A DNA stretch of 64,000 nucleotides from Selaginella moellendorffii (Eukaryota > Plantae > Lycopodiophyta). Positions 1 to 64,000 of this stretch are shown here, in pieces. The first letter of the stretch is position 1; every line of letters starts with the position of its first letter. The stretch lies in NCBI RefSeq assembly GCF_000143415.4, contig NW_003314270.1:2535048-2599047 (forward strand). Direction: 5' to 3'. The notes under the pieces were generated by a model. The model ran no database searches. It was not told the DNA's origin and was given only the letters and a program-made list of their open reading frames with translations. The position numbers and the translations under genes are program-made.

Positions 1-1228
1 CCAGTTTTAATGCTCGTGAGCACCTATAAAATTGATGCTTTTCAGTTTTTAAAATGTAGGGAGGCCTGGCTTGCTGGCCTTCTCGACGATTTGGACCAAG
101 GCAGTCCTTACATGTATTTGAAGAGCATGACCGAGTGCCATCGTGTGAACATTCACGATGTTGTCACTCAATATCGTGCTATTTTTTCAGATGACACTTC
201 TGAGCCCTCGGATGGTGGCCTCCTGTTTAGCTGGGCAACACATCGCATAACCTGCCTGTTGGACACACTGCGCGAGTTGCTTCCCAAAGTCACCGAGGGT
301 GCATCCTTGGCTCTTATTTTAGACTTGTGCATGGTACGTTGAGCATCCTATGTCTAGTCTTTGCTTCAACGTTTTGAGCTTTTGGCAGTACTGCGGGGTG
401 AGTCTTGGCCGGGTGGGTCTCGACTTTAGAGGTCTTTTGCCACCAATTTTTGAATCGTAAGTTATCTTGAGCTCTTCCGGGGGATAGTTCTTATTGGTGA
501 TTGTCTTTTGCAGGTGCGTGTATGACTTGTTTGTGCGGAACTTGTCGATAGCGTTGCAAAACTTCCAGGTAATTCTTCTTCAGCAAGTGTTGAGAGGAAG
601 AATAAACTTTTATGTCTACAGCTCATGCTCGATTCCCACCGCTGGGTTCCTTTGCCTTCAGTTAGATTGTCCAGCAGAGATTCCGAGGACAAGAACGCCC
701 CTCCTCAGTCTCTCATCGAACATCCACCTCTAGCCGTGTTTGTCAACGGTACGTGCCACTTCCTCTCGTGAGCCGCTCACAATCGTGTTTTCACAGGCAT
801 TCTGGCAGCTCTTAACGAACTAAGGCTATGTGCTCCTGTGAGCTTGTCAAACAGGCTAGCGCTCGAGTTCCAGAAAGCACTGTGCAGTGTCTCGGATTCC
901 CTGCTGCGCTACTCCTCGACGCGGATTCTCAAGGACAGCGAAGCGAATCTCTTCATGTCCTCGTGCCGTGCGTACGTGGAGGTAAGCGGGCCAACCAACC
1001 GATAAGATGATCCAACACTAACAACTCTCTACTCAGGTAGCTTCTCCATACTGTGTCGCGTGTTTCAGTCGCTGCTATCCATCCGCAATCACTGACACGA
1101 AAGCCAGTAGCGACGGTCTCCGGAAGCTAGTTTCATCGATGCCGGCCGAGAACGGATCTCCAGCGAGACTCCGAAGTGTTCCTGGAGTCGTGGAGAACAT
1201 AATCACCACTTCAGCAAATGGTAACTGA
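1..1228 (+). CDS. COG8: Conserved oligomeric Golgi complex subunit 8 (Dor1-like), 3' part, multi-exon, truncated by window start
   Basis: Exons give [67 protein letters not shown] and [21 protein letters not shown]; GT-AG introns; stop TGA near 1226-1228. Confidence 0.8.
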
Positions 1229-1914
1229 AACGACAGCGCCGTTTTCTGGCTAGCGTGGACGGGGATTATAAATAAACTAATTATGGCGTGCAATTCGTAA
1301 AAGGGTGGATTTTACAATGGTGGATTTCACTCACACCACGTGTGTTCATAGCAAGCATAAGTGATATATACTGTTTGAAGTCATGTCTCTAATGCATCCC
1401 ATTAAGCTTATCCTTCGTTGCCATTGATTTCTAGTGTAGCTCTCTCAACACTTTAGTTTTGTACCATGATGCTTAGAAGATTTACATATAACTCAAAAGT
1501 AGGTTGAAGTTTAATCAATTCCATGAATTGGTGGGGCAATTGTGTATTACACAAAGGTGCATAGTGTTAATGTTTGGACGTGAAGTTCTCTCAAGAGGAG
1601 CATGCAAAAGGAGATTTGAGAATATGGAAGTTGCAATTGCATGCAGTAACATTCAAATAACAATGGACACTTTCAACATTTTCTAATCATAATTGTTTTA
1701 AATTTTGAAATTTGTAAAATGGGTTTCCATGTTGTTTCGACATCGCGTTTTCTAGATTTTCTTGCAACTCAATAATGTAAAACTCATGTAAACAACACGT
1801 GTTTTTTGGCTGGAGAAGAAATGACGACAAAAACACCGTGTGGTTCCCACATGCTGGGCAAGAAGGGCAATGGTGGGTATAAATCCACACATTATCAATT
1901 TGGTTGATCACGAA

Positions 1915-2642
1915 ATGGCAAGAAACAAGGAGAAGAGGAAAGTCTTGTGGTCACCTGAGGAAGACTCTATACTTCTCGACTATGTTACCACCAAAGGCAT
2001 TACATTTTGGAGTAGCGTGCCAAACGAGACGGGTAATCGATATCCATAGCTTTTTTTCTGGTTCTCAAGCCACCTTTCTTGGTGATCAGGGCTCCAGCGT
2101 TGCGGGAAGAGCTGCCGGCTACGGTGGAGGAATTACCTCCGGCCAGATCTTCGCAAGGATCCTTTCACCGCGGACGAGAAGAAGAAGATTGTGGAGCTAC
2201 GCTCGCTGATGGGCAACAGGTACAGAGATTTTAACGCTTGCGCATGGCAAATGGAATGGATGTTGCTTGCTTTTACAGGTGGGCCGTGATTGCCGCCGCG
2301 CTCCCCGGAAGAACAGACAACGATGTCAAGAACTTCTGGTATTCGATCCTGCGGAAGAGCCAGAGCAAGAAGCGCAAATTCCAAGCGCCATTGCAATTGC
2401 CCCTGGCTGCTGCTGCTGCCACGGATTCCTCGATCGCGAGCGCTGGACGCCCCGACACTCCATCGGGCAAATCCAATCCCAGCTCCGAGGATTTGGGCGT
2501 GGAGCTCGCAGAGGAGCTCACCAATCTAGATGATGAGACGAGTAGCAGCGTAGAATTTTGGAGAGAATGCTATCGATTAGCCATCAAAGCTATGAATCCC
2601 ATCCCAGCCGAGAAAAACACTCGATCACTCGATCATCGATAG
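1915..2642 (+). CDS. R2R3-MYB transcription factor (3 exons)
   Basis: [55 protein letters not shown] with the canonical two-intron R2R3-MYB layout. Confidence 0.92.
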
Positions 2643-2997
2643 AAAGAACTTCCAAATCATCACTCTTTTCACATCACAAACACGTGCTGTTAAAAAAAAA
2701 AGCCTAGCCTTGTTCTTGTCTTTTCTGTCAGCCGTACGATACCGTCCATCCGACGGAGAAATGAAGCGCCAAACCGTGATTAATCGCGGCCGTTGTTGCG
2801 GTGAGCTTCATCCGACGGCTCTAATCTCGCCCTTCTTTTCCATGGGCTTTAGCTTATTAATGTTTTAGCGAGAGAGGAGGGTTTGAGTAGGGCGCCGGGG
2901 GGGACGGAGCTGCGGGAATGTATCCATCTCCGGCATGGCGAGCAGGGAATGCGTAGCGGATCGTCGCGCGCTTGGCTGAAATTTTGTGTCTTCGAAC

Positions 2998-5900
2998 ATG
3001 GAATCGGGTAGGGATCGAGCTCTTTTGCTGGCGCTGGCTGTCGCGGGCGGCTTCGCAGCGGGGACAGCAGCGGCCATGACGGCTACGACGTTCCCGTATC
3101 TCTTTGGGGCCGCCTTCGCCGCCCTGAGATCTAAGCGGAAGAGGGAGCTGCGTGAGCATCGGCATCGCTACAAGTCGGACAAGGTGAAGAGATTGTCTGG
3201 GAAGCCCAAAGAGGGCAAGGCTTACAGGGACGCCATTCGCAAGTCAATTGCCGAGTGGAAGGATATCGACGTCGAGCTCGACAATTTTCCATACTTTCTC
3301 AAGTGAGCCCTCGATCTTCTTCTCTGTTTTTCCTTCTCATGCGTGCTGCTTACAGTGAGAGTACCAAGACAGCGTTGCTGGATTCACTCTACGTCTATCT
3401 AAAGAGACCGGAGTTTGTGAAATTCACGTCGGAGCTAGCGTCTGTGAGCCCCCGGATACTGTTGACAGGACCTCCAGGTTCGTGGTTTAGGTCTTTGCGT
3501 GTTGGTTTCACTTTCACTTAATTCAATTGCATGCCAGGCTCGGAAATCTTTCAAGAAACACTTGTCAAGGCTTTGGCTCAGAAGCTCCAAGTGAACCTGC
3601 TTATCTTTGACAGTGCCAGCATTTGTTTGGAGGTACCATCAATTTTAGCAGCGCTATCATAGAAAGTTTGTTCACAGGCTAACGAACTCACGCCGGAGCC
3701 CGTAAGCGTCTCGGAGGAGACCGTGGAAAGTGATGAGGTGACCATTCAAATTGTAGATGGTGAAAATGTGGATACGAAAGAGGTTCGCTGTTCTTCTGTT
3801 CGTGTGATTTTTCATGGTGTTTATTCTTGTCAGGTTCTGCAGGATGGTGTCAACGGCGTGGCTCCGCCGTCTATGCTCGATACTGTACCCCAAGAGAACA
3901 GCAAGGCACCGAAATCAGTTAGCTCACCCACGAGAACCAAAACCTCCGAGGCAGTCGAGCTATCTTTACCGAGTTCTAGATCGAAAGATCAGGCAAAGGA
4001 TTTGGCAACATCACTAATGAGCGCGGGAGGGGCAACGACACAAGTGGTAGAATCATCACGACGAGCGTTGAAGAAAGGTAATTTCTATCGCGTTTGTTCC
4101 GCATAATTCTATAGCGTGTATGTTGTGAAGGCGATCGAGTAAAGTTCGCTGGCCCTACGTGTCCTGCAACTCCTTCCGGCCTAGCTGTTTTAGTCAGTGG
4201 AAGCTCGAATGGGTAAGCCACCTGTGCTCTCTGCTATAATGCTGACGTTTGTGTATTGTAAAGAAGCAAAGGACCGTCCATTGGGGCGAGAGGACGTGTG
4301 CTGCTAGTACTCGAAGACAATCCAAGCAAGGTTGGCGTGCGGTTCGATAAACCAGTTTACGGTGGCAACAATCTGGTAGATCTATGCGAGGATGGACACG
4401 GCTACTTTTGCAACGGTATGAGGCATTTCCGCCTAGTATGTTAATCTCAAGAGTCTTTTGTATAGCTGCAATACTTAGAAGCATGAGTCTAGTTCTGCTC
4501 AGGATTATTTTGTTGCTTGCTTGACAGCTGGCAACGAATCTCTCGTGCAGTTTCAGAGCTTCGGTTGGAACATTCTTCTGGAGAGGACGTAGATAAGCTG
4601 ATACTCGACTCTTTAATTGAGGTACGGCGTGAATTATCTATCTACAATGGGTTCTGAGGAGTTTGTGTTTTGGCCAGGTTCTGGTTTCGGAAGCTTCTAA
4701 AGTGCCGTTGATTTTACTTATTAAAAACGTGGAAAAATCTATAATGGGGAACTTTGAGCGGTACATGAAGCTGGAAAGATTGGAAAAGGCCGATGTGAAG
4801 CTTGTAATCATTGGATCTCACACATCTGACCACCATAAGGACAAGGTACTTATGAGTTATACAAATTACGGACGCTTTTTTAAAATTTTATAAACAAGCA
4901 GGGGAGCTCTGGCTCATATCATTCGAATTCCAAGATGGGTAACAATTTTACGGCGTTCCTCGATATGTCTTTACTGGTGAGCCCTCCGATTCGTGGCCGT
5001 AGTTTCAAACCTACTGACAGGGAACATGCAGGATCATCTTTCTACGCGAGCTGAAGACTATAAACCAGATGGTTCCAAATGCTCTAGGATGCTTGCTAAG
5101 CTGTTTCCTAGTAAAATATATGTGCAGCAACCACAGGTAATGAAGAAACGTGTACGAATATTCCGACTAACAGCTTATGATCAGGACGAAAATATGTTAC
5201 TCGTGTGGAATCGTCAACTCGAACAGGATGCGGAGAGGCTGAAAGCGGAAGCGAACAGACAACTTCTGCGAATTGTGTGTAATGTTGCTCCCGATCTAGA
5301 TTACTCACGTTTTAAATTGATGTGTCCAGATTATGTCCACATCCAATGTTGAGTGCAACGACTTGTCAACAATCAACATCCAGACTCATCTATTGACACA
5401 TGATAGTAAGCGGTAGCCCTTGTCAATTCTTTAATGTAATTTGTATGTCTTGTTACAGTGGCCGAGAAGGTGGTCGGATGGGGGATTAGCCATCATTTAC
5501 AGCATCATGTAGAGCCTCTACATCGAAACGGCAAGATCGTCATCAAAGCGGAGAGGTATGTTTTCATAAAACCTCGTACTTTTGGTCACGTATTTGAATG
5601 GGTGCTTCAGTTTGGAGCATAGTCTAGCAGAGCTCCAAGCAATTCAAAGAGGGTCTACTCAGCGTAAAAAGACTCTCAAGGCAAGCCCGATTTTCTTGGG
5701 GACATTGTCTGATAGTGGTTTGCAGGATGTAGTTTGTGACAATGAGTTCGAAAAGATTTTACTGCCCGAAGTCATACCACCAGATGAGATTAGAGTAACT
5801 TTTGATCACATTGGTGCTTTGGATAATGTGAAAGAGACCCTACGCGAGCTGGTGATGCTTCCATTACAACGGCCAGAGTTATTCGTCAAAGGCCAACTTA

Positions 5901-7082
5901 CGAAGGTCTGTGTGTTTGTTATTTGCTTTTTTTCTTTGTCTAACGAATTTATATGGCAGCCTTGTAGGGGCCTACTCTTATTTGGTCCTCCAGGAACTGG
6001 TAAGACCATGCTTGCTAAGGCGGTTGCTACAGAGGCTGGTGCAAATTTCATCAATATTTCAATGTCCACAATTGCATCTAAAGTAAGCACTTACCACGTG
6101 ATAGTGTTCAAGTTTACCGTTTTCTTTCTTCGCAGTGGTTTGGTGAGGCGGAGAAATATGTCAAGGCAGTATTTACTTTGGCCAGCAAAATCTCACCAAG
6201 CGTGGTGTTCGTTGACGAGGTATGCAATCGGATGTTTGTTACATTTGATGTATGTTTCTCTACAGGTTGATAGCATGTTGGGTAGAAGAGGTAAAGACCA
6301 CGAGCATTCAGCCATGCGGAAGCTGAAGAACGAATTCATGGCTAGCTGGGACGGATTAAGAACGCGTGAGAAGGAAAGGGTCATTGTACTGGCAGCAACA
6401 AATCGTCCATTCGATCTGGATGAAGCTGTCATACGGAGATTTCCGCGAAGGTAAATCTAATACAATTGTAAACATCGGCTTGACGATTTTTTTCAGGTTG
6501 ATGATTGATGTTCCTGATGCCGAGAACCGTGCGAAAATTCTCAAAGTTATACTTAGTGACGAGGATCTTTCCCCCGATTTTAACATGGAGGAAGTGGCAG
6601 CGGCGGCAGATGGGTATTCCGGGAGCGATTTGAAAGTGAGCTCGTAGTCTAAATCAAGGTTTGTCAGGAATTTGAGTTGTTTCCTTTGGCGTGTAGAATC
6701 TGTGCACAACGGCGGCCTACATCCGGATACGAGAACTCTTGGAACAAGAAAAGAAGGTAAGTGGTGTTTAGAGCAAGCTCGCGCTAAAAGGGATTGTTTG
6801 GTTGCAGGAGATGGAGAAAGCGAAAGCCCAAGGGGTTGAGAAGCCGGCAGCTCCAACCGGAGTCACGCCCTACATTCGTCCAATCTCAATGGCTGACATG
6901 CGGCACGCAATGGAGAAGGTGAGGAGGTTTCGATTTGGAATGGTTTTCAAGAGCTTTCTTCGTCACAGGTTCGATCAAGCGTGTCCTCGGATGCTGGTAT
7001 CATGGGAGAGTTGCAGCAATGGAACGAGCAGTACGGTGAAGGGGGCACTCGGAAGAAGGCGACACTGACGTACTTTATGTGA
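2998..7082 (+). CDS. AAA+ ATPase (MSP1/ATAD1-related plant family), many exons, N-terminal hydrophobic anchor
   Basis: Degenerate first AAA region (RILLTGPPG), Walker A GPPGTGKT, Walker [33 protein letters not shown]-terminal [14 protein letters not shown]. Confidence 0.9.
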
Positions 7083-7329
7083 AAGCACGGTTTGGAGAAG
7101 AGAGACAATTTTTATTTGTGTAAAACTATCTCACAGGCGATTTGTTGTTAATACTATGGAGGAATACATTTAAGCGTAAGTGATTGAAGTACTGGTTGGA
7201 GAGGAAAGCTGAGGATATTTCTCAATCCAACGGATATTAGGGGGAAGCATAAAATCAAGAGCTTCACAACCTCAGAATTCCACATGCTATGGAAGGTAAT
7301 CTGGGTGAGAGGATAAATGATGTGACACG

Positions 7330-7745
7330 CCATGATGGAGTTTTGTGGAAATGGACGCCCTCCATTCGATCACCTAGAAAGGATCCATCGTTCTTTCGTG
7401 GTATCGGTTCATATAAAAACCCGAGCATGCTTCATATAGATCCACGAGACCATTCCCTACGAACACGTCGGCGTTGTAGTGGCCTCTTGGCACTGACCTC
7501 CACTCCTCGGCTTGAGCAGCGCATAGCAGCAATGAAACTTCAAGAGTTCATCCTGTCAAAGAGCTCCAATACCAGGGTGTACATATCGATCACAGTCTTG
7601 ATATCTTCATGATGATCGCGTCCTCTTTCTTCTCAAACTTTTCGCGTGTAGACCCAAGCCTATGCCCAACGATTCCACCTTTACAATCTTCTATTTAGGC
7701 TGGAGCGCTAGTGCGCAGTCCCGAAGCTCTTGACGGCTAGTCAAC
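7330..7745 (-). pseudogene. Decayed PLS-class PPR gene fragment
   Basis: Minus-strand pieces translate as KIVKVESLGIGLGLHA, TVIDMY, LELFDRM, SFIAA, DVFVGNGLVDLY and IPRKN, separated by stops and deletions; boundaries approximate. Confidence 0.6.
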
Positions 7746-7771
7746 ATCAGTCAAAACCTGGCAAATATATT

Positions 7772-7844
7772 TGGAGATGCTGGGTGTCGATCCCAGTGCC
7801 TCTCGCATGCTAAGCGAGCGCTCTCCCATCTGAGCTACAACCCC
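7772..7844 (-). tRNA. tRNA-Ala (anticodon AGC)
   Basis: Reverse complement GGGGTTGTAGCTCAGATGGGAGAGCGCTCGCTTAGCATGCGAGAGGCACTGGGATCGACACCCAGCATCTCCA folds as a cloverleaf with G3-U70; one U5.U68 acceptor mismatch. Confidence 0.92.
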
Positions 7845-8399
7845 TTAATAAAAATATTAAATTACAAAGCTCTCATTACAATACGAGTTTTTATTTTGCG
7901 ATTCGCTTTCCTCCACAAAATCCCTTCTCCAGCGCTTGATTCGACTTCCATTTGGGAGAAATACGGCCACTTTCGGGATAGCTGATGCGAAATCTGCGCT
8001 TCCTTCCGTTCTCTCAAATTTCTGGCTTTCACTAGGAGGCTTTGGATAAAAGAATTCTTTTTGAAGAGAAAAATAAACTAGAATATACTAAAAAGTGTTT
8101 AGGAAAGTTTATACATTATAAATACAAGAAGTTAAACGGAAGAACCATTTTAAACATGTAATGCCTGGACATATCGCGATGCTGCAGCAGGTTGACGGCA
8201 GCATACCTTCTCATGGCAAACAGCGTCCAGCGACAAGTCTTGCTCCAACTGCTCAACGATCTTTGCCTAGAAAGAAAAATCTACCAGTTGCTCTACTTTT
8301 CCATACCAGCCGCGTGATTCCGGGAGAATTCTGGATGCAAGTGCAGTTGCACCTCTATAATATGGCGACGGCTCGTAGATCCAGACCATCGAATCGAGA

Positions 8400-9540
8400 T
8401 GAACTTGGGTGTGGCCTTGCTCGTCCTTGGCATCGGCTGGATCACACCCTGCCTTCTCATCGGGAGAATTCGATCCTCGGAGCTCCCTCCAGGTCCATTC
8501 TCTTTCCCCATTTTCGGAGCGCTCTTTCTCCCTCGAGGAGCCACTCCACCACTACTTTGCAAAGGTCAGCAAGAAGTATGGGCCGATTATCTACCTCAAG
8601 ATCGGAATGGCCCCGTTGGTGGTGGTGAACGACAACGAAACGGCCGCACAGGTTCTCAAGGCCCACGACCTCGAGTTTGCAAGCCGGCGACGACGAGTTC
8701 GTCCGGATCGTTAGCCACAACTGGAACGATCTCATCCTCGCACCCATCGGTGGTAAGCGGAAGACAATGAGGAGGATTTGCAGCACACACCTGTTTAGCA
8801 ACAACATGCTCAAGGTAAAGCGCAGGATTCCGCGAGTCAGAGATGAAGCATACAGTCAAGTCCATCTTCCAGCGGGAAAGCGATCAACCTGCAAGAGGTT
8901 TTCAACACTCTCTTGTCAAATTCGCTTTGCCTCGTTCTTTTCAGCGAGCGAGGGCTGGAGGTGGTGGATCTCATCCGGAACATAGCCGCTCTAAGCTTGT
9001 ACTTGAACGTTGGAATCCTGCTCCCGGCACTAGATCGGCTGGATCTTCAATTGGAGTCTACAAGAAAATCAACTCGGAGCTCATGCCTCGCCTGAAGCTC
9101 TTGCTGGAAGATCAAATCGACAAGCATCGACGCAGGAAAGATCAAGCTGGGGACGCGTTCGTCCAGGCTTCACCGACGTTCTTATATCTCTCGAGGAGGA
9201 TTCTTATATCTCTCAGTTGCCAAACATCTCCATTCTGGGACTGGTAAGTTCTACCAACTTCCATCTCGCCCGTGGTCGTGATCTCTCGAAGCCTCTTTCT
9301 TTCCTTGTTGCAATCACAGGACATGGTTGTAGCGGGGTTGGAAACTTCACTAGTGACGCTCGAGTGGACAATGGCAGAGCTCCTAAACCATCCCCGAGTC
9401 ATGCCCAAGGCTCAAGACGAGATGGACAGCGTCGCCCAGTGCAAGAGTCCGATCTTCCAAACCTCCCATACAGCGAAGCCATCGTCAAGGAATCACTGCG
9501 TCTCCACCCGGCAGCACCACTGGGAGTTCTAGGCGGCTAC
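8400..9540 (+). pseudogene. Cytochrome P450 (A-type/CYP71-clan-like) pseudogene, frameshifted and lacking the heme-binding C-terminus
   Basis: LPPGP hinge, KYGPIIYLKIG, AGLETS I-helix, WTMAELLNHPRVM and KESLRLHP (ExxR) lie in different frames; no PERF or FxxGxRxCxG before the next gene. Confidence 0.85.
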
Positions 9541-9555
9541 ACTCCATCTGTGAAT

Positions 9556-11532
9556 CTAGAACGAGAGATCTCCCGCGGCAGTAGCACCGGGGGTACGTAT
9601 CACAGCATCCAGCACCTCTTGGCTATGGTGTCCAAAGCACGACACAGCCTCTCGCTCCAAGATCTCCCTCATGGCACGGCTGCAGTGCACAGGGCCGCCG
9701 CTAAAGTCACTCCCGCCGGGGCTGCAAAGCTCCACCATCCTCCGCAGCGTGAGCAAGTCCCCCGGGGCGGTCTCGTGGAACGCCGCGGCCGCGCTCTCCA
9801 GCCTCGCCTCCTTCTCGGCCTTGCTCCCGCGGGAGAGATAGCCGGCAGTCCAGTAGACGTATGGATACGAGGAAACTATCCAGTCCCTGGTCTTGCCGAC
9901 TTCCACCACGGAGTCCAGCTCCTCGGAGATCTTCACCATCTCCATGAGAGCCGCGCTTGGATCCCCCCGGTTTTGCAGAGCGCTGATGTATCTCGTCGCC
10001 ACGCCCGGCTTCTCGGCCTCGATCCTCTCCTCGAGCTTGCATCGGTCGCAGCGGCACACGAACTTGAAGTTCCTCTCGGCCATTTGCTTGCGCCGCTCGG
10101 CCAGCGGCTGGAATGGATTCACGTAGCTAGTGATGAGCTCCTCCCCGGCGGAGATGTCCCTCCCAGCTCGCACGAAGAGAGCTCCTCCCACCGGATGCCT
10201 CGAGACGTTTGGGAGGCACGAGTGGTTGATCATGGTTGCGAGAGGACACAGGCCATTCCTGCTTCCCAGCTCCTTGAAGACGTAGCGATACGACGAAGTC
10301 GGCGTGGAGTGATCGTCATGTGCCTGGAACCAGCCGCTGTTTGGGAGGAACAGATCCATGCCAAACATCTCCCTCTCGTCGAAGAAGGCCGTGAGCTGCG
10401 CGAGGACTCGCCGGTTTGCCGCGCAAACCCGGCCAATCTTCGCGTGGAACTCCAGGCCGCCTTTGGTCGAGCGGGCGATGGAGTTCGATACGAGGACGAG
10501 GTCGCCAGCTTTGAGGTCCTTGGTGGCGAACAAGCCCCGTCCCTTGCCTTGGACAAGCTGCAGCCTCACGGATCCCACGAAGTCGCTGAGCACTGGAGCG
10601 AGGCTTGGATTCCTTCCGCCGAGCAGGAACTGTGAGAGATCGTAAGCGCCGGTCACGCTTTGTTCTTGTAGTGCCGAGCAGTGCTCGCAAGCTTCCGCCA
10701 CCTTTCTTGCCATGCCTTGTTCGTCCGGGGACGCGGCGAGAACTTTCCCCGCGTTTTGCAAGCACTCGAGCGCCATAGCATACTCTTGCATGGCGACCAG
10801 AGCTTGTCCCTTGACGAACAGGCTCTGGAAATGCGAAGGATTCACAGCCAGAGCCCTGCTCGCGTCGAGAAAGGCCTTCTCGTGGAATCCCAGCCGGAGC
10901 CAAGCCTCGCTGCTACGGGAGAAAGCTTGCAAGGCTCCAGGAAATCCACGCTCCACGCACTCCACGTAGAGAAACGCCGCTCTCCGGTACTCCCCACGCG
11001 AGTACGCAGCATTGGCTTCCTTCCACAGAGAATTCCCATCCTCGTTGGCCAGATCGCCATAGCCCACGATCTCAACGGACGCTGGATTGTCGACCATCAT
11101 CGCCATTCCCACTGCTCCAGCGAGAAGAACCCGCGGCTCCGTGATTCTCACCACCGCTCCCCGAGGGAACCACGCGCGGGCATCCGCGTCGGTGGAGGAC
11201 GAGAGCGTGAAATTCGACACCAGGAGCTTGATGGTGCATCCGGGATCGCGCTCGTCTCGCAGCGCCGTGAGGAGGCCCAGCGCCGGCTGCTTGTACACGC
11301 GCGCATTCTCGCACAGGCTTCCCACCACGACGCAGCGCAGCTCCGCCTCGCTTTGCTGCTGCTCCTGTTGCTTCATCACCCTCACCTCCTTGAGCGCCGG
11401 AAGATTTCGCAGCAGCTCCGCCAGGGGGACCGTCCCCGCGACCGGCCACGGCACTGGCGCCGCCGTCGCCATCGCCACCGCGCTGGTGCTGGAGAGCGCG
11501 CTGCTGAAGAAGAGCGCCGCCATTGCCGCCAT
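9556..11532 (-). CDS. Intronless TPR + SET domain protein (putative lysine methyltransferase, ATXR1/SDG35-like architecture) with an extra N-terminal domain
   Basis: TPR helices (EANAAYSRGEYRRAAFLY..SRSSEAWLRLG), SET motifs GKGRGLFATKDL, INHSCLPN, GEELITSY and post-SET FVCRCDRC; ORF is open further upstream to 11613. Confidence 0.85.
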   Translation of the reverse strand: MAAMAALFFSSALSSTSAVAMATAAPVPWPVAGTVPLAELLRNLPALKEVRVMKQQEQQQSEAELRCVVVGSLCENARVYKQPALGLLTALRDERDPGCTIKLLVSNFTLSSSTDADARAWFPRGAVVRITEPRVLLAGAVGMAMMVDNPASVEIVGYGDLANEDGNSLWKEANAAYSRGEYRRAAFLYVECVERGFPGALQAFSRSSEAWLRLGFHEKAFLDASRALAVNPSHFQSLFVKGQALVAMQEYAMALECLQNAGKVLAASPDEQGMARKVAEACEHCSALQEQSVTGAYDLSQFLLGGRNPSLAPVLSDFVGSVRLQLVQGKGRGLFATKDLKAGDLVLVSNSIARSTKGGLEFHAKIGRVCAANRRVLAQLTAFFDEREMFGMDLFLPNSGWFQAHDDHSTPTSSYRYVFKELGSRNGLCPLATMINHSCLPNVSRHPVGGALFVRAGRDISAGEELITSYVNPFQPLAERRKQMAERNFKFVCRCDRCKLEERIEAEKPGVATRYISALQNRGDPSAALMEMVKISEELDSVVEVGKTRDWIVSSYPYVYWTAGYLSRGSKAEKEARLESAAAAFHETAPGDLLTLRRMVELCSPGGSDFSGGPVHCSRAMREILEREAVSCFGHHSQEVLDAVIRTPGATAAGDLSF

Positions 11533-11735
11533 GGGCGCCCTTCTTCTCCTCCACAAGGAACAAAGCATAAAAGCCCTTAAATTCAAAACCCTCGACCGTT
11601 GACCATATCCCATGACAAACCCTAAATTCTAGGACCGTTGACCCTTTGACTATTAAGGATATATAAAATTGACCATGATAAACCCTAAATCTTCTCAAAT
11701 GAGATATAAGGGGATAACGAAGGAAGAAAGAAAAG

Positions 11736-13943
11736 TTATGTACAGCCGCCACAGAAAAACTGCTCTGGAACATCATCGCCATCCCTGATGTGCGCACACC
11801 TCGTGTGGCTCCACACGCCGCAGGAATCGCACGCCGCCATGCGCTCGCCATCGTCGTCTCGAGCTCCACACCGGCAATTCACCACCCAGTCGTCCACTCC
11901 CTTCTCAAACCTCCCCGCCGAGAACCTGTTGTCGATCCCGGTCGCCCTGATCGCCACCTCCGCCGTCCTTTGGATCTTCACCAGCTTGAGCGGCCTCTCG
12001 TCCGCCTCGCCCTCCAGGACCGGGATGCTCGTCACGCGCAGCTGGCCCAAGCTCGGGTACACGTCCCTGAACGCCTTGGCCGCCTCTCGCTTGAGATCTC
12101 CCACCGTAGCGCTCGCCGGCAGCACCACCAGCTCGCTGGGAGCTCCTCCCTGATCGCCACCTTGCTCCACCGATTCCATCCGGCACTGGACTCTGAATAC
12201 CTCCGCTCCTGGCTCGTCGCATGGATCTGTCTCGGAGTTTCCATTGTAGTCCTTTATGAAGTGCTTCGTGTCCAGGACTGTCCTGCTCGCTTGTGCCAGA
12301 GGATCGTCCTCGGGAAGAAGACCACCCGCAAGAACTTTGCTGTATAAGTACCTTAGATCATCCAGAACTTTGGAAAACTCTGGCGCGTCTGCCTCTTCCT
12401 TTTTGTCTTGGATCTCTGGCGACTCAATCCTGGCCAACCTGAGAGATCATTAATTAGCACGAGAAAAGGTAAGACACTCTTTTACCTGTACTCGAGCTGC
12501 CGAAACTGCTCGTCACGCCGTCTTTGCACGACCAGATCACCCACAATCTTTCCGACGAAGCTGCACAGGCTGTGATCAAGCAAGCCCGTATCGCCAATGT
12601 GCAGTCGAGCTTGCTCTCGCAGCTTGATCCTCGGCATCCACTCGTTCAAGCCGAATTGCCGCAGCGCAGTCAGGAGAACGTCCAGTGTTTTGTCCAGTCT
12701 CTTGGCCGACCAGCGCTGGGAGTTACGGTTTGGAGCCGGAGCCGGAGCCGGAGGAGCATTCACTCCAGCGGGCACAGTAGCTTTGGAGCCCGTCGCCTTG
12801 CTGCTGAGTGCGTGAAGAAGCTCCATGAAATGGCTCACGAGCTCTTGCAAGTTCCCAGTCCGACCGTTCCGATAATAAGTAGCGATGCGGCGCAGCCTTT
12901 CGTCTCCCAAATCCAGGAAAAAGCTGAGCGGAGTGCTCGCAATCTGGTTGACGGCTTTCTTGTACGCAGCATCTGTTATGCCAAAGCTTCCCCTCCCAAA
13001 CTGATAGCCCCACAAACCATACCAGGGCTGACCCTTTGCAACAGCATGAAGCAATCGAAAGCTGGTTCCAAACTTCTTGGAAGCATCAAGAACACTAACT
13101 TTCCTGGGATAAAAACGAAGAAACAAGAGAAGGTTGAGCGAAAGAAAACCAAAGTGAAGCATACCTTGCTCGCATCATGGTGCACAAGCGATCCCACAAG
13201 TTCATGATCTCACGGCCGGAGAGAGACGAGGATCCTCCCTCGAAGCCATTGACTCTCAAGAGATGCCCGTAGCCATTCGAGTGTATGATCCCGTGGAGGA
13301 GATGGGACGTGTTCTCCAAAACGATAGTTCGCGAAGAACTTAGCCCACACTTTGGACATCTGCAACCTCTTTTCTAGCTTCTCTGTATAGAGTTTTTTTC
13401 TCACAGCCATGGTTACCTTGTGATAGACGAAGCAATGACGCTGCCACAGTGACTGCATAGCTTATGTCCCTTGCCCACTCCCAAAGCTTCCAGCTTTCCA
13501 GGAGCGTGGAGAATGAAATGGTACCGCGCACCGCAAACCGGGTGATGGCTCCAGCCTAAGAAACAAAGAAACACCACGATCGATCGAAATTTCATTCTAG
13601 AATCCTCTCTTTCTCCCTCTCGCGCTAGCGATCTCGCGACCGCGCGCGATCGAAACGTACCGATAATGCGGCAGTGGGAGCAGCCGAGAGCGCCCGACTC
13701 GAACGGCAATTCCTCGAGCACCAGCAGCGATTGCTCGGCGCCGCGCTGCGACACCAAGGGGACGCACCAGCGCTGGACGCCGGGCATCGGCGCCGCCATC
13801 ATCTGCCCAAACTCATTCAAGAAGGCGCGGACGTTGCTCCGGAATGGCCCTGAGAAATCCGCCGGGTAGCCGCCGCTCCCAAATCTCTCCAGGCTGAAGC
13901 GCTCCACCACGCGAGCACGCTTGGGCGGCCGGTACAGCACCAT
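11736..13943 (-). CDS. PHD-finger protein of the MS1/MMD1 family (At1g33420-like), multi-exon
   Basis: MVLYRPPKRAR start, GWSHHPVC, HLLHGIIHSNGYGHLLRVNG..GG..LSGREIMNLWDRLC, HIGDTGLLDH, C-terminal PHD CRCGARDDDGERMAACDSCGVWSHTRC. Confidence 0.9.
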
Positions 13944-14282
13944 GGATCGATCGATCGGCCTCCTCCTTCTCCTCCACCGCCGCGCCGCCAAGCGATTAGC
14001 CGCGATCGCCCTGCCGGCGCTCTTGCATGCGCTCCATCACCAGGCACACAAATCTTTGCACGCCGGCGAATATCCCCCTCCCCTAAGACAGGAAAGCCCA
14101 GGAATATTCGCCCGTTCTAGCTTCCGCCCGCCGCCTGGCCCACCGGCCACCGCCTATCGCCGGTGGACTCTACCTCGGACGCCGTACAGCGCTTTTAACT
14201 CCGCCCAACTCGGCGGGATAACAAATTTCAAAATTTTACTGCTCCAACTGCCTGCCGCCACGTGGCGGCGTTTCGCGCTCTC

Positions 14283-16847
14283 TCACTGCTTTAAGAGGTC
14301 GTGGAATGCCTCTTGTGGTATGTCCACCGAGCCAAAGCGTTTCATTCGCTTCTTCCCTTCCTTTTGCTTGTCTAGTAATTTCCTCTTTCGTGTTACGTCC
14401 CCTCCATAACACTTGGCCAACACATTCTTCCTCAAAGCAGAAATCCTGTACACAAAAAAAAAAAATGAGATTGTAGAGCTAGAGAGTTGAAACGATCGTG
14501 ACTTACGATTCTCGAGCTATAACTTTGCTTCCTACTGCTGCCTGTATCGTTACCTCGAACATTTGCCTGGATTTGAGGCGTCAGTATGATCGATCTAGAC
14601 TTTGGAAAATGAGACTTACCTGTCAAGAACTTTCTTTAGCTTGTCCACAATCTCTCGACCAGTTCTCACGGATTTGGCCTGGTGAACTATGGTGGAAAGA
14701 GCGTCCACTGCCTGACCATTGAGCAGCACGTCGACTTTCACAAGGTCCGCTTCCTGGTAGCTGTGCAACACGCAGCAATGTCACGGTGAATTGAAAAGGA
14801 ACATATGGCTTTACCCGTCATCGTCGTAGTCAAAGGAAGCATAGCCAGAAGTGATACTCTTGAGCACACTGTAAAAATCGACGACCACTTCACGCAAGGG
14901 AAGCCGATACTTTAGTAATGCCCGCTGGCTGCAACGTCGTTTATCAAAAGATCTGAAAGTCTAGAGCAAACTCTTTACCTGTCAATGTAGGAAAACTCAA
15001 GCTGTTCACCCCTTCGATCTGAACAAAGAGTGATCAGAGCTCCAACATGCCTGAAACAAGCAGTCTTTCAGTGACGGGACGAATTCATCATAGAACAAGC
15101 GGCACGGGCTTACTCACTAGGTGTAATAATCGTCGCAACCACGACTGGTTCCATAGCGGAAACTATTTTCTGAGCTGGCTGGGAAGGTAAGAGCGCTGGA
15201 TTTTGGACATTTAGTTTGCTGCAACTCTTGGAGTTAAGAACACAGCATCGCATACAGCTCACTCACCTCCCATCTTGAAACTCAAAAATGTAAGGCACGG
15301 TTGGAGCTGTTGCTATGACTTGGGCTCCAAATTCCTGAAAGAAAGAAAAAAATCAGAAAACTCAAACACTCCACAAATTTTAACCTGCTCTAGCCGCTGA
15401 TGAAACACATCCATGTGAAGAAGTCCAAGGAAGCCACACCTGATAGTTTATAAAGTCTGTGTTCGTTAACTTTGAATTGCCATGCATCATACCTGAACCC
15501 AATGCCCAAGGCAGCACTCGTTTCTTTGGTAGCGCTAACACTAGCATCGTTGCATGTGAGCCGTTCCATGGCTTGAGCCAGAGCTTCGAAATCTGATCCA
15601 TCAGCCGGATAAATGCCAGCAAAAACCATATGCTTCGCAGGCTTGAAACCTGAGTATCAACAACAAGGATGTAAGTTAATTGTAGAAGCATAAAAGAGAA
15701 ATGCTTACCAGGAAGAGCTTCAACAGACACATTCGCATGATGCATAGTATCTCCAACCCGTGCTTCTTGCGTAGCTTTCAACCCCGCAATCAAGTATCCA
15801 ACTTGGCCGGTTTGAAGCATTCCAGTCGACGTTAGCTCCGGATGTAGAATTCCAGTGTCGAGAACGTCATAAGTCTGACCGGTCGCTACCGAGGCTATCC
15901 TGTCACCTTTCTTGATGGATCCGTCCACCACGGCACCATTGCAAATGACACCCCGGTACTCATCGAAGTAAGAATCCAGGATGAGCATTCGCAGTGGCAA
16001 ATGGCATCTACCAGTCGGAGGAGGAATTCGTTTGATGACCGCCGGTAAAACCTCCGAGAGTCCTTGCCCAGTCTTTGCAGAGGTAAGCAGTGCATCCTCG
16101 GGTTCCAGATCAAACATGGTCTTGAGCTGCGCTTTCACTCTCTCTGGATCAGCAGTCGCCTGGTCGATCTTGTTGATCACAGGAATGATCGTCAAGTTGG
16201 CCTCGAAAGCCAAGTAGAAGTTGGCCACTGTCTGTGCTTGAATGCCCTGCGTCGCGTCCACCACCAGGAGCACACCTTGGCAAGCAGCGAGCGATCGAGA
16301 AACCTCGTAGCTAAAGTCGACGTGACCCGGTGTGTCGATAAGATTCAAAAGGTACTGCTCGGAAGAACCATCATCTTCGTTCTTGAGGTCGTAGAACATG
16401 GTGGCAGTCTGTGCTTTCACAGTAATACCTCGTTCCCGTTCCACCTAGAAACGAAACGAAAACAATTTATCAGAATCCACACAGAGCGATACAGAGAGAG
16501 AAAAAATGCAGTATTAACAAAGATGAGAATTCTAGCACACTCAAAAGAATTTCCTGGCTTGATACAAAGATTTCTCATACCTGGAGCTTGTCGAGATACT
16601 GCGGCTGGCCTTTACCCTTCTGTATCGTTCCGGTGAGCTCCAGCAATCGATCCGCGAGGGTCGACTTGCCATGGTCAATGTGTGCGATGATGGAGAAATT
16701 CCTGATCAGCGACACCGGGAACTTGCTGAGATCGATGTTCTTAGCGGCGGCACTGGCTGCATTGGAGCTCCATCGCGCGCTCCATGCGAATGCTGCTGGC
16801 CTGATCCTAGGCGCAAAGCGGCGATGCAACCCCCGCCATGCTGCCAT
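14283..16847 (-). CDS. GUF1: Translation factor GUF1/LepA (EF-4), probably mitochondrial, multi-exon
   Basis: [42 protein letters not shown] and C-terminal [20 protein letters not shown]; Arg-rich N-terminal presequence. Confidence 0.95.
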
Positions 16848-18399
16848 TCACAAAATGATAAACCCTAACTATACCCTCTGTCATGTGTTCGAGTCCTTTT
16901 GGAAGACTTTTGTTCAATGTCACTTATTGGTTACAAATTAGGGACTTCGTTTTAAAATTTATAATAGTTGCAGAATGGGGATTATTTTTTTAACCATGTC
17001 TTAGTGAGAAATTGTACTGATATTTGCTCTCAAACAATCGAAGGTGGCAAATTGCATAAGGTGGATAAATGTGTTATACTCATTGGACTCTTATTTTGAC
17101 CACTGCCATATGGCATACTTTTAACTCCACTTTAAGGTTTAGGGATTTATGTCTCACAACTAGAATTTGGGTTTAGATTTAAGCCAAATGCAAAATAAGG
17201 ATAAATACACTTAATAGAGTAAAAAACCAACTCAAAATACAATCTATAATTTATAAGGAAAGGATTAATGCACCTTTTTTTTTTTTTTTAATCAGTTAAA
17301 GATTTAAGGTTAAGCATCCATGGGTTTAAACATAAGATAAACAATAAGGCTAGTGCTTAATATACCCATTATCTCTACTATACTTTATATAATTTTGGTT
17401 ATGCACTTCCCACAGGATCTAGATATTTATAGCTCTCTCTAATACCCATCTCGAAGACTTTTCATTTTGGAGCCTTTAAGTCTACTTTAGTGGGATCCTA
17501 GTGTATACTAATATCCCATCCCCACTTTCCTCTATGCTAGATATAGCAAAGGAGATGTAGAAGCAAATCATGAAAGCCATACTAGAGTTGAGAATCTCAT
17601 AAGACTTCAAATCTAAGAAGGAAATCCCTCACTAGTTTCTTGCCATTTCAAGCTTATTGGTGGAACAATATTATAATTAACACCTCCCTTCTTCTGGAAG
17701 CTGCTCACATTTAGAAAAAAGGGTACCTATCCTATTAGGTCTTTTGTATGAACTTTCATAAAGGTATTTCATGTTTTCTTTTTAGATCATAGTATTTTGA
17801 TTTCAGATTCTTTTTTTTCCAGTTGGCAACCATTTCAATGAGCTCATCTGGTGTTTACTATTATTACAACTTAAATCACTCCTCTCTTTTTTCTCAGTAT
17901 ACTCAAATAAGAGGACTTTTGCCCTTTTCCAATTCCAATCTGGTTTTAGGATTATCTTAATTCATACTTTCTAACAGTGGGTTTAAGAGCAAGGTGGAGA
18001 GCAGACTGAGCAAGAGCATTTGTCCTAAAGAATTCAAAGCATTGCACTGTGGAACTCTTGTTTCAGCTACATAAGGGAAACTTTATTTTAAAGTTAGTTC
18101 ACTTTGCTTCACCCTTCACAGTTGGTAGGTTTCAAAAGGTAAGAGAGGTACTAAAGTATGAATACTGAGGTTTTGAAGGATAACAATGTAGGGTCTAAAA
18201 TAGCACGATCTAGAACACAAAAATGTTGAATTTGGTAATGTGGAGCAAATTGATGCCATCTGGCAGTGCAATACTAACAGTAACCGATGGTTTTTTCACC
18301 CATTGACATGATTTTCAGGCACAGGATCTGGACCTACAGGCACCCAAGGATACCACAACAGAATGGAGTTTCCACTTATGATTTGTCCTTCTGCAATGT

Positions 18400-19431
18400 T
18401 CACGCGAGCCAGGGAATACCATAGGAAACACACGATTCATAAGACGCTGCTCCTGGTAACTTCACGATAGGACCCAGACCAATTCTCCACAGATCTAGCA
18501 AGATCGTCACGATCATCGCCGCAGCCAAGGAATCAATGGCAGTTTGCGACAGCGTCCATCGAGAGCGAGGATTTTCATCTAGCCTGCACATCAAAACTAA
18601 AGTTTCTATCGCGCTCGGGGGAAGCGAAGCGAACGAACCTGATAAACATGGGGAAGCTCACAAAAAAGTATATGGCGTAGAATAGCGATCCAATTCTGTA
18701 GAATGCGTCTCTGTCCACCATGTCGTAGTAAGGAAACTAGAAAAGAAGGAAAGAAACTTGTTTATCAGCTTCGTGAAGTTCATAAAAGGAAAAGTACTTA
18801 CGTTGGAGATTGTCACAGCTTCCATGATCGCCGTAAGGTAGGACAAACCGAAGATCCACAGCGCTTGACATCCCCAGCTAAAAACTCGGTTTGATCCTTT
18901 GAGAGCGTGGCGGAGTCGCCTCAGCGTGAAGTCGGACACCATATGATAAAAGAGGAAGTAAGCATGCGTAAGGAAGAATGTCACAAGCGGCACCTGGAAC
19001 GATCAGTCCATCGTTTCAGCAAGCGATGTTACGAGAAACAAGGAAATTGAAAACTTTGTACCGTGCTCGTACATGATTTAACCTCCAGGACGGGAACGTG
19101 TAAGTTGCACCAAGAACAGTGTAGAAGTAATGCGTCCAGAAGTAGTTTCCAACGTATCCGAAAATCGCAACCCACAAGTTCGCCTGGAAAACGAGAACAA
19201 TCGGACATAGCTAGCTATAAAACCAGGAAGAAGCATCCACACCTTTATCCAGTAGCGATCATACCAACGCAGCTTCTTGTCTTCCTGATCAAAGAAAGAC
19301 ATCACGAAACAAGTCGGAAAGACTGAAAGAAAAACTCCAATACCTTTCCAACGAGAAACACTGGAACGACAAAACACGGCAGTGCCACCACCAATCCCAG
19401 CAGAAAATACTCGAGCTCCTTAAAATGCTGC

Positions 19432-19463
<32 letters not shown>

Positions 19464-19735
19464 GAGAGCGCATTACTTCCTACATTGCCAAGATCAAAGT
19501 TTTACCTCGTAGATCCTGAGCGGCACTATGATTCCGAGACACAGCACGATCCAAACGGGACTATACGCCAGAAAGAAGAGCTCGCCCCATCGCTTGCTGG
19601 GACAAGGCGCCAGCCACAGGCTCCCGCTGGATTTCCTATCCAATCCTGCAAATGCAGCACAAGAATCTCATTCCAGCGCAACTCCAAATCTTCCCCTACC
19701 TCGCACAGGAGCAGCGGCGCCATCGGGAGCGCCAT
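18400..19735 (-). CDS. CPI1: Cycloeucalenol cycloisomerase (cyclopropyl sterol isomerase), multi-exon
   Basis: SKRWGELFFL, RYWIKANLWIAIFGYVGNYFWTHYFYTVLGA, FFLTHAYFLFYH and AAMIVTILLDLWRIGLGPI match the CPI1 family. Confidence 0.9.
19432..19468. repeat. (GA)n microsatellite in a CPI1 intron
   Basis: gagagagag run with a single interruption. Confidence 0.9.
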
Positions 19736-19758
19736 CGCTCTTCCTCCGCTGCTTGAGC

Positions 19759-19827
19759 GCTCCCATCCCGCCCTAAAAATTTAGAATATCAGGGGTTTAA
19801 GCCTGACGAGGTTCGATTCCAGCGAGT
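19759..19827. repeat. Copy 1 of a ~70-bp imperfect direct repeat (upstream of CPI1)
   Basis: gctcccatcccgccctaaaaat..aatatc..ggtttaa..gacgagg.tcgattccagcgagt aligns with 22031-22105. Confidence 0.8.
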
Positions 19828-19845
19828 AGCTTCTTCTTCTTCTTC

Positions 19846-22029
19846 TCATTTGGCCAAGTACTCCTCCGCGAAGCTCTTATCTTTCGGTGACAACTCGCGT
19901 TCTTTGAATCGAAAAGCACTGCGAAGCATGTCTTTAGCTTTCCCATCCGGCCTACACCCAGCCTTGATCATCTCGTCAAACACACCCGAGACCTCGTCCA
20001 GCTTCTCGGCTCGGATCAAAGCCTTCATGAGCGTCGTGTAAGTGATCTTGTCCGCCGTCAATCCAGCCTCCTTGATGTACTCAAACACCGCGAACGCCTC
20101 CTGGCTTCTCCCGGCCATGCTGAAGGCGTTGATGAGCAAGTTGAGCATCGCCAGGTTGATCTCGATGTTCTCTTTCTCCATCGTCTGGAGGACATGAAGC
20201 GTCTGCTCACACATCCCCAGCTGCGCGTAGGCGTTCGCCAGAGCCGAGTAAGCCGTCGGCGATGGCCCCATTCCATCCTCCTTCATCGCCTGGAGACACT
20301 CCACTGCGTCCTGGAAGAGCCGCGCTTGAGCGTAGACGTCCACCAAGGTTGTGTAAGTCACCACGTTTGGAAACATCCCCTTGGAGCGCATCTCCTCCAC
20401 CATCTCGTTCACGTCGTTCCACCGCTTGTGCTCTCCCAGGCCGTGGATCACGATGTTGAAAGTTTGAGCCGTGGGAGCGCAGCCATCGTTCACCATCTTG
20501 TAGTAGAGTTTTCTCGCTTCTAGAGGCTGCCCCGCCTTGCAGCAGGCGTCTATGAGCGAGTTCCAGGACACCACGTCCGGCTCTATGCCACCATCTTGCA
20601 TTTTGAAGAACGCGATGCGGGCTTGCTCCAGCTGCCTGGTCCGGCCGAAGGTGTTGATGATCACATTGTAGACGTGCGCGTCGGGTGTGACTCCTGCTTG
20701 CTGCATCTCTCGCAGGAGCTTCACACCTTTCTGCCACTGCCCTGTGTCCCTGTAGATCGTTATCATCCTCGCGTACATGTAGGTGTTGGGCCGCATATCA
20801 CAGTCCCGCATCTCCTGATAGAGAGCTTCCAGCCGATCCATAAGGCCCGCGCGAGCGTAAGCATCGATGAGCAGGCAGTATGTTATCTTGTTTATCGACA
20901 TCCCTGTGTCTCGGAGTAGCGTCTTGACGGTGTCTATTTGTTGTAGCTGGCCTTTCCTCGAGTAGCCACCGAGAAGCGTGTTGTAAGCCTTGAGGTTCGG
21001 CCTCACGCCATACCACTTCATTTCTTCCAGCAGAGCTTCCGCCTCGGCAGTCCTCCCGTGCTTTCCGAGAGCAAGCATCAGCGATATGTAGCTATCCCTG
21101 TCCGCCACCAGGCCGGAAGCTTGCAACTTCTCCAGGAAAAACATGCCTTCGTTGGGCTTGTGAGCTTGTCCACAGGCAAAGATGAGATCGTTGTAGACTT
21201 TTCCGTCAACCTGGACGCCCTCGGCTTGCATTTCCTGGAAGAGCCTAAACCCCGTGTAGATATCCACAACACCATGCCGGCAAGCTTGAATAACGTGCGT
21301 GTAGCTCACCACGTCCGGAGGAAAGCCGAGAGTCTTCATCTTGCTCAAAGTCTCTAGAGCTTTTCCATAATCCCTGTTCTGTGCGTAAGCTCCGACGAGA
21401 GCATTGTATCCACGTCGCTGAAGATTGGATCCAAGCTTCTCGGCCACCTCTAGAGCTTTGTGTAGTTTCCTCTCCCTTCCATATCCATGGATGACCACCG
21501 AGTCCAAGACGTCGTAAGTCCGGCAGAAGGAATTCTCTCGCAGCCATTCCAAGAGCTCGGAAGCAAAGCTACTGCGTCCACTTACACACAGTTCTTGCAA
21601 GAGCCAGTGCCACGCTCTCTCTGGAACCTTCCTAAACTGTTCTACAGTGTCCTCCCCAAACTTCTCCCCTATAGCGTTCTCCCTTTCCAAGCTGCCGAGC
21701 AATGCCTTCCAAGGCAATCCACCGTTCCAGTGATTCCGGAGCCTCTTCTCAATCTCCTCTAGCGAGATCTCCCGAAGCTTACCTCCATTCCGCGTGAAAA
21801 GCTTCTCATCTACGCCCTCTTGATCCTCCTCCTCCTCCCAAACCCTGAGCTCATCAATCGGGTCTCCATCCTCTTGAGTCCATTGCAGATCATCCGAAAG
21901 AGAGCAAAATCCTACCAATCCTTGCGCCTGCCGTGGCCGCCATGGCGCCATGGCCGCGGAGAGCTTCATCGATGCCATCGCCGTGGAAGAGTGGAAGAAT
22001 GCAGCGGTGTGGAAGCCTGTGGACGCCAT
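19846..22029 (-). CDS. Intronless P-class PPR protein, CRP1-like, probable plastid targeting
   Basis: About 14 tandem 35-aa PPR motifs (YNALVGAY, VVSYTHVI, VVSWNSLIDACCKAG); WLRENSFCRTYDVL resembles the CRP1 pre-PPR segment; transit-peptide-like N-terminus. Confidence 0.88.
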   Translation of the reverse strand: MASTGFHTAAFFHSSTAMASMKLSAAMAPWRPRQAQGLVGFCSLSDDLQWTQEDGDPIDELRVWEEEEDQEGVDEKLFTRNGGKLREISLEEIEKRLRNHWNGGLPWKALLGSLERENAIGEKFGEDTVEQFRKVPERAWHWLLQELCVSGRSSFASELLEWLRENSFCRTYDVLDSVVIHGYGRERKLHKALEVAEKLGSNLQRRGYNALVGAYAQNRDYGKALETLSKMKTLGFPPDVVSYTHVIQACRHGVVDIYTGFRLFQEMQAEGVQVDGKVYNDLIFACGQAHKPNEGMFFLEKLQASGLVADRDSYISLMLALGKHGRTAEAEALLEEMKWYGVRPNLKAYNTLLGGYSRKGQLQQIDTVKTLLRDTGMSINKITYCLLIDAYARAGLMDRLEALYQEMRDCDMRPNTYMYARMITIYRDTGQWQKGVKLLREMQQAGVTPDAHVYNVIINTFGRTRQLEQARIAFFKMQDGGIEPDVVSWNSLIDACCKAGQPLEARKLYYKMVNDGCAPTAQTFNIVIHGLGEHKRWNDVNEMVEEMRSKGMFPNVVTYTTLVDVYAQARLFQDAVECLQAMKEDGMGPSPTAYSALANAYAQLGMCEQTLHVLQTMEKENIEINLAMLNLLINAFSMAGRSQEAFAVFEYIKEAGLTADKITYTTLMKALIRAEKLDEVSGVFDEMIKAGCRPDGKAKDMLRSAFRFKERELSPKDKSFAEEYLAK

Positions 22030-22030
22030 A

Positions 22031-22105
22031 GCTCCACTCCCGCCCTAAAAATCAAAATATCGAGGTTTAACTTATACCCTAGACGAGGGCTCGATTCCAG
22101 CGAGT
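22031..22105. repeat. Copy 2 of the ~70-bp direct repeat (between the divergent PPR and TKPR2-like genes)
   Basis: gctccactcccgccctaaaaat..aatatc..ggtttaa..gacgagg.ctcgattccagcgagt. Confidence 0.8.
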
Positions 22106-22192
22106 GAAATTTGCCAGTGTACGTTTCTACCAATGCAATGTGCGTGATTCCATGCATATAAGCTCTCTTCTTCTTTCTCTCGCCTTTGCACG

Positions 22193-23592
22193 ATGGCTAT
22201 GGCTTCCAGCAATGGAAAGCTTGTGTGCGTCACTGGAGGAACGGGTTACATTGCCTCCTGGATCGTCCGCGAGCTCCTCCAAAGGGGCTACACAGTCCAC
22301 ACCACTGCGCGCAATCCAGGTGAGGAACACCACCATGATTCTTTCTCGTGATCTCCTTCCAAACGCGATGGATCGATCGATGCTTGCTTGTTTGCGATGC
22401 GAAGACGATCCCGCCAAGGTCGGCTTCCTGTGGGACTTGCCGGGAGCGAAGGAGCGCCTCCGGATCTTCAAGGCCGATTTGCTCGAGCCGGGCAGCTTCG
22501 ACGCCGCGCTGAGTGGCGTGCACGGCGTCATTCACGTCGCTGGCGTCGTGCTGATCGATCCCAAAGACGATCCACAGGTTTGGTCTCTCTCGCAAAATCT
22601 TTGGACACTCCACCAAACTCTTGTTCTTCTTTGTTTCTAGCTCAAACTCGTCGAGACCTCCACCAATGGCGTGCTCAACGTCCTCGGCTCGTGTACAAAG
22701 TTCTCCTCCATCGCCAAGGTCGTCCTCACTTCATCCTGCTCGGCGATTCGCTACGACCACCACCACCAAACTGGAAAGAACGATCCACCGCTTGACGAGA
22801 GCTCCTGGACGAATCCGGGCTACTGCAGCCAACACAAGGTCCCAAAAGATCTGTTTTGTCAGATCCATCCAGTTGATAGAGATGATCATCTTCATCTCTT
22901 GTTTGTTTCTAACCAGTTTCTTTTGTCTCGAATCGTTTCTTCTTCCCTGTTTGTTCTAGTTCTAGCTAACGAAATCTCTTGTTTCTCTCCAGCTATGGTA
23001 TCCACTGGCCAAGACACTAGCCGAGAGGACTGCCTGGGATTTTAGCAAGCTCCATGGGATCAATCTCGTCGTGGTGAATCCATCCTTCATCGTTGGACCG
23101 CTTCTACAGCCGGTTCCAACCAGCACCATCCTCATCGTCCTCGGCATGCTCAAAGGTCGAGAGAAAAAAAAAACCAATTTTTTGCTCAAGATCATCCTCT
23201 TCGTCCCAGGCCATATCAAGCTCTATCCAAACATGATCGTCGGCTTCGTTCACATCCAGGACGTGGTAGCAGCACACCTCCTCGCCTACGAATCCCCCGG
23301 CGCGGCTGGCCGATACATTTGCTCCGAGAGAGTGGCTCACTGGAGAGAAGTTCTCGAGATGCTACGAGCGAAGTATCCCCAGTATCCTCTTCCAAGCGAG
23401 TAAGAATCCTTTCTCACGATCACTCACCACAAGATCCAACAATGCAGGCCATCCCAGGACCAAGGCCAAGACATTCCTCACGAGATGAGCGCTGAAAAGC
23501 TCAAGCAACTCGGCCTCGAGACTTATCAGCCGCTGGAGAAGATGTTTGACGACTGCATCGAAAGCCTCAAACTCAAAGGTTTTCTGGAATGA
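22193..23592 (+). CDS. TKPR2: Tetraketide alpha-pyrone reductase 2-like (CCR/DFR-family NAD(P)H reductase), multi-exon
   Basis: [13 protein letters not shown] Rossmann motif, [24 protein letters not shown] (YxxxK), [10 protein letters not shown] and [21 protein letters not shown] are characteristic of the TKPR2 subgroup. Confidence 0.75.
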
Positions 23593-23692
23593 AAAGAACA
23601 AGCGCTTCTTCTATAGATGGAATAAGTAAACAAACACACGAAAACAATGGAAAGTGGAGAGCACTTCCCTTCGAAACTTGGAAACTTTCCTC

Positions 23693-24419
23693 CTAGTGCG
23701 AGCAGACAAGCGAGCTCATGAAGCTCCACCAGTGCTTGAGCGGATGTGAGATCGGCTGCGTGACACTGGTCTGTCGCTCGGAGATCTCATCGGCCTTCTT
23801 TCGATAGAGGAGGAACTGCCGAGTTCCAAGTACGCCGATGCATTCATTAGAGTCGAGAGCTGTTAGACAAGAGACAACTAACTTAGAATCGATCAACACC
23901 GGGGGAAAATCTCTTACGTACCTTTGAAGTCGCCATTGTCGCAGTAGAGCTCCACAAGCTGCTTGCTAAGTAGAGGAAGCCTTCCCTCGCGAGCATACAC
24001 ACGAAGAGCCGTGTCCACAACACGTCCGACGGTGTCAGCTTTGTCCACGAGAAAACGTAGAGGACCGGGGCTTCCCAGGACAGTCACAGTGACTAGCATA
24101 AGATTTGCATCACCTTTTCCCTGCAAGACGCAAGAACAGCTCAAGAAAAACGATGGAAGAAACGAAAGCAAAAGGACTTCCAACATACCTGGCTCTTGCT
24201 CAGCAGCGCAGCCAATGGAGTCTTCCCCGGAGGCCTCTTGGCGGAGAGATTCTCATCCGGAACATAAGCTCGACTCGAAGCGTTCTTATCCTTCTCCGCC
24301 ACCACCGGCACCTTTCTCCCGGGCACCACCACCATAGCCTTGGACTTTGGAGAAGTTCGTCCTTTAGAACCGAGTGAGGAGCTGCTGGAAGCCACCACTT
24401 CCATCGCGTGAGGAGCCAT
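23693..24419 (-). CDS. Uncharacterised plant protein, At4g22758-like, 3 exons
   Basis: MLVTVTVLGSPGPLRFLV..VVDTALRVYAREGRLPLL and ALDSNECIG..RQFLL. Confidence 0.7.
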
Positions 24420-25152
24420 TCGCGAAGAAGCAGCAGCAACGAAAAGAAATCTTCGTAGAAGTAGCAATCTTGGAGAGGAGATGATGATCTTGCTCGCTGT
24501 GGAAACCAGCAGGATCGGTGTCAAAATGTTCTTTCAGCCCATAAGTGCCGCCAGAAGTACGTGGAGAGCTCTTCCGGCACAGAAGACTCTCATCTAAATC
24601 CTCGCTACGAAAGGATCAATGCCGAGAACGCACGAGTCGGAGCCTGGGAGCCCAGTTCGATAGAATTGGATGCCAACGCGGTAAAACTTCTTTGCCAAGG
24701 TGCTGTCAAGCCGCAAGCTTTGGCTCCAGGATGAGCCCGCTTGCTTCGCCGAATCACTCTGCATAAATGATGTGATCATCCAATGGAGCCAAGCGCCCAC
24801 CCCACACGAGTTTCGCTGCGCCAAGAACAACAAAGGAAAAGATGATCAGTGACCAAAGGCGTGATCCGAGTCAAATTGGGGGATCGGGCAGCGCCCACAA
24901 GAGATTTGTGTGCCATTTGCTGGCGATCGATGAGTACCTTGAAAGCGCGGAAAGGATTGCGACGCTGCCACGAACCGCTCTCAAAGGATCATAGCCGCCG
25001 CTCAAGCACAGCCTGCGAGCCCTAACACCATCCCGGCCTTACATTCGCTCGCGCAACGGCCGCGATTGTCGCTGACGTGGCGGTCTCACGGCCGTTGGAC
25101 AGGCCACGTTTGACACGTTCAAAAGGGGCGAATATGCCTAGAACGGATATCC

Positions 25153-27492
25153 TCAGCACGATTCTCGTTTAAAGTTTAGTTTCTTACACGGCGGGAGCTC
25201 CAGCTTGGTGATGCTCGTCGCCGGGCGCTTCCGCGAGCGGCAAAACTTTGCGAGTTTTTCTTCCACGACATTGCCCGAGCTGTTGAATTCGATGCCATAG
25301 CTTCGCATGATCCTGGCGTCGCGAGAAGTTGGGAGCTGCCATGGCCCGTCCCACCAAGCGTGAGGGAGTAGCGGAGTTAGAGCACATTGCGTGGTTTGGT
25401 TCGCGCAGCTTAGCCTTCCACTGAAAGTTCTCCAAGCGTGGCCCCATCCTCGCTGCGAAGAAAGGCCGCGAGTCACTAGAGCCGGATGGAAGCTGCTGTA
25501 GAACATGAAATCCTCTTCTTTTTTCCCGTGCTCGTCGCCTGGAACTGGAAAAGAATCAGTGAGTGGACCACGAAATGGAGAATCTCGATCATCATACCAA
25601 GGGTATTTGCGGCCGCTAATGATGCGAGCAATTGAGCGTAAGTGGTGGCAACTCGTTTGGATCCCCCCGAGACTACTCCATACTTTGCTCTTGATGCCAA
25701 AAAGAAATCGACGAGTGCCACCCAGCGAGGTAACGGACCCCAGTCGTCGACTCGCTTTTTTGGAGGCTGTTCACATTTTCACACGCTTTAGCGAGTGACA
25801 AACATTTCGAAACGCATTCAAGCGCTCTACCTGGAAGTAGTTCTCTTTCATGACGTCGCTCACGTTTGGTGACGAGGCCAGGTATAGTCTATAATCGAAA
25901 TGTATGACCTGGTCCAAGAAAACGATGCTCGAGATCATTATCAAAGATTTGAGAAACTGTTCTAAAATACCTCAGCGAATGCTTCCAAGTTCGTCCTCAT
26001 GTAGTCGACAACGGCAGGAGTGTCTGTCACGATCGCTATTCGAGGAAGTCTGTCTAAGTTGAGCTGGTTTATCAATCTTTTCAGGCAAATACAAGCTGTT
26101 TCAACAGCACGTCTGGACCTGAAAAATGGTCGTGATCAGAAACAAAAAGAATGGAAACAAATTCAAAAGCTAGAACCTGCTGTGTAGCATTCGCAAGTGA
26201 AGAGCTAAGTCGGGATCTCGCCCGCCGCCAAGAGCCCACCGAACTGCGTCAACAATATCCGGCTTTGGTGAGATAAATGCGCGCATGAGCTCTCCGTAGA
26301 GATTCCCACGCGTGGAAGGTGCAAATGAGTCTCCCAGGATCTTTGTCGCAGCGGTTTTCATTTTGAAGTTGATGTTCTTGAGGAAAATCTGTAGAGCGAC
26401 AGCGTCTTGAGCACCATAAAACCTGGACAGGGGATCACGTTAAATGCTGCCATAAGAACCAAATAGTTACCAGATAATTGGCTGTGACCATTCGCTCCAA
26501 TCTCCGCACAGAGAGTTTGTTCCTGACGGCCTTTGGATTAAATCCATTCTCAGCTTGAGAGGCCGTTTATACTTCGTAGCACATTCGTGAATCACCCACA
26601 AGTGTTTCAGTTCTCTCATAGTGAAAGTTTCGCGAGAGAACGAAATGTAATCGCCAAATGGATGGTGTGTCCTCTCGTTTAGTCCTAGATATCCCGGGTT
26701 CTGGGAGCTGCCAGAGATGAAATAGATCAAGCATCCACAGAAGAAAAATGGTTTGAAGCACCTGTCCTCCCCGACGATGAGCGATCGGTTTAGCATCAGA
26801 GCTAGTCCAGCGGCAGTCAAGATCTTGTACATTTCATTACCAAAGCCGTCCTCTTTAGCTCTTCCAAAGATAAAGTTCCTCTTGCAAAAGTCCTCCCCTG
26901 CCAAAGCTCTCACGCGACGAGCGCCTGCAAGCATCTACATACTTTAAGATTTCGCCAGGAAAAGTTCTTAAGCAAAAGAAGAAGAACACAAGCAAATAAA
27001 TTCCATACCATGCTCGGCAAAATACTCCTCGATCATTCCTCTCAGATTTAGATCGACAAGTCTGGTGCTCCTCGCAGTAGCCATCGCACCCATTTCCTCC
27101 ACCGTAGCGCAAGTCCTGGAATTTTTGGGCTGGTCCTCCTCTGGAAAATTCCATTCTTCTCTCTCCTCTTGATCCTCCAGAGAATATCTGTTGCTATCTC
27201 CCTGTTCTAGAGCCTGTCCATCCTCAGAGCGAAGCCCGTGATCCATTTCTTCTATTGTGTCGGTGATGGCCATTCCCTGGCGAAAATCCCCTGTTTCCTC
27301 GAGAAAGAGCCTCTGGCGATGGACGATCTGGCCGTAGAGCGATCCCTGGTGTAACCACGCCGGAATCTTGGCCGAATGGTACCAAATCCAGCAGCCGAGC
27401 GCGATTCCCCAGAAGATAAACCAGCTGCTCCATCGCCGGTGCTCCTTGAGCTTCGATTGCTTGACCCTCGCGCTCGGCGGCGGCGGCGGCAT
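25153..27492 (-). CDS. Type-II membrane, O-fucosyltransferase-like plant protein, multi-exon
   Basis: N-terminal TM helix, GFGNEMYKILTAAGLALMLNRSLI, DPDLALHLRMLHSR, ALVDFFLASRAK and WRTFSGRLSC. Confidence 0.65.
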
Positions 27493-28640
27493 TCCCGATA
27501 TTACACATCATCTCAATCGCAGCGCATTCCTCAAGCGCATCGCCGCCATGGTCGACCTAGATCTTCGTCTCCATCCGGCCCTGTCGATCAAGCGCTTACC
27601 CGGGAGATTCTCTCCGGGCGTGCGCAATACAAGTATCAAATCATCGTGTTTGCCTGTTTTCGTTCTTTATCTTTTCTTTACAGGGACGATGACAATGGTG
27701 TGTATAAAGGCCATAGGTACCAAGGCTTTCTTGGCGTGTGTAGAAAAGACAAGTATCTTAATGTCCAATGACAGCGCAGTGCCAGTCAAATATTTACTTT
27801 AAACCTTGGTAAAGGTAATTAGAATTGCCGCCCAAATTCGAATTTAGGGTTTAGGTCACTCAACTCCACCATGAGCTGCTCGCGATGCTTTGGCGGGGCA
27901 GCTCTGGCGACGGCGAATTCGAGCGCGCGATCGGCTTCTACAACCGAGGATTCCTGCGCCAGCGCCTCCAGCATCTCATCGGCCGTCGAATCCTTCGCCG
28001 AGGTCTCGTCCTGCGGCGCCAAGAACCGGCGCCGGGACTCGCTCTTGAGGGATTCAGACGTGGAAGCGTCATCGCAGGGTCCTAGGCGCACGAGAATGCG
28101 ATTATCGGGCACGGTTAGTCGCAATCGATATTTCGCTTCGTTTCTGATCGCAGGGTCTGACAGAGCGCAAGAAATTCCAGCGCGAGAGCGGTTTCGATCC
28201 AGGCCGACGGCGGAGGAGCCTACATTCCCCCGCCGCTTCCGAAGAACAACGATCTTGAGGAATGACGTGACCGCTACCAGGTGAGATTTTCGTCCGATTC
28301 CTCTAGCGTTCTTGGCTCACAGCTCTCACATTCCAGGAACGCGTCTCTAATTTCTCTTTTGCGTGTTGTAGTTCCATTTGATCTTTGACCAAATATTTTT
28401 TCTTGTGAAACTTCTCCGTTCCTTTCTAGCTCTCCAATCTTGATCCTTTCTCTCCACTTCGCATGGAACTCTCCATGGCACGCCAAGGACAGGAAATCAA
28501 CGGTCTCAAACCTTCCAGATGCCAAACACAAGACATAACACGGGTATGTTTTAGTTCTTTAACGCCTTTTTCTTCTCCTTTTTCTGACCCTTATATATTT
28601 GAGGTTAGGGCCAGGGATCCTTCATTGGTGTCGGCGAGCG

Positions 28641-29527
28641 ATGCGTCTTCCGGGAGGTTTGCATAGATTGGCACTGAGGAAATTGATAGGGCAGCAGCGG
28701 CGATGCTTTGCCTCTCGCATTGTCTCGCCCGCTCGGTGTTTGGTCGATCGGGCGAATTTTTTCCGGCCTGAGACTGGATTGTCCAGGCTTGTTGGGGGCT
28801 TGCTAGGGGCCCCGATCGGCGATGTCAGTGATGCTAGGCAGCAGCAGAGACGAGGGTTTCTGGGTTTTGGTGATGGAGATGAAGACAGGGGGCTTTCCAA
28901 GCACTACGAAGAGAAGCGAGTCATGGGGTACATTTTTCCTGTTCGGTTTTTCTCGCGCTTGGGTTCTAAGTATTTGTCCGCAGGTATGCGCCAGAGCAGC
29001 TGTTCGACGTGGTCGCAGGTGTTGATATGTATGAGGAATTTGTGCCTTGGTGCCAACGGTCCAACGTGATCTGGCAGAAAGGCGGCGAACTTGAAGCAGA
29101 GCTTGAAATAGGATTTCAGTTCTTTGTCGAGAGCTACACCTCGCATGTTCAGCTCACACGGCCCAAACTCATCAAGGTATGCGCGTCTCTTGGGCATGTT
29201 TAGTAACTAACCAGACGTTTATGGACGTAGACATCGGTCTCGAAGAGTGCAATTTTCGAGTACCTGAACAACACATGGGAAATAAGTCCTGGACCTTCTC
29301 CCGCAACATGCAACCTCCACTTTACGGTCGACTTTCAGTTCAGGTCTCCTTTGTACACGAAGGTCTGTTGCTTCATTTAGCTTTTCTTGAACACGAAAGA
29401 GCTGAGTCGATCCTATTGCCAGGTAGCGAACGTATTTTTTGACGAAGTCGTCGCTCGACTTGTTGCTGCGTTTGAAAACCGCTGCTTGAGGGTATACGGC
29501 CCTTCAAAGGTTGTTATGCATGCGTAA
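28641..29527 (+). CDS. COQ10: Coenzyme Q-binding protein COQ10 (START/polyketide cyclase fold), mitochondrial
   Basis: YEEKRVMGYAPEQLFDVVAGVDMYEEFVPWCQRS..AELEIGFQFFVESYTS..FFDEVVARLVAAFENRC. Confidence 0.88.
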
Positions 29528-29907
29528 TCAGGTTTAGGTGGGGTGGGAAGAGGCCCTCCTTTTTTGTTTCCTCTCTTCCATCATTTGTGAAGCACATTGC
29601 TTCGAATCGCATTCCGGGATGTAATCTCACTTACCTTCGCCAAACTGGCTTTCTGGTCTGACTACAATGATTTTCGTGTCCTATCAGGTGAAGAATCCTG
29701 GAAGCAAGCTGTAGAGTTGTCATTTTTTCCGAGGTAGCCAGTTTCTCTTCTGTAGCTTAGTAATCTAATGTTTTCTTTTAGATTTGAAAAACTGTAAGAG
29801 CTTGGAGCGGAAGTGGGATAAACTCCCAAAATGAAGGCTAGTGATGCTTCAGTGATGGAAAGATTAATCATCATAAGACGCTCTCGTGCTAGGGTATTCT
29901 CTTGTAG

Positions 29908-32091
29908 ATGACTGAGCTTCGTTTTGTAGCAAGCTGCCTTCCAAAAAGGACGACAAATGCGGCGCCTCTTGACGGAGAAGTTCTTACCAGGTACTCTAAA
30001 TTGCAAGTGGAAGGGGAAAAGCTGGAGGTCACTTTTCTACTCACCGCATTGAAGTCGTGCAGAAAGCTAAAGGATCTTGAGTTCAGCAAAAGGATTCACA
30101 GGGATGCGGTTGCTAGCGGTGACATCTCCAACGTCTTCGTAGCGAACACACTCCTCGACATGTATGTGAAAAGTGGCAGTCTCGATACTGCTCGCAGTCT
30201 TTTCGAAGGCATGAACCAGCGCAGTGCAGTATCCTGGACAGCAATGATAGTGGGATATACTCAGATTGGTCGACCCGAGCTAGCGTTGGAACTATACGAC
30301 CGCATGCAGAACGAAGGCTGTGAACCGGACCGTGTGACACTCTTGGCTGCACTCAAGGCCTGTGCAGCATTTGCAAAGAAAGAAAAGGGACAGCTCCTAG
30401 ATCAGAAAGTGGTGAGGCTCAAGTGCCTGGCAACGGCCAGCCGTCTTTACTCTCAAGCTTGTCAAGGCGGAGATCAGATGGATACTGCTGTAGGGAACAG
30501 TTTGATTGACTTGTTCGCCAAGTGTGGGAGCTTGGAGGACGCTCGCAGGCAGTTCGAGAGCATGCCGAAGCGAAATGTGGTCTCGTGGAACTGCATCATT
30601 CTTGGCTATGCTTTAGGCGGGGAAGGCAGGATAGCGCTGGAGTTCTTCGCACGTATGCAGGAACAGGGGTACCAGCCGAGCGATGTCACATTTCTGGCTG
30701 CTCTCAAGGCTTGTTCTAGCATGGCTGACAAAGAAGAAGGCAAGCTGGTGGAAGGGAAAATCTTGAAGGTGACAAGCTTGGATAGAGGAAGATTGATCCA
30801 CTTTCAGGCACTTCGAAACGTGGGCAGTCTGGGTCTCGCGCTAGGCACAAGTTTCGTTGACGTGTTTGCGAAGTGCGGGAGCATGGTGGAGGCTAGAAAA
30901 ATTTTCGAGGAGCTCCAGACTCGAAGTATGGTTTCTTGGACTGCCATGATGCTGGGATACGTACAAAATGGAGAGCCCGACACGGCTTTGAGGCTATTTG
31001 CCAGGATGTGGGACGAGAGATGCGCTCCCGATGCTCTCGCGTTCGTAGCTGCTCTCAAGGCGTGTGCTAGCTTGGCAGAGACAGAAGAAGCAAAGCTTGT
31101 TGGAGGAAGGCTCGTTAAGTCCGTGGCACTGGAACGGGGAAGGGCCATTCATTCTCAGGCTGCTGGAGCCGGGCTTGTGGATCTCGTGGTGGCGAACACC
31201 CTGATCGACATGTACGCCAAGTGTGGAAGCATCTGGGACGCTCGGCATGTCTTTGAAGCCATGAAGAAGCGCAGCGCAGTGTCCTGGAACTGCATTCTCA
31301 TGGGGTGCGTCCACAATGGCGAGGCCGAGTTAGCTCTCGAGCTCTATCGACGCATGCAGCGGCAGCAAAGCTCGTCATCGTCTCCACCACCAGACGCCGT
31401 AACGTTCGTCGCGGCACTGAAGGCCTGTGCGACGCTGGCAGCTCTGGAAGTCGGGAAACAGATCGAAGCCGAGATTTGCAACGCGGGTTTGGAGTGCGAG
31501 CTGATGGTGGCGAACTCTCTCGTCGATCTCTACGGGAAGAGCGGTGCGATGGGCGAAGCCGAGCGGGTGTTCAGCTCGGTTCCCAGGAAGGATGTGGTGA
31601 CTTGGAGCTGCTTGATCGCGGGATACAGCTCCAGGGGCGACGCGCTGCTCGTGTTTGAGCTGTTCGAGCGTATGCAAGTGGAAGACAAGCTCCAACCCGA
31701 CGGTATCACTTTCCTCTCGCTTCTAACGTCGTGTGCCGCGGCAGGACTCGCTTCCAGAGCCAAGGAGTACTTCGTCTCCATGCAAGCGGTGTATGGCATC
31801 ACTCCCTCGATCGAGCACTACAACTGCGTGGTGGATCTCTTGGGCCGGGTGGGGCAGCTCCAGGACGCAGTGGAAATCGCGAGGAGCATGCCGTATGATC
31901 CAGGTGCTGTGGTCTGGATGGCGCTCCTCGACGCCGCCGAGAAGTGGAGTGATCCGGAAGTGGGAAGAACAGCGTACGAGTTCTTGGTGGAAAGAGGAAG
32001 ATCATCCAAAGCGGCGGGAGCAGCGTCCGCGATAATGGCCAAAATCCAAGCTCACGCCGGGAAGCTTTCAAAAGATTCCTTTTTAAAATAA
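29908..32091 (+). CDS. Intronless PLS-class PPR protein with a degenerate E-like C-terminus and no DYW domain
   Basis: Repeated P-L-S triplets (VSWTAMIVGY / VTFLAALKAC / VANTLIDMYAKCG) and EHYNCVVDLLGRVG..WMALL; no HSE or CxxC deaminase motif. Confidence 0.92.
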   Translation: MTELRFVASCLPKRTTNAAPLDGEVLTRYSKLQVEGEKLEVTFLLTALKSCRKLKDLEFSKRIHRDAVASGDISNVFVANTLLDMYVKSGSLDTARSLFEGMNQRSAVSWTAMIVGYTQIGRPELALELYDRMQNEGCEPDRVTLLAALKACAAFAKKEKGQLLDQKVVRLKCLATASRLYSQACQGGDQMDTAVGNSLIDLFAKCGSLEDARRQFESMPKRNVVSWNCIILGYALGGEGRIALEFFARMQEQGYQPSDVTFLAALKACSSMADKEEGKLVEGKILKVTSLDRGRLIHFQALRNVGSLGLALGTSFVDVFAKCGSMVEARKIFEELQTRSMVSWTAMMLGYVQNGEPDTALRLFARMWDERCAPDALAFVAALKACASLAETEEAKLVGGRLVKSVALERGRAIHSQAAGAGLVDLVVANTLIDMYAKCGSIWDARHVFEAMKKRSAVSWNCILMGCVHNGEAELALELYRRMQRQQSSSSSPPPDAVTFVAALKACATLAALEVGKQIEAEICNAGLECELMVANSLVDLYGKSGAMGEAERVFSSVPRKDVVTWSCLIAGYSSRGDALLVFELFERMQVEDKLQPDGITFLSLLTSCAAAGLASRAKEYFVSMQAVYGITPSIEHYNCVVDLLGRVGQLQDAVEIARSMPYDPGAVVWMALLDAAEKWSDPEVGRTAYEFLVERGRSSKAAGAASAIMAKIQAHAGKLSKDSFLK

Positions 32092-32501
32092 CGTATATTC
32101 GTTGAGCGCGAATTTGTGGTGCTTGGTTCGAGTCCCTGGGATGGACTAACTAGGTCACGTCGGCATTCAATGCAGTAGTATGGCGATGATAAAGAAGGGC
32201 AAGCGAGCGCTGGCGATGGGGGCAGGGTTTCTTTTTGTATTCTTCCTTCCTTCCTCTCTCTGGTGTCCTTTGTTGCCGGCGCGGCGATTGCGAGAGGGAA
32301 CTGGCCGCATTGATGAGCGCCAGGAGCTGCTCCAATCTGGTGGTGCGGCAGTGATGGCGCCCTCGTGCATTCTCATTCTCTTCTTCTACCTTGAGCTCTC
32401 ATTCAATGGAACGGGGGTGTTGAAAGATTTGGCTTTTTTGGTTTCTTCTTGGTTCGATCGATTGCTGCCGCTGCCGCGCCCCACAAGATTTGCAAGCGAG
32501 G

Positions 32502-34544
32502 ATGAAAGGGATGATGGCATTGCCGTGGACGAGGAGACGGCGGCACCAGCGGCTCGTGAGCGAGATCGGTGTCGGCGCTGATTCTTCTCCCGAGGTTTGT
32601 AACCAGGCAAAATATTTCGTGGGCTTTGAGAGTTTTCTTGCCAGAATTTCGATGACAAGGAGCTAGAGCTCGTCTCGTGGCTTAAGATACGCGGTGAGCA
32701 CGACGCATGCTCGTTGCTCAAGACAGGCCCTGATAAAAGGTATAGCTTGAGATTGGTTTGTTTAGTACTTAGCCTTCTCTTGGCCCAGGGGATTGTTTGC
32801 CGTGCGAGATATCAAGGCTGGCGAGTGCATTCTCAGAGTTTCTCGCGACACGGTATGATGCTCGTGTGTTTCTTTAATTTTGTGAGCAACAGCGTTTTCG
32901 TTCCCAGATGATGACTGCAGATAGATTGCCTCTGGAATTCCAGCAGCTGCTTTCAAGTGGAGTGAGTGAATGGGCGCAGTTAGCTCTTTTGCTTCTTTTC
33001 GAGAAACGAGCAGGAGAGGTAGATCAAATCTATGTGAACTTTTTTGACTGACTAGTGTCCTTTCCAGGCTTCCATATGGGCTCCTTACATTTCTTGCTTG
33101 CCAAGGTGGGGCACGATCCACAGCACGGTGAGTTCCCACTATTAATTCTCGGTTTCTCAGATTTTGCGGTGCAGGCGTTTTGGAGAAAAGAAGAGCTCAC
33201 AATGATACAGGAGAGTTCTTTGAGCTATGAAACTATGAGCAGAAGAGCAGCAATCAGAGAGGAGTTCAATGAAATGCAGTCGGTTAGTCTGATTTTCCTG
33301 CAAGTAGCTTACATATGTGACTGCAGGTACTGTAGATCTTTCAACGGTATGAGCATGTATTTGGAGGTACTGTGTCGTATGCAAGTTTCAAGCATGCTTA
33401 TGTAACAGGTGAAATATATCCTATATCATGTCATTTTCCCGTGTTCCTAATCAAGCTACAGTGTGCTCGCGCGCATGGCGCATTGATGGCCTTGAGAAGC
33501 TAGCAATGGTAACACCTTGGCCTTTGTATTTAACTTGTCTGAGTCTATGCTCTTACAGGTTCCCTTTGCTGATTTTATGAATCACGACTGGAGCTCGAAC
33601 GCGATGCTTACATATGACACTGATAATGGCTCTACCGAGGTAGAAGAAGTGAAAGTTTATTCCGACTGTCTCTACATCGCCTTGTTTTGTGCTCAGCTCT
33701 TCGCAGATAAAAACTATGCTGCCGGTGAGCAAGTAAGTATCGGCTGGCTTTCCTTTCTAAAGCTGATTGAAGAGTTGGTCAGGTAACCATAAGTTTTGGA
33801 CCATTATGCAACGCATCCCTTGCACTGGACTTTGGATTTACTGTACCATACAATCCGTGGGACAAGGTTAGCGTTGTTGAGTTTACAGCCTCACTTATTT
33901 TGGCTCGTAAACAGGTACAACTATGGCTTGGCATCTCTCGAAGGGACAGCCTTCGGAAAGAAAAATTGCAGTACCTGCATTCTCATGAGATGCTGACATT
34001 GACGAACCCTGATGGCTCTGATAGTGGTGGCATGAGCTTCACATTGAGGTAAGGCTTTCAACTTTTAACTTGTCCTGAGTTGAGACTGCTACAGGGAAGT
34101 TTGTGACTCGGCAGGTAATGGAAGGGAACTCCCTGGGCCTCTTTTTACAATGGCACGGGTAGTATGTGCTACGTCAAGCGAAGGTACTCAAGCTGTTGTC
34201 ACAACACTCGTCCTGAATCTGTTAATGTGTCTGCAGCTCTACTCAGCTGTGATAAGAAACAAGATGAACTCAAGGAAACTGACGCTCTTGCGCTAATATT
34301 AACTTGCGTGGAGACTCGAATTCAGCAGCATTTTGAGGCTATCCTGGTCTGGTGCTCTTATTGTTTTGCAGTGTAACTGACTTTTAGTGCTTCCTTTCAG
34401 GCCTTGCAGAACTGCAGGTCGCAAGCACCGGCAGAAAGCACCACTTTACTCTGCGTAGAAATGGCTGAGGCTATCCTTGGAGGAGAGCTGAGAGTACTGC
34501 GCTCTGTGAGTGCGTGGCTTAAGCGCCAGTGCGTTGTGGCATGA
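32502..34544 (+). CDS. Rubisco-LSMT/SETD3-like SET-domain methyltransferase, multi-exon
   Basis: GLFAVRDIKAGECIL, WAQLALLLLFEK, WAPYISCLP, VPFADFMNH, LALDFGF; start inferred by splicing from about 32594 to 32645. Confidence 0.8.
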
Positions 34545-34804
34545 CGGGAAATTCACTCGTTTTTTCATTGCTTGTCCGGGGGACCAGATCTGAGCTGTAT
34601 TAAGGTACAGTGAAGAGCAAAAGCAGCAATGTGCTGACGAATATCATTCCTCCTGGACTTAAACTTTGGTTTTGCAGTACACAATGGTGGATTGTAGCTC
34701 TGAGCTTATCTATACGCCAATACTATGGTTATTAAGAATTATTTTGTGGAGGGACTTATTGTTCATGAAATCGTGAATTATTTTGCATCTTGTCAGCTGC
34801 CTCC

Positions 34805-37002
34805 TCAGTGCTTCTTTTTCAGAAACTTTGCGTACCACTTTGCTGATTTCTTTGGGATCCGCTTCAGGCTGTTATCTAGCTCAACATGGATGATCCCAAA
34901 GCGCACATTATAACCCGAGCCCCATTCCCAGCTGTCCAGAAAACTCCACAGGAAGTAAGCTTGGACTCTACAGCCATCTCTGCCAACAAAAAGCTGGAAG
35001 GTAAGCTTCGGATCTTTTTAGTTCAGAGTCTCACCTTATTGATGCTGCAAGATTTGACAGGTACGTCTTGTAATAGTTAATCCTGGGCTGATCATCCAGC
35101 TGTTGGGCCAACGGACTGGAACTGTTGGTAGTATCACTGATCCCTGTGAATAAAGAGAAACAAGCTTGCTTCTACTGCATCAGCTCGCCAGGTACGTACC
35201 ATTTTCAGTGATATAGATTATTGGATTGCGGTACTTATCCTTGATGTAATTCATCAGCCTCCTGATCCCGTACGGTACGACGTAGAAGCCATTGATATTC
35301 CTCCCGATCAACACGCCCTTCTTCTTGTCTGCGAGAAGACGAACGAGAGAGCTGGAATGAGAGGAATCCATTTCTAGGCCCACCTAGGAACGCAAAGTCG
35401 ACGTCCTTGTAGTAAGCCGGGTGGTAGATGGCTTGGCGCTGATTGAGGAGGTTTCCCTGGACAAAGGTACGGTTTGGATTGTCTTTCACGTAGAGGCTGA
35501 AGTAGTGATTGATGCCAATGAAATCAGAGGTGCCTTGGAGCCATTTCTTCTCCTCGGCTGTGAATTTTGGGAGCCTGCTTCCAACGTTTGCGACCAACGC
35601 TGGTGGATACTCCCCATACGTGACGGGATGGAGCATCCTGGACGCGAACAGAGTAAAGTTTTTTCGTAAGTTTATAGAGATCAGGGTTCTTACCATCCGA
35701 GATTGAACTGCCGAGCTCTTTCGGCGGCAGCTTTGTCTTGCTTGGAGTTTGAAACAGGTTCGTACCACAATGTGTCGAGCGTGAGACCGATCGTCCCTTT
35801 CTGACTAGCCTGCGATTGTTTTCGTCAAGTTGAGGTAATCTTTTAAGACTTTTTAATTTTTCTGGTGTACCTTGTATCTTTTGGTGTAGATCTCGATCGC
35901 TTTCGCATGGGCGAGGAGTAAATGGTGGCCTACGACGTATGGCTCCATGGACGAGTCTCCTCCCGTGCAGTTTCCGATCTCGGGCGAGCATCTTCCCGGC
36001 GCAAACACGCCAATGTTGTAGCCAATGACTGCGAAAATGTGGGGCTCGTTGAGCGTGATCCAGTTCTTCACTCTGTCCCCGAATGCTTTGAAGCAAGCCT
36101 CCACGAAAACTCCAAAGTCGTCCCTGGCGTGTCATGGTATGTTTTGCAAGAGCTCATGGTTGGATTTACTAACTTACACAATCTTGGAGCTCAAGAATCC
36201 TCCATAGGATTTCTCCAGAGCATAGGGGATGTCCCAGTGGAAGAGCGTCACGTATGGCTTCAAGCCTGGATCCGCGAGGCAAGCACTTCAAAATACGTGC
36301 AAGCGATCGTGCCATGCAAACCTTTGGCAAGGAGTGTATCGATGACATCGTTGTAATGACTGATTGCCTTTGGATTAACACTGCCAGTGCCATCTGCAGC
36401 ACAAGCAAGGAAAACGTGGTAGCTCATCTCGAGCTAGCTAGACATCAAAACAATCTCATACCGGGAAGCATGCGAGGCCAATCAATCGACAGCCTGTACG
36501 CATCCGCGCCAAGGCCATCCAGTATCGAGAAGTCCTCCTGCAAGCATTCTCCGACTTTCAGGTCGATGGATTCAAGCGATAAGATGAAGAGCAGTGAATC
36601 AAGCGAAAACTCAACCTTGTAGCGATGATACTGATCAATCGCGGGATCTGCTGTGCTGCCATCTGCGATCTTGCCTGCACCAAGAAAACAACTGTGACTT
36701 TTCCCGCGAGGAATTTGGCAGATTGTACCAGGGATCTGTGAATAAACGTCCCAGTTGCTGGGCTTCCTTCCATCTTCCTTGGTTGCGCCTTCAACCTGGA
36801 TCAGGCCAGCGCAGCGGCGTTAGTATGGAGCGGAGTGCCGATCTCTCGCCACCTGATAAGAAGCTGATGCGGCGCCAAACACAAATCCCTTTGGAAAGCT
36901 GTATCTGCTCAGCACATCTTGCATGTCCTGGGAGGAATCTGCATTGCTGCAAATGCAAAGCCACAGGACCAGAAACAGCACAGCTAGAGGCCTTGGATCC
37001 AT
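34805..37002 (-). CDS. Glycoside hydrolase family 1 beta-glucosidase, secreted, multi-exon
   Basis: Signal peptide, [15 protein letters not shown], acid/base WITLNEP, nucleophile [13 protein letters not shown] and PKKSAKWY. Confidence 0.93.
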
Positions 37003-38129
37003 CGGCTCCTCCAGCCGACGCGACTCGAGAGATCTATCACGAAGGAGGAGATCCCTCGCCTCTGCCTTTTATATTGCTGGTTGATCTGGCCTTGCATTTT
37101 GTCAAACACGCATGATCAGTTTGATCAGTTTAGGCAGAGCTAAGACGTTATTGTGACAGCCTCCTGGCTGTATGTATGCGTTGTAAAGCGAAAGATACAA
37201 GAGTGGTTTTACACGTCATAGAAATACAGGATAACTACAGGTTGTGATGTGTTGCCGTATTTATGTTGTTGAAATGTCTGCTGTCCAAGATCACATTGAA
37301 GTCCTGCAACTTTGAAGATAACGTATTTGGATCGTTGTATGTGATGCCCTGATCCCTTGTGGTTTCTTTTTCAGTGGTTAGTAATCAAAACTAAAAGTAA
37401 TGTATGTCTTAATCTTAGATATTTTATTTGTATTTTTATTTTCCTTTCTTTAGGAAATAAATTTAATCACTCTTTTAATTCTGGGAATAAACTGACACTA
37501 AGTACCTCTCCATAATTTTGTCCTTGGCTACAAAGTAAGAAAATATGCTTAACAAATGTTAAAGTAGATTTCCAGATAATGGTTTACAGTACGTTTGTTT
37601 CTCACTCAAAATGATCTTACAATTTCTTCTCCCCTCTTCTTTCAGCAAGCATTATTACAAATGGTTTATTAAAACCATGTGGCATATAGTAGGGAGTGTT
37701 TTTTCTTTCTTCATAATTCTCTTCACATGATATTAGAGATATAGCTTAGGACTTTTTTGGCACAAATAGTGCCTTAGACATTAGGACAGGATGGCATCAC
37801 ATTCATTCTCTAGAGAAATGGAGTAATTCTATAGGACAAATTTTTTTGCTTAGAAATCCATAGTTCTAGTTCATGAGATAGGGATTTTGGCCCGTGGTAT
37901 CTAGAATGAGAAAGTGCCAATCGAAGAATGACAGCATCAATCAATACAACATGTGATTGATGGCTTAGCCTGCAAATCAAGCAAGCAGTATTGCCACACA
38001 TTCAACTCTGGTGGGGGCATTCTTATGACAAATCCTCTCTAGTTGAGGCACTTGGACTTGTGTGGTCCAGTTGAAATCATGACCAGCATAGAAAGAAGTA
38101 TTTTATTAGATTCATAAACAACACTACAA

Positions 38130-40320
38130 GTTATGTGGTCATAGCTACTAAAACTTGATTTACATATCAAAGTGCTCCACTCTAATGGAGAGGTGAAGCT
38201 CTGCCAACATTTAAAGCTTATAAGCATAAAGTATGTCCTTTAATTTTGCTACTTACAAATTCAGTGGCAATTCACAATTCCATACACTCCTAAGCTTAAT
38301 GGGGTAATTAAGCAATTCAATAAGAAAGTGGTGGAGTTGGATAGGATGACGATAGCCAATGCTAGTCTTCCTCCCAGGTTTTGGGATCATGCTAGCTCAA
38401 TAGGGTGTTGACAATGGCTGTTCAAGGCAAAACACCTTATGAGGTTTAGACATGATGGTATTTATGCATGGATATTTTAAGATGGAAGCTGGATGTGAAG
38501 TGTATATTTCTAGGCTATAGTGATGAGCATTGGGGATATTGACTCCTTTACATAGACTCAAATAAAGAGTTTTTGAGCTGAGACATGATCTTTGATGAGT
38601 GTTGAGTTTATTCCCAGTGTCACCATGATCCAGCAGTTCTTTCTGTAAATTTTCTTCATGGAGAAAGCAAGGTAAGATTTCAACTTGAGTCTTTTAGTCC
38701 ATGGGATGATGATGATCCTCTTCCTCAGCTTGGCTTGGCTGTGCCTATGCTCCAGCTGCAGAGAGAGCTTTGACCATCCAGCCAAAGAATATGGCTAGTG
38801 GTGTCCAAGTCTGCTCCTCAAGTTATCCATGACAAGTTGTTGGCTACAATGGAAGTGTCTTCATTTCACCATTGTCTTTTAAAATGTGGTATTGCACTAA
38901 AGGAAGATCCATGCTCAACTTTCAACTTGACCTCTTGACATTACTTCTTCATGGTACAATCAACACGTCCCACACTTACCCTATTTCTCACTTGGTTCCT
39001 AGTTTTTCCTCTGTGCTAGTGGAGTGCTTATTTCTAAGTTGATTAAAAACAGAAGAGTACCCTTCTTGTGCTTGTCAATTGCCATGAGTCATCATGGCAA
39101 TCCTTCTACTCAGCAGCCTTGCCTTTGCCTACAACAATCTCTTTGTGTTGCATGAGCTTAGGAAAAACCTGCCATTGGGTGCTGTCAGGAATTTTCTTGA
39201 TGTATCGATGATGAGACTTTATGACATAAGTTGCAAGGACAGCTTGATCTATGATATTGCCATTTGGATCTAGCAGCCCAACCTTGTACTCACTCATTAG
39301 GCTGCTGCTCAACAAATGTAAAATCATGTCTACATCCTTTTGCTCCCATGATCTCAGTCTAATAGTGAGTGGAATTCTTCTCCACATTCACATGGACACT
39401 ATAGAGAGTGAACACTGTAAAGAGAGCCCTCCTCCTAAAACTTCATTTTTCCTCTTGCTACAACTACTGAATTGTCTTGAAATTCACGTGGTTTGTACAT
39501 CTATAGCTTGCTTTGAAGATAAATGACTGTCATAGGTAGTAACTTTTTTGGGACACAAACTTTACAATCCATCCAGAACAACCATCCTATCTTGCTTGCA
39601 AAAGCCACATATCTAACCTCTGGATGTGTGATCTTGACACAATCACCATGAAACTCCAAGTTGAATCCTTACTTTATCATTTATCCAAGGATATGTTGAG
39701 CTTTAATGCTTGACTAGAATTATTGATAGTTGCACTTGAATCATGCCTACACCTTCAACCATTAACAAGCTATTATTTGTGAGTCATACACTCCAAAAAT
39801 AACTCATGATCAAAAGTTGAGTCATTTGTTGCTGCCAATGTGACACAAGCTCTTCAGCCAATATCTACTAATTCTGAGGTCTTGATCATGAAAAAGTTTT
39901 TGAGTCTGATCCTGACCAGGTTCCTGAGCCAGATCAGGACGAAGTTTTTGAGCACAGCTTTTCTGAGCTTGAGCACAAGGTTCTTGAACCTGTGCATACT
40001 CATGATCAATATTGTCCTGAAGCTTATCGATGAGAGCAAGTTGAGAGGTGAGCATGAGCAACTGCTAGAGCCTCTTATCATCTCAGCCAAATGACCATTA
40101 TGCTTCCTTAAGCTAAGAAATCTCCTTATGCTACTGCAGCATGGGATCAAGCTGTAATTGATGAGATGTGAGCTTATGAAAAAAATGAGCCTTGATACAT
40201 TCCTGAATTTGTTCATGACAATGCTAATGTTGTTTTGACAAAGCTTCGTTTCTGAGTGAAAGCTGGACCAACAGGAGAAGTGCAACACTTCAGGCTTGTG
40301 GCAAGAGGTTTCACTTCTAT
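38130..40320. mobile_element. Highly decayed Ty1/copia retrotransposon relics (integrase and RT-proximal pieces on +, protease-region piece probably on -)
   Basis: + strand: QFTIPYTPKLNG, ASLPPRFW and KLD..KCIFLGYS (integrase) at about 38270-38540; WDQAVIDEM..KNE and RLVARGF at about 40140-40312; many stops. Confidence 0.7.
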
Positions 40321-41166
40321 ACTCCTTTGAGTGCCACAAAAACATCATGAGAGGCTGGGCAATCGTGCTGTTGTAAAGGGCCTCCTTCATAACACCTCTT
40401 TTGTATTGGGTCATTTGTAGTTGTCTAAGTGTAATTAGCAAGCTTATCTATGGGTCTTATCTATGGGTCATCTTATTAGCAGCAGGATCACCCAGCCCTT
40501 AGCCCCAATAGTCAGAATCTAAAAGGTTTCTATTATCATACAAGAAAATAAAAAGGAATTACTTTTTATATTTTTACATTTTATTTTACAGTGGTTCAGT
40601 TTTGGTTTTATAAATTTTTTCAAGGAAACAAAAGATCTCAATAATAACATATATAAGAGAAAATGTTATCTAAATATCATTTATTATTTCTTACAGGTTG
40701 ATTCTATAAAAAAATTTCATATTGAGTAGATTCCCTTTACATTTTTTCTATTTAAAATATTACTCCCATATTATTTATTTATTAGTTTCTTATTGTTAAA
40801 CAGGGTTTGGTGTAAACAGGATTTATATCAGTTTTAAGCACTACTGTACACTAACACTAACCTTAAACACTAATTTTAGATAAATATAAGCTAAGATAAG
40901 TATAAGATTATTATGGTTATTATAATTTATTTGTAATCCACGATATTAATTTAGTCAGGCCAAACTCCTTGTACTCCACAAAGACAAAGGAAGAGTAGAG
41001 CTATTCTTCGAAATGAGTGTACTTTCGAAACATGCTGTTCTGGGTATCGAAATAAAAGAAAAAGAAAATTACCTCCACGAGAAATTTTGTGTCTCACATG
41101 GTCAGTTAGGATCAAACAATCACTTGATCTGATTTCTTATAAGAACAAGGGTATTGATAGTATTTC

Positions 41167-43590
41167 CTAGCGATTAAGGAGTGCTTTCTTGGTGGTGGGC
41201 GTGACAAACCTGAGCAGATCACTAGAACTTAAAAGCTTGCTCATGTGCTCCCTACGCATTTGCACGTAAATCTCCCGGTTCTTGCCGCCCAGCACAGAGG
41301 GGAGAATAAACACCAGATCTCCAAACATGGCATTGATGCAAAACGAGAAGTAGGCTGGCCTCCCCCACCCAAAGTCAATGTCGTACACCGGGAAGATGTG
41401 AAGGCTGGTGCAATTCACGTCCTTCCCACCATACGTGTCGAGGTTATATGTCACACCCATCCCCTTGCGCTGCTCAATCTCCATCCAGTCAACGCACGAC
41501 TTCACCGTCTCTGTTGACATGCCCAGTATATCCTGTGGATAAGCCGTGCTGCGTATGACATGTGCCTGGCTCGAATGTGGCCTGCATTGGCCGGCAGTGA
41601 CGGTGCGTGTACAGCGTTGCCAAAGAAGCCCATCGGGAGGGTTGGCTGCCACCTTTTGCCCCCGCGCAGTGACATGGTGTAAGCGAATTTGGTGGTGTCG
41701 ACATCAATAAGCTCTCGAGCCTCGGTCATGGACTTCCAGAAGAGGGCCGCCACGGCCTCAAATGACGTGGCAGTGCCGTAGCCGTCGGGGCCACTCTCGA
41801 TCTCACGGGCCAGCTCCTCAGCCTTGTCGGACGTCAGGATGAGCACCTGTTGACAGTATGAGGTGGGTGCTGCCATTGATGTATCAGCCATGTAGCTCTC
41901 CACGGCCTCTGGTGGCACTGCCACGTAGTCCCTGACCGGCACGTTGACCACTGGCGGCTCCCGCGGCATGAGGAGCTCGGGCTTGAAGACGGGCACCGTT
42001 GACATTGGCAGCCCACGGTTGACCTCGGCCCACGACTTTTGAAAGAAAAGGCCTGAATATCCGTCCAGGACAAGCTCCGTACAGGTTTGACCCACGGCGA
42101 TGCCACCGCAAGCAAACCGTGTCACCTGAGAGAAGAAAAAAAAATACAAAGGGCTTCAGATTTGAGAAGAATTCTCAACTTGCCTGCATATGGAAGAATG
42201 GCGCCTCTGGAATATTTTCAATCAGCCACTCAGGCGCATTCAGCTCCTCCTCGATGGAGTCCTCCCACTCGTCCAGCCTCGCTAGAGTGTGCGCAACTCT
42301 CAGCGTGATCCCGGCATCATTACAATTCACTGCCTTCTCCCCGCACTCGTTCTCCTGGAGTCTCCCGGCAAACACGTAGTGATCCACCAGAACCTTGGAC
42401 AGGGAATCCTTGATCTTGGAGACCATATGATTGAAGCTGTCAATACTGGAACTGGTTTTGTAGAAGTGCACAGACTTCAGGTACGAGTTCTTGAAGAGCA
42501 TCTTGTCCAAGTTAGTGAGGGATACCCAGCATGGCTGCTTTGTGGGGATTGCAGGGACGATGGTATCAATGGAATCCAAAATAACAACTTTGCCGCCTTT
42601 CTTTCTTGTGCTACTAGTCGCAAATAAAGTCGCATTCTTGAGCAGCCTTTCCATTTGCTCCTGGGACATTTGCACCTCCATAGCCGTTCCCTCTTCTTCT
42701 TCCCTGGGAAGAATGAATACCATTCCATCTCCAATCCACGGAGAATAGTGAACCGGCTTTCCCCACCCGAAATCAGTCTCATAGGCAGGAATGCTGACAC
42801 AAGTAACATCTTTTCCACAGTGCTTGACCTCGCTGACATGCTTGTTGGTGGCATCCTTGTTGGTCATGCACTGTAAAATCAATGCCGATGTGGCCTCGAG
42901 AGGCGTACCACCAATCTCACGGACCAGGTCGTCCACTTTGCAAGGATTGATCACCAAAACCTCTCGCTTGACAGGATTGCCAATGGTTGCACTGGCCGCT
43001 TTGGCCAACTTCACTAAACCACTCGACGTCGCCTCTAAATCACCACCACTCTCCGGCGTTGACATGGTCGTACCACGATTGACTTCGGCCCACCACTTTG
43101 GAAACTGGAGTGCTGAGGATGCCAACCCATCCAAGACGGCAAATCCAATTGCAATTCCACCACAGCTAAATCGTGTCACCTACAAATGTAACTCCAATCA
43201 AATCGATGTGGTATAATTGTAAGATCTATTTACCTGGATCCGGCACACTGGTGATCCGTCAGAGCACTCATCAATCTTGCAAAGCTCGTCTCGGATGGAG
43301 CAGCGATCCATGCTCTCCCAATCGTCAAACCTTGCAATGGCGTGAGCGATGGTCAACACCACCTGTGCTTTTGCCAGGAAAGAGTACTCTTCTACACTTA
43401 GAGCGCTCGCAAGGGACTGCTTGAGCTCTTCCACGACGAGAGCAAAGGGACTCTTACAGCTGGGTTTAAAGTAGTAGACATCCTTGACATAGAAGAAGCT
43501 CTTGTGATTGGAAAGAGCTGCCCAAGATTGTTGCCTCCCTGCTGTTGCTGGAGAAACAGTTGAAACAGAAGTTAGAGTTACAGCAGCCAT
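41167..43590 (-). CDS. BAHD acyltransferase-like double-module gene (shortened module fused in frame to a near-complete module); 1-bp frameshift near 41535, so possibly a pseudogene
   Basis: Exons 43590-43234, 43179-42184 and 42125-41167; two DFGWG motifs, AGRL, CNDAG and two conserved Q-position introns; HXXXD absent (FAVLDG and ELVLDG). Confidence 0.75.
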
Positions 43591-44065
43591 ACTTCACGAG
43601 CTGAATTGGCCAGGATAGCTTTGTGCAATATATTGGCCTCCCATGAGGAGCATCAACGTTGTGCGTGTGTCTCGTGGGGATGGCAGTGTCTCGCGGGCGT
43701 GTGTCTTGTGGGGTTTAGAAAAGTTTATGATTGTTAAAGTCAATGCATACTTGTTCATCCTTATAAAACGCACACCAGGACACTAGTGTGATGTTGCAAT
43801 TTCATTCATTCATTCATTCCTTATTTACAGGGTCTTGTGGTGCCCACCAAAAAGCATGAGACTGATGGATTATAATAAGCAGTTTGCGCTTGTGCTCGCT
43901 CACCAGTTAGAGATCCATGGCATTGATTCAGGGTGGCGCTGGTGCTGGTGCCGTGAGAGGTGAAGAAATGCCAGCATCTCTTGCTTAGATCTGCAAATCT
44001 ATTGTACAGACAAGCTGTAAGTTAAGAAAAAGTATAAGGAAATCTACTATATCGGCACAAGTGGA

Positions 44066-44165
44066 NNNNNNNNNNNNNNNNNNNNNNNNNNNNNNNNNNN
44101 NNNNNNNNNNNNNNNNNNNNNNNNNNNNNNNNNNNNNNNNNNNNNNNNNNNNNNNNNNNNNNNNN
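44066..44165. other. Assembly gap (100 N)
   Basis: Run of n characters. Confidence 1.
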
Positions 44166-44311
44166 ACAAATTTTAAATTAAGAAAAAGGAGGACTCCATC
44201 TTTTTGATTGGCTCTAGGGGTCTGTATATTTATGATAATATCTTGATTTATGGATACCCACGAAGAATTACACACACTCAGGTACCCACATACAATGACA
44301 CGTAGACATAT

Positions 44312-44313
<2 letters not shown>

Positions 44314-44377
<64 letters not shown>
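44314..44377. repeat. (AT)n microsatellite, about 32 units
   Basis: Perfect dinucleotide run. Confidence 0.95.
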
Positions 44378-44379
<2 letters not shown>

Positions 44380-44818
44380 TGAAATGAAAGTCATATCAAT
44401 GTCAAATACCATTATTGTATATTGTCATTCTTGCTTCCCTATCTCTATCTTTCAACATATTGTAAATAATTGTATGATAGGTCATTAGGTGCTTAATTCA
44501 AGGCATTAAAGTCTTCTCTTGAGCTCATGCATACCATCTTTATTATCTCCAAATCCATCAAAACAATCTTTATTGTCTAATCTAGAGACAATATCATCTA
44601 TATGGTGTATGTACCAATACCAGAAACAACTTATTGTTCACAACTTTGAGTTCAAGAGGGTATAAATCAGCACCACACTGTCGATCAATTCATTAGTGCT
44701 GAATTCATCCAGTCCTTCTTCGCTTGCATGTGAGTCTTGGGTGGAAGCTTCAACCTGGATCAAATTACTGAGCAAAGCACAATTGTTTCACGGACATAGT
44801 TAATGACAAACCAAACAA

Positions 44819-46252
44819 TCAAAAGAATGCTCCAAACCTCTGGCCTGGGCTTGCACCAGTGCTGCTTCTGTTGCTACCGCAACTGGTAAATTTTGTCACC
44901 AGCATGTTGCCCAAGAACCTCTCCATCACACCGCTGGGCATGCAGAGCGCCACCTTTCGCTCGCGCCCTCCTTTAGCAGTGGGCAGGACGAAAGCAGTGC
45001 CGTCTCCAAACCATACCTCGGGGACAAGCGTGTAGTGAACCTGTTGCCCCCAACCAAAATCGGTCTTGAAGATGGGAAACGTGTGCATGGTGGTGCAGTT
45101 CACATCTCTGCCGGCATAGTAGTCCACGTTAAACGCAAACTCAAGGCCTTTCCGGCGCTGGATTTCCATCCAGTCGACAGCTGATTGGATGTATTCGCCA
45201 CTGATCTTGGCAATGTCGTTGTGGATGAGCTTTGCGGCGAACGAGATGTGGTGGGACTTGATATCGCCGGCCCTGGCCGGGAGGGTCGCCAAGTGGATGG
45301 CATTTCCAAAGTAGCTCATCGGGACCGGAGGGTCCTTAAATCGCTTGTTGCCCCTGCAAGACACCGGGTACATGTACCGCGTGGTGGCATCGTTGGGCAG
45401 CTCGCGAGCCTCGGTGATGGACTTCCAGATGAGAGCCGAGAGAGCCACGAAGCTGCTGGCCCGGCCGAAGCCAAACGGGCCAGCCTCGACCTCGTGGACG
45501 AGCGCGTCCATGCCCGATGAGCTGACGGTGATGATCTTCTTGCGATAAGTGGAAGCCGCGTCGACGATCTGGTAGCCGAGCTTCTCGGCGGCGACATAGT
45601 CCCGCATTGGAACGGTCACCCTTGGTGGGTTGCGGGCTTGGAACAGCTCGGCATGGAACAGCGGTGGGGTGATTGGCAATCCCCGGTGTATCCGCGACCA
45701 GGCATGGAAGAATTCGGACACGGAGTAGCCGTCTGCTACAGTCTCACACAACGCACCGCCTAGAGCAATGCCACCACAGCCAAAACGTGTAATCTACATA
45801 TAAACATCGATCAGAGTAGTTCTTCCTATACTTCACACCTGGATTTGCAGCGTGGGCGAGTTGGCGCAAAACCTGTCCTGGGTGTTGAGTTGCTGCTCGA
45901 TGGAGCAATCGTCCAAGCTCTGCCAGTCATCAAACCTGGCATCGGTGGAGGCCACCCGGAGCGGAATGCCCGCGTCGTTGCAGTTGACTTTGGGGGAGCC
46001 ATCGGTACCAGCTTGAACTCTCCCTGCAAACACAAAGTAGTGAGTGAGGGTGAGCGCTAGGGAGCGCTTGAGCTTGGCAACGGTGGCTTCAAATGGTTGT
46101 GGAGCTTGTGGTGGCATGTAGTAGTGCACGAAACTGGAATAGAACGAGGAGCTTGCTAGGAGATCGACGTTCGAAAGGGATTTCCAGCAGGGCTGTGGAG
46201 TTGGAGTTGCGGGTGTGACATTGTGAATGCGGATTAGGGAAACGGAGGCCAT
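44819..46252 (-). CDS. Intact BAHD acyltransferase-like protein with EXXXD in place of HXXXD (2 exons)
   Basis: LKRSLALTL..FAGRV..CNDAG, Q-intron, ITRFGCGGIALGGALCETVADG, YFGNAI and TDFGWG. Confidence 0.88.
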
Positions 46253-46499
46253 TGCAGCTCATGGGAAAAACTTGGTCTCGCTTGGAGATTAATAGCATTG
46301 AACTTCCCACGAGATGCATGCCGCCGTTGGTTACTGTAGTGCATTCACGTAATTCAGGTTTTTAGACTCGCTCAATTTCACATTGCCAACGTTACTGGTT
46401 TGTAATCCAGGTTGGAGAGTCAATCTGTGAATGGAAGCAAGGATCAGAAGGTGAATTGAAGCAACAAGTTGACTGGTCAATTTAACTGTTAAGGATACC

Positions 46500-46794
46500 G
46501 AGGAGATCCTCGCGCCATCGCCGGATCACACGAGTTCTAGCAGCAGTACTAGCACTTCCATGGCGGAATCTTCTTCGTGTAGCACAAGCACCACCGCGGC
46601 CAATTCTTCTTCTTCCTTGGAAGAGGAGCATCGCGTCTAACGAGATCATTCCACAAAATTTTAAAGAGAAATATTCTTGTTTGGAATTCGTTTCCCGAAA
46701 AAAAAAGTGGCCTTTTTTTTAATAGCTTTGATGTTTTAGTGCTGTGAGCCAAAGAATCTTGTTAGAGTCAATCGCAAAATCAAATCGCCCATCC
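46500..46794 (+). repeat. Duplicated 3' coding end and 3' flank of the C2-domain gene (copy of 48201-48522)
   Basis: Near-identical from gaggagatcctcgcgccatcgccggatcacacgag to aaatcgcccatcc with small indels. Confidence 0.93.
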
Positions 46795-47091
46795 GCACAC
46801 TATCTTCTGTCGAAAATTCTGTGAATATACCTTTTCGTATATGTTGCGTGTACACTTTTCCCTTCGTCGATTAGATTGTATTGTGAAATGGTTAAATTTT
46901 GAGATATAAACATACATTACAGCATAACTTTTGTGAACATTCTAGCCATACAATTGAAAGGGTCTGAGATATGTTATCGCATAATTGACTCCTTTAGCCA
47001 CTTATAGTCAATCAAAATAATTCTTTATATTTATTTTGCAGCCACATGTATTGAGTGGTTTGTTTGTTTCAATAGCGCGTAATGACATGTG

Positions 47092-47206
47092 GCCTCCCGT
47101 TAAACACCATCCTGATTCATTCTCTCTCCGCTTACCTGGCGATGACGTCAGGTCATCGCCAGGTAAGCGGAGAGAGAATGAATCAGGATGGTGTTTAACG
47201 GGAGGC
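47092..47206. repeat. Perfect inverted repeat: 55-bp arms, 5-nt loop (candidate hairpin RNA or foldback element)
   Basis: 47092-47146 is the exact reverse complement of 47152-47206. Confidence 0.97.
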
Positions 47207-47552
47207 GATACTGGAGACAATTTTATTCCCGCCGCTAGATTATAGACTATCCAATGGCTACAGATACTCTTTAAAAGCATCGCACATATTTGTGACTGAT
47301 CCAGTCCAGATCCTTTTCTCTTTTTTCTCTCGTTGCTTTTGCCTTTGGATGAATCGGTCGATGATCAATTCCGCTGCGATGGTTGTTGCGAGTGTCTGAT
47401 CGCCGCCTGCAGAAGCTCTGATCTCGCAGTACCAAATTCGCTCCGGAGTCGTCGTTTCCTTTCCTCGTAGCATTCATTCTCCAACGTCCCAAAAAGGCGG
47501 CATTCCCTTGGACGTTTTGCAAGGGCTCTCTCTCTTTTCCACTCCGATCATC

Positions 47553-48341
47553 ATGAAGCTCATCGCAAAGAGCTCGTCGAGTCTCTCCATCTCCAGCTCC
47601 AAGGATCGGGTCTCCCCAGGCAAGGAAAAGCAGCAGAAGAGCAACAACAGGAAATCCAAGCAGCCCAGGACGAGGGCGATCGAGTTCTGCATCATCTCCG
47701 CGCAGGATCTCAAGAGCGCCACGAAATTCGGCCGGATGCGCAGCTACGCGGTGGCGTCCATCTATCCCGATCGCAAGGTGAGCACCCGGATCGACTGCGA
47801 GGGCGGCACCAATCCCACCTGGGACGCCAAGCTCGTGCTCGAGGTGGACGAGCGCGTGTTGGTGGGCGACGAGGACGACACCCACACGCAGCTCACCATC
47901 GACATTTTCAGCCGTGGATCCCTCCGCGACAAGCTGGTGGGGACGGTCAGGATCCTGGTGTGCGACGCCGTGAGGGGGGAGAGGAATATGCGCAGCATCG
48001 TGAATAGATTCCCGGTGGCCTCCTATCTCGTCTTCCGGCCCGGGGGGTGCCCGCAGGGGATTCTCAACGTGTGCATCCCCCCCGGCGGGAGATTCCCGGA
48101 GAGATTCGACTCCATATCCTTCAAGCGCGGCGAAGATCTTCGCGTCATGGCTTCTTCGCTCAAGCCGGAGGAGATCCTCTCGCCACCGCCGGATCACACG
48201 GAGGAGATCCTCGCGCCATCGCCGGATCACACGAGTTCTAGCAGCAGTACTAGCACTTCCATGGCGGAATCTTCTTCGTGTAGCACGAGCACCACCGCGG
48301 GCAGTTCTTCTTCTTCCTTGGGAGAGGAGCATCACGTCTAA
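47553..48341 (+). CDS. Intronless C2-domain protein (SRC2/BAP-like)
   Basis: IEFCIISAQDLK..YAVASI..TRIDCEGGTNPTW..DKLVGTVRI..SYLV..GILNV; Ser-rich tail with a 33-bp tandem duplication (EEILSPPPDHT / EEILAPSPDHT). Confidence 0.85.
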   Translation: MKLIAKSSSSLSISSSKDRVSPGKEKQQKSNNRKSKQPRTRAIEFCIISAQDLKSATKFGRMRSYAVASIYPDRKVSTRIDCEGGTNPTWDAKLVLEVDERVLVGDEDDTHTQLTIDIFSRGSLRDKLVGTVRILVCDAVRGERNMRSIVNRFPVASYLVFRPGGCPQGILNVCIPPGGRFPERFDSISFKRGEDLRVMASSLKPEEILSPPPDHTEEILAPSPDHTSSSSSTSTSMAESSSCSTSTTAGSSSSSLGEEHHV

Positions 48342-48559
48342 CGAGATCACTCCAGGGAGAAAAAAACAAAATTTATAGAGAAATATTCTTGTTTGGAATG
48401 TTCCAATTCGTTTCCCGAAAAAAAAATGGCCATTTTTTTTTATAGCTTTGCATTAACGATGTTTTATTGCTGTGCGCCAAAGAATCTTGTTAGAGTCAAT
48501 CGCAAAATGAAATCGCCCATCCACCCAGCCGCCACAAAGAATTTATTACTGATTGACCA

Positions 48560-58354: not shown

Positions 58355-61131
58355 ATGGTAAGGTGCTGTTTAGTGCTAATGCTCGTCTTGTGGATTTGCT
58401 CAATGGGAAACAGCCAAGAAGAGCGCTATAAATCGAGCTACGATGAAGCCCAAATGAGGTGCCCATTCTCCTCGTCATTCTCCGGAGATGAAGATGGATC
58501 AGATCTGAAGAAGGACGAGCTCAGCGTCCAAATGGGCGACTGGTTCCAGGAGCCCAATGCGAAATCCTTGCTGCTTCCTGGTTTGACTGCGAATACAACT
58601 CGCCCCGTGCAGCTCGCCTCCTTCTGGATCACGCACGTCAGTCTCCGGAGCAAGACAGACATTGTCAAGATCAGCGCGGTTTTGCAGCTCGCGATCTCTG
58701 TCGAAAGGATCATCGGCTACTTCACGAGTGCATCCGAGAGCTTCGAATCGTCCCCGGATTTCTCATCACTGATGGTGCTCCTGGAAGGGATCTACTTTGA
58801 GACACAGCAGAACGACCGCGGTGTTTGCATGGTCGGATGTACGGTTCTCATCAACGGGGCAAGGATCTGCGATCTCTACCTGGAGCTCCATTTCCCTCGG
58901 AGGTTTTCGCTCAAATCTAGGGAAGTCAACGGCTTTCTGACCAGCAAATCTGGGGCGTTTGACACTGTAGTGCTTGCGCTTCAGCTCGGAGGGGACACCA
59001 AGTACGAGTTTGACAATGGAAATCTCGTCAAGCCGGCATGCGATGCATCCATGGCCATGCAGCAGATGCCCCCACAGGGCATCCGGGTTTACAGAAAATC
59101 AGGTTGCGTGGAACTGGTGGGCATCTTCCAATATGAGTGGAGCCAGCTCTCAAGCTCAGGGCCGTTTTCCCTCGATGCCACTGCCATGCAAATCATGGAC
59201 ATGCGCTGCATAGACACCCCGTCGGGAGCAAATGTGAGCGCCACCTTTCGAGCAGTTTCAGTGAGACTTGACAACCCCGATCTCTCCCGAGCTCGGACGG
59301 GACTGAGGAATGCATTCGTCTTTGTTGCTGAAGGAGTGTACAAATCTTCTACTGGCGAGATTTGCATGCTTGGCTGCCGGAACAGAGAACCTAGCTCTCC
59401 ATCACTCAGCTGCGATGTCCGAGTGTCGATTTTCGTGGCACTCTCTCTCCATCAGCCAGAGATACATCTTCTTTGGAAAACTGACGAGCTTTGGTGGGGG
59501 TAATTTGTTTCGCCCCACAAAGTTTGTTCGCGTCGCACAGTTGGGCAGGCTGCCATCAGAGATTCCCAAGTTGATGAGCTATACGTATTCGAGAGCTCGA
59601 GAAGGAGAGGAGATGGCGAGATTGGAGATAAGTCTGTTGGATCAGGTGAAGCAGTCGATGCTCAAGTTCCTAAAGCCGAGCAAAACGTACTCAATCCAAC
59701 AGCTGGGACAGGACTTGTCCTTCTCTTCACTGATCATCCAGAAGAACAGCAGCAGAAGCAGTATCCAAGCTTCTCCAAAGTTTTTGGACATCCAGGTTCT
59801 TGCCATTGAAGACGATCTCATCTATTATTCTGGCGAAGTCTCCAGCAAAGAGTTTGATCTTCGAGACGCAAGAACTCTGCGAGTTGCTGTGGAGCTCACA
59901 CTGACCAATGTTGCTCAGGCATCAGCCGAAGGAGTTTACGTTCCTGGCACGGGACGAATCTATCTCGTTGGCTGCCTCAAGAGAAAAACTCTCGCAAACT
60001 GTGTGATCGATATCGATTCCCAGCCTGACTGTAGCGTGAGCGTCGTGATCCAGTACCCTCCTTACAACACGCAGTGGCTCGTCAGTCCGACTGTCCGCGC
60101 CAAGATCACCAGCACTCGCCCGAGTTCCGACCCGAGCTTCTTTACTCCAATCCATGCTGAGACGTTTCCAATGCCCTACATATACCAATACCGGCAACTG
60201 AAGCTCCCATCGGTTCTGTCCAAGAAGACGCTTGAAGCCGTCTTGAGCGCCATTACCCTCAGCCTGATGCTGCTTTGCATCATCTTGCAGCTGATCCACG
60301 TCAGGAAATCTGGATCCGCCGGGGCCGTGCCTTTCATCTCGCTGGTGATGCTCGGCGTCCAGGCGTTTGGATACTCGATCCCGCTCATCACCGAGAGGTG
60401 AGGCCTTGTTTGTAAGACACACTAGCCGTAAACCGCGATTCTCGACGATCAACGAGCAAGCCACGGAGGTTACCCAGAAGGTACTCTACCTCGTCAAGTT
60501 CCTCTCGCTCGCGGCGTTCCTTCTCGTGCTCTGGCTGTTCTTCAAGGTGGTGCGCTACCGCACCCGACTCGCCAAGTTCCCACGCGATCGCAATCGACGC
60601 CGCGTTCCCAGCGACGTGAGAACCGCCAAGATCTTTGTGCTCGTCCATTCTCCCGGCCTTCTCACGGTCCTCGCCTTCCAGAGCTTGTCCAGTGAGATGC
60701 TGGTGGCATTGGACGGGACACTCTACAAACCCAAGATGAAGTGGATCCGGGAGCTCAAAGAGTATGCCGGGTTCGTGGGGGATTTGTTCCTGCTGCCACA
60801 AGTGATCGAAGTTTCCGGGTGGGATCAGATCAAGGGGAACCCACTGGCACGAGCTTACTACATGGGAATGACGGCGTTGCGCTTGCTTCCTCACGTCTAC
60901 AACGCGATCACTATTCCACTGCCCGATGCATATGAGTTTCTGGTGTTTACAAAGCCGAGGACTGGGGACTGGCTAATTTCTGCGATGGCTTTGCTCCTGG
61001 CGGCGACGGTCTATGCACAGCAGCAGTGGTCGGGGAATGGATCTTACGAGACGCTGCTATCGACAGAGAAATTTGAGGCTGAGCATTGCTCTAGAAGATG
61101 GAAGATCGAGTCAACAGTAACCAAATTTTAA
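58355..61131 (+). pseudogene. Tandem DUF2921-like paralogue with two frameshifts
   Basis: Colinear with 55201-58254; 2-bp loss in a (CT)n run near 59441-59450 and 1-bp gain near 60393-60398. Confidence 0.8.
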
Positions 61132-61205
61132 TAAAGGCATTAAAGATCAGTCAAAGCTAATCAAATAGTCAACACAATATAATTAAGATAGCAAAATTTA
61201 ATATA

Positions 61206-61279
61206 TGGCTTCGTCCAGGTTCGAACTGGAGACCTTCAGTGTGTTAGACTGACGTGATGACCAACTACACCACGAAACC
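61206..61279 (-). tRNA. tRNA-Val (anticodon AAC)
   Basis: Reverse complement GGTTTCGTGGTGTAGTTGGTCATCACGTCAGTCTAACACACTGAAGGTCTCCAGTTCGAACCTGGACGAAGCCA. Confidence 0.95.
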
Positions 61280-61405
61280 ACTTGTGGTATGAACTTGCTA
61301 ATTGTTTCTACATATTGGATAGAGAAGAACTGTGGATAAAGATCTTGGAGGTGGAAGACGCGCCACGATCCTCTGTTCTAGGGTTTAGGGCGAGGGAGGA
61401 ATGCC

Positions 61406-64000
61406 ATGGCGCTGACAGCTCTTGCCTCGGCGCATCTCCTGTCGGTAAGCGAGAAATGCGAGAGGAAATGCGCGTGAGAGCTTGTGGTGTCCATCCAGAT
61501 TGGCTCGACTTCGCGCTCGGGACTGCTCCGGAGGGACGGCATTGACGATTCTTTCGATGGACATTGCGCGCTTTCCCAGACGGGGATCAGAAGAGCGAGG
61601 TTCTTTTCAGTATCTGTTCGTATTTCGATGCTCTCATAGCCGATTGCATTGGATTCCAGGCAGAGCTTTGGAGAGGCCGATAGAAAGCCAAGGGATGTGA
61701 GAATTCGAGCTCAAGCATTGTCGGATGCAGCACAAAAATCGGAATATGTGAGTAGTAGAAGATTTCCTCCTTGCTCGATCTTATATTTCTTCCTTCCAGC
61801 GTAATATCGCGCAAATCAATGAAGCTATTAGGAAGGCTGAATCGGTGCCAGCAGCGCTTAAGATCCTGGAAGAAACCAAGGCCGCCGGAGTGCACACTCC
61901 AAATGAAGGTACACACTTTTATTGTCCGAGCTGAAGATTAATTTTTTTTTCCGGGTGGCAGCAACATATGCATCGCTCATGCTAGCTTGTAGAAAGCTTG
62001 GCCAAGGAGAACGCGCACTTACCATCTACGAGGTACTTACTGTTCCTCGTGACTCACAAATATGAAGAAAATTATTTCAGGCCATGAAGCAGACCAAGGA
62101 ACCAATAAGTATTCGAACTTACAACACTCTGATCTCTTGCTGCCAACAAGCTCTTCGTATGGATGATGCGTTCCGGGTGAAGGTAGATATCCGTTGGTTG
62201 TAGTTCATGCGTAAAGTATTGATCTGATATTTCAGAAAGAGCTCGAAGAAGCGGGAGTGAAACCAGATGTGGTGACGTACACTAGCCTTATTGACACTGT
62301 CATAAGGTCCACCCGCATTCCCCCAGCTCAAAGGTAGTCTTCTATACTTCTGGCGCTGGCAGATTTTGTGACAAAAGCATTGTAGAAACTTGCAGGCTCG
62401 AGAAAGCTTTACAGCTATACAAGGAAATGCAAACTCTTTCCATAACGCCTGACAGCAAAACCTACAATACCCTTATACAAGCTGCTGGCGAGGCAAAGGC
62501 GACAGAAAAAGCACTTGTAAGATATTTGCGGTTGATTTTTTGGTTTGAGCGCTTGCGTATTTCTGTGTGCAGGAATTGTATCAGTCGCTTACGAAGGTTG
62601 GTCTTTCGGCCAATTCGTTCACATTCGATCTTCTGTTGAAGTGCCTCGGAAGTGGTGGAAGGCTCAAGGTAGCTTTACAAGTTTACAACGAAGCCCGAGC
62701 AGCAGGAATTACACTTTATACGAGCACCTACAACTTTTTGATTGGAGCCTGCGCAACAGCTCCGCAGCCTAATGTAGGCCTTTTGCTGCGAGAGAACTTT
62801 AACGCTGGTTAACAAACTGCTTGCGCAGGCTGAGAGAGCATGGGCCTTCTACGAGGAAATGAAGAGCAAGAATCTGAAGGTCAATGCATTAACATTTATC
62901 AACCTTATCAGCGCTTCTAGCAAGGTAATTCCTATGGGAGCTTTGTTTTTTTGTTGTATGATTATACGATTTTGTGCAGGCTGCGGACAATGCAGGCGTC
63001 ATGAAAGCTTTTCAGTTGATGAAAGAGCTTGATTATACAAAATCTATCACAACTACAACATACAATCAAATTCTCGAGTCTGCAAGTATAGCGAACACCT
63101 TGGAAGACGCTCTAAAGATCTACTACGAGATGAAGAAAGCTGGGTACAAGCCAAATGTTTCTACCTACAGCAGTTTAATTTCGGCTTGCATTCGCAACAA
63201 AGACTTCAAGCAAGCTCAAACGTTGGAAGAAGAGGAGTTTAAGAACGTCGACGTGTCGCTAAATCAGTCCGTCTTACACAGCCTGATCAGAGCCTACGGT
63301 GATGCTGACAAATGGGAAGATTCAGTGAGAATTTTTCGAGATATGATAAAGAAGGTAATGGGGGTTATCCTTTTGCTTCTTTTTTTTGTATTTGACAGTA
63401 AATTTTTTTTTTTTCAGGGAATGCCACTGACTGAGGAATCGTTTGCAAGTGTATTTGAGGCTTGCTTTGGGCGCGAACAAATCAGTGCGATGGTAGCATC
63501 AGAAAACAAAAAGTTCGGCATTACACCACGTACGTTCTTTCTGTCTTCTCGTGAAAATTTCGCTTCTCTACTTCTTTGGCTGCAGGAATCGAAGCTGGAA
63601 TACAGTTGTACGAAGAGTTTGCTTTGAAGAAGCAGTTCACGAACTTTAGCAGCACAAATCTATCCAGGTAGAGACGATATCTTGTTTCACTACATCCCCT
63701 GACTTGCTGTTTAGGTGTGACGTGAAAACAATGAGCCTCCCAGGAACCATCTTTGCGGTACTCGCCTGGTTGAAAGCCGTCCGAGCGAATCCACCCGCCG
63801 CAGATTTAATTGTTGTGACGGGAACCATCAACGAGGTAAAACATCACCAGCTCTTTGTCATGAGAAACATACATTTTCTGCAGCTCGATAACACCCCTGG
63901 GAAGCCGAAGTATCCAAAGCGCCACACGCTTGCCATGAGAACTATGCGTGCGCTACGATTGCCAGTGATGCGTCTCAACACGCTTGCTATGCTGACGCTC
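61406..64000 (+). CDS. Intron-rich P-class PPR protein with a possible SMR-like C-terminal domain; runs off the window
   Basis: RTYNTLISCC, KPDVVTYTSLI, PDSKTYNTLI, KPNVSTYSSLI; C-terminal CDVKTMSLPGTIFAVLAWL..LIVVTG; start codon inferred. Confidence 0.75.

What the first reader, a model, noticed from the sequence alone, without database searches (positions are those of the whole stretch)
42060..45745. BAHD paralogues share a His-to-Glu swap of the catalytic HXXXD motif (EXXXDG)
Seen: two diverged BAHD copies read Q|VTRFACGGIAVGQTCT-ELVLDG (42060-42077) and Q|ITRFGCGGIALGGALC-ETVADG (45728-45745). In both, Glu sits 17 residues after the conserved Q-intron, and DFGWG and GNA are retained. The 44819-46252 copy is fully intact. 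Established: His at this position is the general base of BAHD acyl-CoA transferases, and CER2-like BAHDs are a precedent for function without needing it. CAY to GAG needs two substitutions and cannot arise by C-to-U editing. Inference: a conserved non-canonical BAHD subfamily with altered chemistry or a non-catalytic or scaffold role.
Basis: partly seen in the sequence, partly recalled or inferred. Interest (0 to 1): 0.75.

Follow-up and report, generated by a model that had tools for sequence, protein, structure and literature searches.

The report
BAHD enzymes with Glu replacing His
This stretch of the Selaginella moellendorffii genome carries members of an undescribed lycophyte and fern branch of the BAHD plant acyltransferases in which the normally essential catalytic histidine is always a glutamate, which suggests altered enzyme chemistry that nobody has yet tested.

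Summary
ELVLDG (42060-42077) and ETVADG (45728-45745) lie on the minus strand, with Glu exactly where BAHD enzymes have the catalytic His (AtHCT His153).

The window is Selaginella moellendorffii and holds three tandem BAHD units:
- **Copy C** is intact on this haplotype, transcribed and spliced. A second 70-nt intron removes the old stop at 44819. The true product is 499 aa (RefSeq XP_002968004.2) and ends in -SKL, a peroxisome signal. The other haplotype carries a +1 frameshift.
- **Copy A** has no start codon of its own and a real 1-nt frameshift. It is transcribed fused in frame to unit B, a decayed BAHD relic.

Glu is not a local accident. About 8-10 S. moellendorffii genes in four diverged lineages, plus one Adiantum gene, form a well supported clade that carries it. 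The sister clade is Lycopodiaceae BAHDs with His, including the proven acetyltransferase PtACT-1. All other conserved scaffold residues are kept, and dN/dS is about 0.2.

My preferred reading (about 45%) is active enzymes that use the Glu as base or as anchor for the substrate. No paper found describes this clade. The assembly gap is intergenic and touches neither gene.

The parts
45839..46252 (-). Copy C exon 1 (Met1 to Gln138)
   Evidence: The ORF and the Pfam Transferase match come. The exon end is fixed by RNA contig joints.
45794..45838 (-). Copy C intron 1, the conserved BAHD 'Q-intron' (45 nt, GT..AG)
   Evidence: It is skipped in contigs of runs X1 and X8.
44838..45793 (-). Copy C exon 2 (residues 139-456 plus two bases), holding ETVADG and DFGWG
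   Evidence: Pfam Transferase E=1.3e-34. 100% identical to EFJ31351.1 / XP_002968004.2.
45743..45745 (-). GAG codon of Glu155, at the place of the catalytic His
   Evidence: Unchanged in RNA contigs.
45047..45061 (-). DFGWG motif of copy C
   Evidence: Read from the sequence. Alignment.
45992..45996 (-). Run of five C on the coding strand; the other haplotype and RNA contigs X2 and X8 carry one extra base here (a frameshift allele)
   Evidence: table 4. The alternative-haplotype RefSeq model P0176 starts MAPPKVNC at this point.
44768..44837 (-). Copy C intron 2 (70 nt, GT..AG); it contains the stop codon of the old gene model (44819-44821)
   Evidence: It is skipped in contigs of X1, X2 and X8, which come from three studies.
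44638..44767 (-). Copy C exon 3: a 43-residue tail ending Ser-Lys-Leu-stop (SKL at 44641-44649)
   Evidence: Translation. The same tail is in RefSeq XP_002968004.2 and in the allele P0176. The tail is predicted disordered, with pLDDT below 50.
44066..44165 (.). Assembly gap, intergenic between copy C and unit B, next to an (AT)n run at 44303-44378
   Evidence: The transcripts end at about 44524 and about 43661, and no contig bridges the gap.
43234..43590 (-). Unit B exon 1 (ATG at 43590), a decayed BAHD N-terminal part
   Evidence: ORF. tblastn to P0001 gives 29% identity. No Pfam hit on its own.
43180..43233 (-). Unit B Q-intron (54 nt)
   Evidence: It is skipped in contigs of X1 and X2.
42184..43179 (-). 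One open frame holding unit B exon 2 and, from about 42594, copy A exon 1 with neither a stop nor an ATG between them. B exon 2 reads FAVLDG, has an internal deletion of about 80 residues, and keeps DFGWG.
   Evidence: RefSeq model P0020 and JGI model P0170.
42126..42183 (-). Copy A Q-intron (58 nt, GC..AG)
   Evidence: It is skipped in contigs of X1 and X8. The boundary was read.
41502..42125 (-). Copy A exon 2 up to the premature stop; ELVLDG lies at 42060-42077
   Evidence: ORF. Pfam E=4.7e-29. Codons.
41167..41538 (-). Rest of copy A after a 1-nt frameshift near 41536. It is still open in the shifted frame, with DFGWG at 41362-41376.
   Evidence: RNA contigs of X1, X2 and X8 match the genome here with no gaps, so the frameshift is real.

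Best explanation
The window carries three tandem members of an uncharacterised lycophyte/fern subclade of BAHD (PF02458) proteins. In this subclade the catalytic His of HXXXD was replaced once by Glu, which was then kept.

Shown:
- The clade exists.
- Its intact members are under purifying selection.
- The window genes are transcribed and spliced.
- Copy C makes a 499-aa protein with a disordered tail ending -SKL.
- Copies B and A form one fused, frameshifted transcript and are relics.

Inferred:
- The intact Glu-type proteins are still enzymes.
- The acyl-CoA-binding two-domain scaffold is unchanged.
- The Glu155 carboxylate takes over the job of the imidazole. It would act either as general base for the acceptor's hydroxyl or amine, or as an anchor for a positively charged (amine or alkaloid-like) acceptor.
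- They would therefore catalyse acyl transfer, or a closely related CoA-thioester reaction, with a changed acceptor or pH profile.
- Copy C would work inside peroxisomes, where acyl-CoAs are made.
For: - **Position:** Glu aligns exactly to the catalytic His.
- **Clade:** it comprises window C, window A, the P0002 group, the P0171 group and Adiantum KAI5074138, with support 97/98. It is sister to the Lycopodiaceae His clade that includes PtACT-1, a proven O-acetyltransferase.
- **Invariance:** all 12 members of the P0002 cluster and the members of the P0171 cluster in which the motif could be read carry Glu.
- **Specific change:** of about 100 positions conserved across BAHDs, residue 155 is the only one where the Glu clade differs from both its His sisters and the outgroups. 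Asp159, Gly/Ala160, YFGN, Arg285, Trp261 and DFGWG are kept. That pattern fits a maintained active site, not a decaying one.
- **Oxyanion Trp:** it is already Phe/Leu in the active sister PtACT-1, so its absence is not a sign of lost acyl transfer.
- **Selection:** P0002 tandem copies show 17 synonymous against 12 non-synonymous changes, dN/dS about 0.2, binomial p = 4e-5. Copy C against the X9 allele shows 7 synonymous against 5 non-synonymous changes, p = 0.009.
- **Expression:** contigs from three studies cover C and B-A with all introns removed.
- **Fold:** AlphaFold model with pLDDT 87 and pTM 0.86; best structural match AtHCT with TM 0.88.
- **Precedent for Glu as base:** Lewendon et al. 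1994 on chloramphenicol acetyltransferase His195. Only the title was seen, as cited in PMC5986005.
- **Precedent for a peroxisomal clade-V BAHD with PTS1:** BEBT/HSR201 (PMC12408371).
Against: - No activity, substrate or localisation was tested.
- In canonical BAHDs, mutation of this His abolishes activity (reviewed in PMC5489795).
- In CAT, replacing His195 with Ala costs about 10^5-10^6-fold in kcat, so a plain swap to Glu would also be expected to cost much activity.
- The two best known BAHDs without this His are not acyltransferases: EPS1 is a lyase and the CER2-LIKEs are elongase cofactors.
- Copy C has a frameshifted allele on the other haplotype, and copy A is broken, so the window copies may be dispensable.
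- The clade was found in only one Selaginella species and one fern in the databases searched.
- A His-bearing pair (P0012/P0019) nests inside the clade, which complicates the 'one change, then fixed' story. Both of these are broken genes.
Confidence: 0.45

Rival explanations
1. The Glu-type proteins are neofunctionalised enzymes that no longer transfer acyl groups. They would use the BAHD pocket for another reaction, such as a lyase, isomerase/lactonase, or acyl-CoA thioesterase. This would resemble EPS1 (His to Ser, isochorismoyl-glutamate lyase) or COSY.
For: EPS1 shows that loss of the catalytic His, together with loss of the oxyanion Trp, can mark a new chemistry inside this fold. Here both positions are non-canonical: Glu155 and Met/Leu374. 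Glu is strictly conserved, which fits a chemical role. Yeast Atf1 keeps thioesterase activity without the His (PMC5489795).
Against: Unlike EPS1, the change is confined to one residue. No bulky substitutions specific to the Glu clade were found at conserved positions, and the Trp replacement is shared with the active acetyltransferase PtACT-1. The CoA-side motifs are retained.
Confidence: 0.25
2. The Glu-type proteins are non-catalytic. They would act as binding partners or scaffolds of another enzyme, as CER2-LIKE proteins do for KCS condensing enzymes.
For: CER2-LIKE1 and CER2-LIKE4 lack the His, and CER2 works without it (PMC5489795). That review also notes a large Selaginella-only clade next to the CER2-LIKEs whose function is unknown.
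Against: - The window proteins match HCT-type chains far better than CER2 chains: E=1.8e-51 against 3e-13.
- They keep DFGWG, which the Arabidopsis CER2-LIKEs lack.
- They sit next to a working acetyltransferase in the tree.
- A site that no longer does chemistry would be expected to vary, yet Glu is invariant across lineages that are only 35-47% identical.
Confidence: 0.12
3. The family is decaying. On this reading the Glu is a tolerated inactivating change, and the genes are on their way to becoming pseudogenes. The window copies are already partly there.
For: Copy A is frameshifted and has no start. Unit B is heavily deleted. Copy C has a +1 frameshift allele that is the form seen in two of three RNA data sets. 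The relatives P0012/P0019 are also broken.
Against: - dN/dS is about 0.2 in two independent comparisons.
- Open frames have been maintained over divergence to 35-47% identity, and the clade includes a fern member.
- The other conserved residues are intact.
- Birth and death of copies is normal in specialised-metabolism families and does not show that the whole clade is dead.
Confidence: 0.1

Closest known systems
PtACT-1 (Phlegmariurus tetrastichus acetyltransferase 1, WOJ51791.1), O-acetyltransferase of Lycopodium alkaloid biosynthesis (PMC10700139)
   Same: - It is the nearest characterised relative: 497 bits to the clade profile and about 44% identity.
- It belongs to the same lycophyte clade.
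- It has the same non-Trp residue at the oxyanion position.
- It has the same His at the YFGNAxH position.
- It keeps DFGWG.
   Different: PtACT-1 keeps the canonical His (AHAIADG) and has a proven acetyl-CoA-dependent activity. The window proteins have Glu and no known activity.
Hydroxycinnamoyl-CoA:shikimate hydroxycinnamoyltransferase (AtHCT 5KJT, SmHCT 6DD2)
   Same: It is the best solved-structure match by sequence (E=1.8e-51) and by fold (TM 0.88). RefSeq names the Glu-type genes after it.
   Different: Catalytic His153 corresponds to Glu155. Oxyanion Trp371 corresponds to Met374. The shikimate-binding Arg356 corresponds to Phe359. The window proteins are not in the HCT clade of the tree. 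The RefSeq names 'shikimate O-hydroxycinnamoyltransferase' and 'rosmarinate synthase' are not supported.
EPS1 (Arabidopsis isochorismoyl-glutamate pyruvoyl-glutamate lyase, 6WAO)
   Same: It is a lineage-restricted BAHD clade defined by strict replacement of the HXXXD His, and it arose by tandem duplication. The oxyanion Trp is also replaced.
   Different: EPS1 has Ser, not Glu. Its acyl-donor tunnel is filled by bulky residues, it belongs to clade Ib, and it is confined to Brassicaceae. It is a distant relative (E=2e-11).
CER2-LIKE proteins (cofactors of very-long-chain fatty acid elongation)
   Same: They are BAHD-fold proteins that work without the catalytic His.
   Different: CER2-LIKEs lack DFGWG, sit at the ER with KCS enzymes, and show varied residues at the His position. 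The window proteins keep DFGWG, have an invariant Glu, and match CER2 chains only weakly.
BEBT / HSR201 (peroxisomal clade-V BAHD benzoyltransferases of salicylic acid biosynthesis)
   Same: They are clade-V BAHDs with a C-terminal PTS1 that takes them to peroxisomes. Copy C ends in the canonical PTS1 tripeptide SKL.
   Different: BEBTs have a normal HXXXD. Copy C's signal sits on a separate spliced-on exon after a disordered linker of about 50 residues. Orthology is not indicated: the BEBT-like chain 9UOD scores E=4e-29, weaker than the HCT chains.
Chloramphenicol acetyltransferase His195Glu variant (Lewendon et al. 1994, cited in PMC5986005)
   Same: It belongs to the same HXXXD acyltransferase superfamily, and the paper's title reports evidence for a general-base role of a Glu placed at the His position.
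   Different: It is an engineered bacterial enzyme. Only the citation and the His195Ala figures were seen here, not the data for the Glu variant.

Membership tests
BAHD acyltransferase superfamily (Pfam PF02458, Transferase) | Significant match to the Transferase family profile over both halves of the protein | tested here: met
   Copy C exon 1 scores E=1.9e-19 and exon 2 scores E=1.3e-34. The pieces of copy A score E=4.7e-29 and 1e-11.
BAHD acyltransferase superfamily (Pfam PF02458, Transferase) | Two-domain BAHD fold | tested here: met
   Model pLDDT 87.3 and pTM 0.86. The top 50 PDB matches listed are all BAHD-fold chains, with TM up to 0.90.
BAHD acyltransferase superfamily (Pfam PF02458, Transferase) | Catalytic His of the HXXXD motif | tested here: not met
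   Glu in copies C and A, and Phe after a 4-residue deletion in unit B. The Asp and the Gly of the motif are kept.
BAHD acyltransferase superfamily (Pfam PF02458, Transferase) | DFGWG motif near the C-terminus | tested here: met
   45047-45061 in C. 41362-41376 in A, where it is out of frame. Also present in B.
BAHD acyltransferase superfamily (Pfam PF02458, Transferase) | Conserved intron directly after the Gln that precedes the HXXXD region | tested here: met
   Introns of 45, 58 and 54 nt are removed at that place in C, A and B.
BAHD acyltransferase superfamily (Pfam PF02458, Transferase) | Acyl-CoA-dependent acyl transfer activity | not testable with these tools
   This needs recombinant protein assays.
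HCT (shikimate O-hydroxycinnamoyltransferase), the name RefSeq gives the paralogues | Substrate-contact residues of solved HCTs: catalytic His, oxyanion Trp, and the Arg that binds the shikimate carboxylate | tested here: not met
   The alignment to AtHCT shows His153 as Glu, Trp371 as Met, and Arg356 as Phe. The roles of these residues come from PMC4790474 and PMC11605079.
HCT (shikimate O-hydroxycinnamoyltransferase), the name RefSeq gives the paralogues | Placement inside the HCT clade | tested here: not met
   The proteins fall in a separate lycophyte/fern clade with 100/100 support, apart from the HCT-like outgroups.
CER2-LIKE clade | Close sequence kinship to CER2 proteins, and absence of DFGWG as in the Arabidopsis members | tested here: not met
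   CsCER2 chains score E=3e-13 against 1.8e-51 for HCT. DFGWG is present. The feature list comes from PMC5489795.
CER2-LIKE clade | Physical and functional partnership with a KCS condensing enzyme | not testable with these tools
   This needs co-expression or interaction assays.
Peroxisomal PTS1 proteins | C-terminal tripeptide of the PTS1 class on the mature mRNA's product | tested here: met
   Exon 3 ends in SKL-stop. It is joined to exon 2 in RNA contigs of three studies. The same end is in XP_002968004.2 and in the allele P0176.
Peroxisomal PTS1 proteins | Import into peroxisomes | not testable with these tools
   This needs localisation of a tagged protein with a free C-terminus.

The most novel reading that the evidence does not exclude
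The Glu-type BAHDs are an old clade, shared by lycophytes and a fern, of enzymes with a catalytic mechanism not yet described for this fold. The carboxylate at the His position would drive a reaction other than classical acyl transfer. Alternatively it would drive acyl transfer through a different proton relay, possibly tuned to cationic amine substrates. One member (copy C) would be recruited to peroxisomes by gaining a spliced-on SKL exon.
Probability: 0.25. Interest if true: 0.75.

Novelty: new variant of a known kind. Interest (0 to 1): 0.55.

Why it matters
BAHD enzymes build much of plant specialised chemistry. Family surveys usually define members by HXXXD and discard sequences without it, as the 218-species survey states. 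A conserved, selected, expressed Glu-type clade would therefore have been filtered out of the maps of this family.

The two earlier cases of BAHDs lacking the His (EPS1 and CER2-LIKE) each turned out to have an unexpected function. A third, independent case with an invariant Glu gives a direct, cheap test of whether a carboxylate can run this active site. The test is wild type against Glu-to-His and Glu-to-Ala variants. It may also point to unknown lycophyte metabolism, possibly peroxisomal.

The work also corrects gene models and names in the reference annotation. This includes the 462-aa model, the forced 697-aa fusion model, and the 'HCT' and 'rosmarinate synthase' labels.

Tried and rejected
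- **C-to-U or other RNA editing restoring His:** rejected. RNA contigs match the genome at both Glu codons.
- **Misalignment or chance:** rejected. The alignments are gap-free, and the column holds His in 129 of 136 relatives.
- **Assembly gap disrupting a gene:** rejected. The gap is intergenic. No contig bridged it, so its true length stays unknown.
- **Sequencing error as the cause of copy A's frameshift:** rejected. Three RNA data sets agree with the genome.
- **A compensating His specific to the Glu clade:** none was found by sequence. His305, His174 and His320 are shared with the His-bearing sisters.
- **Exclusive monophyly of the Glu sequences:** rejected by an AU test (p = 0.0005, group named after seeing the tree). 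The broken His-bearing pair P0012/P0019 nests inside the clade.
- **Search for more members in other lycophytes and ferns:** the word-index searches and the exhaustive profile search gave only S. moellendorffii and one Adiantum protein. They also gave one unrelated HCT-like transcript with Glu (P0027).
- **Technical failures:** a first motif regex missed most copies, and a first MAFFT run timed out. Both were redone.
- **Joined models:** Exons were used by reference, and whole proteins only as database ids (P0001, P0178, P0020, P0170). The length of the B-A fused frame (658 aa) is arithmetic on coordinates.

Full report
**What is in the sequence.** The window is nuclear DNA of Selaginella moellendorffii. 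The product of 44819-46252 is 100% identical to EFJ31351.1, 'BAHD family acyltransferase'.

On the minus strand there are three tandem units of the BAHD family (Pfam PF02458). I call them C (46252 to 44638), B (43590 to about 42600) and A (about 42594 to 41167).

- 45728-45745 reads ETVADG.
- 42060-42077 reads ELVLDG.

In both, Glu is the 17th residue after the Gln that ends exon 1. It aligns without gaps to the His of HXXXD in ordinary BAHDs and to His153 of Arabidopsis HCT. DFGWG and FGNA are present in both copies.

**The assembly gap.** The gap at 44066-44165 lies between the two transcription units. RNA-derived contigs put the 3' end of C at about 44524 and the 5' end of the B-A transcript at about 43661. 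No reading frame crosses the gap. None of the four runs laid on the region bridges it, so its length is unverified, but it does not bear on the finding.

**Gene models from RNA.** Contigs from three independent studies (X1, X2, X8) behave as transcript assemblies. They are small assemblies in which every intron is removed.

- *Copy C.* Its transcript has two introns. One is the conserved 45-nt 'Q-intron' (45794-45838). The other is a 70-nt intron (44768-44837) that removes the stop codon of the old 462-aa model. The third exon (44767-44638) adds 43 residues and ends Ser-Lys-Leu-stop. This equals RefSeq XP_002968004.2, which is 499 aa. SKL is the canonical peroxisomal targeting signal. The tail is predicted to be disordered (residues 446-499, pLDDT below 50), as expected for an exposed signal. 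Peroxisomal clade-V BAHDs with a PTS1 are known: BEBT and HSR201 (PMC12408371).
- *Units B and A.* A single 2414-nt contig runs from 43661 to 41136 with both Q-introns removed, one of 54 nt and one of 58 nt (the latter GC..AG). Unit B's second exon runs in frame, with no stop and no ATG, into A's first exon.
- *Unit B.* It is a relic: 29% identity to C, a 4-residue deletion at the motif (FAVLDG), and about 80 residues missing.
- *Copy A.* It has a 1-nt frameshift near 41536. The fused frame of 658 codons stops at 41502, and A's DFGWG is out of frame. Three RNA sets match the genome there without gaps, so the frameshift is real. The shifted frame is still open for about 110 codons, so it is probably recent.
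- *Existing models.* The JGI model of 697 aa (P0170) jumps over these defects. RefSeq's 453-aa model (P0020) reads into A's intron.

**Copy C has a broken allele.** RNA contigs of X2 and X8 carry one extra base in the five-C run at 45992-45996. The RefSeq model from the other haplotype scaffold (P0176, 416 aa) begins MAPPKVNC exactly there. One haplotype of the sequenced plant therefore has a +1 frameshift at about codon 86. X2 also lacks two bases at 45784-45785, which I cannot explain.

Against a more divergent allele seen in a DNA run (X9), copy C shows 7 synonymous and 5 non-synonymous differences, including 3 synonymous and none non-synonymous in the SKL exon. This is fewer non-synonymous changes than neutrality predicts (p = 0.009).

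**The Glu is a clade character.** A profile search of 1.84 billion representative proteins gave 4934 BAHDs. There is a clear score gap after 13 representatives. In 136 full-length top hits the catalytic column holds His 129 times, Glu 5 times and Arg once.

The Glu proteins are:
- window C and window A;
- the P0002 group on scaffold GL377603.1, with tandem copies on both haplotypes and AEV[VI]LDG or AELVLDG in all 12 cluster members;
- the P0171/P0014 group on GL377569.1, with ENILDA;
- Adiantum capillus-veneris KAI5074138.1, with SEMVVDA;
- an unrelated HCT-like transcript from run SRR25391575, with NEILADG.

In a careful maximum-likelihood tree the Selaginella and Adiantum Glu proteins form one clade (97/98). 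They sit beside Lycopodiaceae proteins that keep His. Among those His proteins is PtACT-1, the O-acetyltransferase of Lycopodium alkaloid biosynthesis (PMC10700139).

One His-bearing pair (P0012/P0019) nests inside the clade next to P0171. An AU test rejects moving it out (p = 0.0005, with the caveat that the group was chosen after seeing the tree). Their locus is broken, with an internal deletion, a frame change, and DFGWG lost. The fewest changes on the tree are one His-to-Glu at the base of the clade, one return to His (CAC against GAG/GAA) in that dead lineage, and one independent gain in P0027.

My results agree.

**Constraint.** Two tandem P0002 copies differ by 17 synonymous and 12 non-synonymous changes, giving dN/dS of about 0.18-0.23 (p = 4e-5 against neutrality).

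I examined about 100 positions that are at least 60% conserved in 112 outgroup BAHDs. Residue 155 is the only one where the Glu clade differs from both the His sisters and the outgroups. The following are all kept:
- Asp159 and Gly/Ala160;
- the CGG turn;
- Trp170 and Trp261;
- Arg285;
- YFGN;
- DFGWG.

The Trp that forms the oxyanion hole in HCT (Trp371; PMC11605079) is Met or Leu here. It is already Phe or Leu in the His sisters, including the active PtACT-1, so this does not argue for loss of acyl transfer.

No His is specific to the Glu clade. His305 in YFGNAxH is invariant in the clade but is shared with PtACT-1.

The structure model is confident and most like HCT.

**What it most likely does.** An invariant Glu in an otherwise untouched catalytic scaffold, under purifying selection, next to a working acetyltransferase, fits a protein that still does chemistry at this site. 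I therefore prefer (about 45%) the reading that Glu155 acts as general base or as a charged anchor for the acceptor in an acyl-CoA-dependent reaction.

A Glu at this position has been reported to act as general base in chloramphenicol acetyltransferase, which belongs to the same superfamily. This rests on Lewendon et al. 1994, whose title I saw only as a citation in PMC5986005.

The rivals are:
- a new non-transfer chemistry, as in EPS1 (about 25%);
- a non-catalytic partner role, as in the CER2-LIKEs (about 12%);
- family decay (about 10%).

None could be tested here. For copy C, peroxisomal location is a sequence-based inference only.

**Comparison with known families.**
- The proteins belong to the BAHD fold family but fail its catalytic-His criterion.
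- They are not HCTs despite their RefSeq names. The His, the Trp and the shikimate-binding Arg are all replaced, and the tree placement differs.
- They are not CER2-LIKEs. DFGWG is kept, and sequence kinship to CER2 chains is weak.
- They resemble EPS1 only in evolutionary pattern.

**Novelty.** Full-text searches for BAHD with EXXXD, and for Selaginella with HXXXD or catalytic histidine, found no description of this clade. One large survey states that it removed sequences lacking HXXXD. The only 'EXXXD' mention is an uncharacterised yeast Atf-like protein. I rate it a new variant of a known kind.

**Limits.**
- The RNA status of the runs is inferred from intron removal and assembly size, not from their records.
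- Contigs cannot give expression levels.
- Sampling of other lycophytes and ferns depends on what the databases hold.

Noticed in passing
window 46497-46653 and 48198-48354: A 157-nt direct repeat at 96% identity. The first copy duplicates the 3' end (Ser-rich C-terminus and stop) of the C2-domain gene at 47508-48341 (+). It sits about 250 nt upstream of BAHD copy C's start codon.
   Followed up: partly
window 45784-45785: The RNA contig of run X2 lacks two bases in the A-run at the start of copy C's exon 2, in addition to the +1 base at 45992-45996. Together these still leave the frame broken. It is unclear whether this is an allele or an assembly artefact.
   Followed up: no
L004 (GL377569.1) 10001-11421: P0012/P0019 are relatives that nest inside the Glu clade yet carry His (codon CAC). 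The locus has an internal deletion, a frame change and a lost DFGWG. It is either a two-step return to His in a dead gene or a small gene conversion.
   Followed up: partly
L002 (Logan SRR25391575 contig) 294-1655: P0027 is an HCT-like transcript of an unidentified plant that reads NEILADG. It lies in the tree far from the Selaginella clade, so it represents an independent His-to-Glu change in a BAHD.
   Followed up: partly
L001 (GL377603.1) 10001-11417, 15773-17188, 21206-21417: Three near-identical tandem Glu-type BAHD genes lie within 12 kb, with a Peptidase_C26/GATase gene between them. The amino-acid differences between the two full copies in exon 2 cluster mostly around the EXXXD motif.
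   Followed up: partly
window 19846-22029 (-), 29908-32091 (+), 49623-51836 (-): Three long intron-less pentatricopeptide-repeat ORFs. The window also holds a SET-domain ORF (9556-11613), an EF-Tu-like GTPase ORF (15380-16444) and two DUF2921 ORFs (55183-59503). No other specialised-metabolism genes lie next to the BAHDs among the large ORFs scanned.
   Followed up: no
window 44303-44378: An (AT)n microsatellite of about 75 nt sits directly beside the assembly gap. It probably caused the gap. Reads appear cut there in the laid runs.
   Followed up: no
window 41100-43000: The divergent DNA run X9 gives no contig at 95% likeness or better over most of the B-A unit, although it covers copy C. The B-A fusion may be absent or much more diverged in that plant.
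   Followed up: no
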